DNA of 64,000 nucleotides from an uncultured SAR86 cluster bacterium. GTDB taxonomy: Bacteria; Pseudomonadota; Gammaproteobacteria; Magnimaribacterales; AG-339-G14. This document shows, in pieces, positions 1-64,000 of this stretch. Numbering within the stretch: position 1 is the first letter of the stretch; every line of letters starts with the position of its first letter. The DNA lies in contig CACELJ010000001.1 of assembly GCA_902560275.1 (NCBI GenBank), forward strand, positions 883 through 64,882, written 5' to 3'. A program made the position numbers and the translations under genes. Under the pieces are notes generated by a model. The model had not been told where the DNA came from and searched no databases. It worked only from the letters and a program-made list of their open reading frames with translations.

Positions 1-598
1 CATCAATGGAAACGCTGTAAAGCCAGCCTTCGCCAGGCGAAAATTGAAGAGGAAGGGTAGCTAAAGTTTCGCATACTTCTTTTAAATCCAGAGAACGTCT
101 TTCTCTGTCTGGCATTAATTCGTCAAATACATGTCTGTAGGCACTATCTAAGTGATTTTCAAAATTAATTGAGTAGCTAAGACCAGAAGTATGGGTTAAT
201 AAATCTCGGATGGTCATTTCTCTGTTCACTGGTCTGGTATCAAAAGCTGGATAGATTCCACTTATATAAACTGATTGATTTTTAAATTCAGGAAGAAATT
301 TACTAACTGGATCTGCCAGATGAAAGTAACCTTTTTCATATAACTGCATTAAGGCAACTCCAGTTACAGGTTTCGTCATTGAATAGATTCTAAAAATCGA
401 GTCATCTTCCATCTTAAGATTTTGTTCAATATCTCTTAAACCTTGAGAGTGACAATGAACAATTTCTCCATTTCTTGCTACCAAGGTTTGCGTTCCGGAT
501 ATTTTTCCTGGTGATATATATCTATCCATGTAAAGTTCATCCATGAATTGGAGTTTTTCCTTGGATAAATTGTGTTTATTTGGATTAACTATCTTCAT
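1..598 (-). CDS. serine hydrolase / beta-lactamase-family protein, N-terminal part (3' end runs off the window)
   Basis: Not in the ORF track because no stop lies in the window. Manual reverse translation from the ATG at 598-596 gives MKIVNPNKHNLSKEKLQFMDELYMDRYISPGKISGTQTLVARNGEIVHCHSQGLRDIEQNLKMEDDSIFRIYSMTKPVTGVALMQLYEKG. It contains the S-x-x-K motif (SMTK). Confidence 0.7.
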   Translation of the reverse strand, partial: MKIVNPNKHNLSKEKLQFMDELYMDRYISPGKISGTQTLVARNGEIVHCHSQGLRDIEQNLKMEDDSIFRIYSMTKPVTGVALMQLYEKGYFHLADPVSKFLPEFKNQSVYISGIYPAFDTRPVNREMTIRDLLTHTSGLSYSINFENHLDSAYRHVFDELMPDRERRSLDLKEVCETLATLPLQFSPGEGWLYSVSID

Positions 599-1031
599 TA
601 GTTTCCTTTTGATTTAATTTTGCGTTTATAAAATCTTTATGATTTAGGTATAGAAGATCAGCAATTCTTCTTATTAGATGCTCCTCATGCTTATCCATTT
701 CACCATCTGCAAACGCAATTGCCCAAACTGAATTAAGGACTTCTTTTTTCTGATCGTAATCAAGTTGATCGTTAAGTATTCTCGTATGTTCATAAAAAGA
801 AATTGATTCTTTAGACTTAGCAAGAGTTGCATCAACAATTTCTTGTATCTCCTCTTTTTCAATATCTAATTTACTGAGGGAACTTGCCATTGCTTTTAAT
901 TCAGATTCATCAAGTTGATTATCAGCATAAGCAACTTCTATCATTAAAGAGCAAATTGATTTTTGAATGCTGCTATCTTTACTTTCTTCTTCACTCTCTT
1001 TCGTTTTAAATAAATTTTTGAAAAGTTTCAT
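585..1031 (-). CDS. TerB-family (tellurite-resistance TerB / DjlA N-domain-like) protein
   Basis: 148-aa ORF with an acidic helical repeat pattern (EVAYADNQLDESE ... AIAFADGEMDKHEEHLIRRIADLL), typical of the TerB fold. Confidence 0.65.
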   Translation of the reverse strand: MKLFKNLFKTKESEEESKDSSIQKSICSLMIEVAYADNQLDESELKAMASSLSKLDIEKEEIQEIVDATLAKSKESISFYEHTRILNDQLDYDQKKEVLNSVWAIAFADGEMDKHEEHLIRRIADLLYLNHKDFINAKLNQKETNEDS

Positions 1032-1987
1032 GCGACTAATAAATGTTTTTTCTTCAGTATTCTTATTATCTCATCTACGTTCAGGTTGTCCGACATAATT
1101 ATTTGCCTAATCTTTTTTGAATAACTAAAACCTTTAAAAAAATTTACCATATGCCTTTTGATCAAATAGCCTGAAAATCCTAAATTTTGATTTTCAATCA
1201 AATATTTTTCCATCATCATTACAAGAGTTTCAATATCAGTTTCTTTGGTTGATTGATAAAAAATTTTATCTACTTTTGTTAGTTCATAAGGTTTTTCACA
1301 GACATACCTTCCGTACATCAATCCATCCACCATTTTTAATTTATTTTTATCTTCTAGAAAGTTAGATAAACCTCCGTTGAGTACTATTTCAATATCTGGA
1401 AATTCTTCTTTTAATCGGTAGACTCTTTCATAGTTAAGCGGTGGAATATTTCTATTTTCTTTCGGATTTAATTCTTCAAGCATTCCTTTTCTTGCATGCA
1501 CATACAGAGTTTTTATTCCTGATTGCAAAATGATTTCAGTGAAATTATCTAAAGTTTCTTCAATATCTTGATTATCTACTCCTAATCTAATTTTTGCAGT
1601 TATTGGTATATCAGATGATGCGGTCATAGCAGAAAGACATTCTTTAACTTTAGTTGGTTCGTACATGAGAAATGCTCCAAAACCTCCTGATTTCACCCTT
1701 GGGCTAGGACAACCAACATTCAAATTAATTTCATCGTATTTGTTTTCATTAATTATTTTAGTTGCTTCTGCGAGATCCTTTGGTTCACAACCTCCAAGCT
1801 GGAAGACAACTGGATTTTCTATATCAGTTTTTTGTAAGTATTTATCTATTCGTTTGTTTTTCAAAAGGGCATTGGAATGTACCATTTCTGTAAATAAAAC
1901 AGCATGTTTTGAGGCAAACCTACAAAGATTTCTAAAATGCGTATCAGTTCTACCCATCATTGGGGCGATACAAAAGGTTCTATCCAT
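1028..1987 (-). CDS. dusA: tRNA-dihydrouridine synthase A
   Basis: N-terminal CIAPMMGRTDTHFR and catalytic-Cys motif EINLNVGCPSPRV. Length is 319 aa. Confidence 0.9.
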   Translation of the reverse strand: MDRTFCIAPMMGRTDTHFRNLCRFASKHAVLFTEMVHSNALLKNKRIDKYLQKTDIENPVVFQLGGCEPKDLAEATKIINENKYDEINLNVGCPSPRVKSGGFGAFLMYEPTKVKECLSAMTASSDIPITAKIRLGVDNQDIEETLDNFTEIILQSGIKTLYVHARKGMLEELNPKENRNIPPLNYERVYRLKEEFPDIEIVLNGGLSNFLEDKNKLKMVDGLMYGRYVCEKPYELTKVDKIFYQSTKETDIETLVMMMEKYLIENQNLGFSGYLIKRHMVNFFKGFSYSKKIRQIIMSDNLNVDEIIRILKKKHLLVA

Positions 1988-3495
1988 TAAAAGTAATAAA
2001 AAATTGCTGTTAATCCAACAAAGCTCAATACGATTGTATAAGGAAGAGCCAGCTTGACCATTCTTAAATAAGACAGACCAATTAGAGGAGCCACTGATGA
2101 TGTTAGCAAGAAGAGAAAGGCTGCTTGTCCGTTCGGAGTAGCAACACTTGGTAAGTTTGTACCGGTATTTATCGCAACAGCTAACGCATCAAATTGATCT
2201 CTGCTGATTTCTCCAGAATCTAATGCAGCTTTAATTTCGTTGATATAAATAGTAGCAACAAAAACATTGTCACTAATCATGGATAAAATTCCATTTGCTA
2301 TAAAAAACAGTGGTGCTTGAAGTTCCACGGCTTGAAGAAACACATAATCAATAACAGGCTTAAATAAATGTTGATCGTGTATAACTGCAACCACAGCAAA
2401 AAAAACAACCAGCAGGGCTGTGAAAGGAAGAGCTTCCTCGAAGGCTTTTCCTAATTCTTTTTCTTCAATGATCCCTGTAAATGAAGTCAAAAGTATAATG
2501 ATCATCAAACCTATAAGACCAACAGCAGCAATACTAAATGCCAACGAGAACATGAGGATTAATCCAACTATTAGTTGAACGAGAAGTTTGGCTTTAACTT
2601 GATCTGTTAAGTTAGCTGTTTGATCATCATCAAATGCTTGAAGTATATCTCTTACTCTTTCTGGGAGTTGAGCGCCGTATCCAAAAACCTTAAATCTTTC
2701 TAAAAATAATGTAGTGAACAAGCCAGCGATTAAAACAGGCATTGAAATTGGAGCCATCCTGATAAAAAATTCTATAAAGTCCCATTCGGCAATAGATGCA
2801 ATAAGAAGATTTTGTGGCTCTCCTACAATAGTACAAACGCCACCAAGAGCTGTTCCCACGGCTCCATGCATTAGTAGGTTACAAAGAAAGAGTTTAAATT
2901 TTTCTAAATTAATTGATTCATTATCGTCTAGATGAGAATCATCGTTTAAATCATGTTCATCTAAATAATCTTTTCCAGATGCCGCTTGGTGGTAAACAGT
3001 ATAAAAACCAACTGCGACGGATATTAAAACTGCTGTTACGGTTAAGGCATCGAGAAAAGCTGATAAAAAAGCGGCAGCGAAGACAAAAAGAAGAGATACA
3101 GTAGTCTTATTTTTTACTTTCAACAAAAGCTTAGTAAAAATAAAAAGAAGCAGATCTTTCATAAAAAATATTCCAGCAACCATGAACATAAGCAATAGAA
3201 TTACTTTAAGGTTCAGAGAAATCTCGTAATAAACTTGACTGGTTGTAGTGAGCCCTAAAATAACTGCCTGCAGTGCTATCAGTCCTCCTGGAGGAAGAGG
3301 GTGACATTTAAAAGTCATGGCAAGTGTAAAAATAAATTCCGCAAGAATAACCCAGCCTAGAATGGTCCCAGCAGGCAAGGACGTTGCAATACAAATGAAG
3401 TAAAGAATTGGATTTATAACTAAAAAGGCTAGAATGGTCTGTTTATACCAATCAGGAGCATGACCAAGAAAGTTCTTAAAAATTGCTGAGGACAT
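1987..3495 (-). CDS. nhaB: Na+/H+ antiporter NhaB
   Basis: Long near-identical blocks to the NhaB family: [47 protein letters not shown]. The track ORF extends to 3549. Met19 (3495) aligns with the E. coli NhaB N-terminus, so I prefer it. Confidence 0.88.
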
Positions 3496-3505
3496 AGTTT
3501 TTTGT

Positions 3506-4327
3506 ATGAATATTTTTACGCCGGCTAATTTTATAGATGATACGTCCAAAGAGTCAAAGTACTTTCCTGTATATAATTCAAAGTTATTACACTTTTTAAA
3601 AGAATCTTCGGTCCGACCAGCTACTGAGGATGAAATGAAATGGTCAGGACTAGAAGAAAAAAGTAGACACTTTATTGGATATTTAGATAACGCAGCTCTT
3701 TATGCTGTCTCTGTCTCAAACGAACAAACAATGATTCCAGATACAACTTTTACTGATTTAAGAGCTTTATTTCCTGTCATGAATATGCATCTTTTCGAGG
3801 CCATCTCTAGAGCATTTCAGATAGTCAACTGGTCAGACTCCAATAGATATTGTGGTTTTTGTGGATCAGAATTACATCATGATGAAAAGGAAAGGGCTAT
3901 GAAATGTCATAATTGTCATGCGCCTTTAGTTTATCCAAAAATTTCTCCATGCATAATTACCTTAATTCATAAAGATAAAAGCATCTTATTGGCTCACAAC
4001 AAAAATTTTCCAGTAAATCTTTACAGCACTATTGCTGGCTTTATTGAGGCCGGAGAAAGTGCCGAAGCCTGCCTGAAGAGAGAAGTTAAAGAAGAAGTTG
4101 GAATAGAGGTTCACAATATTAAATATTTTCAAAGTCAGTCTTGGCCTTTCCCGGGCCAATTAATGCTTGGATATTTTGCTGAATACAAATCTGGAGAGAT
4201 AACCCCAGATAACGATGAAATAGATGATGCTCAATGGTTTGAAGTTGATAATTTACCTAATACTCCTCCACCAGGCGTATCTATTTCAGGAGATTTAATT
4301 CAACATTTCCTGAATAGTCTCAAATAA
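3506..4327 (+). CDS. nudC: NAD+ diphosphatase / NADH pyrophosphatase (Nudix)
   Basis: Four-Cys zinc ribbon CGFCGSEL...CHNCH. Nudix box [23 protein letters not shown]. NudC-type SQSWPFP motif. Confidence 0.85.
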
Positions 4328-4328
4328 A

Positions 4329-6386
4329 TTATTTATTTCTCGGATCGTTTGAAGCCCTAGTATCGCCGGCATGTTGCGTCTGATCTAAAACTGATTCTTC
4401 TTTTTCAACCTTTTTTGGTTCTTCAACTTTCTTAGGTCTGGATAATTTCACTGGTTTAGTAGCTTTCTTACTAGTTTCAGATTTTGATTCCTTTTTAGTT
4501 TCATTAACCTTACCTGCAGCTGCATCAGCTTGAAGCTTTGCCTCAGGGTCTTTTTTTGCAGCAGGTTTATTCTCTTTTTTTGGTTTTGAGATTTTTTTCT
4601 TTGGCGCTTCATCTACTGAATCTTTTTTCGCGGTTGCCTTAGATTTAACCTGTTCTCTTTTTTGGTTAGACTGTCTTCTCTTTTGATTAGAATTCCTTCT
4701 AGCATCTTGTTTAGGCTGATGTTTTTTATTTTGAGCTTTTCTAGGATTTCGTTTTCTTATATTTTTTGGTTTTTTCTTTCCTTTAGGTTTGCTGGTTTTA
4801 AACAGATTCACCAATTTAGATATCAAACCAGTTTTAGGTCTGGAGGATGGCATCAGATTAACAGCAGCTTTTTCCTCCTTCCTTGCAACAGGAGAACTGA
4901 TTGAATCTTTCTCTAATTGTTCTTGTATGTGAGAACTTGTTTCCTCTTCAATTATTTCTCCATCTTTTAATCTTACAACTTCAAATCTTGTATCTGGACG
5001 AATGGGATCAGCTATTACAGTTACTTTTAAGTTAGCTCTTGCTTCGATATCGTTAAGTCTTATTCTTCTCTCATTCAATAAAAGAGCAGACATTGATGGC
5101 GATACGATCGCTCTCACTTCTCCTGTATTTTCTTTACTACTTTCTTCTTCGATTAATCTTAATACAGCAGTTGAGAGAGTATTTATATCTTGAGTCCATC
5201 TTTCCTTCAAAGAAGACCTTAGTCTTTGTCTAGAGAGTTCAAGAAGACCAAATCTTGAAATTCTGCCTATTTGAACTCTCGCTCTATCCGCTGAGAGAGA
5301 ATTTCGCATTTCATCTTCCACTTTTCTTTTATTTTCGAGATTCATCATGTCAATAAAATCAATAACTACCAGACCGCCAATATCTCTAAGTCTTAACTGT
5401 CTGGATATTTCTTTCGCTGCTTCAAGATTAGTATGCGTAGCAGTTTCTTCAATATCTTTGCCTGAAGTTGCTTTTGATGAATTTATGTCTATCGCAACTA
5501 GGGCTTCTGCATCATCAATGACTATTGATCCACCTGACTCAAGCTTTACTTCTCTTTGATAAGCAGTCTCTATTTGAGACTCAATTTGGTATCGAGTGAA
5601 AAGAGGCAGACTGTTTTCATATCTTTTTATGATACTTGATTGTTCTGGCATGACTCTGTCTACAAACTCTATGGCTTGGTCATATGCTTCTTGAGTATCT
5701 ATCCAAACTTCATCAACGTCTTCCCTAACATAATCTCGGAGAGATCTAATGATCACATCACTTTCTTTGTAAATTAAGAAAGGACCATTTTTTTGAAGAT
5801 TTGCTTCCAAAATTGCATCCCAGACTTTCAGTAAATAATCTAAATCCCATTCTAATTCAGTTAGTTCCTTTCCTTCACCAGCAGTCCTAACAATTATCCC
5901 CATTTCTTCAGGAATATTCAGGGCAGAAACTTTTTGTTTCAAAGTATCTCTTTCAGAAGGGTTCAATCTTCTAGAGATGCCTTGAGCTTTTGGGTTGTTC
6001 GGCATCAAAACTAAAAATCTTCCTGCCAAACTGACAAAAGTAGTTAACGCAGCACCTTTGTTTCCGCGTTCTTCTTTTTCAACCTGAACGATAATTTCTT
6101 GATTCTTTGACAGACAATCTGTTATTGATAATCTTCCTTTTTTATCTTTGGGATAAAATTGGGGTGCCACTTCCTTGAAAGGCAGAAAACCGTGTCTATC
6201 AGCACCAAAATTGATAAATGCAGCCCCTAAACTTGGTTCCACTCTAGTAACAATGCCTTTGTAGATATTTCCCTTCCTTCTAACTTCATTTATATTTTCA
6301 ATATCTAAATCATAGAGGGAATCTCCTCTTGTCATCGCGACGCGAAGCTCTTCTGGTTGAGTAGCATTAATTAACATTCTTTTCAT
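4329..6386 (-). CDS. rne: ribonuclease E (short form, Lys-rich C-terminal tail)
   Basis: MKRMLINATQPEELRVA N-terminus, S1 domain, AIDINSSKATSGKDIEETA catalytic block, and RFGLLELSRQRL. It is divergent from rluC, as in E. coli. Confidence 0.9.
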   Translation of the reverse strand: MKRMLINATQPEELRVAMTRGDSLYDLDIENINEVRRKGNIYKGIVTRVEPSLGAAFINFGADRHGFLPFKEVAPQFYPKDKKGRLSITDCLSKNQEIIVQVEKEERGNKGAALTTFVSLAGRFLVLMPNNPKAQGISRRLNPSERDTLKQKVSALNIPEEMGIIVRTAGEGKELTELEWDLDYLLKVWDAILEANLQKNGPFLIYKESDVIIRSLRDYVREDVDEVWIDTQEAYDQAIEFVDRVMPEQSSIIKRYENSLPLFTRYQIESQIETAYQREVKLESGGSIVIDDAEALVAIDINSSKATSGKDIEETATHTNLEAAKEISRQLRLRDIGGLVVIDFIDMMNLENKRKVEDEMRNSLSADRARVQIGRISRFGLLELSRQRLRSSLKERWTQDINTLSTAVLRLIEEESSKENTGEVRAIVSPSMSALLLNERRIRLNDIEARANLKVTVIADPIRPDTRFEVVRLKDGEIIEEETSSHIQEQLEKDSISSPVARKEEKAAVNLMPSSRPKTGLISKLVNLFKTSKPKGKKKPKNIRKRNPRKAQNKKHQPKQDARRNSNQKRRQSNQKREQVKSKATAKKDSVDEAPKKKISKPKKENKPAAKKDPEAKLQADAAAGKVNETKKESKSETSKKATKPVKLSRPKKVEEPKKVEKEESVLDQTQHAGDTRASNDPRNK

Positions 6387-6664
6387 AAATACCTCGAAAA
6401 AAATGTTTTATAAGTAATTAAAAGTCAGCAATGACTTCAAAAATGTGAGATTTTCAGGATTTACGCCTACTGACCTGAAAAAATATTAATTGTTCTTATA
6501 AAACTCTATTATTTAACATGCAAAAATTCTTTATCTTTGAATAATTTATACTTTTAGGAGATTAAAAATAAAGATAAAGAGCAAAATTGCTATGTTTTAT
6601 CTCCTAAAAAAGAAGCTAAACTACCACAATAATAGGATATTTAAAAACAATTCCGCTTAACAAA
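6387..6664 (-). promoter_or_regulatory. rne/rluC divergent control region with structured leader (two long hairpins)
   Basis: First hairpin: TTTTCAGG (6451-6458) pairs with CCTGAAAA (6474-6481). Second hairpin: TTTTAGGAGAT (6552-6562) pairs with ATCTCCTAAAA (6599-6609), with further A/T pairing inside. E. coli rne is autoregulated through a structured 5' UTR. Confidence 0.4.
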
Positions 6665-7576
6665 TTGACAGAAGATAGCTATACAAAAGTTTCTATCGAA
6701 GAAATAGGCACAAATTCATCAAATCAAAGAGTAGATAATTTTTTGTTAGGAAAATTCAAAGATTTACCTAAATCAAAAATTTATTCGATCATTAGGAAAG
6801 GAGAGGTCAGAATAAACGGCTCCAGAGTAAAACCTCATTTTAAACTTTCCTTAGGGGATAAAATAAGGATTCCCCCCTTATTTTTGTCTAAAAAATCTAA
6901 TTTAAGTTCTCCAGAAAAAGGACTTATAGAGGAAATTAGGGAACAAGTAATTTATGAAGATGGAGAAATATTAGCGATTAACAAAAAGCATAATTTAGCT
7001 GTTCACGGAGGCTCAAGAGTAAGTGTCGGATTAATTGAAATTGTCAGAAACTTCGGAAAGGATTATAGAGACGCTCAACTTGTTCACAGGCTAGATAAAG
7101 CAACATCCGGTTGCATCATAGTAGCTAAGAATAAACAAAGCACTCGTCTTTACAATTCGTACATGAGATCAAATCAAATAATTAAAAAATATCACTGCTT
7201 AATTCATGGCTCTTGGCCAGAGAAACTCGATAACATAAGACTGCCATTGAAAGTTAATAAGAACGAAAATTTAAAGAAGACCATCGTTTCTGAAGAAGGA
7301 AAATATTCAGCAACTAACTTTAAATTGATTAAATCTAATCAATACTTTTCTTTACTAGAATGCAGCTTGGAGACCGGTAGGACTCATCAAATTAGAGTGC
7401 ATACCAGTGCCAGTGGTTTTCCGATAGTAGGCGATTTAAAATATTCCTCAATGAACTTAAACAGTGACATGGAGAAAAGAATGTATCTACATTGTTCAAG
7501 CTTAGAGATTTTAGAGAAGGATCTGAAAATCACCAGCAAAGTACCAAATTCTTTTTTTCAACCTTTTGAAGTTTGA
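6665..7576 (+). CDS. rluC: 23S rRNA pseudouridine synthase, RluA family (RluC-like)
   Basis: TTG start. N-terminal S4-like domain, catalytic HRLDKATSG, and GRTHQIRVH. Its position is divergent from rne. Confidence 0.8.
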   Translation: MTEDSYTKVSIEEIGTNSSNQRVDNFLLGKFKDLPKSKIYSIIRKGEVRINGSRVKPHFKLSLGDKIRIPPLFLSKKSNLSSPEKGLIEEIREQVIYEDGEILAINKKHNLAVHGGSRVSVGLIEIVRNFGKDYRDAQLVHRLDKATSGCIIVAKNKQSTRLYNSYMRSNQIIKKYHCLIHGSWPEKLDNIRLPLKVNKNENLKKTIVSEEGKYSATNFKLIKSNQYFSLLECSLETGRTHQIRVHTSASGFPIVGDLKYSSMNLNSDMEKRMYLHCSSLEILEKDLKITSKVPNSFFQPFEV

Positions 7577-7616
7577 TGATAAACGAAATTTCATCTAGAA
7601 TCGCATTCTTTTAATT

Positions 7617-7826
7617 ATGGCAGTACAAAAAAGTAAAGTATCTAGAGCAAGAAGAGGAGCGCGTAGGTCCCACAATGCTCTTAAAAACACAACCTTATCT
7701 ACCGATCAGGTTTCAGGAGAACGTCATCAGCGTCATGTCATGACTTCAGATGGTTTTTACAAAGGCAAGAAGGTGATGGAAGTAAAAATCAAAGAAGACA
7801 CTGAAGAACAAAATACTCCAGAATAA
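7617..7826 (+). CDS. rpmF: 50S ribosomal protein L32
   Basis: [24 protein letters not shown]-terminus. Confidence 0.95.
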
Positions 7827-7833
7827 TTAAGTT

Positions 7834-8568
7834 TTGAATTCTCAATATGTTTTTGTATCTGGTGCTTCGAGAGGCATTGGTCAAAGCATACTGAAGTTAT
7901 TTTCTTCCAAAGGGTTTCCTGTGATTGGAACGGCTACTTCTGAGGAAGGTGTTAATTTTATAGATGGAATCTTATCCGAATCATCTGGAGGAGGCTTTGG
8001 AATACAGCTTGATCTCTCTGATAAGCAATCAATTGAAAATTTGTTTGATACTTTGAAGGAGAAAGACATCAATCCAGAGATTATCGTTAATAATGCCGGC
8101 ATAACAAGAGATAATATTTTTCTGAGGATGAAAGATACAGAATGGGATGAGGTAATTCAGGTTCATCTTAGTTCTGTTTTTTCTTTACTGAAGTTTTTTT
8201 CGAAAAAAATGGTGAAAAATAAATCCGGAAGAATTATTAATATCTCTTCTACTTCGGCAGCTATTGGAAATAAGGGACAAGCTAATTACGCAGCCGCAAA
8301 ATCAGGTTTAGAGGCATTTTCAAGGTCTTTAGCCAGGGAACTGGCATCGAGGAATATAACCGTTAATTGCGTTGCACCAGGTTTCATAGAGACAGATATG
8401 ATCAAAGGTATGGATGAAGATACTTTAAAGTTTATGTCAGACCAAATTCCTCTGGGAAGGCTTGGTTCTCCCGAAGATGTAGCTGATTTAATTTATTTTC
8501 TATCTTCAGAAGAAGCTAATTACATCACTGGTCAGACCATTCATATAAATGGTGGACTTTATATGTAG
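7834..8568 (+). CDS. fabG: 3-oxoacyl-ACP reductase
   Basis: SDR motifs: [13 protein letters not shown]...YAAAKSG. It lies immediately upstream of acpP. Confidence 0.9.
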
Positions 8569-8644
8569 GTTATGCAAAAAAAAATTAAAAAACTTATCTT
8601 CTAGGTATATAATTCGACAACTTTTTAACCTTAAAGAGGTATTT

Positions 8645-8878
8645 ATGAGCAGCACACAAGATAGAGTACAGAGAATTGTTTGCGAACAATTAGGCGTAAG
8701 CGAAGAAGAAGTTACTACATCAGCTTCTTTCATAGACGATTTGGGAGCAGACTCACTTGATACTGTTGAACTTGTAATGGCTTTTGAAGAGGAATTTGAA
8801 ATTGAAATTCCTGACGAAGAAGCTGAGAAAATAGCAACTGTTCAAGATGCTATCAGTTACATAGAATCTGCATCTTAA
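8645..8878 (+). CDS. acpP: acyl carrier protein
   Basis: [12 protein letters not shown]...[19 protein letters not shown] with the phosphopantetheine Ser in DSLD. AAGAGG lies upstream of the ATG at 8645. The longer track ORF starting at 8549 is rejected. Confidence 0.95.
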
Positions 8879-8896
8879 TTCCATTCACATACACTC

Positions 8897-10141
8897 ATGG
8901 CCGCATCTCGTAGAGTTGTAGTTACAGGCTTGGGTATCATTTCCCCGTTGGGAAATGAATTAGAGGTAACTTGGCAAAATATTTTAGCCGGTAAAAGTGG
9001 CGCTAAGACTGTAACTGCATTCGATGTAACAGATTACCCAACCAAATTTGCTGCTCCTGTAGAAAACTTTGATGATGTAAATTATCTGGATGTAAAAACT
9101 AAACGAAGAGTTGATGAATTTGTTCAATATGGATTAGTTGCATCCAAACATGCAATTGAAAATTCTGGCTTAGAGCTAAATTCACTCGATTCTTCGAGAA
9201 TAGGAGTCTCGATAGGATCTGGCATAGGTGGTTTAGATACCATTGAAAAAAATGCTCTTACTTTAGACAAGAGAGGTCCTAGAAAGATTTCACCATTTTT
9301 TGTACCAGGAGCAATCGTAAACATGGTTTCTGGCATGGTCTCCATCGAATACGGATTGCATGGCCCCAATTTATCGATTGTTACAGCTTGTTCTAGTGGA
9401 AATCACAGCATTGGATTTTCAGCAAGGTCTATTTCACACGGTGATTGCGATGTTATGATCACCGGTGGATCAGAGATGGCTATCACCCCTCTAGGTTTGG
9501 GAGGGTTTTCTGCAGTAACAGCTTTATCTACTAACAATGAAAATCCTACCAAAGCTAGCAGACCGTGGGATAAAGATAGAGATGGTTTTGTTTTAGGTGA
9601 TGGAGCCGGTGTTTTAGTATTGGAAGAATATGAGCATGCTAAAGAAAGATCTGCAAATATTTATGCAGAAGTGTCAGGATTTGGAATGAGTTCTGATGCT
9701 TTTCATATGACAGCGCCTGCTGAAGATGGGAAGGGCGCCAAACAGGCAATGATCTCCGCATTAAAGGATGCAGATCTAGATAGCTCTAAAATTGACTACA
9801 TAAATGCTCATGGAACATCTACTCCTTTAGGGGATATCATCGAAGCTAATGCGATAGCCGACATTTTTTCTACTTCTCAAGAACAAATTGCTGTTTCATC
9901 TACAAAGTCCATGACTGGTCATCTTTTAGGAGCAGCGGGTGCAATAGAATCAATTTTTTCTATTCTAAGTCTTAGAGATAATCGTCTCCCTCCAACCATA
10001 AATCTTGATAATCTTGACGCAGATGCTCCAAAACTTAACTACGTTGCTAATGAATCTCAAGAAAAAGAAATTAACTACGTCCTAAATAATTCATTTGGTT
10101 TTGGCGGAACGAACGCATCTTTGGTGTTCTCAAAAATCTAG
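8897..10141 (+). CDS. fabF: 3-oxoacyl-ACP synthase II
   Basis: Active-site TACSSG, NAHGTSTP, and GHLLGAAG. Length is 414 aa. Confidence 0.9.
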   Translation: MAASRRVVVTGLGIISPLGNELEVTWQNILAGKSGAKTVTAFDVTDYPTKFAAPVENFDDVNYLDVKTKRRVDEFVQYGLVASKHAIENSGLELNSLDSSRIGVSIGSGIGGLDTIEKNALTLDKRGPRKISPFFVPGAIVNMVSGMVSIEYGLHGPNLSIVTACSSGNHSIGFSARSISHGDCDVMITGGSEMAITPLGLGGFSAVTALSTNNENPTKASRPWDKDRDGFVLGDGAGVLVLEEYEHAKERSANIYAEVSGFGMSSDAFHMTAPAEDGKGAKQAMISALKDADLDSSKIDYINAHGTSTPLGDIIEANAIADIFSTSQEQIAVSSTKSMTGHLLGAAGAIESIFSILSLRDNRLPPTINLDNLDADAPKLNYVANESQEKEINYVLNNSFGFGGTNASLVFSKI

Positions 10142-11071
10142 GTGATAAGACTTTTACTTACAGTTAGCTTCATAAATATATTATTCAGTGTATTTTTATT
10201 CATAAAACCATCTGAAATTAAAGAAGATTTAATTTTTGAAATTAACAGAGGAGATTCTTACCTAAACATTATTGAAAACCTAGAAAACATAGATATAACC
10301 ATTCCCTCATTTGTTACGGTTATCCTTCAATACACTTCTTTGGACAAAAATATCACTTACGGAGATTATTTGATAAGAAAACATGAGAATCTTATCTCTG
10401 TTTTAACAAAAATAATTTCATCAGATACCCATTTTAGAAAGTATAGAATCCCCGAAGGTTCCACTATTAGTTCAATACTGGATAGATCGAACGTACCAGT
10501 TTCTTTAAAGATCAATGGAATTAAATTCGACAAAACAAACATCCATGCTCTTGAGGGGAGATTCCATCCAAATACCTACTACTATTCAAGCGTTGAAGAT
10601 AGTGAAGATGTCTTTTTAGAAGCAATCCTTACTCAAGACAGTCTTTTAGAAAAGTACTGGAATTCAAGAACTCCTTACGTTTCTTTACAAGAACCTCAGG
10701 AACTTTTAGTTCTAGCATCCTTATTAGAAAAAGAGGCATGTCCTAATGAACATAAAAAAGTAGCAGGCGTTATTTATAACAGGCTGCGTTTAAATATGCC
10801 TCTGCAAATCGATTCTTCGGTAATTTATGGTATTGAGGACTTTGATGGAGATATTAAAAAGCATCATTTGAGGAAAGATACCCCTTTCAATACATATACA
10901 AATAAAGGATTACCTCCCATGCCGATATCAAATCCATCTGAATCAGCCATAAGGGCGGCATCAAATCCCGACGTACATAGCTTTCTATATTTTGTTGCGA
11001 AAGATAGATGTGCTCATCATTTTTCTGAAACATACGATGAGCACAAAGAAGCTATAAAAAAATATCAATAG
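10142..11071 (+). CDS. mltG: endolytic murein transglycosylase MltG (YceG family)
   Basis: N-terminal TM helix, LASLLEKE catalytic block, YNTY...GLPPMPISNP. It sits in the fabF-mltG-tmk-holB order. Confidence 0.85.
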   Translation: MIRLLLTVSFINILFSVFLFIKPSEIKEDLIFEINRGDSYLNIIENLENIDITIPSFVTVILQYTSLDKNITYGDYLIRKHENLISVLTKIISSDTHFRKYRIPEGSTISSILDRSNVPVSLKINGIKFDKTNIHALEGRFHPNTYYYSSVEDSEDVFLEAILTQDSLLEKYWNSRTPYVSLQEPQELLVLASLLEKEACPNEHKKVAGVIYNRLRLNMPLQIDSSVIYGIEDFDGDIKKHHLRKDTPFNTYTNKGLPPMPISNPSESAIRAASNPDVHSFLYFVAKDRCAHHFSETYDEHKEAIKKYQ

Positions 11072-11102
11072 AATAATCTTGTAGTTTGATAAACTTCACT
11101 GA

Positions 11103-11696
11103 ATGTTTATTAGCGTAGAGGGTATTGAAGGATGTGGAAAATCAACTCTAGTAAATGGTCTAGGTCAGTATCTTCAAGAAAGAAATATTGACTATGTAAT
11201 CACTAAGGAGCCAGGCAGTACCTCAATAGGGAAAATCCTTCGTTCAATTCTTCTAGATAAAAAGCAACAAATTAGTCCTTTAACAGAACTTTTATTAATG
11301 TTCTCTGATAGATTGGACCATCTAGATAAAGTGATAAAGCCATCTCTAGAAGAAGGAAAAATTGTTATTACAGATCGCTATATTGATTCAACTTATGCCT
11401 ACCAAGGCGCTGGCAGAGGTATCCCCAAAAATATTATTGATAATCTAGTCAGCCAAACAGAAATAATGTTACCTGATAAAACTATTTTGTTAGATCTTAG
11501 TCCGGAAGTAGGTTTGAAAAGAGCTTCCACAAGAAATGAACTTGATAGATTTGAATCAGAGAATATAGAGTTCCATGAAAGGTTAAGGAAAAGTTTCTTA
11601 GGTTTGGCAGACGATAATCCTGATAGGTTCATAACCGTTGACGCTGAACAAGAGTCTGACAAAGTTCTTCAATCAGTTATCAATAAACTTTTTTGA
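11103..11696 (+). CDS. tmk: thymidylate kinase
   Basis: P-loop EGIEGCGKST, plus DRYIDSTYAYQGAGRG. Confidence 0.9.
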   Translation: MFISVEGIEGCGKSTLVNGLGQYLQERNIDYVITKEPGSTSIGKILRSILLDKKQQISPLTELLLMFSDRLDHLDKVIKPSLEEGKIVITDRYIDSTYAYQGAGRGIPKNIIDNLVSQTEIMLPDKTILLDLSPEVGLKRASTRNELDRFESENIEFHERLRKSFLGLADDNPDRFITVDAEQESDKVLQSVINKLF

Positions 11697-11697
11697 A

Positions 11698-12588
11698 ATG
11701 ACTAAGGATTTAGAGAATCTGATTAATTTAATTTTTATGAGCAGCGCTTCCTCTTTGCTTCTGTCTGGAAATTCAATATCACAACCTGAAAAAATTGCAT
11801 TGCACGTAGCTCAATCTTTTTTGTGTAAAGATATCAAAAAAAATAATTTGTTCTGCAATGATTGTCATTCATGTAATTTATTTTCTGCCAATTCTCATCC
11901 TGATATTAAAGTAATTGAGCGTTCAAAAGACAGAACTCAAATTCAAATTAAACAGATTAGAGATGCATCAGATTTCATATATTCGACTCCATTGATTGCC
12001 GATAAAAAAATTGTATTAATCCTTAGAGCTGATGAGTTGAATTTTTTTGCGCAAGACACCTTATTGAAGTCATTAGAAGAGCCGCCAGAAAATTTAAAGT
12101 TTATTTTAACCACTTCTTTACCTTACAGACTTAAGCCAACAGTTTTAAGCAGATTAACGCACTATAAACTTAATCCTGAAACGCATAGTCTGAAATCTGA
12201 TTTAAATAATGATGGATCTATCGACATCAATAAAAATGATTACCCAGAAGAATGCTGGAACAAAGAAGAAAAAGTCATTAGATTGTTTGATGATTTGGTC
12301 TCACTAAAAGGGAGGGAGATAATCAATTACTTAATCAAAGATAAAGATAAGGATAACTTGCTAATAAAGCTTAATTGGTTATCAAAAATAATTGAAGAAA
12401 GCATTCTCATTCATTTCACAGAAACTTTAAGTGATACTCCATTTGCTCAAATTTCCAAAGAAGTTAAAAATACTTTAGATGCAGGTACATTGATCTATCT
12501 TTACGATGAAATTTTGCCTGTGATAAATTCCTTACAGTCAAATGAAAATCTTAACTATGATTTTCAAACTGCTGCAATTAGCTACTGA
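11698..12588 (+). CDS. holB: DNA polymerase III delta' subunit
   Basis: CNDCHSCNLFSANSHPD zinc-module/HPD block, and KSLEEPPEN. The ATG at 11698 lies 1 nt after the tmk stop. Synteny supports the call. Confidence 0.75.
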   Translation: MTKDLENLINLIFMSSASSLLLSGNSISQPEKIALHVAQSFLCKDIKKNNLFCNDCHSCNLFSANSHPDIKVIERSKDRTQIQIKQIRDASDFIYSTPLIADKKIVLILRADELNFFAQDTLLKSLEEPPENLKFILTTSLPYRLKPTVLSRLTHYKLNPETHSLKSDLNNDGSIDINKNDYPEECWNKEEKVIRLFDDLVSLKGREIINYLIKDKDKDNLLIKLNWLSKIIEESILIHFTETLSDTPFAQISKEVKNTLDAGTLIYLYDEILPVINSLQSNENLNYDFQTAAISY

Positions 12589-13264
12589 TTTTTTTAAGAA
12601 TTAATTGGTAAATTGAATAAACAGGGAAAGCTACTAGAATCATTTGTAAGTAGATAGTGATGCAATTACCAATAAAACTTAAAACCACTGACATTTCATC
12701 TTCAGACGATATTCCTAAAACTGCATAAAGAATCAAAACAAAAGAAATCGTTATAAGAGTTAATAAAACTCCTGCGTTGAATAAAGACCAGTGTACTTCT
12801 CTGGATTCATTCCATAAATTGTCTAAAGAACCAAAGATAGAGTTTCCTTCCAAGACTAAGTAATAGACTGAGTAAGTAAACCTAAATTGTATATAAAGAC
12901 CTGGAACAATAAATAAAACTAAACCTATTATTGTCATAATTCCAATGATCACTTGAAGAATGAAAATCTTTAAAGCTAGTTGGGCTGCAACTATCACATA
13001 GCCGATGAGTTTATTTAGAGATCCATTTCTTAAATCTCTACCTATTAAGATTGCCATTCCGGTGTAAAGAGGAGTCAAGAAAATAACTTGAAAAACTAGA
13101 ATCAATGCGGCAACAACAAAGTAATCTTCTCCTAAAGAGAATAAATAATCTGCAGCAGTAGAAAGTAGACCAATAAATAGGATTGGAAATAAAAATATCT
13201 TAGAAAAAGCTAAAAAATTATTAAAATATAATGTGAAGCCTGATGTGATAGCGTTTAAAATCAT
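12578..13264 (-). CDS. multipass inner-membrane protein (YciC/UPF0259-like?)
   Basis: 228 aa with about 6 hydrophobic segments. It loosely resembles YciC around FIVPGLYIQFRF. Its 3' end overlaps the convergent holB by 11 nt. Confidence 0.45.
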   Translation of the reverse strand: MILNAITSGFTLYFNNFLAFSKIFLFPILFIGLLSTAADYLFSLGEDYFVVAALILVFQVIFLTPLYTGMAILIGRDLRNGSLNKLIGYVIVAAQLALKIFILQVIIGIMTIIGLVLFIVPGLYIQFRFTYSVYYLVLEGNSIFGSLDNLWNESREVHWSLFNAGVLLTLITISFVLILYAVLGISSEDEMSVVLSFIGNCITIYLQMILVAFPVYSIYQLILKKISS

Positions 13265-13288
13265 AGAAAAATAAATGTAGGAGACATT

Positions 13289-13519
13289 ATGATAGAAATT
13301 TGGTCAAAACCACAATGCCCATTCTGCGATGCAGCCGTTCAAATATGTGAAACAAAGGATTTAGAATTTAAAAAATATATGCTTGATGAAGATTTCAATC
13401 GAGAAGAATTCACAGAAAAATTTCCAAACGCCAGAACCTTTCCTCAAATTATTGTTGATGGAGAGTTAGTTGGCGGCTATCAAGAATTTAATCAATACGT
13501 CCAAACAAAATCTATTTAG
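13289..13519 (+). CDS. glutaredoxin
   Basis: 76 aa with a CPFC active site and TFPQIIVDGELVGGY. Confidence 0.8.
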   Translation: MIEIWSKPQCPFCDAAVQICETKDLEFKKYMLDEDFNREEFTEKFPNARTFPQIIVDGELVGGYQEFNQYVQTKSI

Positions 13520-13521
13520 CA

Positions 13522-15164
13522 GTGGATTCGATAAATTCAGCAATTCTGCTGATTGATAGTTACTTTGGTAGCTCTCCGTGGTTTCCAGCTTTACTTTTGG
13601 GAACAGGTATTTTTTTACTATCTATCTTAAATTCCCACAAATCATTTTTTTTAACAGAGCTTGGAAAATTCTTTTTTCTGGAAATAAATATAAAGATAAC
13701 AAAGGAGAAACTACACCTTTCCAAGCTTTAAGCACTGCTTTATCCGGAACAGTTGGAACTGGAAATATTGGAGGAGTGGCAATGGCAATCTTCATCGGTG
13801 GACCTGCTGCACTTTTTTGGATGTGGATTACTGCATTCTTGGGAATGACAACTAAATATGTCGAAGTATCTTTAGCCCATAAATACAGGATTTCATTAGA
13901 AGACGGATCTATTGCCGGCGGTCCAATGTATTACATGCAAAATGGCTTGAAGTATAAATGGTTGGGAATTATCTTTGCGTTTTGTTTGTTAGTCACTACA
14001 TTTGGTTCTGGGATGATGCCCCAAATAGACAATATCAGCAGTACGTTATTTTCCAGTTTTTCTATCCCTAATCTTACGACGTCAATTGTCATGACTATCT
14101 TAGTTGGACTAGTGATAATTGGGGGGCTTAAAAGAATAGCTTCGGTTGCCGCTTCCATTGTGCCAACAATGGCCACAATTTATTTTATTGGTGCACTGAG
14201 TGTAATTTTTTATAACTATGAAAATATCCTTCCTACTTTTCAAATGATATTGAGCGATATCTTTACGGGAACTTCAGTAGTCGGAGGATTTTTAGGTGCA
14301 AGCATAGCTACGGCTTTCAATTATGGAGTTGCAAGAGGACTATATTCAAACGAGGCGGGCCAAGGCTCAGCGCCTATTGCACATGCTACTTCTAAAACGA
14401 AAGAATCTATTGAGGAAGGTTTTGTATCTATTCTCGAACCTTTTATTGACACAATTGTAATCTGTACCCTCACCGGGCTGGTTATCCTTTCTTCAGGGGC
14501 ATGGATAGAGAAGTATGAAAATAAATTCGAAAGAACAACTTTTTTTATTCTAGAGGGAAGTTTTGATGAAACTGACTCGGAAGAATTAATCGATTTCTTT
14601 CAAGGAAATAATAATTCCATCAACCTTCATTCAGGAGAAATAAGCATTAAGTCAGGAAGGATTGAGGGAAATTATTCTTTTATAAACAATAGATCGTTCG
14701 CAGAAGATATCCTTGTCTATGAAAATGAAAATCTATTTAACGGTGAAATTATCGTAAAGGATGGCTTAGTTTTATCTGATGTGGATATCGTTGGAAAATC
14801 TTTAGTTAAATCCGCTGTTCTGACCAGTAAAGCATTTAATAAAGGTTTTTTTGGTGATTATGGAGAATACATTGTCACTTTAGGTCTTTTATTGTTTGCA
14901 TTCAGCACAGTGGTGTCATGGTCTTACTACGGAGATCGATGCACAATTTATTTATTCGGTAAAAAATACGTTTTTTTATATAGGATTGTTTACATGTCAG
15001 CTTTTTTTATTGTTGGCACAGGTTGGATTGATACAGAAATAATATGGAATTTTGCTCTGATTACTGTAGCTGCAGCTGCATTACCAAACCTAATTGCCAT
15101 TTTTTTACTTTCTAAAGAAATGAGAACTCTTCAAGATAATTACACTCAAGAAAGGGAGAATTGA
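13522..15164 (+). CDS. alanine/glycine:cation symporter (AgcS family), reading frame broken once near the 5' end
   Basis: The main body (frame of 13578) has FQALSTALSGTVGTGNIGGVAMAI and GPAALFWMWITAF. The family N-terminus (SPWFPALLLGTGIF) is encoded in the frame of the GTG at 13522. The two frames join at the T7 run at 13610-13616. Confidence 0.8.
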
Positions 15165-15165
15165 G

Positions 15166-16257
15166 ATAAAAATTGAGGCTGTTGTTATCGGTGCTGGAGT
15201 CGTTGGTTTAGCTGTTGGAAAATCTTTAGCCGATAAAGGCATCGAAGTAGCTGTTATTGAGAAAGAAAAAAGAATAGGTGAAGGTGCTAGCACAAGAAAT
15301 TCTGGCGTTATTCATGCTGGTCTTTATTACTCTCCAAAATCTCTTAAAGCTAAAGTGTGTTGCGACGGTAGACAGAAGCTTTATGAATATGCAGCTACAA
15401 AAAATATTCCATTTAAAAAAACTGGGAAGCTTATAGTGGCGACTGAAAAAAACCAGCTCGAAGAGCTTCAGTTATTATATGAAAATGGAAAATCTAATGG
15501 AGTTCCATTAAAAATGCTCTCAAAAGAAAAGGTGAATGTTCTTGAAGAAGAGATAAAGTGTGAAAAAGCAATTTTTTCAAATGAGTCTGGAATAATAAGT
15601 GTCCCAGAATATTTGACTGCCTTAGAGGAGGACATAAAAAAAACCGGATATGTAGTTTTAGCTTCTGAGTTAAAACATGCCAAAAAAGTCAATGGACATT
15701 TTGAATTAATACTTAATTCAAGCGATAAAATTCAATGTAATTTTTTGATTAATGCCTCAGGCCTTCATACGGAAGACGTCGCCAATAGAATCGAAGAAAT
15801 AAACTTACCAAAAATTAAAACAGTGATGTATGCAAAAGGTCACTACTATCTATATAAAAAGAAAAATTCTTTTAAGCACCTAATCTATCCGCTTCCTAAC
15901 TCAAATGGTCATGGTATTCATGCTGGAATGGATATTGAAAATAATCTTCGCTTTGGACCAAATGCAAAATGGGTGGATTCCATCGAGTATTCTTTTGATG
16001 AATATACTTTGGATGAGTTTTGTAATTCAATTAAATCTTATTGGATAAATTTTGATCCTTCTTGTTTAACACCAGATTACACAGGAATCCGATCAAAAAC
16101 AGTAGCTGAAGGCGAGGGTAGTCAGGATTTTGAAATTCTTGATGCAAGTGATCACGGACTTGAAAATTTGATTCATTTACAAGGTATCGATAGTCCAGGT
16201 TTAACCAGTTCTCTATCAATCGCTGCTGAGGTAATTAGCAAATTAGGAATCCACTAA
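15166..16257 (+). CDS. FAD-dependent oxidoreductase (L-2-hydroxyglutarate oxidase/dehydrogenase-like, COG0579 type); start codon uncertain
   Basis: The in-frame extension upstream of the track start (15355) encodes IEAVVIGAGVVGLAVGKSLADKGIEVAVIEKEKRIGEGASTRNSGVIHAGLYY, a Rossmann GxGxxG motif. The C-terminus has GIDSPGLTSSLSIA. The frame opens after the TGA at 15121-15123. Confidence 0.75.
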   Translation: MKIEAVVIGAGVVGLAVGKSLADKGIEVAVIEKEKRIGEGASTRNSGVIHAGLYYSPKSLKAKVCCDGRQKLYEYAATKNIPFKKTGKLIVATEKNQLEELQLLYENGKSNGVPLKMLSKEKVNVLEEEIKCEKAIFSNESGIISVPEYLTALEEDIKKTGYVVLASELKHAKKVNGHFELILNSSDKIQCNFLINASGLHTEDVANRIEEINLPKIKTVMYAKGHYYLYKKKNSFKHLIYPLPNSNGHGIHAGMDIENNLRFGPNAKWVDSIEYSFDEYTLDEFCNSIKSYWINFDPSCLTPDYTGIRSKTVAEGEGSQDFEILDASDHGLENLIHLQGIDSPGLTSSLSIAAEVISKLGIH

Positions 16258-18282
16258 GCTTATAAAGAAGGTAAAGTCTTCCGAAGTCTCCTTTAATACT
16301 GCTGTCTTTCCGCTTAAGCCTCCATGACCGCCAATTAAGTTTATTCTAAAGAGAACTTTATTATTTGAAGTTGAAAGATCTCTTAATTTAGCAACGTATT
16401 TCGCAGGCTCGTAGTATTGAACTTGTGAATCGAATAGCGAAGAAGTCACCAAAATATTCGGATATGGAAGATTGGATAAATTATCGTAGGGTGAATAACT
16501 CTTCATATAGTCGTAATCTTTTTTATTATTTGGATTACCCCATTCATCGTATTCGAAAGTTGTTAATGGAATAGATTCATCAAGCATAGTTGTCACAACA
16601 TCCATGAAAGGGACTGCAGCTAAAATACCTTTATATAACTCCGGAGCTTCGTTTGCTACAGCACCCATTAATAAACCGCCGGCACTCCCCCCCATAGCGA
16701 AAACATTATCTTTATCTCCAAAACCTTTTTTTAAACATCCATGAGTTACATCAATAAAGTCATAAAAGGTATTTTTCTTCTTGCGCATGCGTCCATTCTC
16801 ATACCAATGTTTACCCATTTCAGATCCGCCCCGAATATGCGCTAAAACAAATATAAAGTTTTCTTCTAATAAGGGCACAATGCTGGAACGAAAATTAGCA
16901 TCAATTATGTGGCCGTAGGATCCGTATCCGTAAAAGAGTATGGGTTTTTTATGTAAGGGGGTGCCGTTATCCTTGTAAACAAGAGATGCAGGAACTCTTA
17001 TGTTATCTCTAGATTTCAATGAAAGTCTTTCGACTTTCAAGCCTTTTGTCTCGCACTTAATTTTTGATTTCCAAATAACGGATCTTCTACCAGAAATTAA
17101 TGACTCCTTATAAACAGTCTCTGGTTTATTGAGCGATGAATACGCAAAACAAAAATAATCAGCTTTTGGATCATGATTGCCTGCTAGAGAAACGTCATAA
17201 CACGGCTCATCAAATTTAATGTATTCATGAGTCCTGTTTTTGGTATTAATTTTTAATATCTGAGGAAGACCGTTTTCTCTTACATCAAGAAGAATATGAT
17301 TTTTAAATATTTCGAAATCCAATAAATATCTTTTTTTACTTTCTTTAAGAACTGTTTTCCATTTTTTAAATTGATGACAAACGGATAAATCAGAATATTT
17401 AAGAGAAAAGTTGTCCTGACCGACCATGTTTGTCATGACGTAAAAAGTATTATTAAAAATATCTACGTAATATTTATGTTTTTTCTTTCTTTTAAGAATT
17501 AATTTCAATTTGGTTGGATTATTTAACGAGAAGAATCGAACTTCATTTGCATTCGTCTGGCTGGAGTAAATAAATCCATACTCTTTATCTCTTGAAATTC
17601 CTAAACTGCAATGAAATTGTGGGTCGGTTTCTTCAAATAAAAGTATGTCATTTTTTTGTGAGGTTCCAATTGTATGAAGTAAGACTTTATTGCTCGTTAA
17701 TGTCGTTTCATCTCTTTTAATATAAATAATATTCTTCGAGTTTTTAGACCAAATAAATTGTCCGTCCGTTCCAGAAATCTTATCTGATAGGTTTTCTCCT
17801 GTTTTTATGTTTTTAACTTTGATTGTGTATTCTCTGCGTCCATTGATATCTTCAGCGTATGCCAACATTTGGTTGTCTTTGGAAGGTGAGACACCCGAAA
17901 CTTGATAGAACTTTTTATTTTTAGCTAATTTATTGATATCTAAAATCAATTCTTTCTTTGAATTTTTTTTCTTTGATCGATAGTATTTTCTATACTCATT
18001 TTTTTTTAAGGTTTCTGAAAAATAAAAAAATCCATCTCTTTCAATCTTCAATGACTCATCTTTAACAGGAATATAACCATTCAGTTTTTTGAAGTAATTC
18101 TTAGAAATATTTGATTGAGTTTTGATCCAATCATCATGATAAGCTCGCTCAGTTTTTAAATAGTCTAGAACTGCCTTATTTTTTCTAGTGTCATCTCTGA
18201 GCCAATAATAGTTATCAATTCTTGAGTCGTTATGTTTTTTTAAAACTTTCTTGACTTTTTTAGCTTTAGGTAGCGTCTTCAT
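16243..18282 (-). CDS. ptrB: oligopeptidase B / prolyl oligopeptidase family S9 serine peptidase
   Basis: 679 aa with a beta-propeller N-half, nucleophile motif GGSAGGLLMG, and C-terminal GGHGG. Confidence 0.85.
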   Translation of the reverse strand: MKTLPKAKKVKKVLKKHNDSRIDNYYWLRDDTRKNKAVLDYLKTERAYHDDWIKTQSNISKNYFKKLNGYIPVKDESLKIERDGFFYFSETLKKNEYRKYYRSKKKNSKKELILDINKLAKNKKFYQVSGVSPSKDNQMLAYAEDINGRREYTIKVKNIKTGENLSDKISGTDGQFIWSKNSKNIIYIKRDETTLTSNKVLLHTIGTSQKNDILLFEETDPQFHCSLGISRDKEYGFIYSSQTNANEVRFFSLNNPTKLKLILKRKKKHKYYVDIFNNTFYVMTNMVGQDNFSLKYSDLSVCHQFKKWKTVLKESKKRYLLDFEIFKNHILLDVRENGLPQILKINTKNRTHEYIKFDEPCYDVSLAGNHDPKADYFCFAYSSLNKPETVYKESLISGRRSVIWKSKIKCETKGLKVERLSLKSRDNIRVPASLVYKDNGTPLHKKPILFYGYGSYGHIIDANFRSSIVPLLEENFIFVLAHIRGGSEMGKHWYENGRMRKKKNTFYDFIDVTHGCLKKGFGDKDNVFAMGGSAGGLLMGAVANEAPELYKGILAAVPFMDVVTTMLDESIPLTTFEYDEWGNPNNKKDYDYMKSYSPYDNLSNLPYPNILVTSSLFDSQVQYYEPAKYVAKLRDLSTSNNKVLFRINLIGGHGGLSGKTAVLKETSEDFTFFISLVDS

Positions 18283-18374
18283 AATATTTAATTGTCTTTT
18301 ATTCTTTGATCTTTATAATCCGCAACCATTAAGGATGATTATTTTAAAAACTTTCAATTTCTAAGGAGCTTTAT

Positions 18375-21300
18375 ATGAAATTTTTCCATCACCTCTTAAT
18401 TGCATTATTTTTATTTTCCGCAAACTTTTTCGCTCAATCTGACAACGAAGATTATACGCTTGAGGAGATAATTGTAACTGCTCAAAAAACAGAAAAATCA
18501 TTACAAGATGTTCCAATTGCTGTTTCTGCTTTATCAGCTGATGATTTAGCTTTAAGACAAGCAGTGAGATTTACTGATTTGCAACTTAACGTTCCTAACC
18601 TAAGTTATTCAGAGACTAACTTCGGTGGTAGCTCGGTGTCTATCAGAGGTATTGGAAGACTTGCCACTGGAATTTCTTTTGACCAATCAGTGACAACACA
18701 TATAAACGAATCTCCTTGGGGCGAAAATACTAATGTTGCAACTATGTTCGATATGGACAGAGTGGAAGTTCTTAGAGGACCTCAAGGAACATTATTTGGA
18801 AGAGGAACTACTGCAGGACTAGTTAATCTAGTTACCAAAAGACCTTCTGTAGACTCTGGTATTGAAGGCTATGCAGGTTTTACGGCTGGAGAGTACAATC
18901 TTCAGGTTTTTGAAGGCGCTGTAAACATTCCTTTAGATGATAATTTTGCTGTTAGAGCTGCTTACACCCAAACTGAGCGTAATGGTTTTACCGAAAATTT
19001 ATACGCTCCTGTAGGCGGCACCTTTGATGGAAGAGAGCATTATGTCGGAAGAATCTCTTTACGATACGACACAGGAAACACTGTGATCGACTATATGTAT
19101 CAAGAACACGAAGAGGAAAGCACCAGAACTTTAAGAACTAATTATGTTTGTACGCCAAGTGCTAACATCTCTAGAGGTTGTACCTTAGATGGAGAGGGTA
19201 TTGGGATAGCCAATCCTGCGGCTACTTACAACGGAATTCTAGCTGCGGTCTTTTTAGAATCTGCTCCGTTAGGAGCCAATACGGCAACTTATACAGCTTT
19301 TGGATTGAATGATGCACCAAGGCCTGACAACATGACTTTGCGACAGACGCACAGTGATTTTGTTCCAATCTTTGATCGTCAATCTGGAACTCATCAATTA
19401 ACTATTTCTCACGACCTTGATAAGGGAAGGTTATCTCTAAATATGATGAATAGAGAGTCTTCTTCTTATACAAGAATGGATACAACTCTGGCTGTTGAAC
19501 CTTTGCTTGGAGTGAAGGTATCTGATAACCCTCTCACTTACGTTGGAGGCCTTATAAGTGTAGACATGTTAGATCATTGTGTAGCGGATCAGTGTGGAAC
19601 AAAAGGACCAACTCAAGCAGAAAGATTAAGCGGTCAATCAGGTAAATACGTTTTACAAACTACCAACAGAAATTCTTTCATTGACGGATCCAGTAATGAA
19701 CAACTTACCGAGTATTTAGAGCTTAAATACAGTTCTGATCTTGACGGAATTTTTAACTACATCGTGGGTATAAATCATTATGGTCATTACGAAGACGATA
19801 GTTACTTAACTACTTCTTCACCTCTAACATTGTTAGGGGATGCTCAATTCTTTGTACCAACCACGTTTGGTAATACAAATGAGTATGCACTAGAAGCAAG
19901 CGGTTTATTTGGAGAGCTTTATTTCGACGTCCAAGATAATTTAAGAATTACTCTTGGATTACGTTACGGGGAAGAAAAGAAAATTAATGACATCGTTACC
20001 ACTACCTACGGACAAGCAAGAAATGTTGGCGCATTTGCAGGCGTTCCTTGGTTATTAGTGGACGGCGATTTGTATAACTGTTTTGAAGGCATTGCTGGAG
20101 CATTTGGACTAGCTCCAGATCAAGCAGTCATCGGTCAAATTTTAACTGGTCAAGCAAGTAACGGTTGTGGGGTAGGTGAGCAGGAAACAGTGGATCTATA
20201 TGGAGTATCTGCGCAAGTAAATGCTGCTTCAGCAGCATTAGCTGGTGGAATTGCTGCTGCTGGGCAAATTGCTGATCCTCAACAACAAGCTCTTGCTACC
20301 GGAACAGCTTATGCAACTTATTTCATGTCAGTAAAAGACTTAGTTCCGGCTCTTTACGATAGAAGTGAAGATTACAATAAGCCTGGATGGGAGTCGTATC
20401 AGAAAAATAAACTTGATTACACAACTACAGCAGGAAGATTAATCGTTGATTACGCATTCGGTGATGATTCTCTATTGTACGGATCTTACTCTAGAGGTAC
20501 TAAACCAGCTGGTATCAATCCTCCAATTAATCCAAGGATTTATGAAAAAGGTTTGATTCCTGCTAACACAGTTGAAGAGAAAGTTGATTCGTTCGAAATT
20601 GGTATCAAGTCAATTTTGCTTGGCGGTCAAATGCGACTTAACACTTCTTTGTTCTATAACAAATACACCGATATGCAGATATCGAGGATTCTAGCGACCA
20701 CAACTTTTAACTTTAATATCGATTCAGAAAACTACGGTGCTGAAATTGAAATGGATTACGTTCCAGCAGCAGCTCCTAATTTAAGATTAGATTTTATGTT
20801 TGCATACATTAAAACTAAGATCATGGATGATGCGTTAACGATTGATCCATTTAATATTGCTGCCGAAGGCACCAAATATTTTGATGCTAAAAATACTGTC
20901 TACAAATGCATCGATTTGTTTTACGAAGGTGAAGGTTGTGTTGCAAACACATTTATCGCTGATAAAGATCTTGTAAACGCAGCACAAGCAGTCTTAGCTA
21001 GTTTGGATGCTTGGTTGCCGGTTCCCGGAACTACTCAAGCCGATGGTCATCCGATCTACATGTCTAGGGTAGCATTATCAGCTCTTGGAATACCTACTAC
21101 GACTGGAGTTAAACAAAGCATTGATGGCAATAGACTTCCTAACACTCCTGAATTAACTACTTCTCTAGGTCTTTCTTATAACTTTGAGGTAGGCAACGGT
21201 ATTTCTGTAGTTCCAAACATTTATTACTATTATCAAAGTGATATGTACGTAAATGAATTCAATAACGATCTTTACGGAAAAGTTGATGCTTGGGATGAAC

Positions 21301-21485
21301 TTAATATTGGGTTAACTGTAGGAGATATTGAAAACCAATGGTATTTCAGATTTTTCTCAAGAAATGCGCTCGATGAAGATAACATTACGTGGAAATATAA
21401 CTCCACAGACGTCACAGGTAATTTCCAAAGTTATTTTTTAAGAGACCCAAGGGTTACTGGAATAGAGTACAGATATAATTTTTAA
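18375..21485 (+). CDS. TonB-dependent receptor (1036 aa)
   Basis: Signal peptide, TonB-box/plug (EEIIVTAQKTEKSLQDVPIAV, DRVEVLRGPQGTLFGRG), long barrel, and terminal ...YRYNF. Confidence 0.9.
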   Translation: MKFFHHLLIALFLFSANFFAQSDNEDYTLEEIIVTAQKTEKSLQDVPIAVSALSADDLALRQAVRFTDLQLNVPNLSYSETNFGGSSVSIRGIGRLATGISFDQSVTTHINESPWGENTNVATMFDMDRVEVLRGPQGTLFGRGTTAGLVNLVTKRPSVDSGIEGYAGFTAGEYNLQVFEGAVNIPLDDNFAVRAAYTQTERNGFTENLYAPVGGTFDGREHYVGRISLRYDTGNTVIDYMYQEHEEESTRTLRTNYVCTPSANISRGCTLDGEGIGIANPAATYNGILAAVFLESAPLGANTATYTAFGLNDAPRPDNMTLRQTHSDFVPIFDRQSGTHQLTISHDLDKGRLSLNMMNRESSSYTRMDTTLAVEPLLGVKVSDNPLTYVGGLISVDMLDHCVADQCGTKGPTQAERLSGQSGKYVLQTTNRNSFIDGSSNEQLTEYLELKYSSDLDGIFNYIVGINHYGHYEDDSYLTTSSPLTLLGDAQFFVPTTFGNTNEYALEASGLFGELYFDVQDNLRITLGLRYGEEKKINDIVTTTYGQARNVGAFAGVPWLLVDGDLYNCFEGIAGAFGLAPDQAVIGQILTGQASNGCGVGEQETVDLYGVSAQVNAASAALAGGIAAAGQIADPQQQALATGTAYATYFMSVKDLVPALYDRSEDYNKPGWESYQKNKLDYTTTAGRLIVDYAFGDDSLLYGSYSRGTKPAGINPPINPRIYEKGLIPANTVEEKVDSFEIGIKSILLGGQMRLNTSLFYNKYTDMQISRILATTTFNFNIDSENYGAEIEMDYVPAAAPNLRLDFMFAYIKTKIMDDALTIDPFNIAAEGTKYFDAKNTVYKCIDLFYEGEGCVANTFIADKDLVNAAQAVLASLDAWLPVPGTTQADGHPIYMSRVALSALGIPTTTGVKQSIDGNRLPNTPELTTSLGLSYNFEVGNGISVVPNIYYYYQSDMYVNEFNNDLYGKVDAWDELNIGLTVGDIENQWYFRFFSRNALDEDNITWKYNSTDVTGNFQSYFLRDPRVTGIEYRYNF

Positions 21486-21499
21486 TCTTTAAATAAAGA

Positions 21500-21536
21500 A
21501 AAAGCCTCTTTAAATTATGGAAAGAGGCTTTTTTTA
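21500..21536 (+). terminator. rho-independent terminator after the first TonB-dependent receptor
   Basis: AAGCCTCTTT (21502-21511) pairs with AAAGAGGCTT (21521-21530), followed by a T run. Confidence 0.8.
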
Positions 21537-21680
21537 TATCTAAATATTTGATCAAAAATGCAATAAAAACGTTTAATTTTGTCTTAATTTGCTATAGATT
21601 AACGTTAATTAGTCTAAGTTGGGAGACTTAGAAACAATTACAAGGAAGTTTCAAACTCAAAACAAAAAAAGGGGAATGTT

Positions 21681-24600
21681 ATGAGTATAAAAAAAATATC
21701 TGTGCCATTTTTATTTCTGGCCTTAATTTTCACAGGATTTTCGATTTCACAAGACAATGCTCTTGAAGAAGTTACCGTTACATCGCAAAGACAAGAACAA
21801 AGTCTTCAAGATGTACCTTTAGCTGTCACAGCCTTTGATGCTGATGATTTGCTTGAACAGCAAATTGAAGAAGCTTCAGATCTGCAACTTGTTGTACCAG
21901 GTCTAACGTTTGCGCCCACTGCTTTTTCTGGGGGTGGTGGATTCGATATTCGTGGTATCACTAACTTAGCAGTTTCAGCTTCTGCAGATGCTGGAGTTGC
22001 AATTCACATGAATGACTTAGCCATGGGTTCTACGACTCTTCAAGATGGTACTTTCTTTGATATGGAGAGAATAGAGGTCATCAGAGGGCCAGCAGGAACA
22101 TTGTTTGGAAGAAATTCAGTCGGTGGTGCTATTAATATGATAACTGCCAAAGGAGACACGTCTGGTTTTTATGGAAATGCTAGCATTGATATTGCTGACT
22201 ATAACGGACTCAAAACTACCTCGACTTTCAATATTCCTTTGGATGATACAGTGGCTTTGAGGCTTGCAACATCATCTTTGAAAAGGGACGGTTACATGGA
22301 AAATATTTATTCCGTTCAAAAAGATCAGGATATTGATGGAAGAAATCAATTTGCTTACCGAGCTACTTTAACTTTTGAGCCAACCGATAATACAACAATA
22401 CATGTCATTCACAGCGCAGAAATTGAAGATTCAACAAGAACCTTAGGTGGTAACGTTTATTGTAAAAGAGACACATCTTTTGTGACAGGTTGTACACGAA
22501 CTTCTGAGAGAGCGTTTGAATTAACACACCCTATGGGTACCTATGTTGAAAACTTAATGGTTGCTATGGGAGTTTTAGATTTTACAACGACGACTGATAT
22601 GTCTGGTGCACCTCAAGGATTCAGACAAGTCAATACGCGAGGTAGCTCATTATATCAAGTTGATCAGTACACAACTCAGCTTCTTATTGAACATAGCGTG
22701 GATGATATTGATATATCAATTGGAGCTCACTCAAAAGATAGAAAATTTTTGAGAATGTCCTCTTATTCTTCTCCTGAAATGCAAACTTTAAGATTTAAAA
22801 ATACTGCTGCGACTCCAGGTGGTTTGATCAATATGTCGGGGTACGGTCCAGGATGTGATTTGGATGCAGGAACTCTGGGTGCTTACGGTGGCTGTGTCAT
22901 GGATACAATAAATTACCCAACCGGTGGAGATAGACCGGAAGCAGACGTTGATACAAAAGTGCTTGAATTGAAAGTGAGTTCTTCGTTTGATGGAAATGTC
23001 AACTTCCTAGCTGGGTACACTTATTACGATAACGCTTCTATTACTCTATACGATGTATATGCGAGTGGATTGGATGTTTTAGCACAAGCACCTCCAGCTT
23101 TATTGGCAGGTCCTGCTGCTGCTCTAGGCGCACAACTTTATCCAAGTTTATACAGAACAAACGATAAAGGTACTATTGAATCGCAAGCTGTGTTTGGAGA
23201 ACTTTATTATGAACCTAGAGAAGACTTAAAACTTACCTTTGGTCTTAGATACAATGAAGATGAAAAAACAAGTTTAAGTAGAATTGCATTTGTTAACGTT
23301 TTAGGTTTCTCTAAAGGCCGAGCTACTGATTTAGGAGTAAATCTTCTAACAGAAGGAGCCATTCCAACTGCTGCTGCTTTCGAAGCCTTTGCTTGTGGAA
23401 ACTTAGAACAAGGTTTTTGTCCTCTTTTAGGAAGTGTTCCTGATTATGGAGAAGCTTATATCGCAACTACAGGCCTAGATCCTTATATGGAATTTAGTGC
23501 CATGACCGGTAGATTTGTCGTTGATTATTTTGTCGACGAAAACTCAATGATTTATGTAAATTTATCTAAAGGTTTCAAAGGTGGAGGTTTTAACCCTGCT
23601 CTTGATCCCTTAATTTTCCCTAACACACCTCAAATATTCCCAGCCTCTGATCTTATATCGCTTGAATTTGGGTTTAAAACAGAGTTCCCAGAACAAGGCG
23701 TTCGTCTGAACGGAGCTGTCTATGCATATGATGCTGAAAATTATCACATCACAAAAATTATGAATAAAACCTCAATTAATGAAGGTATTGATGTTGATAT
23801 TATGGGTCTAGAATTAGAGTTGTTATACGCTCCTCCTTCAGTCCCAGGCCTTGCTCTGAATGCTTCTTTAGCAATGACCGAGTCAACAATTGCTGATGGT
23901 GTTTCGGCGCTTGATCCAGTACAACCGGATGGAGCATTTTCAGGTCATCCAGACAGCAAAAACTGGCATTTAATGAAAGATGAACTTTCAACCATGTATA
24001 TTATGAGAAAAGATGCATTGCAAGCTGTTTATGGAGCTTGGTTGCAAGAAACTCTTACAGGTGGGGCAGCTCAAACTGGATTGGATGCTATTGAAGTTCT
24101 TACGGCTGGTGCCACAACTACAGCTGATTTAATGGCTGCATTAATACCTGCCGAGTTCCACGGAGATAGAACTTACGGTCAACCAACGCCAGTAAGTTAT
24201 TTGGTCCCTGCTTTAGGTCTAACTCCTGCTGAAGGTCATTTACCATCTCTAGGTGTACAAGCTGGGATGAGAACCATGGCTCAATTAATGGGTTTTGATC
24301 CAGCTGCTGTTGTTTCTGAGGGTCTTGAAACAGATATCTCAGGAAATTCATTAGTTCATCCTGACTCATCAGCAAACATAGGTATTTCTTATACAGCTCA
24401 AGCAGGAAGTGTGAACGTAACAACAAGACTAGATGTAGCGTATCAAGGTGCAAGGTATGTACGTATATTTAATCTCCCAGAGGATCAAATTGATTCTTGG
24501 TTAGAATCAAATTTACAAATTACTGTTACACCTGCAAATGATGACAGTTGGTATGTACAATTTTACGGTCAGAACATTACCGATGAACTTAACGTTACCG

Positions 24601-24695
24601 GCATTGGCCTTGGTGATGCTTCAGTAGGCCAAACTAGAGGAGTTACTGTTAGAGATCCTCAAGTCTTTGGAATTAGAGTTGGTTACAATTTCTAA
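21681..24695 (+). CDS. TonB-dependent receptor (1004 aa), paralogue of 26520..29573
   Basis: Signal peptide, EEVTVTSQRQEQSLQDVPLAV, FDMERIEVIRGPAGTLFGRN, and terminal ...VGYNF. Confidence 0.9.
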   Translation: MSIKKISVPFLFLALIFTGFSISQDNALEEVTVTSQRQEQSLQDVPLAVTAFDADDLLEQQIEEASDLQLVVPGLTFAPTAFSGGGGFDIRGITNLAVSASADAGVAIHMNDLAMGSTTLQDGTFFDMERIEVIRGPAGTLFGRNSVGGAINMITAKGDTSGFYGNASIDIADYNGLKTTSTFNIPLDDTVALRLATSSLKRDGYMENIYSVQKDQDIDGRNQFAYRATLTFEPTDNTTIHVIHSAEIEDSTRTLGGNVYCKRDTSFVTGCTRTSERAFELTHPMGTYVENLMVAMGVLDFTTTTDMSGAPQGFRQVNTRGSSLYQVDQYTTQLLIEHSVDDIDISIGAHSKDRKFLRMSSYSSPEMQTLRFKNTAATPGGLINMSGYGPGCDLDAGTLGAYGGCVMDTINYPTGGDRPEADVDTKVLELKVSSSFDGNVNFLAGYTYYDNASITLYDVYASGLDVLAQAPPALLAGPAAALGAQLYPSLYRTNDKGTIESQAVFGELYYEPREDLKLTFGLRYNEDEKTSLSRIAFVNVLGFSKGRATDLGVNLLTEGAIPTAAAFEAFACGNLEQGFCPLLGSVPDYGEAYIATTGLDPYMEFSAMTGRFVVDYFVDENSMIYVNLSKGFKGGGFNPALDPLIFPNTPQIFPASDLISLEFGFKTEFPEQGVRLNGAVYAYDAENYHITKIMNKTSINEGIDVDIMGLELELLYAPPSVPGLALNASLAMTESTIADGVSALDPVQPDGAFSGHPDSKNWHLMKDELSTMYIMRKDALQAVYGAWLQETLTGGAAQTGLDAIEVLTAGATTTADLMAALIPAEFHGDRTYGQPTPVSYLVPALGLTPAEGHLPSLGVQAGMRTMAQLMGFDPAAVVSEGLETDISGNSLVHPDSSANIGISYTAQAGSVNVTTRLDVAYQGARYVRIFNLPEDQIDSWLESNLQITVTPANDDSWYVQFYGQNITDELNVTGIGLGDASVGQTRGVTVRDPQVFGIRVGYNF

Positions 24696-26403
24696 TTTTA
24701 GAAAATATCTGCAAAAAACCCTGATTTTTATCGGGGTTTTTTGTATCTTATTTTCTTGTTCTTACGGACAAGACTCATCAATCATCACTATTCAGCAAGG
24801 TAAATTAAAAGGCTTGGAGCATGATGATGGCACTATAAAATATTTTGGTATCCCTTATGCGAAAGCTCCAGTTGGCAATCTTCGTTGGAAGGAACCTTTG
24901 CCTCATGAAGGATGGGAGGGAACTTTTTTTGCAGAATCTCATGGTAAAGCATGCATGCAGCCACTTGAATTATTGACTCCTGATGGAAAACTGACTGGCA
25001 ATAATGGTTTTTACGATCTTATTATAGAAAAGTCAGGCTTAGATATTCCATCTGATGAATCTCAAAATAATGCAGGATTTAATCGTTTTACATACGATGA
25101 TATGTCCGAGGACTGTTTATTTCTAAACATTGTTGTTCCTAAAGGCGGCTCTGCTAACAAACCGGTAATGTTTTGGATCCATGGCGGAGCTTCAAGGTGG
25201 GGGTCTGGGCATGAAAGTAATTACACAAGTCAATATATTCCCACAGAGGGGGACGTCATCGTGGTGAGTATAAATTATCGACTGGGGGTTTTTGCCTGGT
25301 TGGCTCATCCAGAATTATCAAGAGAGTCAGAAAAAAACGTTTCTGGAAATTATGGAACTTTAGATCAAATAGCAGCTCTAAAGTGGGTTAAAGATAATAT
25401 TGCAAATTTTGGTGGAGACCCAAACAACATAACCATTTTTGGTGAATCGGCTGGGGGACAAGCTGTGACGTCTTTGATGATAAGTCCATTATCGAAAGGA
25501 TTGTTTCACAAAGCCATTGCTCAAAGTGGCACCGGATTACCGAATGTTTTAACTGATATCAGAGAAGATAAAGGGATATTAGTTTCCGCCGAGTCAAAAG
25601 GTATCAAGTTAGCTGAATATTTTTTAGGAGAAAATGCCAATATAAATGATTTAAGGGAATTGCCAGCCCTGGAAATTGTTTCCATTGATGATTTCCAACT
25701 CGATCAAGACTTAATTATGATGACAAATCAAATTGTTGACGGATATGTTTTCCCTGAATCTATAAAAGATGCTTTTATAAATCAAAATGTCCACGATTTA
25801 CCTTTTATGGTCGGATTCAACGGAGATGAGGGGACAAGCCTATTTCCATTGATTATTGATCCAAAAACTTTCAGTTTATTCGGCGAGTTTTGGCCTGAAA
25901 GTCTTTGGGCTTTTGTTAACCCTGATCCATCATCCTTCCAAGGTCCAAAAGGAATGAGAGATTTTGCATTAAGCTTGGATGACAATTATTACGATGCTGC
26001 AACGGATTTCTGGGGATTTTTATTTTTTGGTGCTCCCTCTTATTTTGTTGCAAAGCAACATTCATTATCTGGAAATCCGACTTATCTTTATCAATTTGAT
26101 AAGAAACCTAATATTCCTAATGATTATCTTGGCGCCACGCATGCTCTTGAACTTGGTTATCTATTTAATAAAGGCGGATTATTCGGCATAGAAGGATCTT
26201 TTGATGATTCTGATATTGAACTTGCTCAGAAAATGCGAGCGGATTGGATTAATTTTGCAAAAAATGGCTCTCCAAATATTGCCGAAAGATTTGATCATAT
26301 CAGTTCGAATGCAAGAATTTATGACTCTTTCATTGAAGATAAGAAAATAGAGCACTCTGATTTTTATAAGTCCTACTCAAATTTTTGGGAAAATCTAAAT
26401 TAG
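24667..26403 (+). CDS. carboxylesterase type B family, probable lipoprotein (start uncertain: TTG 24667 or TTG 24679)
   Basis: EDCLFLNIVVP, WIHGGA, and nucleophile elbow FGESAGG. The N-terminus LIFIGVFCILFSCSYGQ looks like a signal peptide with a lipobox Cys. Confidence 0.85.
   Translation: MELELVTISNFRKYLQKTLIFIGVFCILFSCSYGQDSSIITIQQGKLKGLEHDDGTIKYFGIPYAKAPVGNLRWKEPLPHEGWEGTFFAESHGKACMQPLELLTPDGKLTGNNGFYDLIIEKSGLDIPSDESQNNAGFNRFTYDDMSEDCLFLNIVVPKGGSANKPVMFWIHGGASRWGSGHESNYTSQYIPTEGDVIVVSINYRLGVFAWLAHPELSRESEKNVSGNYGTLDQIAALKWVKDNIANFGGDPNNITIFGESAGGQAVTSLMISPLSKGLFHKAIAQSGTGLPNVLTDIREDKGILVSAESKGIKLAEYFLGENANINDLRELPALEIVSIDDFQLDQDLIMMTNQIVDGYVFPESIKDAFINQNVHDLPFMVGFNGDEGTSLFPLIIDPKTFSLFGEFWPESLWAFVNPDPSSFQGPKGMRDFALSLDDNYYDAATDFWGFLFFGAPSYFVAKQHSLSGNPTYLYQFDKKPNIPNDYLGATHALELGYLFNKGGLFGIEGSFDDSDIELAQKMRADWINFAKNGSPNIAERFDHISSNARIYDSFIEDKKIEHSDFYKSYSNFWENLN
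24713..24742 (+). terminator. terminator-like hairpin just after the stop of the second TonB-dependent receptor
   Basis: AAAAAACCCTG (24713-24723) pairs with CGGGGTTTTTT (24732-24742). It lies inside the putative signal-peptide coding part of the next ORF. Confidence 0.6.
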
Positions 26404-26519
26404 ATTATTGACTTACTCAAAGAAATAATTTTAGAAAAATATAAATTCATTTAATTTTTCTCTTTTTTAGGATAGATTACTTTTTTAAATTTAACGATTT
26501 ATTCTAAACAAGGAGCGTT

Positions 26520-29500
26520 ATGCATAAATTTTCAATTAATTTAATACTTTTCTATTTATTTTTCTCTTCACCCTTCGCAATTGTCCAAGATTCTGATGGA
26601 TTAGAAGAAATTATTGTAACTGCGCAAAGACAAGAACAAAGTCTGCAAGACGTTCCTTTAGCAGTATCTTCATTCTCTGGAGATGATCTATTGGAGCAAC
26701 AGATCGAAGGAATTAATGACATGCAATTGTTTGTTCCTGGACTTAGGTTTGGTGGAAATATTGGTGAAGGTGGAGGAGATATTGAAATAAGGGGAATGGT
26801 GAATGGAGCAGTATCAGGTACAGCAGATTCAGCAGTTGGAGTTCATATTAATGACTTAGCAGTGGGAATAACACCTCTTGATACTGGCCAGCTTTTTGAT
26901 ATGGAAAGAGTTGAGATAATCAGAGGTCCTGCAGGAACTTTATATGGAAGAAATGCTATTGGTGGATCATTGAATATGATTACGGCAAAAGCAGATCCAA
27001 CTTCTTTTTCTGGGAAAGTTAGTGTTGATCTTGGAGATTATGGAAGATTTGGCACTACTTCAGTTATAAATATTCCTCTTGATGACAATGCAGCCTTTAG
27101 ATTTGCTTCAACAACTTTGAAGCAAGATGGCCTAGTAGATAACATTTATAGCAAAGGACTCGATTATAACTTGGATAACAGAAATCAAATGGGATACAGA
27201 GCTACCCTAAGTTTCGAACCTTCTGAAAAAACTACAATTCATATTGTTCATCAAGCTCAGATTGAAGATTCAAAAAGAACGCTTACTTCAGGAACTTGGT
27301 GTGACAGAGATCCTTCCGCAGTCTTTGGTTGCACAATGCAAGCACCTGAAAATCAAAAATTTGAGATTGCGCATCCCATGTCCACGTTAGTTGAACAACT
27401 TCTCATAGCACAAGGAGTTTTAAACTACACTCCGATAACTAGTCTGGCTGGAGCTCCTCAAGAATTATGGACGATGAACGTCAGAAACGAACCTGTATAT
27501 ACCGTTGACGAATATATTACTCAATTCATCGTAGACCATGATATAAATGACGAACTATCCTTATCTGTTGCTGCGAGCAGAAAAGATAGAAAGTTTTATA
27601 GGTTAGAGGCTTACGAATCTCCAGAGTTAGATACATTAAGATTTAACGATACTCCCGTAACTCCTGGCGGTATTGGAACTATGTCTGCAAGTATCGATTC
27701 AAATTGTTCAGTCGAAGGCTACACTGCTGGTTTTTATGGTGGATGCATTTTGGATACACTGAACTATCCTACAGGAGCATTTAACTATAGTTCTCTGGCT
27801 GATACGGATGCAGTTGAAATGAAACTAGTTTCTAGTTTTGATGGACCTCATAATTTTCTATTCGGTATGAATTATTTTAAAAATTATCAAGATACGGATA
27901 CAGATGTTGTGGCTTCTGGTCTAGATGCATTAACTGTGGCTCCACCTGCAGCAATGATAGGTACTCAAGCAGCTAGTCTTGGAGCACAACTTTACGCACC
28001 ATTTTTTAGAACAGCCAATATCGATGTAATAGAATCAACCGCCGTATTTGGTGAATATTACTTTGATGTGCGTGACGACCTAAAATTAACCGTTGGCATG
28101 AGATACACAGATGACTTTAAAGAAGCAGGTCCGAGTAATCCGTCATTTAATATATTAGGTTACGCCAAAGGTAATATCACAGATGCTGCAGCTTCAGCTT
28201 GGACTGGTGGATTAGTTCCATCTGCCGCAGCCTGGGAAGCTTTATTTTGTCCTATAGGCGCCACTTTTTGCCCAGTTCCAGAATCCGCTATTCCTGGCAA
28301 CAAAGTTCCCGCACCAGGAGAAGCTTACAGAGCAGCAGGGCTAGAAACCACTAGAGAAACTTCAGAATTTACTGGAAGGATTGTTTTAGACTACTTTATA
28401 AATCAAGATTCAATGATGTTTGTTTCCTTTTCCACTGGATTCAAAGGCGGTGGGATTAATCCTGGGTTTGATCCTACAAGTTTTGCTGGCGTTCCAACTG
28501 GATTTCCAAATTCAGAAGTAAATAATCTTGAAATAGGTTTCAAAAATGAATTCCCAGACCAAGGGGTAAGACTTAATGTTTCTGCTTACTATAGTGATAT
28601 TGAAAATTACCATATCACACAAATTAAAAATAGAACCTCAGTAAACGAGGGTATTGATGTTGAAATCATGGGTGCCGAGGCTGATTTACTTTACATGCCA
28701 CCTGAAGTCCCTGGTTTTTCCCTGAATGCTTCTCTCAGTTATACATCTTCTGAGATCAATGATGGAGAAGGTTCTATTGATATGGTTAATAGAGATTTAC
28801 AATTAACAGGAGGAGTAGGCTCAACTGATTGGCACACTGTTAAAGATCAAGTTTCAGAAACTTTTATCATCAGAAAAACTGCTTTGCAGGCCATGTGGAC
28901 TAGTTATTTACAAGAGATAGCAACCTCTGGTGCAGCAGTGACTCCTGCAGATGGCATATCTGCCTTAAATCCAACTCTTGACGGTTTAACCCTTGCAAGT
29001 TTGGTGTTTTTTAATCCCGTTGAACATCACGGTGATAGAACTTTTGGAGAACCAACTCCAGTAAGCTATTGGAACCCATTAGCTGGTCAAAACCCTGCTG
29101 ATGGTCATCTACCCTCGGTATTAAATAGAGCTTCAGGCCTTCACCAGATTCTAGCTCAACTGCATGGATTTGATCTGGTTCCTGGTTCTGATATTAGTGA
29201 AGGTTTAGTGAGTGATGTTTCAGGTAATTCTTTATTTCATCCCGAACTGCAAGCTAATCTTGGTATAGGATACTTACAAGATATTGGAAATCTAAAAATT
29301 AATTATCGTCTGGATTATTCATATCAGGGAGAAAGATATTTAAGAGTATTTAATCTTCCAAGTGACGTCCTAGAGGCTTGGGATGAGTTAGGCGCCCAAA
29401 TTACTCTATCTAGTTCAGATGATTCTTGGTTTGTTCAATTTTATGGACAAAACATAACTGACAACAATAGCTATTATTATAGAGAACTTCAAAGTACCGC

Positions 29501-29573
29501 TGTAGGAAACTATCAGAGGATAATGGCTAGAGAAAGGGCTAGATATGGAATAAGGCTTGGTTATAATTTTTAA
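26520..29573 (+). CDS. TonB-dependent receptor (1017 aa), paralogue of 21681..24695
   Basis: EEIIVTAQRQEQSLQDVPLAV, FDMERVEIIRGPAGTLYGRN, VQFYGQNITD, and terminal ...LGYNF. Confidence 0.9.
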   Translation: MHKFSINLILFYLFFSSPFAIVQDSDGLEEIIVTAQRQEQSLQDVPLAVSSFSGDDLLEQQIEGINDMQLFVPGLRFGGNIGEGGGDIEIRGMVNGAVSGTADSAVGVHINDLAVGITPLDTGQLFDMERVEIIRGPAGTLYGRNAIGGSLNMITAKADPTSFSGKVSVDLGDYGRFGTTSVINIPLDDNAAFRFASTTLKQDGLVDNIYSKGLDYNLDNRNQMGYRATLSFEPSEKTTIHIVHQAQIEDSKRTLTSGTWCDRDPSAVFGCTMQAPENQKFEIAHPMSTLVEQLLIAQGVLNYTPITSLAGAPQELWTMNVRNEPVYTVDEYITQFIVDHDINDELSLSVAASRKDRKFYRLEAYESPELDTLRFNDTPVTPGGIGTMSASIDSNCSVEGYTAGFYGGCILDTLNYPTGAFNYSSLADTDAVEMKLVSSFDGPHNFLFGMNYFKNYQDTDTDVVASGLDALTVAPPAAMIGTQAASLGAQLYAPFFRTANIDVIESTAVFGEYYFDVRDDLKLTVGMRYTDDFKEAGPSNPSFNILGYAKGNITDAAASAWTGGLVPSAAAWEALFCPIGATFCPVPESAIPGNKVPAPGEAYRAAGLETTRETSEFTGRIVLDYFINQDSMMFVSFSTGFKGGGINPGFDPTSFAGVPTGFPNSEVNNLEIGFKNEFPDQGVRLNVSAYYSDIENYHITQIKNRTSVNEGIDVEIMGAEADLLYMPPEVPGFSLNASLSYTSSEINDGEGSIDMVNRDLQLTGGVGSTDWHTVKDQVSETFIIRKTALQAMWTSYLQEIATSGAAVTPADGISALNPTLDGLTLASLVFFNPVEHHGDRTFGEPTPVSYWNPLAGQNPADGHLPSVLNRASGLHQILAQLHGFDLVPGSDISEGLVSDVSGNSLFHPELQANLGIGYLQDIGNLKINYRLDYSYQGERYLRVFNLPSDVLEAWDELGAQITLSSSDDSWFVQFYGQNITDNNSYYYRELQSTAVGNYQRIMARERARYGIRLGYNF

Positions 29574-29583
29574 TTGAGAATAA

Positions 29584-29613
29584 AAAAAGACCCTGCTTCG
29601 GCAGGGTTTTTTT
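29584..29613 (+). terminator. rho-independent terminator after the third TonB-dependent receptor
   Basis: CCCTGC (29591-29596), TTCG loop, GCAGGG (29601-29606), then a T7 run. Confidence 0.85.
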
Positions 29614-29660
29614 ATTTAGAGGGTATATTTATTATAAAATATATCTAAAGTCTTTTTGGA

Positions 29661-30674
29661 ATGATTAAACACATCAACAATATTGCTGGAATCTTAATTC
29701 TTCTTAATATTTTTGATCAGATTTTGTCGTCTAGCAAAATTATTCCTGAAAATTTCTATTTTGATATATTTGTTATAGCTTCTTATCTTTTTTTTGGTGC
29801 TGAATTTATTGCAAGAATTATCATTGAAAGAAGATTCTCTTTCCTGTTAGTTTTTGATTTTGTGGTTCTGGCTAATTATATTTTCTTTGGATTTTATGAT
29901 TTGAGAATATTAAGAATTTTTAGGGCTTATTCAATTTACAGTAATCATAAGATGTTACTTCCAACAAATACTTTGTTGAGAACTGTGTATAACCAGCGTT
30001 TAGCATTATTAGGGTCCCAGATAATGGTATTTTCAGTCCTTTTGATTTTTTCTACTTTAATTCACTTTATAGAAAGAGATATTAACCCAGAATATTTTGG
30101 TTCTATTCTCAATTCAATGTGGTTTGGAATTGCTACTTTAACCACAGTCGGTTATGGAGATGTAACTCCATCATCTCCATTAGGCCAAGTTCTGACTTCT
30201 TTAACTATGTTTCTGGGTATAGGTATGTTTGCTTTACCTGCTGCAATCTTAGCCTCAGCCTATTATGAGGAAATTCAAAAAAGAAACTTCCTTATCACAA
30301 TGGAAACAATATCCAGTATCCCTCTATTTTCAATGTTACCCATAGGGGCTTTGAGTAAAATTAACGATAAATTAGTTGCTGAAATTTATCCGGCCAAAAG
30401 AAAAATTATAGAAAAAGGTGATGAGGCAGATTGCATGTACATTATTGAGTTTGGATCTGTTCAAGTAGAAATAGAATCTCCTGTGACTTTAGGGCAGGGT
30501 GATTATTTTGGTGAAAAAGGAATTCTTTCTAAAGAAGTTCGTAATGCATCTATAAGCTCTATAGAAGAAGTGAAATTACTTTCTCTGTCAAAAGATGATT
30601 TAGAAGAACTAATGGAAGATTATCCTCATCTTTTTGAAGAGCTAGAAAAAGTTAGTTTAGACAGAAAAGGTTAA
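29661..30674 (+). CDS. cyclic-nucleotide-gated K+ channel (6-TM, MloK1-like)
   Basis: K+ selectivity filter TTVGYGD. S4-like LRILRIFRAY. C-terminal cNMP-binding domain with GDYFGEKGIL...VRNASI (FGE and the phosphate-binding Arg). Confidence 0.85.
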   Translation: MIKHINNIAGILILLNIFDQILSSSKIIPENFYFDIFVIASYLFFGAEFIARIIIERRFSFLLVFDFVVLANYIFFGFYDLRILRIFRAYSIYSNHKMLLPTNTLLRTVYNQRLALLGSQIMVFSVLLIFSTLIHFIERDINPEYFGSILNSMWFGIATLTTVGYGDVTPSSPLGQVLTSLTMFLGIGMFALPAAILASAYYEEIQKRNFLITMETISSIPLFSMLPIGALSKINDKLVAEIYPAKRKIIEKGDEADCMYIIEFGSVQVEIESPVTLGQGDYFGEKGILSKEVRNASISSIEEVKLLSLSKDDLEELMEDYPHLFEELEKVSLDRKG

Positions 30675-31423
30675 TTAAAAGAATAAGAAAACTTTGTACT
30701 AAGACCTTGATCATCTTCAACGGCGTTAGTAATAGGATCTGAATCGTATGCTATATCGTATTGAAGGCTGATACTAAATTTTTCATTTACCAGAAAGTTA
30801 AATGCCATAAGAAAACTTGCTTTATAGTCACTGAAATCACTGACTCCCGGTTGATAATAAATCGTAGTGTTAAAGTTTACATTTTCAGCAACTTCAAAAT
30901 TATCATGAAAATAAGCAGAAAGCCTTGTTGTATTTGTTACAAAGTCGTCTAAATCAGTTTCTTCTTCATATATCACTCCAGCTCCAAATCTCATTTGATC
31001 ATCTATAATCATTCTAAGACCAGTCCCAAATAAATTTCTTTCTCTAAAAAGCCTAAATGGATTTTTCGCTGACTGAATAAAGAATTCTGTATTGTACTGA
31101 TTGTAAGTTTCGAAAACTGATCTTATATGAATGAGTTGAGAAATATCCGTGACGTTTTGATTTATTTTCCTTTCAGATTTTCTCAGAATCATGAAGTTTT
31201 CAACGTCATCAAGGTTATAGTCAAACCTTAAATCAAAAGAATAGAAATCTCTGTCTCTGTTACCTCTGGAAGCATTTAAAGAAAATCCAAGGCCAGCAAA
31301 AAATCCTTCCTTACCCTCATTTCTTAACTCTTCAATATTCACTATAGTCTGAGAAATAGCAAATGAGGGCAAGAGTAATGAAATAAAGAAGAATTTATTT
31401 AGTTGTTGCAACATACGCTCCAT
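30671..31423 (-). CDS. outer-membrane beta-barrel protein, DUF481/YdiY-like
   Basis: Signal peptide followed by alternating-hydrophobic strands. It resembles YdiY in LNASRGNRD and the C-terminal ISLQYDIAYDSDP...FSYSFN. Its start overlaps the upstream cyclase stop. Confidence 0.55.
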   Translation of the reverse strand: MERMLQQLNKFFFISLLLPSFAISQTIVNIEELRNEGKEGFFAGLGFSLNASRGNRDRDFYSFDLRFDYNLDDVENFMILRKSERKINQNVTDISQLIHIRSVFETYNQYNTEFFIQSAKNPFRLFRERNLFGTGLRMIIDDQMRFGAGVIYEEETDLDDFVTNTTRLSAYFHDNFEVAENVNFNTTIYYQPGVSDFSDYKASFLMAFNFLVNEKFSISLQYDIAYDSDPITNAVEDDQGLSTKFSYSFN

Positions 31424-33578
31424 TCCAATTCGGATCAGTTAAATTAAGTTTCATATCCTTAATCCTGTCTTTAAAAATAGCGTAGTATAAATCAAACTCC
31501 ACAACTTGTTCTTCCCATTTTTTAATAAAGTTTAATGCTAGATCCCATCGTTGGTTTCTATAATTCTCTAGAAATTTATTATGATCATTTTGAAATTCAA
31601 TTAATTCTTCATCATCTAATGAGAATTTATCAAAAGAAGTATAAATTTTAACTGGCTCAGTTTTCCCTTTAACTTGAATAAAGTCTAGTTCAAAAAGATT
31701 AGATTTTGACTTGAGGGTATTCACAGTTTCTTGTCCAAGAATTCTTTGAAAACCATAAGTTCCTGATTGACCTTCTAATCTTGACGCCAAATTAACTGGA
31801 TCTCCTAAGACGGTATAATCAAATCTTTTTTCTGATCCCATATTCCCAACAATACATTCACCAGTATTAATACCAATTCCGATTTTAAGTTCCATTCCTT
31901 TTTCTTTTTGGAATTCAATATTAAAGTTTTCTAACGCCTTTTCCATATCAAAAGATGCTTTTAGAGCTAAATCCGTATGATTTTCTTGATCTGTAGGTGC
32001 ATTCCAGAATGCCATGATGCAATCACCCATATATTTATCAATTGTTCCTTCATTATCCAAAATTTCATTAGACAAAACTGTAAGAAGTTTATTTATCAGT
32101 TCAGTTAATTCTTCTGGATTAGATTTGTAACTTTCTGATATAGCTGTGAACCCTCGTATGTCAGAAAAAAGAAAAGTCATAGTTTTCTTCTCTCCTCCCA
32201 ATTTAAGTGATTCACTTGATTCTGCAAGTCTCGAAACCATTTCTGGAGCAAGATATTGAGAAAAAGCTGTTCTAACTTTACTACGTTCCAACTCAGTAAA
32301 AAGAAAATTAAAAAATGTGATTATCAAGTAACTCAATAAACATATTATTAATGGAGAAATTGGATCTATTAAAAAATCTAATTGATTGAAACCATAGAAA
32401 GAACCATAGAGACTACTTAAATTTGCCACTAAGAATGTAATTAATCCCCCGATAGGTCCAAAATATTGAATGACCAAGCAAATCAAGATGGAAAAAAGTA
32501 AACCAAATAAAAATTCTGCTCCTTCCATCCAATCTGGTCTTACTAAAAAATCTCCATTTATAATTTGTTGAATGCCTTGAGCTATGATTGTTACGCCAGG
32601 TATATCTCGCTCTAAAGAGGTATTTCTTATGTCGAGCAGTCCAGACGCGCTAGTTCCTATAAGAACAATTTTTCCAGCAAAGAAATCTTTATCAAAAGAA
32701 TTATTTATGACTTTAGCCGCAGGAATGATATTCAAGTTTTCCTTATAAGTAGAATGCAACCAAAGGTAACCGTTTGAATTAGTGGGAATAATTACGTTTC
32801 CTAATTTTATGTTATTAATCCCAGTGCTCTCACCAAACGCTAACTCTCCTGATGCATTTGATGACTTGATTTGATAAGTACTTGCTCCGATAGCAACCCT
32901 AAGGGTCTCTAGCATCAACGAAGGTACTATCTGTCCATTCACTACTTCAAATGTGGGGAGGCTTCTAACAATACTTGAATCACCCCCAATACTCATAGAC
33001 CCTATGCCCGCCGCAGAATCAACTAGAGACGGTAAGTTATTTTGCATTCCTATGTAATTAGGAAGAAATTCATTTGGTGAATCACCCTGAATTATTAGAC
33101 CGTATTTAGGTTTTACTTCTAAGGTTTTTAATTTATTATTTGGTGCACTTCCTAAGACAACAGTAGAGTGTGACTCCATAGATTCAGCAAATATTTTGTC
33201 GTTTGGCTTTATCTTTTTTAACTCTTTAATTAGTTCTGTATTTGTTGAATATTGTTCAGTTAGAACATCACTTCCAGTTCTATCTCTTTCTGCAAAGACG
33301 ATATCAAATGATGTAGTTAAAGCTCGCTCTGTGTTACTCACTAATTGAGAAAGAAGATCTCTTGACCAAGGCCATTGACCTAAACTATTGAGAGACTCAT
33401 CATCAATATCAATTATTACTACTGGATCGTCCTCTAAAGGTTCTCTTGGACTTATTTGTTGTAGAGTATCAAAAGCAAATAATCTTAAATCATTAAAAAT
33501 ATTTAATGGATTTGCTAATGGAATTAGACCAATTAAAATGGCTAAAGGCAGAAGTAATTTTTTTTGAATGTTCTTCAT
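31395..33578 (-). CDS. CHASE2-domain sensor adenylate cyclase (class III)
   Basis: N-terminal TM helix, a ~330-aa periplasmic region and a TM cluster give the CHASE2 architecture. Cyclase core motifs: TFLFSDIRGFT, IDKYMGDCIMAFWNAP, IGINTGECIVGNMG, DYTVLGDPVNLASRLE. Confidence 0.85.
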   Translation of the reverse strand: MKNIQKKLLLPLAILIGLIPLANPLNIFNDLRLFAFDTLQQISPREPLEDDPVVIIDIDDESLNSLGQWPWSRDLLSQLVSNTERALTTSFDIVFAERDRTGSDVLTEQYSTNTELIKELKKIKPNDKIFAESMESHSTVVLGSAPNNKLKTLEVKPKYGLIIQGDSPNEFLPNYIGMQNNLPSLVDSAAGIGSMSIGGDSSIVRSLPTFEVVNGQIVPSLMLETLRVAIGASTYQIKSSNASGELAFGESTGINNIKLGNVIIPTNSNGYLWLHSTYKENLNIIPAAKVINNSFDKDFFAGKIVLIGTSASGLLDIRNTSLERDIPGVTIIAQGIQQIINGDFLVRPDWMEGAEFLFGLLFSILICLVIQYFGPIGGLITFLVANLSSLYGSFYGFNQLDFLIDPISPLIICLLSYLIITFFNFLFTELERSKVRTAFSQYLAPEMVSRLAESSESLKLGGEKKTMTFLFSDIRGFTAISESYKSNPEELTELINKLLTVLSNEILDNEGTIDKYMGDCIMAFWNAPTDQENHTDLALKASFDMEKALENFNIEFQKEKGMELKIGIGINTGECIVGNMGSEKRFDYTVLGDPVNLASRLEGQSGTYGFQRILGQETVNTLKSKSNLFELDFIQVKGKTEPVKIYTSFDKFSLDDEELIEFQNDHNKFLENYRNQRWDLALNFIKKWEEQVVEFDLYYAIFKDRIKDMKLNLTDPNWNGAYVATTK

Positions 33579-33615
33579 CTTTTTTTAATAAAACCTTTAT
33601 AATTGACGCCTTGTC

Positions 33616-34938
33616 ATGTTTGTCAGATATATTTTATTACTATTTATCTTCAGTTTAAGTTTCTCTGCTTTAGCGCAAAACGTACCTCCGACTATATCGG
33701 ATCCTGAACAATTAGAAACCATTAGAAAAGAAAGGCAAGCTATTTTTGATGAATTAATCGAGGATCCAACTAATCAGGGAAATTTATTCAAATACGCCAA
33801 TCTATCAATTATTTTAGGAGATTTAGAGGCAGCGATTGGGGTTTTTGAACAAATGCTTATTTACGATCCTACTTTGGCAAGAATTAGGCTAGAACTTGGA
33901 GTGCTGTACTTTAGACTAGAGGCATATGCTCCAGCAAAATTATATCTAGATAGCGTAATAGATTACGATCCTCCTGAAGAAGTGATCACAAAAGTTGAAT
34001 CTTTCTTAGCTGCCATTGAAGAGCAAGAAAAGCCTGTAACGGTTAATCAATTAATGACTTTTGGGTTTGCTAGTTCTTCTAATGCAAATGCTGGTATAGA
34101 TGCAGACATCATTGAGATAGCAGGTTTTCCTCTTGAGGTATCTCCAGATTCAAAACCACAGTCGGATTCAAAATTTTCTGTCAATTACAATTTGTCTTTA
34201 ACTCAAAATTTGAATAATCCCCGCGGTGACGCAATCAATTATTTTCTTGCAGTTGCTACCACTTATCAATCTAGGTTTACGCAATTTGATCAAAGAAGTT
34301 TCGTTTTTGGTTTAAATAGTCGTTTAGATGTAGAAGAGGGCAGATTTGGAATTTTGAAGAATCCATCCGTCACTCCAAGCTTCACAAGAATTCAAGTTTA
34401 TCTATCCGGAGAGCCTTTGCTCGAATCAAATGCTTTCAGCGTGAGTCATTCTGGATCCTTAACAAATGGTTCTGTTTTTGAATACGGTTTTAACGTAGAT
34501 AAAAGGAATTTTATAGGGTTAGATGCAAAAAGCGGTTACAGATACGGAACTTTTGTAAATAACACTTTTAATTTACCAAATAATAGCTCTAGTTGGACTA
34601 TGAATATTTTCTCTGATAAATATGAAGCCAACCAAAAATTTGAATCGTTTAGACAATGGGGTTTTGGTTTTAATTACAGAATGCCTCTTCCGGATGCATG
34701 GATTATGGCTGCTAATTATGATTTCTCTACTAAAAATTACCTTGCACCTAACGGACCACTTGGAACAAGAAAAGATATTAACGAATCATCAGATTTAACC
34801 TTTTCAAGACTTTATATAAATTGTTTATCTATGAATATTTTTATTAAACCTTTTGATAATAGAAGCAGCATTGATATTTTCTCAAGAAGTAACACCGATG
34901 TAGGTGTCAATCTTTCTTATCTTTGCTTAAATAACTAA
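33616..34938 (+). CDS. TPR-containing outer-membrane beta-barrel protein (DUF560/Slam-like?)
   Basis: Signal peptide, TPR-like helices (GDLEAAIGVFEQMLIYDP, LELGVLYFRLEAYAPAKLYL), then ~300 aa of beta-strand-like sequence rich in N/S/G/Y. Confidence 0.45.
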   Translation: MFVRYILLLFIFSLSFSALAQNVPPTISDPEQLETIRKERQAIFDELIEDPTNQGNLFKYANLSIILGDLEAAIGVFEQMLIYDPTLARIRLELGVLYFRLEAYAPAKLYLDSVIDYDPPEEVITKVESFLAAIEEQEKPVTVNQLMTFGFASSSNANAGIDADIIEIAGFPLEVSPDSKPQSDSKFSVNYNLSLTQNLNNPRGDAINYFLAVATTYQSRFTQFDQRSFVFGLNSRLDVEEGRFGILKNPSVTPSFTRIQVYLSGEPLLESNAFSVSHSGSLTNGSVFEYGFNVDKRNFIGLDAKSGYRYGTFVNNTFNLPNNSSSWTMNIFSDKYEANQKFESFRQWGFGFNYRMPLPDAWIMAANYDFSTKNYLAPNGPLGTRKDINESSDLTFSRLYINCLSMNIFIKPFDNRSSIDIFSRSNTDVGVNLSYLCLNN

Positions 34939-34970
34939 CCTTAAAATTTACTTGAGTATATAATCCGCAA

Positions 34971-35696
34971 ATGAATCAAATAGTCCAATTTTTTCTAAAA
35001 ATCAGAAATAGTCGCTTTTTTAATGGAATAGTAATTTTTGTAATAATTGGCTCTGCTATTTATGCCGGAGTCAGTTCCTACGACCTTTCGGAAGAATACG
35101 TTGGATTGCTAAATTTTCTTGATACCGCAATAACAGTTTTCTTCCTAGTAGAGATTATTATCAGAATAGTCGCAGAAAGATCACTGATAAAATTCTTTAA
35201 AGGCGGTTGGAATGTCTTCGATTTCATCATCGTTACGGTCAGTTTAATTCCAATCACCGGAGGAGAGACAGCATTCGTTGCAAGACTGCTTAGAATTGTC
35301 AGGGTATTAAGAATTATCACCGTAGTGCCTGCATTGAAGAAAATTGTCGATGCGTTGTTTGAAACGCTTCCAAGAGTTGGTTTTGTGGCTCTTCTAATGT
35401 TCATTTTCATATATATATGGGCTGCTATAGGAACTTTAGTTTTTGGAACAACAGATCCAGAACATTGGGGTAATATTGGTCTAGCTATGCTTACTCTTGC
35501 GCAAGTTGCTACATACGATGACTGGGCTGCAGTTATGAAAGATATAATTGAAGTTTTTCCTTGGGTATGGATTTACTTTATTAGTTTCATTCTTCTTAAT
35601 GCCGTAATCATGTTGAATATGGTCATTGGTATCATTGTTGATGTAATGTCTAAGAAATCTAGCAGCGGCCAATTAAGTGCAGATGAGAATCAATAA
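34971..35696 (+). CDS. voltage-gated cation channel, BacNaV (NaChBac/NavAb) family, with a T-Y-D-D-W pore filter
   Basis: 241 aa with 6 TM segments. S4 is ARLLRIVRVLRIITVVPALKKIV, with four Arg at every third position. The pore is LTLAQVATYDDWAAVM. S6 is ILLNAVIMLNMVIGIIVDVM. Confidence 0.8.
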   Translation: MNQIVQFFLKIRNSRFFNGIVIFVIIGSAIYAGVSSYDLSEEYVGLLNFLDTAITVFFLVEIIIRIVAERSLIKFFKGGWNVFDFIIVTVSLIPITGGETAFVARLLRIVRVLRIITVVPALKKIVDALFETLPRVGFVALLMFIFIYIWAAIGTLVFGTTDPEHWGNIGLAMLTLAQVATYDDWAAVMKDIIEVFPWVWIYFISFILLNAVIMLNMVIGIIVDVMSKKSSSGQLSADENQ

Positions 35697-35925
35697 TTTT
35701 CTGATCCTTTTTCTATTTTTATCTTTATCTTCATGCACCTATCAAAAGGTAGTTAAGAACTCTATGTATGATTTAAATGAATTTGATGCATGTTATTTAG
35801 ATTATAAATCTGTCTTGGACTCCGACAAACAGAAGTATCTAAATATGCTGATAGAGTTAAGAAATTATAATTGTTCTCGATACTACGAACTTTTTGTGAG
35901 AGGAACAATTATTCAGGGTAATTAA
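35677..35925 (+). CDS. small putative lipoprotein
   Basis: MQMRINNFLILFLFLSLSSC carries a lipobox LSSC. Length is 82 aa. It overlaps the channel gene's 3' end by 20 nt. Confidence 0.5.
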   Translation: MQMRINNFLILFLFLSLSSCTYQKVVKNSMYDLNEFDACYLDYKSVLDSDKQKYLNMLIELRNYNCSRYYELFVRGTIIQGN

Positions 35926-37703
35926 AACCAAAATATCAGGAGCAGCGGTGTTGAAATGGCTATTATGAGTAATTCTAACGGTAGACCTAATTTCCAGTAA
36001 TCGCCAAATTTATAATTACCTGGTCCCATTACCAAAGTGTTACATTGATGTCCGATGGGAGATAAGAAGGCACAACTTGCACCTATGGCAACACACATTA
36101 AAAATGGCTCAGAAGGATGACCTAACTGATTTGCAATTGTGACTGATATAGGTCCCATAATAACTGCAGTCGCTGCATTATTAATGACATCAGATAGACA
36201 CATTGTGGCTACCATCAAAATAACAAGGGTGCCAACTAAACCAAATTGAATAGATTGAGTAGCTATTACGGTTGCTAATATATTTGTAAGACCACTGTCA
36301 TATAGTGCATCGCCTATAGGAATCATAGCTCCAAGCAATACAATAACAGGCCATTCAATATGACGATAAAGCATATTTGGTTTTAGTAGTTTAGACGCAA
36401 CAAATGCTAAAACGCATAGTAAAAATGCTATGACGACATTTAAAAAATTTGTGATAACCAAAAGTAAACTAAAAGAAAATAACCCTAACGAAAGTAAAAC
36501 TTTAGAATCATCCTTTATTACATCTAACTCTCTTTGCCAAAGAGGCATCAAACCAAGATCTTGCATTTTATCACTGGTATCTTTTTGTTCTTCTCTAGTA
36601 GCAATCAACAACACATCTCCAGCCTTGAAATGTTCGTTTGAAAGGCTTCCTTGAAAATTTGTACCTTTTCTCCACAATCCAAGAACAGCCATCTGTCTCC
36701 CGACCATATTTGAAAAATAGCTTATAGTTCTACCTATTAATCTTGACCCTGGAGATATCATGGTTTCAATTTCACCAAAGCTTCCCGAATCAAGATCTTT
36801 AATTTCGGTTCTGAGAGAAAGACCATACTTATCTTGTAGTCCTGATACTTCCTCTGGATTTATTTTCAAAAGTAGAATTTGAGATTCTTTTAATTCCTCA
36901 AAATTACTTAAAATTTCCCTGGCATCAGATGTTTCATTTACTGAACCAATGAGTACTGTGTCAGAACCTAGTTCCTTCCTGAATTCTTGAGTTTTTTTAC
37001 CTATAAGATCGCTATCTTCATCAATCACAAGCTCAACTAAATATTCATTAATATCAACTAAAGAAGATGAATCACTATCACCAGATCTATTTTTTACAAG
37101 AATGAAGCCAAGTAATGCGATAAAAATCACGCCTCCGATACTCACAGGTAACCCTGCATAGGCAAAATCAAAAAATTCAAACCCTTGGTCGGAGTATTGG
37201 TCCCTAAATTCGGAAATAATAATATTTGGAGGCGTTCCAATTTTTGTATTCATACCCCCAAGAATTGACGCAAAGGCAAGAGGCATCAAAAATTTAGAAG
37301 GGGACCAGCCCATTTTCTGACATATTCCTAAAGTTACAGGTAATAACATAGCCATAGCACCAATGTTATTCATAAAAGAGGATAAAATGACGGCAATACC
37401 CATCAATATGACTAAGAACTGAAATTCACTATTAGCAATTTTCTGCAAAAGATTGCCAATTTTCCCTATCAGTCCTGATGCTTCTAGGCCTTTACTAATC
37501 AATAAAACAAGCGCAACTGTAATAACTGCTGGATGTCCAAACCCTACAAATGCTTCTTTAGCTGGAACAAAACCAAGAACCACTAAAACTGCAAGACTTG
37601 TCAATGCTACTGCATCATAACGAAATCTGCCCCAGATAAACATAGCAACCATAACTAAGAGTATGGCCGAAAGGATGATTTGATTAGTATCCATAAAAGA
37701 CAA
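35922..37703 (-). CDS. SLC13/DASS-family anion permease with central TrkA-C (RCK_C) domains
   Basis: 593 aa. Two hydrophobic halves flank a ~200-aa soluble insert (LVELVIDEDSDLIGK...; GEIETMISPGSRLIGRT...), typical of YbiR/YfbS-type transporters. Confidence 0.75.
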   Translation of the reverse strand: MSFMDTNQIILSAILLVMVAMFIWGRFRYDAVALTSLAVLVVLGFVPAKEAFVGFGHPAVITVALVLLISKGLEASGLIGKIGNLLQKIANSEFQFLVILMGIAVILSSFMNNIGAMAMLLPVTLGICQKMGWSPSKFLMPLAFASILGGMNTKIGTPPNIIISEFRDQYSDQGFEFFDFAYAGLPVSIGGVIFIALLGFILVKNRSGDSDSSSLVDINEYLVELVIDEDSDLIGKKTQEFRKELGSDTVLIGSVNETSDAREILSNFEELKESQILLLKINPEEVSGLQDKYGLSLRTEIKDLDSGSFGEIETMISPGSRLIGRTISYFSNMVGRQMAVLGLWRKGTNFQGSLSNEHFKAGDVLLIATREEQKDTSDKMQDLGLMPLWQRELDVIKDDSKVLLSLGLFSFSLLLVITNFLNVVIAFLLCVLAFVASKLLKPNMLYRHIEWPVIVLLGAMIPIGDALYDSGLTNILATVIATQSIQFGLVGTLVILMVATMCLSDVINNAATAVIMGPISVTIANQLGHPSEPFLMCVAIGASCAFLSPIGHQCNTLVMGPGNYKFGDYWKLGLPLELLIIAISTPLLLIFWF

Positions 37704-37921
37704 GATACTTTACATTAAGTTATTTCAATTAGCATGATAGATTTCTGCTTTTTAAAAATCTTATCAATCTTTTATAAATTAAGGCTTTTTAACCTCAAAT
37801 ATAGTAAAATTATCATTAGAAGTAAGTTTTTGTTAGTTTGACTAAGTGTCATTTTGACAATAAAATTCCTTTTTTTTCTTAATAATGAGAAAAATAAAGG
37901 AAAACTTCATGGAGTGGGTTT

Positions 37922-38398
37922 ATGAAGATAGTAAACATGAAAAAATTTAACAAAGTATTGATCCTTCCTTTGTTAGTATTTGTTCTAGCAAACTGCGCTG
38001 GAACGAATGTTACAACTTATTCATCTGCATCAATTATGCTTGATGACTTTATTGAGCAAAATGGTGGTAAAGGTGAAGTTAACGATGAAACATTGCACTA
38101 TCCTTTAGATATTCAGACTTTGTCTTGTTCAGAAATGCAAGCAAACAGGATAAGAATTTCTAATTTAATCAATAATTTATCTGAAAAAGTAGTAGAAAAC
38201 GCTAACAGAAGTACTAGTTACTCTACCTATGGATTAACAAAACATGATCCATTGATCGGAACAAGTTTTATCGGAATTAGCTCTGTAGGATTGAATCCTG
38301 AAGTTACAGAATATAGAAAACTCAAATTAGTGTTAGAAGAACTTAACACTACTTCTATCCTCAAGTGTACTCCACCTGAGGTAATGAGAACTCCGTAA
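37922..38398 (+). CDS. hypothetical lipoprotein
   Basis: Signal peptide with lipobox LANC and GGAG 7 nt upstream. I recognised no family. Confidence 0.5.
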   Translation: MKIVNMKKFNKVLILPLLVFVLANCAGTNVTTYSSASIMLDDFIEQNGGKGEVNDETLHYPLDIQTLSCSEMQANRIRISNLINNLSEKVVENANRSTSYSTYGLTKHDPLIGTSFIGISSVGLNPEVTEYRKLKLVLEELNTTSILKCTPPEVMRTP

Positions 38399-38440
38399 AT
38401 ATTTACTAATCCAAAAGACCTTATGGCTATATAATTAATT

Positions 38441-39382
38441 ATGGCCATTCGTCTTGCTTATCTATCCAGTTTCTTATTTCTTCTTTTTTATGGAATTTTT
38501 GCTTTTCTAGGTATTAGTATTTCTCTTGAGCCAGGTATGGAGGTTGGAGGAGTATCAAGGTGGTGTGAAAGAGTTAGCGATAGTATTTTCAGAGAGCCTG
38601 TTAATACACTTACTAACTTAGCCTTTATGGTAACTGGCTTAATAATGTTTCATGTACTTAATCGAGACAAAGCAAATGTAAATACTTTCCATACCCTGAC
38701 TCCAATAGCAATTTTATACGCATCTGCAGCCATTTTTTTAGGACCAGGATCTTTTTTAATGCATGGTACTCACACAGAATGGGGCGGTTGGGCAGATAAC
38801 TTAAGTATGGTTATGTATATTGTTATCCCTTGGTTATATAACTTCAAAGTTATGGCCAAGTGGAGTATCAGCACCTTTTTTAAAGTTTATTTCAGCATTA
38901 TTGTTGCCTATGGATTAGGACGCTGGTTTTTAGGAGACGGAATGGGCATTGGCTTTAGCGTTTATGGTGTCTCTATAGGTGTATGGATAGTATCTGAATT
39001 CCTTTTTAAATATTGGAGCCAAAGAATGAGATTTTTATCTGGTTTTATTGGTTTTCTTGTTGCTGCAATATTTGGGATCTATCCACAAGAAATATTTAAT
39101 AATCTTGATCAATATTGGTGGATCATATTTTTCTGGCTTCCTGGGATTGTTTGCAATAAAAAACCTGATTACGAACGAAAGCATTTCCCTTGGTTTTTTG
39201 TTGGAATGTTTTTATACATTTCAGCTTTTGTAATTTGGTTGCAAGGTTACCCAAATCAACCATTGTGTAATCCAGATTCATTAATCCAACCCCATGGTAT
39301 TTGGCACATTTTGTGTTCATTAGCGACTCTAAGTTTTTTTGTATTTTTAAGAACCGAGCAGACAAAAAAAAGAGAGGCTTAG
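38441..39382 (+). CDS. 7-TM alkaline-ceramidase-like hydrolase (CREST superfamily)
   Basis: WCE...REPVNTLTNLAFMVTG matches the ceramidase N-motif. It also has SFLMH (S-x-x-x-H), ADNLS, and HGIWH (H-x-x-x-H). Confidence 0.6.
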   Translation: MAIRLAYLSSFLFLLFYGIFAFLGISISLEPGMEVGGVSRWCERVSDSIFREPVNTLTNLAFMVTGLIMFHVLNRDKANVNTFHTLTPIAILYASAAIFLGPGSFLMHGTHTEWGGWADNLSMVMYIVIPWLYNFKVMAKWSISTFFKVYFSIIVAYGLGRWFLGDGMGIGFSVYGVSIGVWIVSEFLFKYWSQRMRFLSGFIGFLVAAIFGIYPQEIFNNLDQYWWIIFFWLPGIVCNKKPDYERKHFPWFFVGMFLYISAFVIWLQGYPNQPLCNPDSLIQPHGIWHILCSLATLSFFVFLRTEQTKKREA

Positions 39383-39397
39383 CCTCTCTTTTTTTTT
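39363..39397. terminator. bidirectional rho-independent terminator between convergent genes
   Basis: An A run, then AGAGAGG (39371-39377), CTTAG loop, CCTCTCT (39383-39389), then a T run. It overlaps the stop of 38441..39382. Confidence 0.8.
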
Positions 39398-39408
39398 AAA
39401 GATTTATA

Positions 39409-40098
39409 TCAATCGTATGTTTTTGCTACTGATGTCATATTCAATCTTACTAAAGATCTAAAATTATCAGCTCTAGTTAAAAACTTTGCATACGCTTTAT
39501 TAGGAGCAGGATTATTTACAGACTCCATTGCTGTCGCAAGGTCTGGATAACCACAATACGCCATATGCGTACCGTATTTTTCAGGATTAGTTCCAGGCCC
39601 GAAAGATGCGACTCCCCAAGAACTTGGACACTGACCATTTGAAGTTTGCTCTTCCATCAATTCTGTATAAGCTTTCACGTAAGCTGAAGGATCAGTAACA
39701 TTAAGTAAGAAGACAGTGAAAACCTGATCTTTCATTACATCTCCTCCTCCAACTACTGGAAATCCTAAAGCTTGATTTGTTTGCTCAGATATAGAACTCA
39801 TTGATTGAAAATATTTTCCCCAACCTGGGCAAGTTTGAACTTGGTTAGACCATTCAACATAATCTGCATTATTCTCATAAAAAACAACGTAAGTATGTGT
39901 TGTGTCATCATCTCCGTTTAAATTTTCAGCCATTAATCTAACTACAGTATCATTTGGACAATCTTTGGTTAATTGATCTGTAGCTTGAACTACTCCAATA
40001 GGATTTTCTGTTTTTATTCCAAAAAATCCAAAAAATGGTCCGTCTCCAGCAATTAAAGGTATGCTCAGAAAACTAATTAAAATTAATATTTTTTTCAT
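39409..40098 (-). CDS. secreted two-repeat protein, uncharacterised family, paralogue 1
   Basis: I prefer the start at Met13 (MKKILILISFLSIPLIAG) because AGGAGA lies upstream. It aligns with 41114..41842 and 45086..45811 (see findings). Confidence 0.6.
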   Translation of the reverse strand: MKKILILISFLSIPLIAGDGPFFGFFGIKTENPIGVVQATDQLTKDCPNDTVVRLMAENLNGDDDTTHTYVVFYENNADYVEWSNQVQTCPGWGKYFQSMSSISEQTNQALGFPVVGGGDVMKDQVFTVFLLNVTDPSAYVKAYTELMEEQTSNGQCPSSWGVASFGPGTNPEKYGTHMAYCGYPDLATAMESVNNPAPNKAYAKFLTRADNFRSLVRLNMTSVAKTYD

Positions 40099-40219
40099 AA
40101 TATCTCCTATATTAACTTCACTAATATATAACATTAGTAATATTCATAAAATAGAATTAATGTAAATATTGTGCAAAATATTTAAAATATTAATTATTAA
40201 TTTTTAAAAGGGAGTGGTG

Positions 40220-41026
40220 ATGTCTGATCTATTAAAAAAAGAAAATTTGAAAGAGGGTGTTTCAATATTAACTCTCAATAGACCGGAAGTATTGAATAGC
40301 TTAAATAAAGAACTTATAGATGCTTTATTGGAGGCATTTGATGAAATCTATCACGATAATTCAATCAGGTCGGTAATTATTACTGGTGAAGGCAGAGGAT
40401 TTTGCAGTGGAGCTGACTTAGCAGGTGGTGGTTGGCCAAGTGACCCTAAATGGTCTCCGGGAGAGTCTACAGCTAATGCAATGGAGATAGGTTTTAATCC
40501 TTTAGTAAGAAAAATTGTTGAATGTCCAAAGCCTGTCGTCATTGCAATTAATGGAATATCTGCTGGAGGAGGAGTTGGGTTAGCCCTTTGTGGTGATTTG
40601 ATAATCGCATCTGAGTCTGCAAAATTTAAACTCGTTTTTGGTCCACAACTAGGAATTATTTCTGATGTCGGCGCATCTTGGCTAATTCCAAATTTACTTG
40701 GTAGAGCAAGAGCAAACGGAATGGCACTTTTAGGTGAAGACATAGACTCAAATAAAGCTTTAAATTGGGGATTGGTTTGGGAAGTTTTTCCAGATAATGA
40801 GTTAAAAGAAAAGGCTATAGAGTACGCAATTCAATTAGCTAATGGATCTATTACAGGGTTAAAAGCTATTGTCAGGGCTCATGATAATGCTCTTAAAAAC
40901 ACTCTTAATGAACAACTTGATTACGAAAGAGATACTCAACGAATCCTTTGTGATGGAGATGTATTTAAAGAAGGTGTAACTGCTTTTATTGAAAAAAGGA
41001 AACCAAATTTTAGAGACATAGAATAA
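40220..41026 (+). CDS. enoyl-CoA hydratase/isomerase (crotonase) family protein
   Basis: ITGEGRGFCSGADL oxyanion motif, INGISAGGGVGLAL, and C-terminal FIEKRKPNF. GGAG lies 5 nt before the ATG at 40220. Confidence 0.85.
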   Translation: MSDLLKKENLKEGVSILTLNRPEVLNSLNKELIDALLEAFDEIYHDNSIRSVIITGEGRGFCSGADLAGGGWPSDPKWSPGESTANAMEIGFNPLVRKIVECPKPVVIAINGISAGGGVGLALCGDLIIASESAKFKLVFGPQLGIISDVGASWLIPNLLGRARANGMALLGEDIDSNKALNWGLVWEVFPDNELKEKAIEYAIQLANGSITGLKAIVRAHDNALKNTLNEQLDYERDTQRILCDGDVFKEGVTAFIEKRKPNFRDIE

Positions 41027-41113
41027 GTTTAATAAACAATAAATTAATAATTTATTTTCCTCAAAGAAGAATAAATGATACATAATTAATTTTTAATATA
41101 GGAGATATTAATT

Positions 41114-41842
41114 ATGAAAAAACTATTAATTTTAGTTTCTTTGATTATCACTTCATATTCTCATGCTGCTCCAATTTGGGCAGAGTTTCAAATAGAAGTC
41201 GATGATCCAATAAAAGCAGCAAGTATTGCTGCTGCAACTGACAGATACATGAAAAGTGATTTTGTTAAAAAAAACTTTAATGGGTCTGTACACTTGAATG
41301 TATATGTATCTAATGGAGATAATCCAGCAACACATTCCTTAGTTTGGCTATTTCCAAGCATGACTGATGCATCTGTTTTTCAAACTAAATCATTAGATCC
41401 TTCAAATAGAGCTTCGCAAGAATTTTTTAGTGCTCTAAGTCAAAATTCTGAAGCAACTTCAGATTTAATGCATACCTTTGTCACTTCTTGGGGAAATGCC
41501 TCCAATAAAGACAGAGTTTGGGAGATTCACAATTTTTATGCCACTGATGCAGGAAAGGTTGTCAATCTTACCAATAAAATGATGGCTTCCATGGATGGGT
41601 TCCCAGGGCAGCTTGGTCTATCACAAAATACCTATGGAAATGGCGATACTTCTCACGCATTTACTGTTGGATTCGAATCTATTGAAGAAATGGAAGGTTG
41701 GCAAGATAAGTTAGCAACAGATCCGGTCTTTAATAAATGGCTTGTTGATATGGGTAAAGTTGTAGAATGGAAGGGCTCTGAATTAGTGGTAAATGCTGCT
41801 GTTTATGACTCTGCATTAACTATAGAAGAATTCGTTCAATAA
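41114..41842 (+). CDS. secreted two-repeat protein, uncharacterised family, paralogue 2
   Basis: Signal peptide MKKLLILVSLIITSYSHA. It has the same length and repeat pattern as paralogues 1 and 3. Confidence 0.6.
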   Translation: MKKLLILVSLIITSYSHAAPIWAEFQIEVDDPIKAASIAAATDRYMKSDFVKKNFNGSVHLNVYVSNGDNPATHSLVWLFPSMTDASVFQTKSLDPSNRASQEFFSALSQNSEATSDLMHTFVTSWGNASNKDRVWEIHNFYATDAGKVVNLTNKMMASMDGFPGQLGLSQNTYGNGDTSHAFTVGFESIEEMEGWQDKLATDPVFNKWLVDMGKVVEWKGSELVVNAAVYDSALTIEEFVQ

Positions 41843-41853
41843 GATCAGCTTAT

Positions 41854-41885
41854 AAAAATACCCGTTTTTGACGGGTATTTTTTTT
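41854..41885. terminator. bidirectional rho-independent terminator
   Basis: AAAAATACCCG (41854-41864), N7, then CGGGTATTTTTTTT (41872-41885). Confidence 0.8.
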
Positions 41886-42621
41886 AATCGGACTTTTCCC
41901 AATGAAATTTAGGTAATTTTCTGACTCCTTTATCTATTTGTTCTGCCCAAATATCTGATAATTCCTTAAAGAAAGGAGAATCAAGTTTAAGTTGTTCTTG
42001 AAAATCCAAATTAATTTCATCTTTTTTAAAAACAACTAAATCAATAGGAGGTCCTACTGTCAGATCTGATCTCATCGTTGAGTCTAAAGAAAGTAGTGCG
42101 ACACGTGCTGCATCACCCAATGAAATATTTTGATAGATCATCCTATCGAGGATGGGTTTACCGTATTTAATTTCACCGATTTGTAAATAAGGCTGATCAT
42201 CTGACATATAAATAAAATTTCCTTCAGGATAAACAAGCAATAAATTTGGATCTTGTCCTTTTATTTGGCCACCAACTATAAAATAAGAACCAAGCAAAGC
42301 AGATCCTTGATTTAAATGTTCTTGGGCTTTAGATTGATACTCAACGTTTAGTTCACCGATATAAGTAGCAACTTCCTCTATATCTGCGCAGGTATTTAAG
42401 CTTTTTGCTGCATTTTTGGATTCTAAATCTTTTTCAATTCTGTGATAAACAGCTTGCGAGGTAGATAGATTTCCTGATGTTAAGATAACAAAAGCTCTGT
42501 CGCCCACATTAAATGTAAACATTTTTGAGTATGTGCTTATGTTATCAAGCCCAGCATTAGTTCTTGAATCAGAAGCAAATACTAATCCATCATTTATTTT
42601 TATTGCTAAACAATAGGTCAT
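41884..42621 (-). CDS. Anbu (ancestral beta-subunit) proteasome-type peptidase
   Basis: MTYCLAIKINDGLVFASDSRTNAG places Thr2 as the N-terminal nucleophile after Met removal. Length is 245 aa. It is adjacent to circularly permuted ATP-grasp and alpha-E genes. Confidence 0.8.
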   Translation of the reverse strand: MTYCLAIKINDGLVFASDSRTNAGLDNISTYSKMFTFNVGDRAFVILTSGNLSTSQAVYHRIEKDLESKNAAKSLNTCADIEEVATYIGELNVEYQSKAQEHLNQGSALLGSYFIVGGQIKGQDPNLLLVYPEGNFIYMSDDQPYLQIGEIKYGKPILDRMIYQNISLGDAARVALLSLDSTMRSDLTVGPPIDLVVFKKDEINLDFQEQLKLDSPFFKELSDIWAEQIDKGVRKLPKFHWEKSD

Positions 42622-42676
42622 TTTTCAATCTAAATGGATGTTATATTCAAAAAATAGGAGATAAGTAAATAACAAA

Positions 42677-44116
42677 ATGAAACTTTCATGGTCTAAATAT
42701 GAGCTATCTAAATCGTACGATGAGTATATTACACCAAAGCGCACTGTTAGAGGTCACTTAAGAAAAATTGGAAATTTTTTTGAATCTCTTTCATTTAATG
42801 ACCTACAAGAACTTGATAGCGCAACAAAATCTGCTATCAAATCAATGGGTATCAATTTTCGAGTTTATTCAGATGAAGGTTCTGAAGAACGAACATGGCC
42901 TTTAGATTTTATTCCTAGAATTATAAAAAAAAGTGAGTGGAACGTTGTCGAAAAGGGACTAAAACAAAGAACTAAAGCACTCAATTATTTTATTGAGGAT
43001 TGTTATAACGAACAAAGTTTTCTTAATTCCGGAATCATCAATAAATCTTTGATAACTAAATCTAAGTATTTTTTAAAATTTTGCAAAGGAACTAAATTAC
43101 CTAATAAATCTTGGGCTCATATTTCTGGCAGTGATCTCATAAAAGATATAAACGGAGACTTTCATGTTCTTGAAGATAACTTGAGGGTACCATCAGGAGT
43201 TTCTTATATGCTAGAAAACAGATACGTCATGAAGAGAGTTTTTCCTGATTTATTTTCACACTATGGTGTCTCAAAGATAGATGAATATCCTACAAAACTT
43301 TATGAATGTTTACTTGATGCATCTTTTTCGAAATTAAAAAATCCTGAAATTGTTCTCCTCACACCAGGTATTTATAACTCAGCATATTATGAACATTCAT
43401 ATTTAGCGCAACAAATGGGAATAGACCTAGTTCAAGGTTCGGATTTAATCGTTAAGAAAAATATAGTTTATAAAAAAACAATCGAGGGGCTTAAAAAGGT
43501 TGACGTAATTTATAGGAGGATTGATGACGACTATCTTGATCCAGAGGTAGGTAATCCATTTAGCGTTATAGGAGTGAAAGGATTGATTAGAGCTTGGAAA
43601 AGCAAAAATGTTTCTATTGTGAATGCACCAGGTTGCGGAATTGCTGACGATAAGGCCGTTTATTCTTTTGTTCCAGAAATGATCAATTTCTATCTGAAAG
43701 AAGAACCTATTCTGCCAAATATTAAAACTTTCATGCTTTCAAATAAAGAGGAAAGAGATTACGTATTTGAAAACATTAAACAAATGGTTACTAAACCTGT
43801 TGCTGAGTCAGGTGGATATGGAATTTCAATAGGTAAAAATTTAAATGAAAAAGAAATACTAAAATTAAAAAAATTACTAATGAAGGACCCTAAAAACTAT
43901 GTTGCTCAACCACTTATAGACTTATCAACATCGCCAACATTTAGAAGAGATTCTTTATTTCCAAGACATTTGGATTTAAGACCGTTTATTCTGTCTGGGA
44001 AGCAAACCTATGTGACAGTTGGTGGCCTTACCAGAGTTGCACTTAAAAGAGGTTCAACTGTCGTAAATTCCTCTCAAGGCGGAGGAAGCAAAGATACTTG
44101 GATAGTAGATGCATAA
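42677..44116 (+). CDS. circularly permuted type-2 ATP-grasp protein (COG2308-like)
   Basis: 479 aa. It pairs with a translationally coupled alpha-E gene and lies next to Anbu. It has ...VVNSSQGGGSKDTWI near the C-terminus. Confidence 0.75.
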   Translation: MKLSWSKYELSKSYDEYITPKRTVRGHLRKIGNFFESLSFNDLQELDSATKSAIKSMGINFRVYSDEGSEERTWPLDFIPRIIKKSEWNVVEKGLKQRTKALNYFIEDCYNEQSFLNSGIINKSLITKSKYFLKFCKGTKLPNKSWAHISGSDLIKDINGDFHVLEDNLRVPSGVSYMLENRYVMKRVFPDLFSHYGVSKIDEYPTKLYECLLDASFSKLKNPEIVLLTPGIYNSAYYEHSYLAQQMGIDLVQGSDLIVKKNIVYKKTIEGLKKVDVIYRRIDDDYLDPEVGNPFSVIGVKGLIRAWKSKNVSIVNAPGCGIADDKAVYSFVPEMINFYLKEEPILPNIKTFMLSNKEERDYVFENIKQMVTKPVAESGGYGISIGKNLNEKEILKLKKLLMKDPKNYVAQPLIDLSTSPTFRRDSLFPRHLDLRPFILSGKQTYVTVGGLTRVALKRGSTVVNSSQGGGSKDTWIVDA

Positions 44117-45027
44117 TGTTAAGTAGGAGTGCAAAACATTTATATTGGCTCGCCCGATACGTAGAAAGAGCTGAAAATATTGCAAGAATGATTGATGTAA
44201 ATCTTGAGCTAATTTTAGATTTTCCTGACGATCATTCTTTAAACTGGAAACCTTTAATTGATACTTTAGATATTAATGATTTATTTGAAAACAAATATAA
44301 AAAATATAACGAAAACAATGTTTTAAATTTTTTGTTTGAAGATAAAAAAAATCTAAGTTCTCTTAATAATTGCTTGGAGATGTCTAAATATAATATAGAA
44401 ACCATAAAAGATGATTTACCTAAAACTGCTAATATAAGTCTGAATCATCTTTACGATCATATTCTTGGTCAAAAAATCTCTAAAGTTCACCAACGAAAGA
44501 AACTGCAACATATAACAAATATAGTTTCAATGACTCAAAATTTTTTTGGCGCTATAAATGATAATCTCTCCAGAGGATATGAGTTTGAATTCATTAGATT
44601 AGGTAGATTTGTTGAGAGAACAGATATGATATCCAGAATTATTGATTGCTTATGTATTTCAAAAGGTTCTAAACAAACTCATGATTTTTCTACGATGGAA
44701 TGGATTAGCATGCTTTCAACACTCTCAGCACAAGATGCATTCAGGAAGGAATCTAAAGGAGAAGCGAATAGGGGAGAAGTGATAACTTTTTTACTTAAGA
44801 ATGACAGTTTTCCTAGATCAGTATTTCGAAGTCTAATCACTATTGAAGCATGTTTGGAAAATCTTCCTAAAAATACAAAGTTACTACAAATGATAAATAG
44901 GATAATCAATATTTCTGAGAGATCTAAATTATATAATTTTGATGATAGAAGACTACATTTATTCCTAGATAACCTTCAAAAAAATGTATCTAAAATTGAT
45001 TCTAAGATTCACACTACTTATTTTTAA
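44116..45027 (+). CDS. alpha-E domain protein (COG2307-like)
   Basis: MLSRSAKHLYWLARYVERAENIARMIDV is the typical alpha-E N-terminus. The ATG overlaps the upstream TAA (TAATG). Confidence 0.75.
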   Translation: MLSRSAKHLYWLARYVERAENIARMIDVNLELILDFPDDHSLNWKPLIDTLDINDLFENKYKKYNENNVLNFLFEDKKNLSSLNNCLEMSKYNIETIKDDLPKTANISLNHLYDHILGQKISKVHQRKKLQHITNIVSMTQNFFGAINDNLSRGYEFEFIRLGRFVERTDMISRIIDCLCISKGSKQTHDFSTMEWISMLSTLSAQDAFRKESKGEANRGEVITFLLKNDSFPRSVFRSLITIEACLENLPKNTKLLQMINRIINISERSKLYNFDDRRLHLFLDNLQKNVSKIDSKIHTTYF

Positions 45028-45085
45028 AAAGTATTAGAAATAAGTTTTTTTTTCGTCATAATCAATTAATAAAAGGAGAAAAAAA

Positions 45086-45811
45086 ATGAGAAAAATTTTA
45101 TTTTCAATATTGATTACTATTTTTTCAGTAAACATATTTTCAGATGATCATGGTATTAAACCTGGAAATGTTGTTGCTGAATTTCATTACTTTGATGTAA
45201 CCGATCCAATGTCTTTTGTAGCAACAGTTGATAAATTTGATGTATCTTCTTGTGCACAAGAGTGGAGAGAAAAATCAGGTGTAAATATTGGTCTTTATGC
45301 GCTTGGTGGCGGAAGTCATTCTCATCTTATACTCGTGGTTTACGATGATTTTGATCAAATGCAACTAGGGAGGTCTATTTTTGGAGCATGCCAAGAATCG
45401 GCTCAGATGATCAAAAGCATGGATACTAGTTCTAATTCTCACATGTATTATAACTTTGTAACAGAATTAGCTCTTGAATCAGGAGATTGGAGAACGGATA
45501 CAGTTTTTGCTAACGTCGACATAAAGGTTGAATCTGGAGAAGAGGCTAAATATTTGAAAGCTTGGGTAGATTTCATGGAGTCACAAGAAAGTGTAGGTTC
45601 TTTTGGAATTAACCGAATCCTCTTTGGAAACAAATACTACACTCATATGATCTATTTAGGTTCTAATTCCTTGAGTGAACTTACAAATTCCATGAAAACT
45701 GCATTTAGTTCGAGAGACTATCAAACTTATTTAAATAAAGTGGAAGATATTCGAACGAATGTTCAAACAAGAATGGCTCAATTTGTAAAAGCATATCCTA
45801 ACGAAAGATAA
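45086..45811 (+). CDS. secreted two-repeat protein, uncharacterised family, paralogue 3
   Basis: Signal peptide MRKILFSILITIFSVNIFS, with AAGGAGA upstream. It aligns with paralogues 1 and 2. Confidence 0.6.
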   Translation: MRKILFSILITIFSVNIFSDDHGIKPGNVVAEFHYFDVTDPMSFVATVDKFDVSSCAQEWREKSGVNIGLYALGGGSHSHLILVVYDDFDQMQLGRSIFGACQESAQMIKSMDTSSNSHMYYNFVTELALESGDWRTDTVFANVDIKVESGEEAKYLKAWVDFMESQESVGSFGINRILFGNKYYTHMIYLGSNSLSELTNSMKTAFSSRDYQTYLNKVEDIRTNVQTRMAQFVKAYPNER

Positions 45812-45824
45812 GGATAATATTAAT

Positions 45825-45856
45825 AAAAAATACCCGATTTATTCGGGTATTTTTTA
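45825..45856. terminator. bidirectional rho-independent terminator
   Basis: AAAAAATACCCG (45825-45836), N7, then CGGGTATTTTTT (45844-45855). Confidence 0.8.
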
Positions 45857-45866
45857 AATGAAACAC

Positions 45867-46784
45867 TTACAAAGATTCACTGAAAAGTGATTTTAGATTT
45901 TGATCTTCTTTTATCTTTGACTTTAAAATTTTTTTACCTTTATCCAATATTTCATGATCATAGTTGATGATTGAACTTCTAAAACTTTTTTTAGCTTTCA
46001 CCTTTTTGTAATAATCCTCAAGAAAAGGTTTATCTCTAAATAATATTTCGTCCCAGCCGACTTCTTCAATTCTATGAAGAATAACCGCCCAACTAATGTC
46101 TGCTAAGGTAAATGAATTATTGATAATCCAATCTTGTTCTTTGGTCTTTAAATGATTATTTAGTTCATGTAGGTGATTGTTAATATTCTTTAATGATCTT
46201 TTAATTAATCTTCTGATAGGAGAATTATTCGAAAAAGCTTTATATCCAAATATTTTAAGAATAATAAAAAGGAAAACCCTTATTTTTAAGGGATGATTTA
46301 TCAAACCAAAAAGAATCTTTTTGATATTTATATGCTTAATCATTGAAGCAAAAAGTGGAAACGTCAGAGCGCCTATACAATTTCCTGCATATGTATCTTG
46401 ATTTTCCATTGGATCTCCAACCATAGAAGACTTTTTTACCCAATAGTCCATTGAATTTTTATCTTTTTCATTAGCAGGAATTATAGAACTTGAAGTGGAT
46501 TCTTTAGTTAAATAGTAAATTTGTTCATGCGATTCATAAATTGGGTAACCCTCATGTAGTAAAACTGGGACAGTCGCACCGGGATTAATTTTTAAAAAAT
46601 TTTTAGAGGCAACTTGATACTTACCTGTTTCTATTAAATCAATATGTTCCTGATCATATTCTATTTCTAACTCTTCAAGACATAATCGAACTTTACGAGA
46701 ACAAAGCGAGAAGCAATTATGATAGAGAATCCATTTTTTATCTGTATCAATAACTTTAAAACTTTGTTTTCCTTCTCTAGCCAC
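45867..46784 (-). CDS. glutathione S-transferase-family protein (GDAP1-like, with internal hydrophobic insert)
   Basis: The thioredoxin-like N-domain has ILYHNCFSLCSRKVRLCLEE...GATVPVLLHEG.PIYESHEQIYYL. A hydrophobic stretch reads IRVFLFIILKIFGY. Confidence 0.65.
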   Translation of the reverse strand: MAREGKQSFKVIDTDKKWILYHNCFSLCSRKVRLCLEELEIEYDQEHIDLIETGKYQVASKNFLKINPGATVPVLLHEGYPIYESHEQIYYLTKESTSSSIIPANEKDKNSMDYWVKKSSMVGDPMENQDTYAGNCIGALTFPLFASMIKHINIKKILFGLINHPLKIRVFLFIILKIFGYKAFSNNSPIRRLIKRSLKNINNHLHELNNHLKTKEQDWIINNSFTLADISWAVILHRIEEVGWDEILFRDKPFLEDYYKKVKAKKSFRSSIINYDHEILDKGKKILKSKIKEDQNLKSLFSESL

Positions 46785-48348
46785 GTTTTATTTTTTGCTT
46801 GATTGAATAGATAAGGAGAATCGTTAACAAGATAAACAAGGTTGCATAGGTTTTATTTGCTAATAATAAAATCCACACAAATATAAGAGTTCCGATAATA
46901 GGGGAGGGCTTTTCTACCAATTCAAAATCATAATTTAACCAAGGAGTTCCACTCTCTTCAGATAACATTCTATCCCCGTGAAGATAAAGATAACTTGCAT
47001 CAGGATATCCTTGTAGATTTCGTTTGGGAACTTTGTTGAGAGTTTCCTTCATTAAATTAAAAATATCAGGATAATCTTCTGATAAATCATACTCTTCAAG
47101 TGGATCCTCTATGATATTAAATAATTCATAGTAATTAACTGAGTTACTTCCAGCAGGACCTTTTTTAAAGTAAAGCTTCCAATCATCATTGAACAAGGCA
47201 ATTTCTTCAAAAGCTACACTGGAAGCTAAAACTGAATTTTGTGGTTTATCAACTGTTCGTTTAAGCAAAGAATCCCATCTACTGGTACCTTCAAAAAAAC
47301 TGTTTTCATAATCGATTTGAGCTGCACTCAATAAAGTTGGTAAGACATCCTGTATGAAAAAAAACTGATTAGAAGATTCATTTTTAAATTTACCTTCCCA
47401 CATCATAAATGCTGGAACCCTTATGCCTCCCTCATATGCTGACCCTTTACTACCTTTTAATCCTCCGCTGCTTCCTTTAGCATTCAATAATTCTGGAACA
47501 ACTACCGCTCCAATTGGATCAATGTCAAAGACAGGACCATTGTCACTAAAAAAAAGTATCAGGGTATTTGACGAAAGCTTTTCATCTTTTATGCTATCGA
47601 TGATTCTCCCAATTTGTTTATCTAGAATACTAATATTTGCTGCATAAATTCTTTCTTTTGGATCATCAATATATCCAAACTTTTCTATGTTCTCATAAGG
47701 AGCTTGAATGGGGGTGTGAGGAGCATTGAAAGCTACATATAAGAGTAAAGGTTTATTATTTTGTTTATTTTGTATGACTTTTATTGCTTCGTTCGCAATT
47801 AGGTCTGTTGAATAACCTTCTTCTCTTAAAGGCACACCATTCTTATGCCAATCAAGTCTTCCTGACATTGTATGATTAAAATAATCGATCCCTCCATTCA
47901 TAAATCCATAGGTTGTATCAAAACCTCTTTGACCTGGTAAATATTCTTTAGAATTCATGCCTAAGTGCCATTTTCCAACTAAAGCTGTTTGATATCCCGC
48001 TTCTTTGAAATACTCAGGAAGTATTTTGTATTCAAGTGGAAGCCCCGTGGGATTTGTAGAAGGATTACTAATTGGTCTTAGAATACCTACAGTATATGCT
48101 TCTAGCCCCGTCATTAAAGAAGCTCTTGTAGGACTACATATTGGATTTGAATAAAATCGATTTAACTCCAAACCTTCATTCACGAACCTATCTATGTTCG
48201 GAGTTGGAATAATGCTTTCATGGTATGAAACATCGCCCCAACCCAAATCATCAGAAACAATAATGACAATATTTGGCTTTTCAAATGGAAAAATAAAATT
48301 AGAAAATAAAAGGAAACAGAGAAGTGTAAACCTTAAATTTTTAACCAA
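46777..48348 (-). CDS. arylsulfatase-family sulfatase (formylglycine type) with C-terminal membrane anchor
   Basis: Signal peptide, IVIIVSDDLGWGD, C-x-P-x-R motif CSPTRASLMTG, and GKWHLG. The C-terminal hydrophobic segments are IIGTLIFVWILLL and LFILLTILLIYSI. Confidence 0.85.
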   Translation of the reverse strand: MVKNLRFTLLCFLLFSNFIFPFEKPNIVIIVSDDLGWGDVSYHESIIPTPNIDRFVNEGLELNRFYSNPICSPTRASLMTGLEAYTVGILRPISNPSTNPTGLPLEYKILPEYFKEAGYQTALVGKWHLGMNSKEYLPGQRGFDTTYGFMNGGIDYFNHTMSGRLDWHKNGVPLREEGYSTDLIANEAIKVIQNKQNNKPLLLYVAFNAPHTPIQAPYENIEKFGYIDDPKERIYAANISILDKQIGRIIDSIKDEKLSSNTLILFFSDNGPVFDIDPIGAVVVPELLNAKGSSGGLKGSKGSAYEGGIRVPAFMMWEGKFKNESSNQFFFIQDVLPTLLSAAQIDYENSFFEGTSRWDSLLKRTVDKPQNSVLASSVAFEEIALFNDDWKLYFKKGPAGSNSVNYYELFNIIEDPLEEYDLSEDYPDIFNLMKETLNKVPKRNLQGYPDASYLYLHGDRMLSEESGTPWLNYDFELVEKPSPIIGTLIFVWILLLANKTYATLFILLTILLIYSIKQKIKRG

Positions 48349-49201
48349 TTGACTCTAAAAAGTTAGCTAAATTCTTTCCTATTTGGTCAGGAGAAGTTTC
48401 CTGAATAAAGTGATTTCCCTTTACGGTTACTTCTGTAAGATTTTTCCAACTTCTTACAAATTCTCTTTGATCACCAATAAGTATTGATCCTGGATCAGCA
48501 TTAATAAAAAGTTTAGGAATATCAGAATCTTTATGGAAATCTGCATTTTTTTGTACTTCATCCACAACCTCAGGAGGCTCTCCCTCTAGAGGAATTTGTC
48601 TTGGCCAAGTCAGAGTAGGGCGTCTATCTTCTCCACTATTAACAAAAGGTCTTCTGTATTCATTTTTATCATCTTCAGTAAGTTTAGGAGCATCTAAAAA
48701 TAAAATCTTTTCTACAAAATAATTCTTTTCAAGAATTAATTCTTCTCCAGCTTCAGATCTATAGAGACCAAAGATCTTTCTAGCCATTTCAGGCCATTGA
48801 TCCCAGACCATAGGCATTACAATTGCTTCCATAAAAGTTATGGATTTTATTCTTTCAGAATTTTCCCTCGCAAATTGGAAACCCATAGCTGATCCCCAAT
48901 CGTGAATTACTAAATTAATATTATTTCCAAGATTTAATTCATCTAATAAAGAAGTCAAATAATTATACTGCCCATGATATTTGTAACCTGGATCATCTAT
49001 ATTATTAAGTTTTTCTGAGTCTCCCATGCCAATAAGGTCAGGTATTACTATTCGTCCTAATCCTTCCACATGAGGTGCTATATTTCTCCATAAATAAGAA
49101 GACGTTGGATTTCCATGTAAAAAAACTATTGGATCACCTTGACCCTCGTCAACATAGGCCATTTCTTTGCCTTTAATTTTGATGTGTTTCTTTAGATACA
49201 T
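48341..49201 (-). CDS. haloalkane dehalogenase (HLD-II, DhaA/LinB-like)
   Basis: VFLHGNPTSSYLWRN, nucleophile elbow HDWGSAMG, and C-terminal GNHFIQE. I prefer the internal Met (MYLKKHIKIKGKEMAYVDEG) at 49201 because it gives a family-typical length. Confidence 0.85.
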   Translation of the reverse strand: MYLKKHIKIKGKEMAYVDEGQGDPIVFLHGNPTSSYLWRNIAPHVEGLGRIVIPDLIGMGDSEKLNNIDDPGYKYHGQYNYLTSLLDELNLGNNINLVIHDWGSAMGFQFARENSERIKSITFMEAIVMPMVWDQWPEMARKIFGLYRSEAGEELILEKNYFVEKILFLDAPKLTEDDKNEYRRPFVNSGEDRRPTLTWPRQIPLEGEPPEVVDEVQKNADFHKDSDIPKLFINADPGSILIGDQREFVRSWKNLTEVTVKGNHFIQETSPDQIGKNLANFLESIG

Positions 49202-49203
49202 TT

Positions 49204-49575
49204 TTAGATTAATGCTAGTGCCATCATAATGAGAATAATTGTTGAAGGAAGCCAAACTAGCGTTCTTAAAACACCTATGCCAGCCATATATAAGGCACCA
49301 TGGGCAATTCTTAATATCAACCACCACATTGCTAAACCGCTTATATCTACTCCCGCAGCAATAGACCAAACTGCCAAGGCAAGAAAAATTGGAAGTGTCT
49401 CTTTTAAATTATCTTTTGCCTTTGTAGCTCTTGAGAGCATTAAAGAGGGCGGGTGTTCAGGTTCATTGTCTCTATTAGAAAGTTGCCAATTTAAGTTTTT
49501 TGAATTCAACATCATTGGAATAAGCCAAATTTGAAACAAGGCCAACAGCAAGGTATATCCTATTATCATTTCCAT
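49204..49575 (-). CDS. MAPEG-family membrane protein (membrane glutathione-transferase-like)
   Basis: 123 aa with 3-4 TM helices and RATKAKDNLKETLPIFLAL (the RA..N..E..P.F pattern). Confidence 0.7.
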   Translation of the reverse strand: MEMIIGYTLLLALFQIWLIPMMLNSKNLNWQLSNRDNEPEHPPSLMLSRATKAKDNLKETLPIFLALAVWSIAAGVDISGLAMWWLILRIAHGALYMAGIGVLRTLVWLPSTIILIMMALALI

Positions 49576-49673
49576 AATTTTCTCCTTCTTATAAATTAAG
49601 TATAAGTTATTTTTTTTAATAAATTAAAGTAGTTTTCAATTTACTATTTTTCCTTATCGTCTATGATCATTTA

Positions 49674-50675
49674 ATGAAAATTATTCATTTTCTTTTCCTA
49701 TTTGTTCTTTCAGTTAATTCATATTCAAACCAAGAGATACTTACCTTAGGTTTTGGCTCCTGTCTGCATCAAGATAGAAGCATGGCCATTCTTAAGACTA
49801 TAGAAAAGAAAGAATTGGATCTATTTATGTTTATTGGAGATAACGTCTACGGAGATCAAGAAGATGGAGAATTAGATAAACTTATTAGAACCTATAAGCA
49901 ACAATACAACAATCTAGAAAATTTTTTAAGAAATGTAAGTGCAGAGTTTATTTGGGATGATCATGATTTTGGAATAAATGATGGTGGTTCTAATTATCGT
50001 TACAAGGACAGAGCAAAAGAACTTTTTTTAGAGACCTGGAAAATTCCATCTAATGATCCACGCAGACTTAGAGATGGTCTCTATTTCGATAAAATGATCA
50101 AAAAAAATGGTCTTAAGGTTCATTTAATATTTTTAGATAATAGATCCTTTAAATCTGAATGGAAATTAACAGATGAATTTAATAAAGAAGGGAAAGAGAG
50201 GTATGTTAAAGATTTCGATGCTGAAAAGACATTATTGGGGAAAAAACAATGGCAATGGCTAAAGGACAAGTTAAACGAAGATAGCGATATAAAAATTATC
50301 TTATCTAGTTTGCAGATTTTGAGTTTAGGGCATGGATGGGAATCATGGGATAAATTACCCTTAGAAAGAGAAAGACTCTTTAATCTCATAGACGAATCTA
50401 ATGTATCTAACCTTTTTATTCTTTCTGGAGATAGACATAGAGGTGGTTTTTATCGCTTTGAGACTAATGATAATAATGAAATTTATGAATTCACATCAAG
50501 TTCATTAAATCTACCAATACCATTCAATACAGAAGAGAAAGGTCCATTAAGGATAGGTTCAACCTACAGAAAAGCTAATTTTGGCGTTGTTCGTATTTTT
50601 GAAGACAAAGTAGTTATGGAACTTACTTCTAATAAGGGAAAAGTAGTGAATTCTTTAAGCATAGAAATTAATTAA
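49674..50675 (+). CDS. PhoD-like metallophosphatase (alkaline phosphatase D family)
   Basis: Signal peptide, FGSCLHQDR, FIGDNVYGD, and WDDHDFGINDGG. Confidence 0.75.
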   Translation: MKIIHFLFLFVLSVNSYSNQEILTLGFGSCLHQDRSMAILKTIEKKELDLFMFIGDNVYGDQEDGELDKLIRTYKQQYNNLENFLRNVSAEFIWDDHDFGINDGGSNYRYKDRAKELFLETWKIPSNDPRRLRDGLYFDKMIKKNGLKVHLIFLDNRSFKSEWKLTDEFNKEGKERYVKDFDAEKTLLGKKQWQWLKDKLNEDSDIKIILSSLQILSLGHGWESWDKLPLERERLFNLIDESNVSNLFILSGDRHRGGFYRFETNDNNEIYEFTSSSLNLPIPFNTEEKGPLRIGSTYRKANFGVVRIFEDKVVMELTSNKGKVVNSLSIEIN

Positions 50676-50720
50676 TTTTTTATATATTCGTATAATATAT
50701 ATTATGTAAAGTAATATATA

Positions 50721-51209
50721 TTAGCTAACTTCCATATAAACAACCGAATACCCTTCTTTTAACGTGCTTTCAGTGATTTTAGAAAATCCATGTTTTCTAT
50801 GAAAATTAATAGATGACTCATTTGGTGGATCAATATTTACTTCTGCACATATCGGTATATTAAATTTGACTTTAAATGATAATAATTTTTTATAGAGAAT
50901 ACTTCCGATACCTGAAGACTGATATTTATTGGCTATTGCAATACGATCAATATAGAAGAATTTATTATGTCTATTTTGAAAAAATTTATAATTGATAGAT
51001 TTATAATTGGTGTTTTCTCTGAGACAGATGACAAAACCCAAACATATACCCTTCTTTATAGATCCATAGGAAATATCTGATATTTTTATTAAATAAATAA
51101 ATTCTTCTAGAGATACAGATCCAACTTTAGGAACTTGTTGTTGATTGATTTCGTAGAACGATGAAAATATTTCTTCGTCTTGATTAATCTTTAAATCAAT
51201 TATCTCCAA
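50721..51209 (-). CDS. GNAT-family N-acetyltransferase
   Basis: Acetyl-CoA motif IAIANKYQSSGIGSILYKKLL. Length is 162 aa. Confidence 0.7.
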   Translation of the reverse strand: MEIIDLKINQDEEIFSSFYEINQQQVPKVGSVSLEEFIYLIKISDISYGSIKKGICLGFVICLRENTNYKSINYKFFQNRHNKFFYIDRIAIANKYQSSGIGSILYKKLLSFKVKFNIPICAEVNIDPPNESSINFHRKHGFSKITESTLKEGYSVVYMEVS

Positions 51210-51263
51210 ATTTAAAATCTTGGAAATAAACTAAGCAAAAATCTGAAGTAGGCTTTTTTTATT

Positions 51264-51683
51264 TTAGTCATTATCTAAGGGAATTACTGTTTCAATGTTT
51301 AACTGACCCTTTAATCCAGCAACTCTGTGTTGCGCGCTTTTTATATATTCTGGATCAGAGATCATATCTAACATTGCTTTTCTGCTTGGATAAGAAGCTA
51401 TCGCAACAGAATCCCAAAGTTCTTCCACTACACCTAACATTAATCTCTTAACGTTAGCACCAAATATAGCTTTTGCCCCAACTTTAGCTAGATGATGTTT
51501 CACTTCTTCAGAATAGATAGCATAAGCTTCTCTTCCTGATAAATCTGTCTCTCTTTTATCAGGATATTCGGCTTTATCTTTAAACTTGAGAAGATTTACC
51601 ATATAAATTGGTTCATCATTTCCGGGGTCGAGAAATTCTGCCATTTGTTCATCATTAGGCATTACTTTATTTTCAAACTTCAT
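51264..51683 (-). CDS. DUF1330-domain protein
   Basis: 139 aa with EPIYMVNLLKFKDKAEY and SYPSRKAMLDM, matching the DUF1330 pattern. Confidence 0.6.
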   Translation of the reverse strand: MKFENKVMPNDEQMAEFLDPGNDEPIYMVNLLKFKDKAEYPDKRETDLSGREAYAIYSEEVKHHLAKVGAKAIFGANVKRLMLGVVEELWDSVAIASYPSRKAMLDMISDPEYIKSAQHRVAGLKGQLNIETVIPLDND

Positions 51684-52654
51684 TAAACAGCTTTTTTGAG
51701 TTTGGATTGAATTATTTCTTCTGCTTCACTCATTATCCTATCTATGAGTTCTTTTACGCTAGGGATATCATAAACCAGGCCTGCAACCATACCGCAAGAC
51801 CAAGCTCCTGCATCCATATCACCATCCATCATGATTGTGGGATAAACTCCTGCAACTTCATCAACAATATCGGAAAAAGTTAACTTTTCCCCAAGTGCTT
51901 TTTCTTTTTCCATCAATCTATCAACTGCGGGGTTTGTTAGCACCCTTTCAGTGTTGGTAAGTGATCGCATAATTAATCTTGTATCTAACTCAGATGCATT
52001 TACGATAGCTTTTTTAACGTTTTCATGAACTGGAGCATCTTTAGTTGCTATGAATCTTGTACCCATATTCATGCCTTCTGCCCCTAAAGCCATTGCAGCA
52101 ACTAAACTTCGGGCATCAGCCATTCCTCCTGAAGCAACAAAAGGAATTTCCAATTCATCTGCTGCTCTAGGCAACAAAATAAAATTAGGAATATCATCCT
52201 CGCCTGGATGGCCTCCGCATTCAAATCCATCAACAGATATAGCATCGCACCCAACGCTTTGGGCTTTCAAAGAATGTCTTACAGATGTGCACTTATGAAT
52301 AACTTTAATTCCAGCATCTTTTAAGGCAGGCATATATTCAGCAGGACTCCTTCCAGCTGTTTCTACTATTTTAACTCCTCCTTCAATGATAACTTTAATA
52401 AGGCCTGGGTAGTCTGGTGGTGTTAACGAAGGTAAAAAAGTTAAATTCACACCAAAAGGTTTATCTGTCATATCCTTACATTTTGCTATTTCATTTGCTA
52501 ACTTTTCTGGAGTGCCTTGAGTAAGACCAGTGATTATTCCTAAGCCACCAGCATTCGATACAGCAGCTGCCAATTCAGCAAATCCAACATAGTGCATTCC
52601 ACCTTGAATAATGGGATGTTCTATATCAAAAAGTTCAGTAATTTTTGTTTTCAT
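51683..52654 (-). CDS. nitronate monooxygenase / NPD-family FMN oxidoreductase
   Basis: EHPIIQGGMHYVG, AGGLGII, and MNMGTRFIATKDAPVHENVK. Confidence 0.8.
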   Translation of the reverse strand: MKTKITELFDIEHPIIQGGMHYVGFAELAAAVSNAGGLGIITGLTQGTPEKLANEIAKCKDMTDKPFGVNLTFLPSLTPPDYPGLIKVIIEGGVKIVETAGRSPAEYMPALKDAGIKVIHKCTSVRHSLKAQSVGCDAISVDGFECGGHPGEDDIPNFILLPRAADELEIPFVASGGMADARSLVAAMALGAEGMNMGTRFIATKDAPVHENVKKAIVNASELDTRLIMRSLTNTERVLTNPAVDRLMEKEKALGEKLTFSDIVDEVAGVYPTIMMDGDMDAGAWSCGMVAGLVYDIPSVKELIDRIMSEAEEIIQSKLKKAV

Positions 52655-52661
52655 AACTCTC

Positions 52662-53723
52662 CTAGTTAATTGACGTAATAATAATTTCTTTAGAATCTAT
52701 AGGTAATATAACCATTGTTCCGTCGTCAGATAAAGTCCAATTTGAAAGAATATCATCTATTCCTCTAGTAAAAATATCTGCAACTAAATCAGTTCTTGGT
52801 GCGGGAATTAAATGGTAATAAACAAGATGGCCAACATTTGCTTCTTTCGCTAGATTTGCAACTTCAATAGTGTTGGTATGGTAATTTTGTATATCTACAA
52901 TACCAATCCTGGAAGAGGAGTTCTCTGGAAGGGCGTTATACATCATGTCTAAAGTTCCTTTATGAAAAGCCTCGTGGAATAAGACATCAACATTCTTTGA
53001 ATTATTTAAGATTGCTTCTGAGTAAACAGTATCTCCACTCAAAACGATAGATCTTCCTTTATATTCAATCTTAAAGGCTAATGAAGGATCAATCGGTTTG
53101 TGGTCAACCAAGAAAGCTGTAATTACAATTCCATTAGATTCGTATACAGGTTTGCTAAAGTCAGTTATTTCGTATCCATCAAAACCTGCTGCTTTTAAAG
53201 GAGCAAATTGATCTCCATGATGGTCATTACGATATTTCCAATCTAATGAATAGGCTTCAGTAAATCCATTAAGAACCTGATTTATCCCTTCTGGACCATA
53301 CACTTTTAATTTAGACTGTCGACCTGTTCCTACCCAATTCCACATATGTATTTCAGGAAGTTCAGCGATATGATCAGAGTGAAGATGAGAAATGAAAATA
53401 CCATTTAATTGGTTCAAGGGAACACGCCAATTTCTTAAATTATCTATACTTTTATTACCGACATCAAAAATGAAGGTTTCCTTTCCAGCTTTTATCATTA
53501 CGCAAGTCTCTGCTCTAGTTGGATGAGGTAGAGGAGATTTTGAACCGCATACCAAAGCACTTAAGGAATCTTCTTCTGGAAAAATATTTGGTGCGGTGCT
53601 TATTAAACTTTGAGCAAGTCGTTGAAACAAAGCATCTTGTACGGCTGGCACTCTACTCAGCAAAAATAATATTCCAGCGATTATAAAAATAACCAAAATT
53701 AGATAGATAGTAATTTTTTTCAT
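52662..53723 (-). CDS. membrane-anchored MBL-fold metallo-hydrolase
   Basis: N-terminal TM helix, HLHSDH (HxHxDH), and a later SGDT...FHEAF block. Confidence 0.75.
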   Translation of the reverse strand: MKKITIYLILVIFIIAGILFLLSRVPAVQDALFQRLAQSLISTAPNIFPEEDSLSALVCGSKSPLPHPTRAETCVMIKAGKETFIFDVGNKSIDNLRNWRVPLNQLNGIFISHLHSDHIAELPEIHMWNWVGTGRQSKLKVYGPEGINQVLNGFTEAYSLDWKYRNDHHGDQFAPLKAAGFDGYEITDFSKPVYESNGIVITAFLVDHKPIDPSLAFKIEYKGRSIVLSGDTVYSEAILNNSKNVDVLFHEAFHKGTLDMMYNALPENSSSRIGIVDIQNYHTNTIEVANLAKEANVGHLVYYHLIPAPRTDLVADIFTRGIDDILSNWTLSDDGTMVILPIDSKEIIITSIN

Positions 53724-53724
53724 A

Positions 53725-54186
53725 TCAGGATTTCCTATTTAAAAGTGAAGTAATAAATAAAATTAATAAGAAAACAGTGACATAAGGAGCGGATTCAATT
53801 CCTGGAGTTGTGCCGGTTTTATATTCAGCTAAATTGAGAGGAGAATTTGAAGCATTTATAACTCTAGCTGACCACTCAATTAAAAAAACTAAAATAGTTA
53901 AAGGTAAGAGAGACTTGTATCTAAAAAGGATTACCCAAGCAAAAGCACAAAATAATAATTGAATTAATCCCCATAGCGAAAAAAATGCATAGATAACTGG
54001 CATTGGATCAGGAGAGCCATCTATCACTATCATATTTGCTATACCGTGCAGACCAAATTCTGCGTAGAAGAGATGAATAATTGATCTCCAGGTCATTAAT
54101 AAAAGAAAAGGAATAAAAATGTAAACCACCAATCTAGAACCAAGATAATTATTATCAGCAATCTTGGGAAACAACATAGCAAACAT
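53725..54186 (-). CDS. small multipass membrane protein, unknown function
   Basis: 153 aa with 4 hydrophobic segments, tightly packed inside the operon. Confidence 0.45.
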   Translation of the reverse strand: MFAMLFPKIADNNYLGSRLVVYIFIPFLLLMTWRSIIHLFYAEFGLHGIANMIVIDGSPDPMPVIYAFFSLWGLIQLLFCAFAWVILFRYKSLLPLTILVFLIEWSARVINASNSPLNLAEYKTGTTPGIESAPYVTVFLLILFITSLLNRKS

Positions 54187-54192
54187 GAGTTA

Positions 54193-55275
54193 TTACTCTT
54201 TTATGAAATCAATAAGTATATTTGATAGTTTTTTTGCCTTAGTCCACTGAAAAAAATGCCCTCCTCCAATATTCGGTGCACTTTTTGCATTAGGACACAT
54301 TTTCAACACGTCTTTTTCGGCTCCATTTGTAACTGGATCATCGCCCGCAAAGACACTTAAAAAAGGTTTCTGCCAACTTTTATAAAATTCTCTTGCTTTC
54401 TTTTGCGCTTCTAATGATTGATCAGGAATCATCGGTACATGACTGGGCATAGCTCTAGGACCCATTTTATAGGACGGATCAGGGAATGGTGCTTCGTAGG
54501 CTTTATCAAGATTTGATTTAAAAGGAAATAGTTTCCTTAAGCCAAGTCTAAGAAATATAAAATAAATTAAAAATTTGATGCGTGAGTTTCTTTCCATCAT
54601 GCTCGTCATCATAAATCCAATAGGAAGATCTTCGGTATCCCAGCATAGTTTCTGCCAATACATAAAACTTAAAGCTGGATGATGTGATGAATCGCTACCC
54701 GAAATATTTTTGCCATCCATTTTTCTTATTTCTCTTTGCATTGATATTGGATTAAGTTTTATATCACTATTTCTAAAAGCTTTGATTTTATCTATGACGT
54801 CTTGAGGGACATCAGGGTTATACGGTAAACCTGTATTCCCCATGGCTACTTTAAGAAATCTATCTGGTTGGTTAGCAACAACCCTTAATCCGATAAGGCC
54901 TCCCCAATCCTGGCCAAAAAAAGTGAGATTATTTAGATCATTAGTTTTTATCCAATCGGTCATCCAATCTACTTGTCGTTGATAAGAATAGTCTTCTCTT
55001 GATGCAGGTTTATCGGATTTACCATAGCCAGGTAAATCAGGAGCAATAATTCTAATTCCAGCATCAGTAAGATAAGGAATCATCCTTGAGTACAAATAAC
55101 TCCACACAGGCTGACCGTGCATCACTAAAAGAATTGGACCATCCTTTGGACCTTCATCTATATGATGTATTCTCAAATCAGAATCGTCATGAGTCTTTAT
55201 GACGGTGTAATTAGGTTCATACGGAAAGTCTTTTATGTTTTTAAATCTACTATCCGGAGTCCTTAAAATTTTCAT
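54193..55275 (-). CDS. haloalkane-dehalogenase-like alpha/beta hydrolase (HLD-I, DhlA-like) with enlarged cap
   Basis: LVMHGQPVWSYLYSRMIPYL, PDLPGYGKSDKP, nucleophile elbow GQDWGGLIGL, KAYEAPFPDPSYKMGPRAMP, and C-terminal GGGHFFQ. Confidence 0.8.
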   Translation of the reverse strand: MKILRTPDSRFKNIKDFPYEPNYTVIKTHDDSDLRIHHIDEGPKDGPILLVMHGQPVWSYLYSRMIPYLTDAGIRIIAPDLPGYGKSDKPASREDYSYQRQVDWMTDWIKTNDLNNLTFFGQDWGGLIGLRVVANQPDRFLKVAMGNTGLPYNPDVPQDVIDKIKAFRNSDIKLNPISMQREIRKMDGKNISGSDSSHHPALSFMYWQKLCWDTEDLPIGFMMTSMMERNSRIKFLIYFIFLRLGLRKLFPFKSNLDKAYEAPFPDPSYKMGPRAMPSHVPMIPDQSLEAQKKAREFYKSWQKPFLSVFAGDDPVTNGAEKDVLKMCPNAKSAPNIGGGHFFQWTKAKKLSNILIDFIKE

Positions 55276-55278
55276 CTT

Positions 55279-56202
55279 TTAGAACTTTATAGAAGCCATA
55301 GAATCACAAATTTCATTAAACTCTGTAATCGTCTCATTAATAATTGTTTCAACTGGTTTTATTTCTTCTATTAATCCTATTGATTGACCTGCCAATGCAG
55401 GTGCAGCATTCATATCGCCATCAAAGTATAGATTCTTAATTCCAGACATCGCACTCATGTCCATCAGGCCATCGTCGTAAATTTTATCTGTAAAATCAGT
55501 TTTCAATGCTCTTATGCAAGGTTTAGCTTTTTTGTTGAGAATATATGTACCTTGCTCATTACCATTTACGATCGCATTTTTAAAATTATCATGAACTGGA
55601 CTTTCTAAGGAAGAAACAAATCTTGTACCCATTTGAATGCCTTCTGCACCAGCAGCAAAAGCAGCTGCCATTCCTCTGCCATCCACGATGCCTCCAGCTG
55701 CAACAATAGGAAGATCAGTGTGTTTCTTGATTGATTGAATTAATACATGAAGTCCAACTTCCTCGGGATTTTTAAAACCGCCCCCTTCTGTCCCCTCTAC
55801 AACCAAACCATCAACTCCTGCATCAACTGCTTTCATGGCACCAGCAAGGCTCGGCACAGCATGAAATACCTTGATATCTGCCTCCTTTAATTTATGTATA
55901 TATTTAGCTGGATCTCCTGCAGAGGTTGTAACAAATTTAACATTTTCACCTATAACAACATCAAGCATGCTCTCATCAGATAAAAATAATATTGGCAAAT
56001 TAACTCCAAAGGGGCTGTTGGTTAATGTAGCCATTTTTTTAATTTCTTCCTTGCATTGATCTACTTCTCCAGAAGAGGTTTCAATAATGCCAAATGCACC
56101 AGCATTGGATACAGCTGATGCAAGGTTGCTTCTTGCTATCCACCCCATAGGAGCTTGTATTATTGGGTATTTACAACCCAACATTTCAGTAATTCTATTC
56201 AT
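55279..56202 (-). CDS. nitronate monooxygenase / NPD-family FMN oxidoreductase (second copy)
   Basis: KYPIIQAPMGWIA, AGAFGII, and QMGTRFVSSLESPVHDNFK. Confidence 0.8.
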   Translation of the reverse strand: MNRITEMLGCKYPIIQAPMGWIARSNLASAVSNAGAFGIIETSSGEVDQCKEEIKKMATLTNSPFGVNLPILFLSDESMLDVVIGENVKFVTTSAGDPAKYIHKLKEADIKVFHAVPSLAGAMKAVDAGVDGLVVEGTEGGGFKNPEEVGLHVLIQSIKKHTDLPIVAAGGIVDGRGMAAAFAAGAEGIQMGTRFVSSLESPVHDNFKNAIVNGNEQGTYILNKKAKPCIRALKTDFTDKIYDDGLMDMSAMSGIKNLYFDGDMNAAPALAGQSIGLIEEIKPVETIINETITEFNEICDSMASIKF

Positions 56203-57232
56203 TTGTTGTCACCAATGATTCACAATGATTTAATTGTAAAAAAGAGAAAACTTCATCTTTTTTATCAGTATCTAGTTTCTCATATTCTTCTTTAATCCAT
56301 GCTAAACATTTTGCTTGATACGGAAAAGATTTTTGTTTCCATTTACCTTTATCTAAGTCAATTTCCCACTCATCGCTACCTTCATCAATTGCTTTTTTAT
56401 TTGCAATCATGGTTGGTACATAGGAAGTGCTCATTTCTTTAAATAAATCATGAATTGTTTGAGGAAGATCCGAGAGCGTTAGATTATTTTCTTGAAATTC
56501 AAGTCCGCTTCTATCCTCAAGAGATCTAACCCATCCAATTACCCTTGGAGCTAATTCATGAGTAATTTTACGAGGAGTAGGATCAAATCCTATAAGTTGA
56601 GTAAGCTGACCGTACACAGCAAAATCACACGAGGATGGAGATGATCCAAGTAAATACGGTTGGATTTTTAAATGATTTTCTAAAATCTCAAGAAACGATT
56701 TATAACTATGATCAATAAAGGGGGCAGTTTCATCGTTAGATCCAACAACCCATAATCTATCTATTTGTCTTTTTGCAAAGTGGTCTTTAAAAAAAGCTAG
56801 CTCATCATCAGAAATATTATTCATAATTCCTAATGGTAAAAGAGTTCCGGCATTATCAGCATCTTCAGTAAAATGCCAACGATAATGAAACATATATTTT
56901 GTGCACCATTCATCACCAAAGTCTTCTAGAACATAATTAATAAATCTTAAAGATTGATCTTCAGGATAAACAGATCTATATGGATAAGAATTTTCAAATT
57001 CTTCAATTAATGGCGTTGAATCAGTTACCGCAGTTAATTTTCCATCTCTGGGAAGAAGAAAAACTGGTAATAAAATTGGTTTCGGTGGATCAATATTCAT
57101 TGGTTTTAGGACATCAGATACATCTCCCCAGATAACATGATGTGGAATTCTTTTATATCGCAAATATGCAATCATCTTCCTTGTATAAGGTGATGCTGGA
57201 TTACCTATTAATTTAATGGGTGTTTGGTTCAT
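56195..57232 (-). CDS. glutathione S-transferase-like protein
   Basis: N-terminal GST/thioredoxin-like IKLIGNPASPYTRKMIAYLRYKRIPH. I prefer Met17 (57232) over the track start at 57280. Confidence 0.6.
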   Translation of the reverse strand: MNQTPIKLIGNPASPYTRKMIAYLRYKRIPHHVIWGDVSDVLKPMNIDPPKPILLPVFLLPRDGKLTAVTDSTPLIEEFENSYPYRSVYPEDQSLRFINYVLEDFGDEWCTKYMFHYRWHFTEDADNAGTLLPLGIMNNISDDELAFFKDHFAKRQIDRLWVVGSNDETAPFIDHSYKSFLEILENHLKIQPYLLGSSPSSCDFAVYGQLTQLIGFDPTPRKITHELAPRVIGWVRSLEDRSGLEFQENNLTLSDLPQTIHDLFKEMSTSYVPTMIANKKAIDEGSDEWEIDLDKGKWKQKSFPYQAKCLAWIKEEYEKLDTDKKDEVFSFLQLNHCESLVTTNE

Positions 57233-57262
57233 TTGAGTTAATCTTTTCAAAAATATATAATA

Positions 57263-57279
57263 TGACATAAAACATGTCA
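57263..57279. promoter_or_regulatory. candidate TetR operator palindrome in the divergent promoter region
   Basis: Perfect inverted repeat TGACAT (57263-57268), AAAAC, ATGTCA (57274-57279), between the GST-operon start and the TetR gene. Confidence 0.45.
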
Positions 57280-57291
57280 AAAGATAATTAT

Positions 57292-57861
57292 ATGGAAATT
57301 ACATCTATAGACGGTAGAAAAAAAAGAAGCGAAGATACTTCTGAATTAATTATAGACACCGCATTTTCCCTTCTTAATGAAGGCATTTTAAACATCACTC
57401 ATGAATTAATTGCCAAGGAAGCAAAAATCGGAACTCGTACTATATTCCGTCATTTTAAAGATAAGAATTCTTTAATTATCGGTATGCATAATAAGCTTTT
57501 GAATGACTTTGAATCATCTAAACCAAAAATCGATTTGAATGTTGATGTAAATTCAAGGTTGAAATTACTCATTGAGTTCACATGCAATACATATGAAAAA
57601 TATCAGTATGTATATCATTGGACAGTAAAAAATTTATGGTATTCAAAAGATGTAAGGATGAATATCGTTGAGTGGAATAAAAGAAGCAGCAACTATATTT
57701 TTGAATTTCTTCCCGAAATAAAAGACCAAAAATGGGAAGAAAAAGAATTTATTTTGAACACTCTCTCGTTTCCATTTTGGCAAAGACTTGTTGGAATTTC
57801 CAAACGCACAAATAAAGAAATTAAGGGTATTTTATATAAAAATTTAAAAACTTATTTTTAA
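57292..57861 (+). CDS. TetR-family transcriptional regulator (alternative start ATG 57274)
   Basis: N-terminal HTH region: IIDTAFSLLNEGILNITHELIAKEAKIGTRTIFRHFKDK. Confidence 0.8.
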   Translation: MEITSIDGRKKRSEDTSELIIDTAFSLLNEGILNITHELIAKEAKIGTRTIFRHFKDKNSLIIGMHNKLLNDFESSKPKIDLNVDVNSRLKLLIEFTCNTYEKYQYVYHWTVKNLWYSKDVRMNIVEWNKRSSNYIFEFLPEIKDQKWEEKEFILNTLSFPFWQRLVGISKRTNKEIKGILYKNLKTYF

Positions 57862-58116
57862 CTACCTTAGCTTGCCTTGGACTTTTGCTCTATGCCTTCC
57901 AACAGAAAAAGAACGTTTTGATAAATGCTTCGTATTTTTACCGTTGACTCTTTTTCTCCACATCTTGAAACTACTTTCTTTCATTTCTCGCCTCATAATC
58001 TCTATTACTTCCTGTTCTTTTAAAGAAAACTGAGCTTCGATAGCATCAAAAGGTGTTCTATCCTCCCAGGCCATTTCAATAACCCGTGAAATATCTGAGT
58101 CACTAAGATTTTTCAT
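57862..58116 (-). CDS. DUF2805 / TIGR03643-like small protein
   Basis: VIEMAWEDRTPFDAIEAQFSLKEQEVIEIMRREMK...FKMWRKRV pattern. Confidence 0.65.
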   Translation of the reverse strand: MKNLSDSDISRVIEMAWEDRTPFDAIEAQFSLKEQEVIEIMRREMKESSFKMWRKRVNGKNTKHLSKRSFSVGRHRAKVQGKLR

Positions 58117-58256
58117 TTCAGTAAATTAGATCAATATAGTAACTAACTATAGCTAGGAGAATAATAATCACACCTAGCGAAGAAAGTAACGTCCAAAGAT
58201 GAAACTTTTTATCTTCCTTTTTCATCTGGCATAATAGTCATATACAAACATATTTT

Positions 58257-58475
58257 ATGGCAAAAGAAGATCTAATAGAAATGGAAGGTGAAGTTATCGA
58301 CACCATGCCCAACACTACATTCAAAGTTAAGCTTGAAAATGATCATGTGATAACGGCTCATATTTCGGGAAAAATGAGAAAAAACTACATCAGAATTCTC
58401 ACTGGAGATAAGGTTAAAGTTGAAATGACACCTTATGATTTATCTAAAGGTAGGATTACTTACAGGGGTAAATAA
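58257..58475 (+). CDS. infA: translation initiation factor IF-1
   Basis: [70 protein letters not shown]. Confidence 0.97.
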
Positions 58476-60740
58476 TTAAACCTTTTCTTTTTTCTTCTCT
58501 TCTTTTCTTGGACTAGATTTAAGATCGATTTTTAATTCATCATCTTCAACTGAAACCATAACGCTACCGCCATTTTTTGAAAGTTCACCGAAAATTAATT
58601 CCTCAGCTAACGGTTTCTTGATTTTATCTTGAATTATCCTGTACATAGGTCTTGCACCCATTTTTTCATCGTATCCTTCTTTTGACAGCCAAGATCTTGC
58701 ATCGTCATCAACTTCTAAAGTAACTTGCTTTTCATCAAGTTGAGCTTGCACTTCTGTTAAAAATTTATCAACTATTGTAAGAATAACTTCTTCAGGTAAA
58801 GAATCAAATTGAACTATTGCATCAAGTCTATTTCTAAATTCTGGAGAGAAAGCTTTTTTTATAACTTCAGCACCATCCGATGAATTATCTTGTTTTTGGA
58901 ATCCCATAGAATTCCTAGCCATCTCTTGTGCGCCTGAATTAGTTGTCATGATTAAGACAACGTTTTTAAAACTAGCTACTCTGCCATTATTATCGGTCAA
59001 TGTACCGTGATCCATTACTTGAAGTAAGACATTAAAAACTTCGGGATGAGCCTTCTCAATTTCATCTAATAAAATCACTGAGTGAGGATTTTTTACAGCT
59101 GCTTCTGTCAATAATCCACCTTGATCATAACCAACATAACCAGGAGGTGCTCCAATTAATCTAGAAACAGTATGTCTCTCCATATATTCAGACATATCAA
59201 ATCTGATTAGTTCTACGCCCATAGACAATGATAATTGTCTTGATAATTCTGTTTTTCCGACACCAGTTGGTCCGGCAAATAGAAAACTTCCAATTGGCTT
59301 TTCTTCGTTACCAAGGCCTGCTCTAGACATAACAATAGAGCTGACTAATTTTTCAATAGCGTCATCTTGACCAAAAATGACTCTTTTTAAGTTTTCTTCG
59401 AGTTTACCTAAAGAAACCTTGTCATCTTTAGAGACACTTTTTTCAGGTATTCTAGCCATCAAAGAAATAACCTTTTGGATGTCTAGTTCAGAAACAGTTT
59501 TTCTTCTATTATTTTTTAGAAGTCTTAACCTTGCACCAGCTTCATCAACAACATCAATGGCTTTATCTGGAAGAAATTTGTCATTTATGTGCTTTGATGA
59601 AAGTTCTACAGCTGATTTTAATGCCTCTTTTGAATATTTAAGTTCATGGTGCTCTTCAAATTTTGATTTTAAACCTTCAAGAATTTTTAAAGTTTCTTCC
59701 TGAGATGGCTCCTCAATGTCTACTTTCTGAAATCTTCTTGATAATGCCCTATCCTTTTCAAAAATATTTCTGTATTCAGTATAAGTTGTAGAACCAACCA
59801 AAGTGAAACTACCTTTTCCCAAGGTAGGTTTTAATAAATTTGAGGCATCCATTACTCCTCCAGACGTTGCACCTGCACCAATTACGGTATGAATCTCATC
59901 TATGAAAAGTATAGATCCTTCAATTTTTTTTAGTTCTTTGAGAATTGACTTTAATCTTTTTTCAAAGTCTCCTCTGTATTTTGTTCCAGCAAGAAGAGTT
60001 CCCATATCTAAAGAAAAAATTTGACGATTTTTTAAGACATCAGGGACATTTCCTTCTACTATATTTTTTGCAAGACCTTCTACAACAGCTGTCTTTCCAA
60101 CACCGGATTCTCCAACTAACAGCGGATTGTTTTTACTTCGTCTTGAGATTATTTGAGTGATTCTCTCTAATTCATTAGATCTGCCAATAAGCGGATCTAT
60201 GTTTCCTTCAGCTGCTTCTTGATTTAAATTAGTAGCGTATTTAATTAATGCATTTTGCTCAGATTCGTCGCCATCTTCATTTTGATAGTCTATTTCTAAA
60301 TCTTCAGATTCCTCTTCCTCCCCGTGACTAAGGTAGGAAACGGCATCTAATCTTGTCATGCCTTGTTGTTTTAACAAATAAACGCTGTAAGACTCTTTTT
60401 CACTGAATAAAGCAACAATTATGTTAGCTCCGGTTACTTCTGCCCCTTTTGTGCTTTGAACGTGAAAGACTGCTCTTTGAATTACTCTTTGAAAGCTCAG
60501 AGTAGCTTGAACATCTTTATTTGAATCTCTATTTTCTGGGATAGAGTCCTTTAAAAATTTATCTAACTCTAAAGTTAATTTTTCAATATCAACATTACAA
60601 GCAGACAGTAACTTAAGAGCTTCGTTATTATCTAAAAGACAAAATAATAAATGCTCTGTTGTAACAAATTCATGGTTAGAGCTATGTGCTTTCTTAAATG
60701 CGTTATTGAGACAATTTTCTAAATTCTTTTCTAACATCAA
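58476..60740 (-). CDS. clpA: ATP-dependent Clp protease ATP-binding subunit ClpA
   Basis: Two AAA+ modules with Walker A motifs GESGVGKT and GPTGVGKT. It lies downstream of clpS and convergent with infA, as in E. coli. Confidence 0.95.
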
Positions 60741-61096
60741 TCTTCGTCATCCACTGGTTCAATTTCACTTAATAAAGGATGTTCATTTTGCTGAGCAAAA
60801 TCATTGATTTGTGATGATTTTGTTTCAGCTATTTCTTTTGTAAAGATACCACAAACTCCTTTTCCATGAGTGTGCACTGCTAACATAATTTGCGTTGCTC
60901 TTTCCTGATCATAATTAAAAAACTTTTGTAGTACATATACTACAAATTCCATGGGCGTATAGTCGTCATTCAACAAAAGAATTCTATATAAAGAAGGTTT
61001 TTTTACTATTGGATCAGAAGGTCTAATAGCGACTGATAAGTCGCCCTCAAATTCTTCTTCTGGATTCTTGCTCTCTAATTTGAAATCAAAAAACAT
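60737..61096 (-). CDS. clpS: ClpS adaptor protein
   Basis: [24 protein letters not shown]...[11 protein letters not shown]. Confidence 0.93.
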
Positions 61097-61106
61097 TAAA
61101 TCTTTG

Positions 61107-62381
61107 CTATTTGAGATACCCCATCTTCATGCCTTTGCAAACCTCATCTGCAAATTCTGAACACTTAAGTTTTGTAGCATTCTTCATTAATCTAGCTAAG
61201 TCGTAAGTAACAAGCTTATTTTTAATAGCCCAGCTAATTCCTTTGATGACGTTATCTGAAGCTTCTTTCCATCCAATATGATTAAGCATCATTCCGGCTG
61301 AAAGAATTAAAGATGATGGGTTTACTTTGTCTTCACCAGCATACTTTGGAGCTGTTCCATGAGTAGCTTCAAATAAAGCGATATGATCTCCAACGTTAGC
61401 TCCTGGAGCTAAGCCTAACCCACCTACTTTGGCTGCTAAAGCATCAGAAATATAGTCTCCGTTTAAATTCATTGTAGCTATAACATCGTAATCAGCGGGC
61501 CTAGTCAGGATTTGTTGTAAAAAAGAATCGGCTATTACGTCTTTGATAACAATAGTCCTTCCAGTTTTAGGATTTATAAAACTCATCCATTCACCACCAT
61601 CTAGAGAAACCGCACCGTATTCTGTTTTAGCAACTCCGTAACCCCATTCCTTAAATGCTCCTTCAGTAAATTTCATTATGTTGCCTTTATGCACCAAAGT
61701 GACAGAGGATCTGTCATTATCAACAGCATATTGAATTGCTTTTCGAACCAATCTCTCAGTTCCAGACTTGGAGATAGGTTTAACACCAATACCGCAAAAT
61801 TCTTCAAACCTAATATTTCCAACCCCCATTTCTTCCTGAAAAAATTTAATAACCTTTTTTGCTTCGTCAGAATCAGCCTTGAATTCTATACCGGCATAGA
61901 TATCTTCAGAATTTTCCCTAAAAACAACCATATCAGTAGATTCAGGATAGATTACTGGGCTAGGGACTCCTTCAAAATAAGTAATCGGCCTTTCACAAGA
62001 ATAAAGATCTAATTTTTGTCTAAGGGCAACATTTAAAGACCTAATACCTCCACCAATAGGAGTAGTAAGTGGGCCTTTTATTGCAACAATATATTCTTTA
62101 ATTGCATCAATCGTTTCATCAGGAAGCCAAGTATCATTCCCATAGGTTTCTACTGATTTTTCACCACAATAAATTTCCATCCAAGAGATCCTTTTTTCAT
62201 CACCATAAGCAGTTTCCACAGCATTATCGATGACTTTAATCATTGCAGGAGTAATATCTGTACCAATACCATCGCCCTCTATGAAGGGAATTATGGGATT
62301 ATCAGGTACATTCAGCTTACCTGCTTCATTAATTGTGATAGGTTCTCCACCAGACGGAATTACTATTTTTTCAAAACTCAT
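61107..62381 (-). CDS. icd: NADP-dependent isocitrate dehydrogenase
   Basis: [30 protein letters not shown], and [12 protein letters not shown]. Confidence 0.95.
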
Positions 62382-62475
62382 AACTTTTCTTTATCTATAG
62401 GTAGGGATAATTTAGGGGGAGATTGTACCATTAAAATAAAGGTTTAAGACTTTTGCATTTTTTTAATAAAATACC

Positions 62476-63549
62476 TTGATGAGAGTACTAGTTGGCATGT
62501 CTGGTGGTGTAGATTCTTCGGTTTCTGCAGCACTTCTACTGCAAGAGGAATATGATGTAGAAGGTGCTTTTATGAAGAATTGGGAAGATGATGATGGAAC
62601 CCCACTTTGTACTGCAAAAGAAGATTTTATGGACGCTGCCAAGGTTGCAGATCAATTAAATATTAAATTACATCATGTAAATTTTTCAAAAGAATACAAA
62701 AGTAAGGTTTTTGATAAATTTCTAATAGATCTAGAAAAAGGTAAAACTCCCAATCCTGATGTTTTATGCAATCAATATATTAAATTTAATGAATTTTATA
62801 AATATGCTATCGAAAATAATTTTGATTGTATTGCCACGGGTCATTACGCAGGAATAAAAGAGATTTCTGGACTTAATTACTTAGTAAAAGCAAAAGATAA
62901 AAACAAAGATCAAACCTATTTTCTTTGCAATATAAATCAAAAGGTTTTAGATAAAACTATCTTTCCACTTTCTGAACTTACAAAGAAAGAAGTTAGGGAT
63001 ATTGCAAAATCAATGAATTTATCTACCTTTGAAAAAAAAGATAGTACTGGAATATGTTTTATTGGAGAAAGGCCCTTCCCTAGTTTTTTGGAGAACTATA
63101 TTAACGATAAACCTGGAAAAATTATTTGTGACAAGGGCAATGAGGTTGGTTTGCACAGGGGCCTCTCTTTTTATACCTTAGGTCAAAGACAAGGGTTAGG
63201 AATCGGTGGATTGAAGGATTACGACGAAAGACCTTGGTATGTAGTAGAAAAAAAATTATCAGAAAATATTCTTGTAGTAGTTCAAGGAAACGATAATCAA
63301 CAATTATTTAATAATAAATTATCTGTTGATTCTATTAATTGGATCTGTGAACCAGATCTGACCGAACCTATAAAACTGCAAGCCAAAATTAGATACAGAC
63401 AAGATGATCAGGAATGCATCTTATCGAAAAAGGGTAAAACGTTTAGTGTAGAATTTAAAAAGCCTCAGAGAGCCATTACTCCAGGTCAATCAATTGTCTT
63501 TTATCAAGATAATGTTTGTTTAGGCGGTGGAGAAATTTATAAGTCATGA
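62476..63549 (+). CDS. mnmA: tRNA 2-thiouridine(34) synthase
   Basis: PP-loop GMSGGVDSS, NPDVLCN, and TGHYA. Confidence 0.93.
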   Translation: MMRVLVGMSGGVDSSVSAALLLQEEYDVEGAFMKNWEDDDGTPLCTAKEDFMDAAKVADQLNIKLHHVNFSKEYKSKVFDKFLIDLEKGKTPNPDVLCNQYIKFNEFYKYAIENNFDCIATGHYAGIKEISGLNYLVKAKDKNKDQTYFLCNINQKVLDKTIFPLSELTKKEVRDIAKSMNLSTFEKKDSTGICFIGERPFPSFLENYINDKPGKIICDKGNEVGLHRGLSFYTLGQRQGLGIGGLKDYDERPWYVVEKKLSENILVVVQGNDNQQLFNNKLSVDSINWICEPDLTEPIKLQAKIRYRQDDQECILSKKGKTFSVEFKKPQRAITPGQSIVFYQDNVCLGGGEIYKS

Positions 63550-64000
63550 CTAAAGAATCACTTTTATCAATATCTCCTATTGATGGAAGATATAAAAATA
63601 AAGTTAAAGATCTTGAAAATTATTTTTCTGAATTTGCTCTGATCAAAACAAGAGTTGAAGTAGAAATAAGATGGCTATTATTTTTATTAAACATAAAAAG
63701 TTTAAATTTTTTACCTCTAATTAATAAAAACCAAAAGAAAAAAATTGAAAGTATCTTTGTAAATTTTAATTTGAAAGAAGCGTCAAAAGTTAAGTCTATA
63801 GAAAAAATTACTAATCATGATGTAAAAGCTGTAGAAGTTTACATAGTAAAGGAGCTTGATTCAGTGGGATTATCCAAACTGAGTGAATTTGTGCATATCT
63901 GTTGCACTTCTGAAGATATCAACAATCTGTCTTATGCATTAATGGTTGAAAGATACAGAACTGAACATTTATTGCCAAATCTAAAATCTCTCAATAAAGA
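63546..64000 (+). CDS. purB: adenylosuccinate lyase, N-terminal part (runs off the window)
   Basis: Not in the track because it has no stop in the window. The ATG at 63546 overlaps the mnmA TGA (ATGA). Translation gives MTKESLLSISPIDGRYKNKVKDLENYFSEFALIKTRVEVEIRWL...NHDVKAVEVYI...CCTSEDINNLSYALM. Confidence 0.85.
   Translation, partial: MTKESLLSISPIDGRYKNKVKDLENYFSEFALIKTRVEVEIRWLLFLLNIKSLNFLPLINKNQKKKIESIFVNFNLKEASKVKSIEKITNHDVKAVEVYIVKELDSVGLSKLSEFVHICCTSEDINNLSYALMVERYRTEHLLPNLKSLNK

Follow-up and report, generated by a model that had tools for sequence, protein, structure and literature searches.

Organisation of the locus

Do six closely packed genes of a SAR86-cluster gammaproteobacterium form one electrical signalling circuit, in which an envelope stimulus raises cAMP, cAMP acts on a K+ channel and the resulting change in membrane potential opens a voltage-gated channel? 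This circuit was proposed in a sequence-only reading of part of the window, by which we mean the whole 64,000-nucleotide stretch of DNA analysed here. All six open reading frames were recovered at the same coordinates and on the same strands, and the domain assignments of the K+ channel, the DUF481 protein, the cyclase and the S4 channel were reproduced with Pfam.

The gene encoding a MloK1-type cyclic-nucleotide-gated K+ channel (29661–30674, + strand) converges on that of a DUF481 outer-membrane β-barrel protein (30671–31423, − strand), with a stop–stop overlap of 4 nt, and the start of the DUF481 gene overlaps by 29 nt the 3′ end of the gene for a CHASE2 receptor adenylate cyclase of predicted class IIIb (31395–33578, − strand). 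Across a divergent spacer of 37 nt (33579–33615), for which a consensus promoter scan was uninformative, lies the gene for a 440-aa, putatively Slam-like outer-membrane protein with TPR and 14-strand barrel regions (33616–34938, + strand), followed after 32 nt by the gene for a BacNaV-family S4 voltage-gated cation channel (34971–35696, + strand) and by that of a small lipoprotein, recognised by its lipobox Cys and listed at 82 aa (35677–35925, + strand). These spacings agree with those first reported, including the overlap of 20 nt between the last two genes as listed; the lipoprotein probably starts at the ATG at 35683, however, and the overlap is then 14 nt. A DASS/CitMHS-type transporter with TrkA-C domains is encoded next (35922–37703, − strand), as identified by Pfam matches to CitMHS, Na_sulph_symp and TrkA_C and by the NCBIfam DASS assignment.

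Functional residues of the cyclase and the K+ channel

The cyclase matched CHASE2 (PF05226; 146.9 bits, residues 22–364) and Guanylate_cyc (80.4 bits), and its hydropathy profile placed hydrophobic segments at residues ~10–28 and ~356–428, around CHASE2. The predicted architecture is thus an N-terminal transmembrane segment, a periplasmic CHASE2 domain, a transmembrane bundle and a cytoplasmic class IIIb catalytic domain. CHASE2 itself is a sensor domain of wide distribution for which, to our knowledge, no direct ligand has been defined. When the protein was aligned with CyaB of Pseudomonas aeruginosa (PDB 3r5g) and other class III cyclases, the Lys and Thr pair attributed earlier to DKYMGD and DYTVLGD was confirmed, as both residues aligned with the substrate-contacting Lys and Thr of CyaB (K of DKYMGD with DKFVGD, T of RFDYTVLGD with MDYTIIG), which is the IIIb signature. 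The metal-binding Asp motifs FSDIRGFT and DKYMGD also aligned with CyaB, and both were found in 58 of 59 distinct orthologues. The transition-state Asn and Arg are present in VNLASRLE of the window cyclase, and the wider pattern RFDYT..G..VN.A.R.E occurred in every distinct orthologue (59/59). Its dN/dS was 0.04–0.06. The protein is predicted to be an adenylate cyclase of class IIIb with its catalytic site intact.

The K+ channel matched Ion_trans_2, Ion_trans and cNMP_binding in Pfam, and its best PDB match was MloK1 of Mesorhizobium loti (2zd9, E = 3e-44; see also 3beh), with an end-to-end alignment that reached the very C-terminus; both proteins have six transmembrane segments and a C-terminal cyclic-nucleotide-binding domain (CNBD). 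The selectivity filter reads TVGYGD, present in 51 of 52 distinct orthologues, vs TTGYGD in MloK1, and the S4 segment of the SAR86 channel has three Arg. Within the CNBD, FGE, R-N-A-S and the C-terminal D-R-K-G aligned with FGE, R-S-A-T and E-R-R-G of MloK1, the phosphate-binding-cassette Arg and the C-terminal lid Arg were conserved, and FGE...R-N-A was kept in the orthologues listed; the MloK1-like CNBD of the original proposal has kept its ligand-contact residues. We know of no established physiological role or upstream signal for prokaryotic cyclic-nucleotide-gated channels such as MloK1, which have served as structural models. Orthologues of MloK1 in Mesorhizobium and Rhizobium had no cyclase within ±8 kb, and pairing with a cyclase is thus not generic to the family.

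Conservation of the linkage across SAR86

Conservation of the neighbourhood in related genomes, on which the proposal had been staked, was observed in a comparison set of ~60 loci, all from the SAR86 order, each viewed over ±10 kb and counted as non-redundant loci with adequate flank. The Slam-like gene stood divergently beside the CHASE2 cyclase in 53 of 56 loci, and DUF481 and the MloK1-type channel were linked to the cyclase in 51 and 50 of 52 loci, respectively; these linkage counts take in related genomes and redundant metagenome contigs and do not represent independent events. MscS recurred in 32/52 loci, and the DASS transporter, at varying positions, in 33/42 cyclase loci. CNNM/CorC adjoined MscS in one lineage. 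The flanks depended on the lineage (TonB receptors, TauD or DASS/ExoI), and in three loci (L024, L031 and L035) the gene order was rearranged with the components still linked. Because the arrangement is conserved across SAR86, at 37–60% protein identity and between flanking genes that vary, it lies far above chance expectation. Across the cassette proteins dN/dS was 0.01–0.07. No phosphodiesterase family was found among the genes annotated in and around the SAR86 cassette.

Most SAR86 relatives also carry MscS and a giant FecR/cadherin protein, both of which are missing from the window, and the window is therefore a reduced version of the cassette. MscS has been lost in the window's own clade, which has kept the cAMP part. 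The giant protein exceeds 2000 aa and contains cadherin repeats and an N-terminal FecR domain (26.3 bits vs a cut-off of 24). A FecR-domain envelope protein was not found in the 64-kb window and the giant is lacking from the window's clade; downstream of the Slam-like gene, where relatives encode the giant, the window has the S4 channel and the small lipoprotein.

Outer-membrane proteins

Two outer-membrane barrels had been assigned to the module, the first of them in the 440-aa protein. Pfam returned TPR only for the window protein, with no match to SlipAM or any other barrel family, and the barrel was recovered in the AlphaFold2 model (mean pLDDT 82), in which TPR helices at residues 30–137 precede 14 β-strands. 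Foldseek searches with this model gave generic barrel and TPR-barrel matches only. Among 18 members of the Slam-like family, matches to TPR_Slam (8/18, best E 6e-3) and SlipAM (PF04575; 4/18, best E 1e-3) were weak. A family-profile search reached 61 distant relatives, 19 of which are SlipAM proteins by Pfam (best E 9e-13), and the distant relative P0294 scored 30.7 bits against SlipAM (cut-off 22) on its barrel region. Because the SlipAM matches come via relatives, homology of the window protein to SlipAM is only transitive. The model points to a Slam-like outer-membrane protein with a signal peptide, a periplasmic TPR domain and a 14-stranded barrel.

Slam (DUF560) proteins of type XI secretion likewise have a barrel of 14 strands preceded by a periplasmic TPR domain at the N-terminus (PMC8406197), and the resemblance extends to the SAR86 relatives in which a putative cargo gene directly follows the Slam-like gene with a 4-nt overlap. 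The cargo itself differs, being a TbpB-like lipoprotein with an 8-strand barrel for Slam and putatively the giant FecR/cadherin protein in SAR86, and, unlike Slam, the SAR86 gene is coupled to a cyclase.

The second barrel, DUF481 (PF04338; 51.5 bits vs a cut-off of 21.1), has a signal-like hydrophobic segment at residues 12–30. The two barrels behaved differently. Of 21 loci without the cyclase, five had kept DUF481, located ahead of MscS, whereas the TPR-barrel was lost with the cyclase in every case.

Joint absence of the cyclase and the K+ channel

Loci with the DASS transporter, MscS and the S4 channel fell into two classes: all nine that were cyclase-positive also had the K+ channel and the Slam-like gene, and all 21 that were cyclase-negative were without both, giving perfect co-occurrence of the three genes over these 30 loci. 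When the cyclase-less locus L123 was compared by blastn with the full locus L049, the flanks were collinear (~80% identity) and two distinct, clean deletions were apparent, one removing the K+ channel gene alone and the other the cyclase, the Slam-like gene and the giant gene. MscS and DUF481 were retained between the two deletions, the S4 channel and the DASS transporter also remained, and no gene remnants were found in the deletion scars. In the tree, L123 clustered with full-module loci (100% bootstrap) and three further groups without the cyclase had 96–100% support, which indicates at least two independent events; their polarity, as loss or gain, rests on a midpoint-rooted NJ tree. Given the ±10 kb view, the pair could sit elsewhere in the genome in cyclase-less lineages. 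Since the cyclase and the K+ channel are jointly absent through separate deletions, they behave as a functional pair, and the proposed link between them is upheld by this repeated co-loss together with the linkage in 50 of 52 loci. Lineages from which both have been removed by separate deletions are, in effect, knock-outs supplied by nature.

The S4 channel and the small lipoprotein

The S4 channel matched Ion_trans (146.5 bits) and, in the PDB, NavRh (4dxw, 3.5e-62), NaChBac, NavAb and domain II of CaV3. It shares with BacNaV channels (NaChBac, NavAb and NavRh) strong homology, a single six-transmembrane domain and a four-Arg S4 (RxxRxxRxxR in 29/29 orthologues checked; RLLRIVRVLR in the window), and it was highly constrained (dN/dS ~0.01). 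The canonical Na+-selective filter TLESW is absent; at 35511–35525 there is instead TYDDW, which aligned with TQEDW of CaV3 domain II and was invariant in 90 of 90 distinct orthologues. For this reason we refer to the protein as a BacNaV-family channel and not as a Na+ channel. A native prokaryotic Ca2+ channel, CavMr, has been described (PMC7041947), and TYDDW resembles the engineered Ca2+-selective filter TLDDW(S/A)D but is without its third Asp. In NavPp (TLEDWTD) an acidic filter can mean block by Ca2+ and not permeation, and selectivity therefore cannot be read from the sequence.

As the wired downstream element of a relay, the S4 channel was not supported, because it and the cyclase showed a double dissociation at this locus. 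Of 34 cyclase loci whose downstream flank extended for 9.5 kb or more, 13 lacked the S4 channel, and 27 of 53 S4-channel loci had no cyclase, K+ channel or TPR-barrel in the locus sequence (±10 kb); in these 27 loci, MscS and the DASS transporter adjoined the S4 channel. At this locus the S4 channel is a conserved neighbour that does not depend on the cyclase.

The small lipoprotein had no Pfam match. It was intact in 10 of 10 loci of the window's clade and absent elsewhere, the lipobox Cys and two further Cys were conserved in all ten, and a dN/dS of 0.05–0.19 in the non-overlapping part of its reading frame indicates purifying selection.

A proposed cAMP cassette and competing interpretations

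We favour, with a probability of roughly 60%, the interpretation that these genes form a cAMP cassette that runs from envelope to membrane, is specific to SAR86 and has been inherited vertically, and whose core comprises the Slam-like outer-membrane protein, the inner-membrane CHASE2 cyclase and the MloK1-type K+ channel, the last of these as the cyclase's dedicated effector. The cassette lies within an older ion-flux neighbourhood, to which DUF481, MscS, the DASS transporter and the acidic-filter BacNaV-like channel belong. As this neighbourhood is also found where the cAMP genes are absent, any part played by the S4 channel would be optional. From these components we infer a relay from the outer membrane to CHASE2, gating of the channel by cAMP, and the direction and consequence of the K+ flux. 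An extracytoplasmic cue would be passed on in the periplasm by the TPR domain of the Slam-like protein, with participation, in most SAR86 lineages, of the FecR domain of the adjacently encoded giant cadherin-repeat protein. On reaching the CHASE2 domain the cue would cause the cyclase to make cAMP, which would bind the CNBD of the K+ channel, and the resulting K+ conductance would alter membrane potential and/or cellular K+.

In the circuit as first proposed, from envelope cue through cAMP and the K+ channel to opening of the S4 channel, the pairing of cyclase and K+ channel is supported and the S4 step, as stated, is not. We consider the full relay, with the S4 channel as its obligatory last step and possibly a route for Ca2+, unlikely. 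It is biophysically plausible, as a cell with a potential more negative than E_K would be depolarised by the opening of a K+ conductance; moreover, in a number of divergent SAR86 lineages the S4 channel gene is the last of the Slam-like operon, and the protein is extremely constrained, with all four S4 Arg in place and an acidic filter that does not vary. Against this stand the cyclase loci without the S4 channel and the S4-channel loci without cyclase, K+ channel and Slam-like gene, its retention where cyclase and K+ channel have been deleted, and the observation that in loci centred on the TPR-barrel the S4 channel tracked the giant cadherin gene (both present in 13, both absent in 10) and not the cyclase. 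An elaboration of this relay into a sensory cascade parallel to eukaryotic olfactory or visual transduction, ending in a bacterial Ca2+ or electrical signal, is a speculative and quite improbable extension; a surface or adhesion cue would act via the Slam-like barrel, and the giant FecR/cadherin protein where present, on the CHASE2 cyclase, cAMP would open the cyclic-nucleotide-gated K+ channel, and the voltage change would gate the TYDDW channel, taken here to be a BacNaV relative with native Ca2+ permeability.

The recurrence of MscS and the DASS transporter, the persistence of the DASS–MscS–S4 channel set without the cAMP part, with or without DUF481, and the position of CNNM/CorC next to MscS in one lineage would also fit an island for ion and turgor homeostasis in place of a signalling circuit. 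Here the K+ channel, MscS, the TrkA-C-containing DASS transporter and the S4 channel would share the control of K+, osmolyte levels and membrane potential, and the cyclase would do no more than adjust the release of K+ during osmotic or envelope stress. This is an unlikely account of the whole, which leaves unexplained the strict coupling to the cyclase of the Slam-like gene and, in most lineages, of the giant FecR/cadherin gene, and the window's clade has lost MscS yet keeps the cAMP part. It overlaps the cassette interpretation and differs mainly on the purpose of the output. The cyclase might instead signal mainly via a cAMP-binding transcription factor encoded elsewhere, with the K+ channel a minor or unrelated receptor, perhaps of another ligand. 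In Sinorhizobium meliloti the output of CHASE2 cyclases does run via Clr, a regulator of the CRP type (PMC13001267, PMC5498481), and our view of this genome covers 64 kb, within which there is no second CNBD protein; nevertheless, the loss of the K+ channel and the cyclase block by separate deletions, their perfect co-occurrence over 30 loci and the cAMP-contact residues that the CNBD shares with MloK1 make this very unlikely. That the linkage is inherited synteny without functional meaning we regard as extremely improbable. All loci come from one order, and shared ancestry feeds the counts; the core nevertheless persists between varying flanks, remains linked in the three reordered loci, has overlapping genes, and shows at least two independent joint absences produced by two separate indels.

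If the cassette interpretation is right, bacterial cyclic-nucleotide-gated channels would gain a natural signalling partner, the K+ channel gene here being firmly tied in the genome to those of a single CHASE2 receptor cyclase and a Slam-like protein of the outer membrane. It would also provide a concrete input-to-output pair in SAR86, a clade of heterotrophs that ranks with the most abundant in surface seawater. The cAMP unit can now be separated from the neighbouring ion-flux gene set, and the voltage-gated channel, with its unusual invariant acidic filter, merits characterisation by itself.

Known systems resembling the sensor half

The combination of genes had been thought undescribed, which the literature searched bears out for the K+ channel effector and not for the sensor half. 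A literature search found no description of a hard-wired channel effector of a CHASE2 cyclase; clusters of CHASE2 cyclases with FecR and TPR proteins are known. The cassette is real, and the attached K+ channel effector is what sets it apart from these clusters.

Partners of CHASE2 sensors that are outer-membrane, FecR or TPR proteins have several precedents (PMC7529298, PMC13001267, PMC9239204, PMC5192318). In Campylobacterota, a CHASE2 adenylate cyclase is clustered with a FecR-domain outer-membrane protein, a TPR protein and a phosphodiesterase (PMC9239204). The cyclase beside a TPR protein is common to both systems, and a FecR protein is shared by most SAR86 relatives. In SAR86, however, the TPR protein carries a fused, Slam-like barrel of 14 strands, the FecR protein is a cadherin giant of >2000 aa that is missing from the window's clade, no phosphodiesterase was found in the loci, and there is an additional K+ channel of the cAMP-gated type, which is not among the Campylobacterota cluster genes given.

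In S. meliloti, the outer-membrane barrel NsrA is required for signal perception by the CHASE2 cyclases CyaK, CyaD1 and CyaD2 (PMC7529298, PMC13001267). This pairing of an outer-membrane β-barrel with inner-membrane CHASE2 cyclases is likened to SAR86 by description and not by sequence, NsrA having ~1200 aa vs 440 aa for the Slam-like protein, and the output of NsrA–Cya is the transcription factor Clr, whereas that proposed for SAR86 is an ion channel. A Burkholderia operon encoding a LysM/FecR protein and a CHASE2 histidine kinase (PMC5192318) is more distant, with a histidine kinase and response regulator output and no cyclase, channels or outer-membrane barrel; as in SAR86 relatives, it encodes a periplasmic FecR-domain protein beside a CHASE2 sensor.

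Gene organisation of the cassette

Six ORFs were found at the positions, and with the overlaps and gaps, previously assigned to them from sequence alone. The gene for an MloK1-type K+ channel (29661–30674, + strand; Pfam Ion_trans_2 and cNMP_binding) shared a 4-nt stop/stop overlap with a DUF481 gene (30671–31423, − strand; Pfam DUF481), which overlapped the 3' end of the cyclase gene (31395–33578, − strand; Pfam CHASE2, 146.9 bits, and Guanylate_cyc) by 29 nt. Across a divergent spacer of 37 nt lay the gene for a 440-aa TPR+barrel protein (33616–34938, + strand; TPR repeats only in Pfam), here called Slam-like, followed after a 32-nt gap by the S4 voltage-gated cation channel (34971–35696, + strand; 241 aa; Pfam Ion_trans, 146.5 bits) and a small ORF encoding a predicted lipoprotein (35677–35925, + strand; no Pfam or NCBIfam match). 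The next gene encoded a DASS/CitMHS transporter with TrkA-C domains (35922–37703, − strand; Pfam and NCBIfam). Pfam agreed with the domain identities proposed earlier for the K+ channel, DUF481 protein, CHASE2 cyclase, TPR region and S4 channel. A promoter and terminator consensus scan of 29400–38000 returned fewer promoter-like sites than shuffled sequence and was therefore uninformative on operon structure, while searching the entire window for Rfam families and tRNAs gave zero matches, so that no RNA element is involved.

Conservation of the cassette in SAR86

Scanning the Slam-like alignment against one genome per species identified 58 loci, almost all in single-cell or metagenome-assembled genomes of the SAR86 cluster, including one in AG-914-F13 with 98% protein identity to the window. 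Components were tabulated by tblastn and phmmer over these 58 loci and 12 metagenome loci, counting those with enough flank; as the loci share phylogeny and the metagenome contigs are redundant, the fractions are descriptive rather than statistical tests. The neighbourhood was conserved in SAR86: beside the Slam-like gene we found the cyclase at 53/56 loci, DUF481 at 51/52 and the K+ channel at 50/52, as well as the DASS transporter (33/42), the MscS gene (32/52) and the S4 channel (21/34). Protein identity between lineages fell to 37–46% for the Slam-like protein and 51–61% for the cyclase and K+ channel, and all module genes were under strong purifying selection (dN/dS 0.01–0.07, with pS/dS near saturation). 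Flanking genes varied by lineage, with TonB-dependent receptors in the window's clade and TauD or ExoI/DASS elsewhere, and three loci (L024, L031 and L035) had their genes for the K+ channel, MscS and DUF481 on the opposite side of the Slam-like gene, with linkage kept. In some lineages, one or two small genes separated the cyclase from the Slam-like gene (L007:9359–9890 and L009:9215–9838; cf. only the 37-nt spacer in the window), one of which gave a weak match to the TetR_N helix-turn-helix.

The small ORF was intact, with its lipobox Cys kept, at 10/10 loci of the window's clade (dN/dS = 0.05–0.19) and was missing from every other lineage compared; being confined to one clade, it was rejected as a core component.

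Most SAR86 lineages carried a further gene of ~2000–2400 codons after the Slam-like gene, often with a 4-nt overlap and with the S4 channel next (e.g. L002:1819–8529, L008:11344–18585 and L009:11314–12270; 2200–2400 aa). This giant protein combined an N-terminal FecR domain (26.3 bits, cut-off 24) with seven or more cadherin repeats, and its N-terminal ~210 aa were ~60% conserved between lineages. In many lineages an MscS gene lay between DUF481 and the K+ channel. The window's clade lacked both the giant and the MscS gene, with neither present in the 64 kb of the window. On one long-read metagenome contig (L007:11344–19401) the giant was broken up over several ORFs and the S4 channel shortened to 178 aa, and on a near-identical contig (L008:11344–19365) both were intact; the split and shortened forms are probably assembly indel errors rather than pseudogenes.

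Joint change of the K+ channel and the cyclase block

A reciprocal scan from the S4 channel collected 80 metagenome loci, in which its upstream neighbour was the giant in 20, the Slam-like gene in 6 (those of the window's clade) and MscS/DASS in 27. At these 27 loci the available sequence, which for several spanned ±10 kb, contained neither a cyclase nor a K+ channel nor a Slam-like gene. Cyclase-less forms were arranged as DASS(−) DUF481(+) MscS(+) S4 channel(+) or as DASS(−) MscS(−) / S4 channel(+) (L120:6131–10735 and L128:6895–10738). Locus L120, on a 753-kb contig, had the same ExoI-DASS flank as full-module loci, and its DUF481 gene overlapped the start of MscS, cf. the cyclase in the window. 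Among the 30 loci with DASS, MscS and S4 channel genes, the K+ channel and Slam-like gene were present in 9/9 with a cyclase and both missing in 21/21 without one, DUF481 being kept in 5 of these 21.

In a concatenated tree (neighbour-joining, midpoint-rooted), the cyclase-less locus L123 clustered at 100% bootstrap with L049, L047 and L067, which have the full module, and three further cyclase-less groups were each supported at 96–100%, indicating at least two independent events. The DNA of L123 and L049 was collinear at ~80% identity save for two separate gaps, the first corresponding to the K+ channel gene alone and the second to the block of cyclase, Slam-like and giant genes. L123 retained MscS and DUF481, which lie between the two gaps, as well as the S4 channel, and no remnants of the K+ channel or the cyclase block were found at its scars. 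Another locus, L125, showed the same pattern with DUF481 lost as well. Under either polarity, independent indels change the K+ channel together with the cyclase block; short of experiments, this is the strongest evidence that the present analysis offers for the two working as a single functional unit. The same argument sets the S4 channel, MscS and DASS, and in part DUF481, apart from the cAMP unit: they are kept where the cyclase block is missing and do not depend on it. Our view covered ±10 kb per locus and absence of the cyclase and K+ channel refers to the locus; therefore, the pair may have been relocated elsewhere in the genome of 'cyclase-less' lineages rather than lost.

Cyclase and K+ channel residues

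Alignment of the cyclase to CyaB of P. aeruginosa (3r5g) and other class III cyclases bore out the proposed subclass IIIb Lys/Thr pair, along with both metal-binding Asp residues (FSDIRGFT and DKYMGD) and the Asn/Arg of VNLASRLE. Of 59 distinct orthologues, 58 had FSDIRGFT and DKYMGD and all 59 had the Thr/Asn/Arg motif. Hydropathy fitted a transmembrane segment, a periplasmic CHASE2 domain, a transmembrane bundle and a cytoplasmic catalytic domain. The closest solved structure to the K+ channel was MloK1 (2zd9, E=3e-44), with an alignment reaching the last residue; the channel kept FGE, the Arg of the phosphate-binding cassette and the C-terminal lid Arg, and had a TVGYGD filter. No cyclase was found within ±8 kb of the Mesorhizobium and Rhizobium MloK1 orthologues, which rules out adjacency to a cyclase as a general trait of MloK1-type channels.

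S4 channel

The S4 channel belonged to the BacNaV family, matching NavRh (4dxw, 3.5e-62) as well as NaChBac and NavAb, and had a four-Arg S4 segment. Its filter (residues T181–W185; 35511–35525) read T-Y-D-D-W, not the BacNaV T-L-E-S-W, and aligned to T-Q-E-D-W of CaV3 domain II. This filter was unchanged in 90/90 distinct SAR86 orthologues, whether or not a cyclase was nearby. Acidic filters confer Ca2+ selectivity on NavAb and NaChBac but Ca2+ block in NavPp (TLEDWTD) (PMC7041947). Because these effects differ, selectivity is not readable from sequence and we dropped TYDDW as proof of Ca2+ selectivity, NavPp being Ca2+-blocked and not Ca2+-permeable; the filter could mark either a native Ca2+-permeable or a Ca2+-blocked channel.

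Outer-membrane proteins

In an AlphaFold2 model of the 440-aa protein (mean pLDDT 82), a 14-stranded barrel came after a TPR domain. Foldseek tied this model to no PDB structure in particular, its matches being generic (BcsC, CymA, OmpG and PelB; TM-scores ~0.4), and direct Pfam and NCBIfam searches returned nothing for the barrel part. A family profile recovered 1221 representative relatives at E≤1e-10; among 61 full-size distant relatives, 19 matched Pfam SlipAM (DUF560) and 10 TPR_Slam, the match lying above the Pfam cut-off on the barrel region of some. The modelled architecture is that of Slam proteins, and sequence membership is suggested through transitive homology only. Pairs of Slam-like and giant genes also occurred with no cyclase nearby (L029:10001–11624, L033:3887–6108 and L032:2190–10248), and AG-313-N18 had both such a pair (L033) and a full cassette (L039) in one genome. 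These second pairs are in keeping with the Slam-like protein serving the giant as its exporter or as its partner in the outer membrane.

In one distant Slam-like relative (P0252), residues 265–345 of the barrel part matched Pfam DUF481 (21.4 bits, cut-off 21.1). This match hints at a kinship between DUF481 and SlipAM barrels, in which case the cassette's two outer-membrane proteins would be distant paralogues.

Proposed signalling and relation to known systems

Starting from the observed gene identities, intact residues, linkage and co-loss, we infer a pathway to which we assign a probability of about 0.6. The Slam-like protein of the outer membrane, joined in lineages having the giant by its FecR domain, would pass an extracytoplasmic cue on to CHASE2 in the periplasm; the class IIIb cyclase would then produce cAMP, which would gate the adjacent MloK1-type channel and change K+ conductance, the direction of the K+ flux and what it serves being likewise conjectural. 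The sequence-only reading had carried this relay one step further, from K+ conductance to a voltage change opening the S4 channel. Linkage and co-loss support its link from cyclase to K+ channel, but the S4 channel is doubly dissociated from the cAMP pair; consequently, the full four-step relay is improbable, and the S4 channel, which may respond to a voltage change, is an optional participant at most. It is also possible that the genes form a homeostatic K+/osmolyte island tuned by cAMP, an explanation that overlaps with the pathway proposed above.

Every part of the cassette belongs to a known family. Its sensor half resembles a Campylobacterota cluster of CHASE2 cyclase, FecR outer-membrane protein, TPR protein and phosphodiesterase (PMC9239204), as well as that of S. 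meliloti, whose CHASE2 cyclases CyaK, CyaD1 and CyaD2 need the outer-membrane barrel protein NsrA in order to signal (PMC7529298, PMC13001267); operons of FecR and CHASE2 histidine kinase genes are a further relative (PMC5192318). The SAR86 loci depart from these systems in four respects: they showed no phosphodiesterase gene, their TPR protein carries a fused barrel and is Slam-like, their FecR protein is the cadherin-repeat giant, and their output is an ion channel. Literature searches for SAR86 with adenylate cyclase, MloK1 with cyclase operon, and CNG channel with gene neighbourhood returned nothing relevant. The earlier suggestion of an undescribed combination thus needs narrowing: the sensor half has described counterparts, but the hard-wired pairing of receptor-cyclase and CNG channel, with its natural knock-outs, appears to be undescribed.

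Other genes in the window

Directly upstream of the K+ channel, 18375–29573 held three tandem TonB-dependent receptor genes (1036, 1004 and 1017 aa), the second and third being 50% identical and separated by a carboxylesterase gene (24667–26403); a G+C-rich hairpin (29590–29607) lay between the receptor genes and the cassette. An enoyl-CoA hydratase gene was flanked by genes for two ~240-aa proteins (39409–40134, − strand; 41114–41842, + strand), which had no Pfam match, were 27% identical to each other (E=5e-8) and had hydrophobic signal-like N-termini. At 41884–45027, a proteasome-family gene (Pfam Proteasome on the orthologue at L006) adjoined circularly permuted ATP-grasp and Alpha-E genes, an arrangement that we take to resemble the 'Anbu' operon.

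What the first reader, a model, noticed from the sequence alone, without database searches (positions are those of the whole stretch)
34971..35696. Natural BacNaV-family channel with a T-Y-D-D-W selectivity filter resembling engineered Ca2+-selective channels
Aligned by eye to NavAb (TLFQVMTLESWSMGIV) and NaChBac (TLESWAS), the pore here reads TLAQVATYDDWAAVM (filter codons at 35511-35531). The filter Glu is Asp, the following Ser is Asp, and the preceding Leu is Tyr. The engineered Ca2+-selective derivatives CavAb (TLDDWSD) and NaChBac LDDWAD carry these same E-to-D and S-to-D changes plus a further Asp after the Trp. This native channel has two of those three substitutions. It may be Ca2+-permeable or non-selective rather than Na+-selective. 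S4 retains four gating arginines. Native prokaryotic voltage-gated Ca2+ channels are very rare.
Basis: partly seen in the sequence, partly recalled or inferred. Interest (0 to 1): 0.7.

Follow-up and report, generated by a model that had tools for sequence, protein, structure and literature searches.

The report
SAR86 voltage-gated channel, double-aspartate filter
This gene encodes a voltage-gated cation channel from the abundant ocean bacterium SAR86, and its pore carries a strictly conserved double-aspartate motif that probably makes it calcium-permeable or calcium-blocked rather than sodium-selective, though nobody has measured this.

Summary
Window 34971-35696 (+) encodes a 241-aa single-domain voltage-gated channel. 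It has four S4 arginines and the filter T181-Y-D-D-W-A-A187 (codons 35511-35531). HMM alignments to NavRh, NavAb, NaChBac and CaV3 domain II all give the same register.

The motif is not a one-off. The window comes from a SAR86 gammaproteobacterium. YDDW is present in all 120 closest database homologs (59-100% identity) and in about 45 SAR86-type genomes. These form a monophyletic clade (bootstrap 100) under very strong purifying selection (dN/dS 0.01-0.03). The clade sits inside the "ancestor-like BacNaV"/NavRh supergroup, not among the canonical NavAb or NaChBac channels.

The calcium interpretation is plausible but unproven:
- In NaChBac and NavAb, Asp after the filter acid raises PCa/PNa about 100-fold or more.
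- Asp in place of Glu abolishes Na+ selectivity.
- In the related NavPp (TLEDWTD), extra aspartates give Ca2+ block instead of Ca2+ selectivity.
- The closest relatives (NavRh, H. elongata, T. turnerae) never gave currents.

No paper in the searchable library mentions this motif. I class it as a new variant of a known kind. It is worth electrophysiology, ideally by grafting the filter into a channel that expresses.

The parts
34971..35696 (+). Complete ORF, 241 aa plus TAA stop: a single-domain 6-TM voltage-gated cation channel subunit of the SAR86 TYDDW clade.
   Evidence: ORF list and sequence. Pfam PF00520 E 1e-42. NavRh 4DXW E 3.5e-62. dN/dS 0.009-0.025 against close relatives.
35013..35324 (+). 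Voltage-sensor domain S1-S4 (residues 15-118). Clade-invariant F58, E61, R65 and D84, plus D51, align with NavAb F56, E59, R63, D80 and N49.
   Evidence: AF2 helices 15-35, 41-68, 79-91 and 101-118. Residue mapping and invariance.
35283..35312 (+). S4 gating charges R105, R108, R111 and R114 (R-L-L-R-I-V-R-V-L-R), aligned with NavAb R99, R102, R105 and R108.
   Evidence: Invariant in 41 of 41 clade members. FVARLLR is the most conserved heptad.
35328..35507 (+). S4-S5 linker, S5 and pore helix P1 (residues 120-179), including Q178, which aligns with NavAb Q172.
   Evidence: AF2 secondary structure. Alignment.
35511..35531 (+). Selectivity filter T181-Y182-D183-D184-W185-A186-A187. D183 is the high-field-strength position and D184 is the position after it (the 'beacon'). 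There is no acidic residue at position 7.
   Evidence: Register from phmmer and MAFFT. T-Y-D-D-W invariant in 41 of 41; positions 6/7 are A/G and A/M/N.
35532..35654 (+). P2 helix and S6 inner helix (residues 188-228), with conserved S6 N216 and M226 aligning to NavAb N211 and M221. A211 stands where NaChBac has T220.
35655..35693 (+). Short, poorly conserved cytoplasmic tail of 13 aa. It has no neck or coiled-coil domain.
   Evidence: Column conservation 0.41 and pLDDT below 50. Clade lengths are 241-271 aa, median 245, against 286 aa with a coiled-coil-like tail in the H. elongata AnclNav.

Best explanation
The ORF encodes one subunit of a homotetrameric, depolarisation-activated cation channel. 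It belongs to a SAR86-specific clade of the BacNaV superfamily, within the 'ancestor-like'/NavRh-like supergroup.

The voltage sensor is canonical: four S4 arginines, the conserved acidic counter-charges and the Phe plug. The pore keeps the NavAb-type scaffold residues (Q178, T181, W185, N216). The filter, however, is T-Y-D-D-W-A-A. A tetramer would therefore stack two rings of four aspartates, eight carboxylates in all, above the backbone carbonyls of Y182 and T181.

Inferred mechanism: in seawater (about 10 mM Ca2+) these two carboxylate rings bind divalent cations much more tightly than a single Glu ring does. The channel would then not be a Na+-selective BacNaV. Most likely it passes Ca2+ by multi-ion knock-off, as engineered CavAb and CaChBac do, and so couples membrane depolarisation to Ca2+ entry.

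Shown: the gene, its family, the filter register, clade-wide invariance and strong purifying selection. Inferred: tetramer assembly, voltage gating and, above all, ion preference. The confidence given is for the whole statement including Ca2+ permeation. That it is a voltage-gated cation channel of this superfamily I put at about 0.95.
For: Family and fold:
- Pfam Ion_trans E 1e-42.
- NavRh is the best sequence match and the best Foldseek match.
- Voltage-sensor and pore hallmark residues map one-to-one onto NavAb and are invariant.

Clade:
- YDDW in 120 of 120 homologs and in all SAR86-type loci.
- Monophyletic with bootstrap 100.
- dN/dS 0.009-0.025.

Precedent for Ca2+:
- NaChBac LEDWAS has PCa/PNa 35 against 0.15 for wild type; LDDWAD has 133 (PMC2229573).
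- NavAb TLEDWSM shows about a 100-fold rise (PMC10120453).
- CatSper1, a subunit of a Ca2+ channel, naturally has TLDDW.

Circumstantial: in 26 of 31 more distant clade members a giant cadherin-repeat (Ca2+-binding) protein gene lies directly upstream on the same strand.
Against: - No electrophysiology exists for any member.
- NavPp, the characterised D4-carrying member of this supergroup, does not become Ca2+-selective with extra Asp. NavPp TLEDWTD has PCa/PNa 0.31 with Ca2+ block, NavPp TLEDWAD is fully blocked, and CavMr G4D falls from 218 to 7.7 (PMC7041947).
- The third Asp (position 7) of CavAb and CaChBac is never present in this clade.
- Tyr at position 2 is untested. NavAb L176 substitutions with small or hydrophilic residues create divalent block, although L176F does not (PMC10349818).
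- The AF2 monomer is only moderate (pLDDT 67) and says nothing about filter geometry in the tetramer.
- The cadherin linkage is absent from this window and its genus.
Confidence: 0.55

Rival explanations
1. A Na+-conducting (or monovalent-conducting) channel with low-affinity divalent block, like NavPp. The Asp rings bind Ca2+/Mg2+ but do not pass them efficiently, so seawater divalents tune or throttle a Na+ influx.
For: The clade lies in the same bootstrap-98 supergroup as NavPp. NavPp TLEDWTD has PCa/PNa 0.31 with Ca2+ block, and NavPp T6A (TLEDWAD, which shares D4 and A6 with this filter) is blocked even more strongly. Changes at position 2 can create divalent block in NavAb.
Against: NavPp belongs to a separate long-loop subgroup (bootstrap 88) and is only 33% identical. 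This filter has Asp rather than Glu at position 3 and lacks D7. A channel that is permanently blocked in 10 mM Ca2+ and about 50 mM Mg2+ seawater is hard to reconcile with dN/dS near 0.01, unless the block itself is the regulated feature.
Confidence: 0.25
2. A non-selective voltage-gated cation channel passing Na+, K+ and Ca2+, like NsvBa or the diatom EukCatA channels. It would dissipate or reset membrane potential rather than signal through Ca2+.
For: [quoted passage not shown] CavMr G4D and NavPp T6V (TLEDWVD) lose monovalent selectivity, with PK/PNa about 1.
Against: Those non-selective filters have a small neutral residue at position 4, not Asp. Adding Asp at position 4 raised divalent preference in every canonical scaffold tested.
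Confidence: 0.15
3. An ordinary Na+-selective BacNaV whose unusual filter residues are functionally neutral.
For: Sources annotate relatives as 'voltage-gated sodium channel'. The NavRh filter (TLSSWE) also looks odd, yet it is Na+-selective when grafted into NaChBac.
Against: Every tested E-to-D change at position 3, and every S-to-D change at position 4, altered selectivity in NaChBac, NavAb and NsvBa. The motif is invariant across a clade whose nearest relatives, TFEDWTD and TFESWAT, differ from it.
Confidence: 0.05

Closest known systems
NavRh (PDB 4DXW; marine alphaproteobacterium HIMB114)
   Same: It is the best single-domain sequence match (E 3.5e-62, about 44% identity) and the best structural match (TM 0.67-0.72). 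It is also a 6-TM subunit with four S4 arginines. It is also short (229 aa) and lacks the C-terminal coiled coil. It also comes from a streamlined marine oligotroph.
   Different: The NavRh filter is TLSSWE, with its single acid at position 6. This protein has TYDDWAA, with acids at positions 3 and 4. NavRh gave no current heterologously; its filter is Na+-selective in NaChBac (PMC4225499).
Ancestor-like BacNaVs (AnclNav): H. elongata and T. turnerae TFEDWTD channels, NavPp, CavMr (Shimomura 2020, PMC7041947)
   Same: They share a supergroup with bootstrap 98. The H. elongata AnclNav has the highest identity to the window protein among the named reference channels compared (47.7%). They also have an aromatic residue at position 2 (Phe) and Asp at position 4.
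   Different: AnclNavs keep Glu at position 3 and an acidic residue at position 7. CavMr and NavPp also have a long Cys-containing loop before S6. CavMr's Ca2+ selectivity depends on Gly at position 4, which is absent here. The H. elongata and T. turnerae channels gave no currents.
Engineered Ca2+-selective BacNaVs: CavAb (TLDDWSD) and CaChBac (LDDWAD)
   Same: They have an identical Asp-Asp pair at positions 3-4 followed by Trp. CaChBac also has Ala at position 6.
   Different: They are artificial, built on canonical NavAb and NaChBac scaffolds that are 32-38% identical to this protein. They have Leu rather than Tyr at position 2, and a third Asp at position 7 that this clade never has (12 carboxylates per tetramer against 8).
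NsvBa (B. alcalophilus, TLDSWGS) and diatom EukCatA (TLDAWAD)
   Same: [quoted passage not shown]
   Different: They have a neutral residue at position 4. They belong to different clades (the Bacillus group and eukaryotes).
CatSper1 pore (TLDDWS)
   Same: It carries a natural T-x-D-D-W motif in a one-domain subunit of a Ca2+-selective channel.
   Different: It is eukaryotic and works in an obligate heterotetramer with CatSper2-4. The similarity to this protein is limited to the shared Ion_trans fold.

Membership tests
Voltage-gated ion channel superfamily (Pfam Ion_trans PF00520) | A significant match to the family profile over S1-S6. | tested here: met
   E 1e-42, 146.5 bits against a cutoff of 25, covering residues 15-230.
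BacNaV superfamily (single-domain prokaryotic NaV/CaV-type channels) | A single 6-TM domain whose S4 carries four Arg at every third position, plus the conserved counter-charges. | tested here: met
   R105/108/111/114, F58, E61, R65 and D84 align with NavAb R99/102/105/108, F56, E59, R63 and D80, and are invariant in the clade.
BacNaV superfamily | A pore with P1 helix, T-x-[E/D]-x-W filter and P2 helix. | tested here: met
   T181-Y-D-D-W185 aligns to T175-L-E-S-W179 of NavAb. AF2 predicts helices 163-179 and 182-195 flanking the filter, with moderate confidence.
BacNaV superfamily | A C-terminal neck plus four-helix coiled coil. | tested here: not met
   The protein ends 13 residues after S6 and the tail is unconserved. 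NavRh also lacks this domain, so it is not universal.
BacNaV superfamily | Na+ selectivity and voltage-dependent gating. | not testable with these tools
   This requires electrophysiology.
Canonical BacNaV groups (NavAb-like; Bacillus NaChBac-like) | Phylogenetic placement with NavAb/NavMs or NaChBac, and a TLESW filter. | tested here: not met
   The protein falls outside both groups in the NJ tree (the NavAb-like group has bootstrap 100). The filter is not TLESW.
AnclNav group (Shimomura et al. 2020) | Phylogenetic placement with CavMr, NavPp and the H. elongata and T. turnerae channels. | tested here: met
   A bootstrap-98 supergroup holds all AnclNavs, the NavRh-like channels and the SAR86 clade. 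Branching inside it is unresolved, with bootstraps of 2-30.
AnclNav group | A TLE[D/G]W.D-type filter with an acidic residue at position 7. | tested here: not met
   Position 3 is Asp, not Glu. Position 7 is A, N or M and never acidic.
CavAb/CaChBac-type Asp-rich Ca2+ filter | Asp at positions 3 and 4. | tested here: met
   D183 and D184 are invariant.
CavAb/CaChBac-type Asp-rich Ca2+ filter | Asp at position 7. | tested here: not met
   The window has A187, and the clade has A, N or M.
CavMr-type native prokaryotic CaV | Gly at filter position 4, the determinant of its Ca2+ selectivity. | tested here: not met
   Position 4 is Asp. CavMr G4D loses selectivity (PMC7041947).

The most novel reading that the evidence does not exclude
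The SAR86 TYDDW channels are native voltage-gated Ca2+ channels that select Ca2+ with two stacked aspartate rings. That is the mechanism so far seen only in engineered CavAb and CaChBac, and it is mechanistically distinct from the Gly-dependent CavMr. Because SAR86 is among the most abundant surface-ocean bacteria, these would be among the most numerous voltage-gated Ca2+ channels on Earth. They may have been ancestrally coupled to a giant Ca2+-binding cadherin-repeat surface protein encoded immediately upstream.
Probability: 0.3. Interest if true: 0.8.

Novelty: new variant of a known kind. Interest (0 to 1): 0.6.

Why it matters
According to the 2020 report of CavMr, that channel was the first native prokaryotic voltage-gated Ca2+ channel to be identified, and it uses an unexpected Gly-based filter. 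A natural channel that uses the Asp-Asp solution would show that the engineered CavAb mechanism exists in nature. It would also give structural biologists a native template, and it would test whether 'count the aspartates' or 'scaffold context' governs Na+/Ca2+ selectivity.

The ecological side matters too. The gene is fixed under very strong constraint in a streamlined, uncultured, globally abundant bacterioplankton lineage. That implies voltage-dependent cation (possibly Ca2+) signalling is important to free-living ocean heterotrophs.

If the channel instead proves to be Na+-conducting or Ca2+-blocked, it still extends the sequence-to-selectivity map for one-domain channels.

Tried and rejected
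- Conserved operon partner: the window's neighbours (CHASE2 cyclase, TPR protein, small lipoprotein, DASS transporter) are kept only in relatives at or above 94% identity. I therefore draw no functional inference from them.
- Rfam scan of the window: no matches.
- Promoter and terminator scan around the gene: no more sites than in shuffled sequence.
- Paralog in the window that could form heteromers: none found.
- Other native DD filters: among 19 single-domain representatives only P0229 (TFDDWAK, 36% identity) has one, and it is a singleton in the 5.8-billion-protein database.
- Tang et al. 2014 (CavAb) and Zhang et al. 2012 (NavRh) could not be retrieved. Values for the intermediate CavAb mutants therefore come only from secondary citations.
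- AF2 monomer: only pLDDT 67. It confirms the fold but is not usable for filter geometry. No tetramer prediction was possible.
- Pseudogene or non-functional gene: rejected by dN/dS near 0.01.
- The representative-library search was dominated by eukaryotic four-domain channels and gave few single-domain sequences.

Full report
**Observation.** The window holds an ATG-initiated ORF at 34971..35696 (+) of 241 aa. Its pore segment reads TLAQVATYDDWAAVM. S4 reads A-R-L-L-R-I-V-R-V-L-R, so it has four arginines at three-residue spacing (R105, R108, R111, R114).

**Family and register.** Three lines of evidence place the protein.
- Pfam gives Ion_trans at E 1e-42.
- Against all PDB sequences, the best single-domain hit is NavRh (4DXW, E 3.5e-62). 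The printed alignment has no gap through the pore. It places query TYDDW on NavRh TLSSW, and on TQEDW of CaV3 domain II.
- I verified that the NavAb and NaChBac sequences I used are identical to PDB 3RVY and 6VWX.

In a MAFFT alignment the window's T181/Y182/D183/D184/W185 align to NavAb T175/L176/E177/S178/W179. The voltage-sensor hallmarks also correspond one-to-one:
- F58 to F56, E61 to E59, R65 to R63, D84 to D80.
- R105-R114 to R99-R108.
- Q178 to Q172, N216 to N211, M226 to M221.

[quoted passage not shown] An AlphaFold2 monomer built on 41 clade sequences is of moderate quality (pLDDT 67). It shows S1-S6 with P1 and P2 helices, and its best Foldseek match is NavRh, followed by NavAb, CavAb and NaChBac. 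The protein ends 13 residues after S6, so it lacks the C-terminal coiled coil of most BacNaVs, as NavRh does.

**It is a clade signature, not a singleton.** The window is from a SAR86-cluster gammaproteobacterium, with 100% protein identity to the single-cell genome AG-908-F10.
- Of the 120 best hits in a 5.8-billion-protein database (62-99% identity), 119 have TYDDW and one has PYDDW. Positions 6-7 are AA, GA, AN, AM or GM and are never acidic.
- Every SAR86-type genome locus whose match covers the filter (about 45 GTDB species representatives, down to 59% identity) has TYDDW.
- The next relatives, at or below 51% identity, are in Halomonadaceae, Marinobacterium, Methylophaga, Thiomicrorhabdus and similar groups. 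They carry TFEDWTD or TFESWAT.
- In the 41-sequence clade alignment T-Y-D-D-W, the four arginines and the counter-charges are invariant. S4, the filter and inner S6 are the most conserved segments.
- Against close relatives, dN/dS is 0.009-0.025 with dS up to about 2. The gene is functional and tightly constrained.

**Phylogenetic placement.** I added the sequences from Shimomura et al. 2020 figure 1 source data and built an NJ tree of 70 sequences, 231 columns and 100 bootstraps.
- The TYDDW clade is recovered with bootstrap 100.
- It lies inside a bootstrap-98 supergroup that contains all "ancestor-like BacNaVs" (CavMr, NavPp, H. elongata, T. turnerae and others) and the NavRh-like channels.
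- This supergroup is separate from the NavAb-like group (bootstrap 100) and the Bacillus group.
- Branching within the supergroup is unresolved, except that CavMr and NavPp form their own long-loop subgroup (bootstrap 88).
- Identities of the window protein: H. elongata AnclNav 47.7%, NavRh 44.2%, NaChBac 37.9%, CavMr 35.0%, NavPp 33.3%, NavAb 32.5%.

The Shimomura data set holds no YDDW sequence. No paper in the searchable library contains TYDDW or links SAR86 to voltage-gated channels.

**What the filter is likely to do.** The literature points two ways.

Evidence for Ca2+ permeability:
- In NaChBac, Ser-to-Asp at position 4 alone (LEDWAS) raises PCa/PNa from 0.15 to 35, and LDDWAD reaches 133 (PMC2229573).
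- In NavAb, TLEDWSM gives about a 100-fold rise (PMC10120453).
- Glu-to-Asp at position 3 abolishes Na+ selectivity in NsvBa and NaChBac (PMC4225499) and in OsEukCatA1.
- A 2023 classification holds that an Asp "beacon" gives either Ca2+ selectivity or strong Ca2+ block.
- CatSper1 naturally has TLDDW.

Evidence against simple extrapolation:
- In the AnclNav background, NavPp (TLEDWTD) has PCa/PNa 0.31 with Ca2+ block.
- NavPp T6A (TLEDWAD) is blocked further.
- CavMr G4D drops from 218 to 7.7 and loses monovalent selectivity (PMC7041947).
- Position 2 also matters. Small or hydrophilic substitutions at NavAb L176 create divalent block and Phe does not (PMC10349818). Tyr has not been tested.
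- NavRh and the H. elongata and T. turnerae channels, the closest relatives anyone has tried, never produced currents. The whole sub-branch is functionally uncharacterised.

My reading: an ordinary Na+-selective channel is unlikely (about 5%). A divalent-interacting pore is very likely. Ca2+ permeation is the single most probable outcome (about 55%). NavPp-like block (about 25%) and non-selectivity (about 15%) are live rivals.

**Context.** The immediate neighbours are:
- a CHASE2 class III nucleotidyl cyclase (31395-33578, -);
- a TPR protein (33616-34938, +);
- a small putative lipoprotein ORF overlapping the channel's stop;
- a DASS/CitMHS transporter (35922-37703, -).

This arrangement is kept only in relatives at or above 94% identity, so I draw no functional conclusion from it.

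Two things seen in passing deserve follow-up. First, a cyclic-nucleotide-binding K+ channel (filter TTVGYGD) lies 4.3 kb upstream, next to the cyclase. Second, in 26 of 31 more distant TYDDW loci a giant cadherin-repeat ORF of 1,760 aa or more lies directly upstream on the same strand. None of the TFEDWTD or TFESWAT loci has it, and neither does this window.

**Verdict.** This is a new, unreported, abundant variant of a known channel kind, and its ion selectivity is an open question that can be tested directly.

Noticed in passing
window 29661-30674 (+) and 31395-33578 (-): A 337-aa cyclic-nucleotide-binding K+ channel (Ion_trans_2 plus cNMP_binding, filter TTVGYGD) lies beside a CHASE2 class III adenylate/guanylate cyclase. 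Both are within 6 kb of the DD-filter voltage-gated channel, which could make a small 'excitability' gene cluster. The arrangement is conserved only in L001-L011 (91% identity or more).
   Followed up: partly
L015, L017-L024, L026, L027, L029-L033, L036, L038-L041, L044, L046, L060, L066, L077 (upstream of the channel, about 1-5950 in locus coordinates): In 26 of 31 more distant TYDDW-clade loci, a giant ORF of 1,760-1,980 aa or more lies immediately upstream of the channel on the same strand. Many are cut by the locus edge. The three that I scanned (L015, L021, L030) carry Pfam Cadherin repeats (E down to 8e-78); in the other loci the ORF was recognised by tblastn similarity to these three. 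It is absent from all TFEDWTD/TFESWAT loci and from this window and its genus. Cadherin repeats bind Ca2+.
   Followed up: partly
window 35677-35925 (+): An 82-aa ORF (probable ATG at 35683) overlaps the channel's 3' end by about 14-20 nt. Its N-terminus looks like a lipoprotein signal (…FLSLSSC). It is conserved at 77-95% identity only in close relatives and has no Pfam match.
   Followed up: partly
window 35601-35603 (A211): The clade has Ala (40 of 41 sequences) where NaChBac has T220 and NavAb has T206. The T220A-type mutation is used experimentally to slow inactivation in NaChBac and NavPp, so these channels may inactivate slowly in their native form.
   Followed up: no
window 18375-29573 (+): Three TonB-dependent receptors of about 1,000 aa each, with a carboxylesterase between them. 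TonB-dependent receptors are, from my own recollection, typical of SAR86 genomes.
   Followed up: no
L030, L032, L039, L044, L060: Contigs labelled Woeseiaceae, Flammeovirgaceae or Nitrosopelagicus carry TYDDW channels, with the same upstream cadherin-like gene. L030, L032, L039 and L060 form the deepest branch of the clade in the tree; L044 is a partial sequence and was not placed. The labels probably reflect mis-binning or loose taxonomy rather than true hosts outside SAR86-like Gammaproteobacteria.
   Followed up: no
L081/L082 (contigs encoding P0108), 629-9894: In another SAR86 lineage the channel is flanked by a divergently transcribed MscS-type mechanosensitive channel and the DASS transporter. 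A Na_Ca_ex (CaCA-family) exchanger lies about 8.4 kb upstream.
   Followed up: no
P0229 (representative library): The only other native Asp-Asp filter seen is TFDDWAK, in a 250-aa protein that is 36% identical to the query. It is a singleton from one 3.7-kb assembly contig and its host is unknown.
   Followed up: partly

Follow-up and report, generated by a model that had tools for sequence, protein, structure and literature searches.

Three predicted secreted tandem alpha+beta barrel proteins of an uncharacterised marine family at a variable SAR86 locus

In the surface ocean, few uncultured heterotrophs are as abundant as SAR86 bacteria, whose genome is small and streamlined. In the 64,000-nucleotide stretch of SAR86 DNA analysed here (the window), three open reading frames of similar size lie close to a cluster of Anbu genes, and the question raised by this locus is what their products are, how they are related and what they might do. 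The original prediction described them as three alignable paralogues of a secreted two-repeat protein, and took repeated local duplication and divergence beside the Anbu genes to suggest diversifying function in the periplasm or outside the cell. The open reading frames were confirmed at the positions given below, where P1, P2 and P3 denote the three genes and their products.

39409..40098, minus strand: P1, an open reading frame for a 229-aa precursor of the putatively secreted tandem alpha+beta barrel family, with its stop codon at 39409-39411
40045..40098, minus strand: putative P1 signal peptide MKKILILISFLSIPLIAG, residues 1-18, read from the sequence
39733..40044, minus strand: P1 N-terminal ferredoxin-like half, residues 19-122, from AF2 secondary structure and half-versus-half hhalign
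39958-39960 and 39829-39831, minus strand: codons of Cys47 and Cys90, the Cys pair of the P1 N half
39895-39897, minus strand: codon of His68 in the T67-H68 motif of the P1 N half, which also has the D/N-P motif of the strand-1/helix-1 junction as TENP at residues 30-33
39412..39732, minus strand: P1 C-terminal ferredoxin-like half, residues 123-229, from AF2 secondary structure and the conservation table
39565-39567, minus strand: codon of His178 in the T177-H178 motif of the P1 C half, which also has VTDP at residues 134-137
40098..40114, minus strand: 17-nt leader TAATATAGGAGATATTA with the P1 Shine-Dalgarno sequence, its last base being the A of the P1 start codon
41094..41110, plus strand: the same 17-nt leader upstream of P2, an exact sequence match
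41114..41842, plus strand: P2, an open reading frame for a 242-aa precursor, the most divergent copy and without Cys
41114-41167, 41168-41506 and 41507-41839, plus strand: P2 putative signal peptide, N half and C half
41333-41335 and 41654-41656, plus strand: codons of the P2 motif residues H74 and H181
45086..45811, plus strand: P3, an open reading frame for a 241-aa precursor
45086-45142, 45143-45493 and 45494-45808, plus strand: P3 putative signal peptide, N half and C half
45323-45325 and 45644-45646, plus strand: codons of the P3 motif residues H80 and H187; P3 has the Cys pair C56/C102
45824..45856: palindromic hairpin with a 14-pair stem and A and T runs on either side, between the convergent P3 and GST genes, from a terminator scan

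A longer reading frame is possible for P1, up to 40134; the start at 40098, which had been used previously, is taken as correct because AGGAGA lies 4 nt upstream of its ATG and most homologues begin with MKK. The leaders of P1 and P2 are identical: the window contains two exact copies of this sequence where chance would give 0.05, and the same 17 nt precede the P1-type gene of one sister genome (L007). The hairpin after P3 is likely, as read from the sequence, to be a bidirectional terminator that closes the ATP-grasp/Alpha-E/P3 direction of transcription. No further copy of the family was found in the window by an HMM scan of all six frames.

The relationship among the three proteins is carried by P1, which matches P3 along its full length in BLASTP (E 1e-11) and also matches P2 (E 5e-8), while P2 and P3 have no significant BLASTP match on their own. 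When one profile was built separately for each subfamily and the profiles were compared by hhalign, the P1 group matched the P3 group with an E-value of 2.9e-16 over 196 columns and the P2 group with 1.4e-14 over 193 columns. Since the P2 and P3 groups reach only 1.4e-3 with each other and each strongly matches P1, the link between these two is transitive through P1; with this reading, the claim that the three can be aligned withstood the profile comparison. The two-repeat description also held, as the N and C halves are homologous to each other (probability 98%, E 3e-13 with 13 sequences; 99.7%, E 3e-26 with 107 sequences) and the half-versus-half alignments place His opposite His.

The proposal of a tandem duplicated ferredoxin-like alpha+beta domain is borne out by AF2 models of P1 (mature part, pLDDT 91, pTM 0.85) and P2 (pLDDT 87, pTM 0.81), which share one topology, beta-alpha-beta-beta-alpha-alpha-beta (E-H-E-E-H-H-E) twice over. 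In mature numbering, the elements of P1 are E4-12, H15-28, E34-41, E50-56, H59-71, H73-85 and E86-100 in the N half, and E108-116, H119-135, E143-148, E160-166, H169-176, H183-192 and E196-210 in the C half. For both models the first Foldseek match is 2pgc (E 3e-9 to 1e-8), with a TM of 0.72/0.75 and an rmsd of 3.6 A over 215 columns for P1 and a TM of 0.73/0.80 and an rmsd of 3.3 A for P2, followed by a second tier of tandem ABM proteins (3f44, 3mcs, 5f9p and PenE 9kdp; TM 0.55-0.70), and all significant matches have the tandem alpha+beta barrel architecture. The models, the homologous halves and the structural matches would thus place the proteins in the dimeric alpha+beta barrel superfamily, and it is strongly supported by this modelling that in each of P1, P2 and P3 two ferredoxin-like halves of one polypeptide make up a pseudo-dimer, a single-chain version of the "dimeric alpha+beta barrel".

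The strand-1 and [TS]-H motifs pointed out originally are present in all three sequences and characterise the family as a whole. The [TS]-H pair, at the start of strand 3, occurs in each half in about 97% of 107 family sequences, and a D or N at the junction of strand 1 and helix 1 occurs in 72% of them in the N half and 93% in the C half. The two most informative columns of the family are H68 and H178 in P1 numbering, each preceded by T or S. The alignment of two Cys between P1 and P3 proved real, and across the family their co-occurrence is perfect: 24 of the 107 sequences carry the first Cys, and exactly these 24 carry the second. Mature Cys number zero in 72 sequences, two in 29, four in three and an odd number in three, and a second pair in the C half of P1 (C157 and C182) is subclade-specific. 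In roughly one member in four, a disulfide within the N half likely ties helix 1 to the junction of helices 2 and 3.

The putative signal peptide of P1 has KK in its n-region followed by a hydrophobic stretch, with small residues ahead of the cleavage site and no lipobox Cys, and the pattern of basic n-region, hydrophobic core and small residues at -3 and -1 recurs in P1, P2, P3 and the family consensus MKKILLLLLALLLLLLLSAAALA; the family profile begins 20-35 residues into nearly every member. The claim of signal peptides agrees with these Sec-type N-terminal leaders and with the even number and covariation of the Cys, and the three proteins are predicted from their sequences to be Sec-exported, presumably to the periplasm.

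Whether these proteins belong to a named family depends on what is searched. None of P1, P2 and P3 reaches any Pfam or NCBIfam threshold, so that the statement that no named family is recognisable is true of each individually, but it does not extend to the family consensus, which reaches DUF6854 (33 bits, cutoff 27) and DUF1330 (23.6 bits, cutoff 23), with NIPSNAP at 19.8 bits (cutoff 22.3). Against DUF6854 (PF21614), P1-P3 have no match at E<=1, 11 of the 107 family members match weakly (best E 1.3e-5), and two distant members scanned singly score 13.5 and 16.3 bits, below the 27-bit cutoff. Against NIPSNAP (PF07978) there is likewise no match for P1-P3, eight of the 107 members match weakly (best E 2.1e-5), and one scanned singly gives 19.3 bits, below the cutoff of 22.3. 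ABM monooxygenases (PF03992) match none of the 107 members and not the consensus, so the likeness to them is structural only, and there is no Pfam or PDB sequence match to chlorite dismutase, coproheme decarboxylase or DyP (CDE). The connection to DUF6854 is strengthened by 2pgc, a fragment of which scores 109.6 bits to that domain and which, as mentioned above, heads the structural matches of P1 and P2. It is thus strongly supported that the family is a remote relative of DUF6854 (2pgc), NIPSNAP and DUF1330; the profile and structure searches gave no confident match to a well-characterised family, the nearest being DUF6854, itself an uncharacterised domain.

The family is large and common in the ocean, with at least 443 clusters at 50% identity matching at E<=1e-3 and 250 at E<=1e-10, some of which contain hundreds of metagenomic members; "hypothetical protein" was the only source name encountered. 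Its hosts are SAR86 and Pseudomonadales-type MAGs. The mutual identity of P1, P2 and P3 is 13-24%, while each has relatives elsewhere that are 41-47% identical to it, and P2 and P3 rank only 103-105 of 106 for each other. Each of the three is taken to be functional and belongs to a different ancient subfamily of a single uncharacterised family in marine Gammaproteobacteria; they are not recent duplicates, as the idea of repeated local duplication and divergence would have it. Diversification fares no better, as the selection analysis indicates purifying selection on each copy: dN/dS between strains (with a conspecific SAG) is 0.059 for P1, 0.112 for P2 (versus L006) and 0 for P3, similar to the flanking genes. 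The P1 orthologue in the SAR86 SAG AG-896-P11 is 95.6% identical, and a raised dS at P1 and at the adjoining enoyl-CoA hydratase gene hints at haplotypes that are imported or old.

What does change is gene content. In sister SAR86 species, anything from one to three different family members occupies the slot adjoining the enoyl-CoA hydratase gene. In four such genomes (L008-L011), flanking genes are 90-99% identical and P3 is 96-97.5% identical, while P2 is missing, as it is from all of L007-L011, and three tandem copies with 39%, 54% and 27% identity to P1 occupy the P1 slot. Around the enoyl-CoA hydratase gene, in the direction of a ceramidase-like gene on one flank and of the Anbu gene on the opposite flank, lies a hot spot of gene content in which family members are swapped, gained and lost between otherwise collinear SAR86 genomes. 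P3 is steadier, with orthologues 92-100% identical in L004-L011 (lowest in L007, 91.7%) that always follow the Alpha-E gene except in L007, which is without the Anbu cluster and retains its P3-type gene beside the enoyl-CoA hydratase gene. Anbu-cluster genes were found at none of the other family loci examined (L001-L003 and L012-L028). The Anbu neighbourhood is therefore lineage-specific, and the Anbu genes are neighbours only.

No conserved operon partner was found at the family loci examined. Four of the six independent lineages examined have a GST or MAPEG gene at a distance of up to about 7 kb, a small and non-independent sample from genomes in which such genes are common. Together with the sulfatase, alpha/beta-hydrolase, P450, PhyH and enoyl-CoA hydratase genes that also occur in these neighbourhoods, they hint at hydrophobic or xenobiotic metabolism.

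Our tentative reading, to which we give somewhat less than even weight, is by analogy that P1, P2 and P3 are periplasmic barrels that bind a small organic ligand or transform it without a cofactor, the subfamilies differing in their ligand. Each half would have a pocket between its sheet and its helices, as in ABM-type barrels. The nearly invariant [TS]-His at the start of strand 3 would lie beside the D/N-Pro found where strand 1 passes into helix 1, because strands 1 and 3 adjoin in the 4-1-3-2 sheet deduced from the fold topology, and each pocket would thereby have a conserved polar dyad at its entrance. The ligand would be periplasmic and probably hydrophobic or lipid-derived, and co-resident subfamilies may differ in specificity. 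The D/N...[TS]-His dyad could also be purely structural, for example a helix cap. The closest relatives, 2pgc/DUF6854 and the bacterial NIPSNAP proteins, are uncharacterised and have no ligand, cofactor or activity that we know of, and so the fold only narrows the functional possibilities.

A different and rather unlikely reading is that the three are non-enzymatic envelope proteins without a ligand site, such as a chaperone, a protein-protein adaptor of outer-membrane transporters or a target for phages or predators exposed on the cell surface, in which case the variable cassette would reflect evasion or partner turnover instead of substrate range. Gene turnover confined to one slot of a 90-99% conserved syntenic block would fit this, as would the raised dS described above, and eukaryotic NIPSNAP proteins act as protein-binding signals. 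However, selection on each copy is strongly purifying, without an excess of non-synonymous change between strains, P3 is 92-100% conserved across species, the conserved residues form pseudo-symmetric polar dyads and not a surface patch, and no homologue was found on viral contigs in a scan with the P1-subfamily pattern only.

It is quite unlikely that these are haem- or metal-binding periplasmic proteins of the chlorite dismutase, coproheme decarboxylase, DyP/EfeB or sulfur oxygenase reductase kind, in which the two His would ligate haem (bis-His) or a metal and serve iron or haem handling in an iron-poor ocean. Foldseek does match Cld, ChdC/HemQ, DyP and SOR at E 1e-8 to 1e-5, conservation is strongest at the two invariant His, and the window carries three TonB-dependent receptors, yet the query-normalised TM to Cld, ChdC and DyP is 0.48-0.58 with an rmsd of 5-8 A, against 0.72-0.80 for 2pgc. 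In CDE proteins haem is ligated by a single His in a helix of the C-terminal domain only, whereas in the window family a His stands at the beginning of strand 3 in each half. P1-P3, the family profile and the consensus have no sequence match to those haem and SOR families, and haem or iron uptake genes adjoin none of the loci examined.

That P3, and perhaps P2 as well, serves the Anbu/ATP-grasp/Alpha-E system as a functional accessory, with P3 co-transcribed after Alpha-E, is very improbable: P3 does start (45086) 59 nt after the Alpha-E end (45027) on the same strand with no terminator-like site between them in the terminator scan and a strong hairpin after it, the arrangement is kept in L004-L006 and L008-L011, and the transglutaminase-like gene that other bacteria have after Alpha-E in this cluster was not seen in the annotated 35.9-50.7 kb, but P3 is predicted to be exported while Anbu, ATP-grasp and Alpha-E are without signal peptides, L007 lost the cluster yet keeps its P3-type gene, and the remaining loci have no Anbu-cluster genes.

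Returning to the ligand-binding barrel, SAR86 keeps three to four members of one putatively exported family in about 6 kb under purifying selection, which suggests that the family contributes to the periplasmic handling of substances in SAR86 cells. For this large unannotated family there is now a confident fold assignment along with a diagnostic motif, a likely disulfide and a variable locus that has been delimited, making it a tractable target that would give a functional handle on DUF6854/2pgc. Taken by itself, it adds a further uncharacterised branch to a fold superfamily that is already very large and well known, with no pointer to a new mechanism. A broader and unlikely extension would join it with a second family, described last below, as an unrecognised class of periplasmic single-chain barrels of marine oligotrophic Gammaproteobacteria, a modular set in which each member, with a dyad in both of its pockets, would carry hydrophobic or lipid-derived compounds of the dissolved organic matter as ligands or convert them without a cofactor; their substrate range would be tuned by strain-level swapping of subfamily cassettes at a recombination hot spot, possibly helped by the shared 5' leader.

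Among known systems, the closest is 2pgc, the structure that defines DUF6854, a marine-metagenome (GOS) protein solved by JCSG and a structural-genomics orphan since 2007. It shares with the window family a single chain (about 205 aa), two ferredoxin-like halves and a marine origin, and the family consensus matches DUF6854 along two stretches. It differs in having no [TS]-H in either half, with a sequence identity of 11-14% and a family-profile-to-2pgc E-value of only 0.086; putative signal peptides and, often, a disulfide are features of the window family that may set it apart as well. Five structures are listed as solved for novel GOS families, 2pgc among them (PMC2557142).

NIPSNAP and DUF1330 share a ferredoxin-like domain of about 100 aa, and their borderline or sub-threshold matches span strand 3 to helix 2, including the His (family consensus 51-94 versus NIPSNAP 47-93), although NIPSNAP stays below its cutoff and DUF1330 barely passes, with the consensus only. 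Human NIPSNAP1 presumably has a similar G-x4-V-V-H-H-L-W-x-Y-x-D-L stretch, a lead. To our knowledge neither has an established bacterial function, and the relationship therefore gives a fold and not a mechanism.

The tandem ABM-type proteins (3f44, 3mcs, the anthrone-oxidase-like 5f9p and PenE 9kdp) are likewise single-chain pseudo-dimeric barrels of 210-240 aa and provide a working model for a ligand pocket between sheet and helices and for cofactor-free chemistry. They are cytoplasmic, unlike the window family with its predicted export, and the [TS]-H and D/N-P signature is not known to have a counterpart among ABM active-site or catalytic residues.

The second family (family B; L018, L020, L023, L026) comes from other marine genomes, is not present in the window and is unannotated like the window family. 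Its members are about 245-290 aa, apparently secreted, with a signal peptide and two repeats, and often adjoin window-family members or lie within a few kb of them; one passes the NIPSNAP cutoff. The two profiles match with a probability of 94.8% (E 5e-8), and family B differs in having a C-[TSE]-L/F..G motif at strand 1 and no [TS]-H in the N half.

The three paralogous genes are the following, with protein lengths as in the ORF listing:

39409-40098, minus strand: P1, 229 aa (241 aa if the upstream ATG is used)
41114-41842, plus strand: P2, 242 aa
45086-45811, plus strand: P3, 241 aa

In all three, AGGAGA/AAGGAGA stands 4-8 nt 5' of the ATG, and because of this Shine-Dalgarno-type spacing the start of P1 is placed at 40098. 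By BLASTP, P1 matches P3 over the full length (E 1e-11) and P2 at E 5e-8, while P2 against P3 is not significant. To avoid circularity, one profile was built for each copy from its own metagenomic homologues, and profile-profile comparison of these separate profiles joined the P1 group to the P3 group at E 2.9e-16 (196 columns), the P1 group to the P2 group at E 1.4e-14 (193 columns), and the P2 group to the P3 group at only E 1.4e-3. The three proteins are therefore all homologous, with P1 bridging P2 and P3; chance similarity and the possibility that they are not genes are both excluded. Aligning the N-half with the C-half profile gave a probability of 98% (E 3e-13) with 13 sequences and of 99.7% (E 3e-26) with 107, and as judged from sequence the internal repeat is genuine. 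The original prediction that the three ORFs align with each other and that each protein consists of two repeats is thus borne out. An HMM scan of all six frames found exactly three copies in the window and no fourth; the 241-aa ORF at 34971-35696, considered as a further copy, encodes an ion channel and was rejected.

These proteins and their homologues (the family) were sought exhaustively by HMMER among 1.84 billion representatives with the 13-sequence profile, and at 50% identity 443 clusters matched with E<=1e-3, of which 250 reach <=1e-10 and 49 reach <=1e-30; almost all are 225-255 aa long, with the profile match beginning 20-35 residues in. The members come from Tara, ENA and JGI marine metagenomes and from Gammaproteobacteria or SAR86 MAGs, and every one seen is named 'hypothetical protein' in its source. 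Because the single genome scan ran with a pattern of the P1 subfamily, SAR86 is favoured in the taxonomic picture; a viral-contig scan with that pattern found no relative.

The AlphaFold2 model of mature P1 (pLDDT 91, pTM 0.85) runs E-H-E-E-H-H-E twice, and that of P2 (pLDDT 87, pTM 0.81) has the same order of elements; together with the Foldseek matches discussed below, the models make the initial description and its structural guess, a duplicated ferredoxin-like alpha+beta domain, accurate. The two most informative columns of the 107-sequence alignment are His68 and His178 in the numbering of the P1 precursor; 104 and 103 sequences have them, with T/S directly before in 104 and 102, respectively. 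Each [TS]-H follows a hairpin, which in the N half carries a conserved Gly (102/107), and the strand-1/helix-1 junction bears D/N, usually with Pro next, in 77 of the 107 N halves and 99 of the C halves. In the models strand 3 opens with the motif His. A ferredoxin-like sheet has the strand order 4-1-3-2 with strands 3 and 1 antiparallel, so that strand 3 begins next to where strand 1 ends; by this topology the D/N-P and [TS]-H of each half should be neighbours in space. The same 24 sequences have both Cys47 and Cys90, neither of which is ever found singly, and a putative disulfide between them would join the end of helix 1 to the helix-2/3 junction. The mature proteins have no Cys in 72 sequences, two in 29, four in 3 and one in 3. 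Taken with the Sec-type N-termini and the lack of a lipobox, this pattern points to a soluble protein that is periplasmic or secreted.

The window comes from a SAR86 bacterium, and the SAR86 single-cell genome AG-896-P11 has the same block as the window, with flanking proteins 98-100% identical, and against it dN/dS is 0.059 for P1, 0.112 for P2 and 0 for P3. Since these values lie within the range of the neighbouring genes, P1, P2 and P3 are constrained genes, and positive selection is rejected. P1, P2 and P3 are mutually 13-24% identical, each has relatives at 41-47% among the cluster representatives, and P2 and P3 rank 103-105 of 106 for each other, so that recent tandem duplication is likewise rejected. 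In four sister SAR86 genomes (loci L008-L011), the nine flanking genes share 90-99% and P3 shares 96-97.5% identity with the window, P2 is missing, and three family genes stand in tandem in the slot bounded by the enoyl-CoA hydratase and ceramidase-like genes, their identities to P1 being 39%, 54% and 27%. In a further sister locus, L007, this slot contains two copies, and a P3-type gene (91.7% identical to P3) stands immediately beside the hydratase gene. The variation thus concerns gene content at one hot spot and not the sequence of a given copy. What stands of the evolutionary reading first proposed is copy-number turnover at the hydratase-adjacent slot; recent local duplication, diversifying selection and a link to the Anbu genes are not upheld.

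P1 and the adjoining hydratase gene (39409-41026) have dS above the rest of the syntenic block against AG-896-P11, L008 and L009: 0.32 for P1 and 0-0.22 for other block genes against AG-896-P11, and 1.2 for the hydratase gene and 0.14-0.54 for other flanking genes against L008. These values point to a haplotype at the variable slot that is old or was imported. A near-identical contig of 897 kb (ENA ERZ28548068) has the same locus, but with many fragmented genes, including P1, P2, CitMHS and the ceramidase-like gene, most likely through long-read assembly frameshift errors rather than as pseudogenes. Three short elements adjoin the paralogues:

40098-40114, minus strand: 17-nt leader TAATATAGGAGATATTA with Shine-Dalgarno, before P1
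41094-41110, plus strand: identical leader, before P2
45824-45856: hairpin between the convergent P3 and GST genes, a perfect 14-bp palindrome flanked by A and T runs

The leader, with 0.05 matches expected by chance in the window, also precedes the P1-type gene of L007, and the first eight codons of P1 and P2 are nearly identical too, though the two proteins share only 22% identity. Cassette exchange may account for the leader, or simply a strong ribosome-binding site that both genes have. The hairpin is likely a bidirectional terminator.

In the window, the neighbours of P1-P3 are genes for a ceramidase-like membrane protein, an enoyl-CoA hydratase, a GST, a sulfatase and an alpha/beta hydrolase, as well as an Anbu cluster:

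41884-45027: Anbu (proteasome-like) gene, divergent from circularly permuted ATP-grasp and Alpha-E genes

No conserved operon was found at the other family loci examined: in other SAR86 genomes the neighbours include Ccm genes, a PLP enzyme and enoyl-CoA hydratase, and in a Pseudomonadales MAG they include thioredoxin, hydrolases and Sox genes. Four of six independent lineages have a GST or MAPEG gene no farther than about 7 kb away, and these loci also contain sulfatase, alpha/beta-hydrolase, P450, PhyH and beta-lactamase-family genes, company which weakly suggests catabolism or detoxification of hydrophobic compounds. Elsewhere the window has typical SAR86 content: three genes for TonB-dependent receptors, each about 1000 aa long, with a carboxylesterase gene interleaved among them (18375-29573), and nearby a CHASE2-adenylate/guanylate cyclase and a cNMP-gated ion channel (29661-33578).

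Our tentative explanation, held at somewhat less than even confidence, is that the family protein is a single-chain alpha+beta barrel in the periplasm with two pseudo-symmetric pockets, each bearing a D/N...[TS]-His dyad, where a small organic molecule is bound or transformed. The fold, the constraint on the genes and the hot spot are shown, and export is indicated by the Sec-type N-termini; the pocket, the dyad geometry and the ligand are what we infer here, and subfamilies would differ in specificity. That the family is instead a non-enzymatic envelope or interaction protein is unlikely: cassette turnover agrees with such a role, but strong purifying selection fits it less well. Rather improbable is a haem or metal protein, the whole case for which consists of the distant structural matches and the two conserved His residues. 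A role as Anbu accessory is very improbable and a functional link judged unlikely, since L007 has no Anbu/ATP-grasp/Alpha-E cluster at all and keeps its P3-type gene, and at the loci examined such genes stand beside family members only in the window's own lineage. P3 lies where other bacteria often carry a transglutaminase-like gene; none was seen in the annotated 35.9-50.7 kb.

Further relatives or possible relatives of the family adjoin its members elsewhere. Family B, absent from the window, comprises unannotated secreted two-repeat proteins of about 245-290 aa with a strand-1 motif C-[TSE]-L/F..G; in other marine Gammaproteobacteria its genes, at times three in tandem, lie beside those of the family:

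L018: 315-1082
L020: 6262-7020 and 9671-10417
L023: 4349-5221 and 6963-7706
L026: 8736-11265

It is remotely related to the family (hhalign probability 94.8%, E 5e-8), and one member reaches the NIPSNAP cutoff. Directly upstream of a P1-type gene in two SAR86-like genomes (L013:9567-9950 and L014:103-486) is a 125-aa secreted single-domain relative, closer to family B (E 1e-11 against its HMM), possibly a half-size form, which would need to homodimerise. Beside a P1 orthologue in another SAR86 MAG (L001:7233-7868, minus strand), a 211-aa protein with no signal peptide and no Pfam match shows a weak alignment to the family (154 columns, hhalign E 0.0024); possibly it is a cytoplasmic tandem barrel of the type of PDB structure 2pgc.

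Searched singly against Pfam and NCBIfam, P1, P2 and P3 gave nothing beyond noise, to which the MerB, MbtH, Csa4, PH and flavodoxin matches (E 0.03-0.15) were assigned. A PDB sequence search with the 13- and 107-sequence profiles and a single-domain consensus found no significant match; arabinofuranosidase matches (E 0.025-0.04), to a different, beta-propeller-type protein, were rejected as chance, and 2pgc reached only E 0.086. The family consensus, which has no NCBIfam match, scores 33 bits against DUF6854 (cutoff 27) in two stretches, 23.6 against DUF1330 (cutoff 23) and 19.8 against NIPSNAP (cutoff 22.3), and 11 and 8 of the 107 members match DUF6854 and NIPSNAP weakly. The initial view that no named family applies therefore stands for the three proteins singly and not for the consensus. 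The aligned 2pgc fragment itself scores 109.6 bits to DUF6854. Literature on DUF6854, 2PGC, bacterial NIPSNAP and SAR86 metaproteomes yielded only a single line on 2pgc, which is listed there with other structures solved for novel GOS families (PMC2557142).

Foldseek places 2pgc, a JCSG structure of a Global Ocean Sampling protein, first in the PDB and closest in fold for both models (TM 0.72-0.80, rmsd 3.3-3.6 A, E 3e-9 to 1e-8). Given this ranking and the consensus scores, the domain-of-unknown-function family DUF6854/2pgc is the nearest described one, and P1, P2 and P3 are its remote relatives, below Pfam-level membership. The family is thus genuine, abundant and unannotated, yet lies within a very large, well-known fold superfamily beside an existing DUF. 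Second in the ranking are the tandem ABM-type proteins 3f44, 3mcs, 5f9p and 9kdp, with chlorite dismutase, coproheme decarboxylase, sulfur oxygenase reductase and DyP farther off, and while 2pgc has the motif His in neither half, the family has it in both.

Follow-up and report, generated by a model that had tools for sequence, protein, structure and literature searches.

The locus at positions 41884-45027 is a variant of the known Anbu system: the set of protein families is the known one, and what is new is a trio of genes for which no transglutaminase was found in any Anbu-carrying genome of the order. It lies in a window (the whole stretch of DNA that was analysed) of 64,000 nt. We give about an even chance to the full explanation, mechanism included, in which a peptidase, a predicted amidoligase and an Alpha-E protein make up a complete, self-contained Anbu module. 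Published ideas on Anbu lean on the transglutaminase, and an order in whose Anbu-carrying genomes no accessory gene was found points to these three proteins as the functional core. The features of the locus are listed below.

41114..41842, + strand, secreted paralogue 2, a flanking gene and not a component of the module
41854..41886, no strand, bidirectional intrinsic terminator that separates Anbu from paralogue 2 and overlaps the Anbu stop codon
41884..42621, - strand, Anbu gene (PF00227 and Anbu chains in PDB)
42622..42676, no strand, divergent spacer of 55 nt between the Anbu and cpATP-grasp genes
42677..44116, + strand, predicted cpATP-grasp amidoligase gene, COG2308 type (PF14403, PF04174)
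44116..45027, + strand, Alpha-E gene, COG2307 type (PF04168)
45086..45811, + strand, secreted paralogue 3, a flanking gene and not a component of the module
45824..45856, no strand, bidirectional terminator 3' of paralogue 3, the first one to follow the ligase and Alpha-E genes

The open reading frames and the spacer are exactly as described in the sequence-only reading, which had Anbu divergent from the cpATP-grasp gene across 55 nt. The same reading called the locus rearranged. Relative to the textbook operon this holds, as the co-directional four-gene order ending in Anbu is not found here, Anbu being on the opposite strand. However, it does not hold as a statement of rarity, since a divergent arrangement with the ligase gene is seen for 15 of the 61 Anbu genes surveyed in the class, and the strict textbook order for only one. 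A comparison of Anbu neighbourhoods, which had also been proposed, showed a trio layout shared by all 13 order loci fetched and a divergence that is common across the class. The stop codon of the ligase gene (TAA, 44114-44116) overlaps the start codon of the Alpha-E gene (ATG, 44116-44118) in gcaTAATGtta, and the two genes are, as read from this TAATG at 44114-44118, translationally coupled, in agreement with the earlier claim. The terminator at 41854..41886 reads AAAAATACCCG-TTTTTGA-CGGGTATTTTTTTT; it was identified by direct reading of the sequence, and the consensus terminator scan did not list it. All three trio genes are intact, with their catalytic residues conserved.

Known since 2008, Anbu also has solved structures. 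In the profile search, the product of 41884-42621 matched PF00227 Proteasome (E 2e-9), and it matched the solved Anbu structures 5loy (1e-64), 5nyj (2e-58), 5nyf (8e-58) and 5lox (3e-53), 5loy being the Anbu-1 consensus design and 5lox the Anbu of P. aeruginosa. The N-terminus, MTYCLAIK, has Thr1 directly after Met and no propeptide. D17 and K32 are invariant among the 75 sequences aligned, and T1 is found in 73 of them, with Ser in two sequences from genus g10. The profile match, the structure matches and T1/D17/K32 agree with one another and with the Thr nucleophile proposed earlier. From its sequence, we assign this product as a predicted Anbu-1-type, proteasome-beta-like Ntn peptidase; the hallmarks of Anbu also include an open-ring dodecamer and peptidase activity. 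We know of no substrate, activator or role for Anbu, and of no product for any Anbu system. In Pa-Anbu, the Anbu-1 S1 pocket consists of T20, F30, T48, L52 and S55 (PMC5666114), and an Anbu-1 pocket made up of T20, Y30, T47, L51 and S54 was found in 14/14 sequences from the order. Across the class, too, Tyr in place of Phe is the most frequent residue at position 30.

Residues 80-455 of the cpATP-grasp protein align with positions 1-374 of 374 of PF14403 CP_ATPgrasp_2 (493 bits, E 5e-148). The protein also matches PF04174 (E 3e-127), and an alignment of 60 sequences shows 112 positions with conservation of at least 97 %. Alpha-E covers positions 1-294 of 294 of PF04168 (E 1e-65) and includes the E-R motifs, E17 R18 and E167 R168, both with 95 % conservation or more among 58 sequences. 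Both assignments made earlier are therefore upheld by the full-length PF14403 and PF04168 matches, and the product of 42677-44116 is predicted to be a circularly permuted ATP-grasp amidoligase. A literature search found no solved function for the cpATP-grasp/Alpha-E pair. The sole published activity in the ligase family is the release of phosphate from ATP by the operon-encoded ATP-grasp protein of Y. bercovieri (PMC6376114).

The absence of a transglutaminase, as first reported for the locus, extends well beyond it. A search of the genome for one that might act in trans had been suggested, and PF01841 Transglut_core had no match in the genome itself (1.10 Mb); as this genome is 77.7 % complete, the absence of accessory genes rests on its relatives. 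Among 251 genomes of the order searched, PF01841 was found in two, both Anbu-negative, and in 0/69 of those that carry Anbu. A protein query of the Anbu-operon transglutaminase type found nothing in 41 relatives, and PF13369 and PF13471 gave no match over their cut-offs in five good genomes. PF15887 Peptidase_Mx was not over its cut-off in any of the 41 relatives, including the own genome, and a Peptidase_Mx tblastn search found no match in the window. These negative searches include single-contig Anbu-positive genomes that are 95-97 % complete. HslV was not found in the 41 relatives, where all of the PF00227 matches are Anbu. As no transglutaminase was found in any of the order's Anbu-carrying genomes, the three genes are suggested to be the working core, and the peptidases that accompany them in other bacteria, whether transglutaminase-like or of the zinc type, would be dispensable accessories.

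The divergent layout was found in 13/13 order loci that were fetched, which come from three families and have Anbu identities of 55-99 %. The trio are the only genes common to all 13 and the only conserved synteny at the site. Anbu and cpATP-grasp are both present in the same 25 of the 41 relatives and both absent from the other 16, and presence differs within genera g1, g3, g4, g6 and g10, still with Anbu and the ligase together. Block deletions were seen in two families. In G034, a single contig, the flanks are joined within ~25 bp and exactly Anbu, ligase and Alpha-E are missing. In G008, paralogue 3 comes 88 bp after the ECH gene, with paralogue 2 and the trio missing. The absence of the trio from G005 was rejected as evidence of deletion, since the contig breaks off within the paralogue next to the site. 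The Anbu proteins of the order form one clade (100/100, starred), as do its ligases (99, starred), and the trio appears to have been inherited vertically through this genome-streamlined marine gammaproteobacterial order. An abundant, genome-minimised marine order seems to keep Anbu, ligase and Alpha-E under purifying selection.

The absence of accessories, the trio-only synteny, the co-occurrence and the block deletions all favour the minimal three-gene Anbu system that had been put forward as one of two options. A fourth component from a family outside the profiles used could be encoded elsewhere, and we consider this unlikely. Transglutaminases elsewhere in the genome accompany the bare trio locus in 5/5 other gammaproteobacteria, and Peptidase_Mx does so in two of the five tested, indicating that partners acting in trans do exist in other lineages. 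However, in the Anbu-positive genomes of the order, including the 95-97 % complete single contigs, the four profiles (PF01841, PF13369, PF13471, PF15887) and the operon-transglutaminase query found nothing, and the G034 deletion takes out the three trio genes exactly.

The second option was that paralogue 3 occupies the transglutaminase slot and replaces the fourth component. The position itself stands, as paralogue 3 starts 58 nt after Alpha-E in the same direction and no terminator intervenes, and in genus g3 a paralogue adjoins Anbu. However, where relatives carry an accessory peptidase, this gene is often 3' of Anbu, which is the place of paralogue 2 here, or directly after Alpha-E, and the slot argument is accordingly weak. 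The paralogue family has a signal peptide and is exported, whereas the three trio proteins are cytoplasmic. It is present in 36 of the 41 relatives, including all five genomes of the Anbu-free family f4, but is missing from the Anbu-positive G037. A paralogue flanks Anbu in two genera only, and the family is unlinked to Anbu in genera g2, g4, g6, g9 and g10. A conserved leader of its own precedes paralogue 3 and contains AGGAG and, at 45057-45062, the -10-like box CATAAT; the gene was also kept in G008, where paralogue 2 was lost together with the trio. A take-over of the transglutaminase role by paralogue 3 (or 2) is accordingly largely refuted, and we regard it as highly improbable. No Pfam or NCBIfam match and no meaningful PDB match was found for the paralogue family.

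The 55-nt spacer contains TGTTATATT at 42639-42647, which resembles an extended -10 when read on the + strand, as well as AGGAG at 42656-42660. The TGTTATATT element also occurs in the g3 and g4 spacers and is a candidate promoter, and transcription probably starts from this sigma-70-type extended -10. A riboswitch or a sigma-54 promoter in this spacer was rejected, as no match in an Rfam search of 41000-46000 reaches the gathering score and the sigma-54 motif TGGC-N7-TTGCA was not found at the locus. Sub-threshold Rfam matches at 41818-41920 and 45815-45894 are terminator hairpins. In sister lineages, the glutamine riboswitch RF01739 is found upstream of the ligase gene in loci L025 and L026 (66 and 64.8 bits, respectively). 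In both L020 and L023, TGGC-N7-TTGCA lies 11 nt upstream of the ligase gene; L020, where the sigma-54 motifs of the spacer face both directions, has it upstream of Anbu as well. These elements tie the Anbu system to nitrogen status, and the P. putida Anbu operon is described, as cited in PMC3235984 and PMC5666114, as induced under nitrogen limitation. As the window has no nitrogen-sensing element, the nitrogen link is borrowed from the sister lineages; the spacer may have shrunk to 55 nt in this genus, leaving no such element in cis.

The co-occurrence, the block deletions and the two-way motifs in L020 also bear on whether the three proteins act together. Anbu could be an independent general protease that is next to the ligase gene only through inherited gene order, and this fits with Anbu being on its own transcript here and with Anbu genes of the class that stand alone, with no ligase gene beside them (L043, L045, L050, L058, L062 and L083). 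In addition, a stable complex of Anbu with its operon partners was not detected in vitro (PMC6376114). However, we consider independence very unlikely, given that co-presence of Anbu and ligase is perfect (25/25 present, 16/16 absent), that the trio was deleted as a block in two families and that the sigma-54 motifs face both ways.

For the self-contained module, we infer the following steps. The cytoplasmic ligase, with Alpha-E, would spend ATP to form an acyl-phosphate, and would then couple a polypeptide carboxylate to an amino acid or a short peptide. The ring-shaped Anbu would cleave the marked polypeptides or peptides, so that amino-acid nitrogen is recycled. Small amides and polymers are common products of ATP-grasp enzymes, and peptide synthesis was proposed by Iyer et al. 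2009, as cited in PMC5666114. Consistent with this, the product of the ligase and Alpha-E might instead be free, either a small peptide or a polymer of amino acids, for example a gamma-glutamyl-type compound or a store of nitrogen; Anbu would then remobilise it, and no protein tag would be involved. We hold this as a tentative alternative, clearly short of an even chance. The gaps of 55 and 58 nt leave no room for a candidate tag gene, and the glutamine riboswitch and sigma-54 control of the sister lineages fit a nitrogen-store cycle. However, the Anbu ring has internal active sites and binds proteasome inhibitors, which argues for polypeptide substrates (PMC5666114). Against the module as inferred stand the missing complex in vitro and the finding that purified Anbu proteins were inactive as peptidases on the standard proteasome substrates (PMC6376114).

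A stronger form of the module, which we find doubtful, is an autonomous protein marking and degradation pathway controlled by nitrogen status, in which the ligase and Alpha-E tag proteins and the cell has no proteasome-family degrader other than Anbu. If true, it would be a minimal bacterial tag-and-proteasome counterpart without an unfoldase, transglutaminase or zinc peptidase, and natural oceanic deletion strains would show that a tagging pathway is conditionally dispensable. The trio offers a small, low-background gene set for reconstitution, with natural knock-out genomes for comparison.

The canonical Anbu operon, found in the P. aeruginosa PA1733 region and in Y. bercovieri, has the order cpATP-grasp (COG2308), Alpha-E (COG2307), transglutaminase (COG1305) and Anbu (PMC3235984, PMC5666114, PMC6376114). 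The locus here shares with it the three core families, the Anbu-1 type Thr1/Asp17/Lys32, an Anbu-1-like S1 pocket and the tight coupling of the ligase and Alpha-E genes. It differs in that no transglutaminase was found at the locus, in the genome or in Anbu-positive genomes of the order, no HslV was found, and Anbu is divergent on its own transcript.

A second type of locus, from other Gammaproteobacteria, has a PF10005 zinc ribbon and PF15887 zincin protein (Peptidase_Mx) beside Anbu, cpATP-grasp and Alpha-E. It shares the arrangement of Anbu divergent from cpATP-grasp followed by Alpha-E, with the peptidase alone in eight loci and both accessories in two. The non-order Anbu proteins most similar to this one (45-54 % identity) are from these loci, and for this reason an origin of the order's locus from them was first favoured. 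However, it was not backed by the trees, which do not put the order within that clade, and no Peptidase_Mx was found in the 41 order genomes. In the Anbu tree, the order groups weakly (91/81, unstarred) with transglutaminase-linked Anbu genes, and in the ligase tree it groups (93) with a bare trio; compositional bias was flagged. The two trees thus give no agreed sister group for the order's locus.

The Pup-proteasome of Actinobacteria is a functional analogy only. Both combine an ATP-dependent amide ligase with a proteasome-family Thr peptidase, but neither a Pup-like tag gene nor an AAA+ unfoldase is present here, and the glutamine-synthetase-like PafA of the Pup system contrasts with a circularly permuted ATP-grasp ligase for which tagging is only predicted. 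Rv2411c-Rv2409c of M. tuberculosis is an example of a cpATP-grasp/Alpha-E/transglutaminase cluster without Anbu. When tested, Rv2411c did not make GABA-trehalose (bioRxiv 10.64898/2026.04.15.718621). Such Anbu-less clusters have the ligase and Alpha-E, as here, but keep the transglutaminase, whereas this trio keeps Anbu instead.

The trio studied here encodes Anbu, a circularly permuted ATP-grasp protein (the ligase) and an Alpha-E protein. All three ORFs are intact in the window, and the sequence-only reading had exactly defined their positions, the 55 nt between the divergent Anbu and ligase start codons, and the TAATG in which the ligase stop overlaps the Alpha-E start. The features of the locus, with the hairpins as read from the sequence, are:

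39409-40098, minus strand, secreted paralogue family member
41114-41842, plus strand, secreted paralogue 2
41854-41886, bidirectional hairpin that carries an A-run and a T-run and separates paralogue 2 from Anbu
41884-42621, minus strand, Anbu, 245 aa, N-terminus MTYCLAIK
42639-42647, TGTTATATT, extended -10-like element in the 55-nt spacer
42677-44116, plus strand, circularly permuted ATP-grasp (ligase) gene, 479 aa
44116-45027, plus strand, Alpha-E gene, 303 aa
45057-45062, CATAAT box in the leader of paralogue 3
45086-45811, plus strand, secreted paralogue 3
45824-45856, near-twin of the 41854-41886 hairpin, 3' of paralogue 3

Profile searches bore out the family assignments: Anbu matched PF00227 (E 2e-9), and the ligase and Alpha-E matched PF14403 (E 5e-148) and PF04168 (E 1e-65), respectively, both over their full length. 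Among solved structures, the best match to the window Anbu was 5loy, an Anbu-1 consensus design (1e-64), and P. aeruginosa Anbu (5lox) was also matched (3e-53). The catalytic Thr1, Asp17 and Lys32 are all found, and the Anbu-1 S1-pocket positions defined in PMC5666114 are kept (T20, Y30, T47, L51 and S54). Both E-R motifs of Alpha-E and 112 positions of the ligase are conserved (58-60 sequences). In both Anbu sequences fetched from genus g10 of the order (L020:8569-9300 and L023:9053-9778), which start MSYC, Ser replaces the Thr1 nucleophile found at position 1 of all 73 other Anbu sequences, and the g10 Anbu seems to be a naturally occurring Thr1Ser form of a proteasome-family peptidase.

The claim that a transglutaminase is lacking was upheld and extends to the order Magnimaribacterales. 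The window's own genome (1.10 Mb in 43 contigs, 77.7 % complete) gave no match to PF01841, nor did any of the 69 Anbu-positive genomes among 251 in the order; the only two carriers, G008 and G493, are both Anbu-negative. The G008 match is a 447-aa ORF (L013:1102-2445) with weak similarity to Transglut_core (28 bits), in a genome without the trio. When the Pfam-verified transglutaminase from the textbook-order Anbu operon of locus L044 was used as query, no match was found in 41 relatives from the order, and neither PF13369 nor PF13471 gave anything over its cut-off in the five good genomes searched. The five gammaproteobacteria with a bare trio that were searched outside the order all encode a transglutaminase at another genomic site, which agrees with the claim made in 2008 that every genome with Anbu has one (PMC3235984). 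As the searches were negative in Anbu-positive genomes of the order, versus 5/5 elsewhere, the order is a real exception to this rule, within profile sensitivity. A zinc-ribbon and Peptidase_Mx protein (PF10005 and PF15887, E about 1e-100) adjoins Anbu or Alpha-E in many relatives from the class; it had no match over the cut-off in the 41 order genomes. Anbu is the sole source of PF00227 matches in these 41 genomes, 16 of which have none, and hence no HslV-type match was found.

The locus had been read either as a minimal three-gene system or as one in which secreted paralogue 3 replaces the fourth component. The secreted paralogues (241 aa in the window, 23-26 % identity to the first of the three; about 240 aa in the family) carry Sec-type signal peptides. 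Two Cys and two His are conserved in them, and no relative was found in Pfam, NCBIfam or PDB. A fourth copy is present in the same genome (C6:23677-24366). The family profile finds 1-5 copies, most of them far from Anbu, in 36 of the 41 order genomes, including all five of the Anbu-free family f4, and has no match in the Anbu-positive G037. The interval from Alpha-E to paralogue 3 showed no terminator. Paralogue 3 has its own leader, common to paralogue 2, with AGGAG following the CATAAT box; from these elements and the hairpins, transcription units can be tentatively assigned in the window. In G008, from the window's own genus, paralogue 3 comes 88 bp after the enoyl-CoA hydratase (ECH) gene, and paralogue 2 and the trio are missing (L089:6579-8193 versus window 40214-45811). 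The junction falls in the leader common to paralogues 2 and 3, consistent with deletion by recombination between these direct repeats. G008 is also without the sulfatase and GST genes of the other side. Because of this Anbu-independent distribution, the family's own leader and its survival of the G008 deletion, together with the signal peptides, a secreted paralogue is ruled out as a partner of the three cytoplasmic enzymes. The minimal three-gene reading is favoured, as neither a transglutaminase nor Peptidase_Mx was found in the Anbu-positive order genomes searched and the trio genes alone are common to all 13 fetched neighbourhoods.

These 13 loci represent three families of the order, with Anbu identities of 55-99 %, and in each of them Anbu (minus) is divergent from the ligase (plus), which is followed by Alpha-E (plus). 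The ligase and Anbu occur in exactly the same 25 of 41 relatives, and this co-presence holds through splits inside genera g1, g3, g4, g6 and g10. G034, a single-contig genome, lacks exactly the trio at the g10 locus, where the two flanks meet within about 25 bp. The order forms single, well-supported clades (Anbu, 100/100, starred; ligase, 99, starred), and sequences from family f3 are separate from those of f1 and f2 in both trees, again with starred support. These clades and this split indicate vertical descent of the trio with repeated loss.

The TGTTATATT element was seen again in g3 and g4 spacers. The window spacer contains neither a glutamine riboswitch nor a sigma-54 motif, both of which were found in spacers of sister lineages:

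L025 9583-9636, ligase strand, glutamine riboswitch RF01739, 66 bits
L026 9026-9079, ligase strand, glutamine riboswitch RF01739, 64.8 bits
L020:9321-9336, minus strand, sigma-54-type motif TGGC-N7-TTGCA
L020:9486-9501, plus strand, sigma-54-type motif TGGC-N7-TTGCA
L023:9960-9975, plus strand, sigma-54-type motif TGGC-N7-TTGCA

The riboswitches (gathering score 35) lie upstream of the ligase gene in f3. In g10, the motifs lie 11 nt before the ligase gene, those of L020 face both Anbu and the ligase, and NtrC-like palindromes (GCACC-N5-AGTGCA) are found upstream of the L020 and L023 motifs. L055 also has TGGC-N7-TTGCA immediately 5' of the ligase gene, and L066 has it in the interval that separates Anbu from the transglutaminase gene. 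The riboswitches and motifs agree with the induction of the P. putida Anbu operon by nitrogen limitation, as cited in PMC3235984 and PMC5666114. G031 and G029 have rpoN, with the sigma-54 DNA-binding domain matched almost throughout. The sole match in G016 is a 91-aa open frame (an rpoN fragment, G016:C1:833391-833573) and the search of G000 and G003 gave none, suggesting rpoN decay or loss in family f1.

The ligase, Alpha-E and the Ntn peptidase are a conserved, co-inherited unit with a nitrogen-sensing link in close relatives. We infer that the ligase and Alpha-E would use ATP to form an amide bond at a carboxylate of a polypeptide or peptide, that the product would next be hydrolysed within the Anbu ring and its nitrogen recycled, and that accessory peptidases, where other bacteria have them, would not be essential. 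The ligation may serve either protein tagging or free peptide or polymer synthesis. Published in-vitro assays detected no Anbu activity towards standard proteasome substrates, nor a stable complex with the operon partners (PMC6376114). No description of the genome-wide three-gene form was found in the literature searched; the Anbu system itself is already known, and this form is a compositional variant across an abundant marine order.

The locus had also been called rearranged, and it does differ from the textbook order (co-directional ATP-grasp, Alpha-E, transglutaminase and Anbu genes). However, this is not unusual. In a survey of 300 gammaproteobacterial genomes, 74 had Anbu, and 60 loci, containing 61 Anbu genes, were mapped. 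Anbu and the ligase gene are divergent neighbours in 15/61, and since L044 alone has the strict textbook order, rearranged loci are the norm in the class. Within the fetched stretches, Peptidase_Mx accompanies 21/61 Anbu genes, a transglutaminase-like gene 33/61, and neither 14/61. What is distinctive in the order is that both accessory types are lacking genome-wide. Both types are found at one locus in L036 and L037, where a 1106-aa ORF with a transglutaminase-like region (L036:5629-8949 and L037:9825-13145) lies between Peptidase_Mx and Anbu. Parts are duplicated in L046 (genome G141), where two Anbu genes enclose a single ligase/Alpha-E pair together with a transglutaminase, and in L053 (G303), where one Anbu lies between two ligase/Alpha-E pairs.
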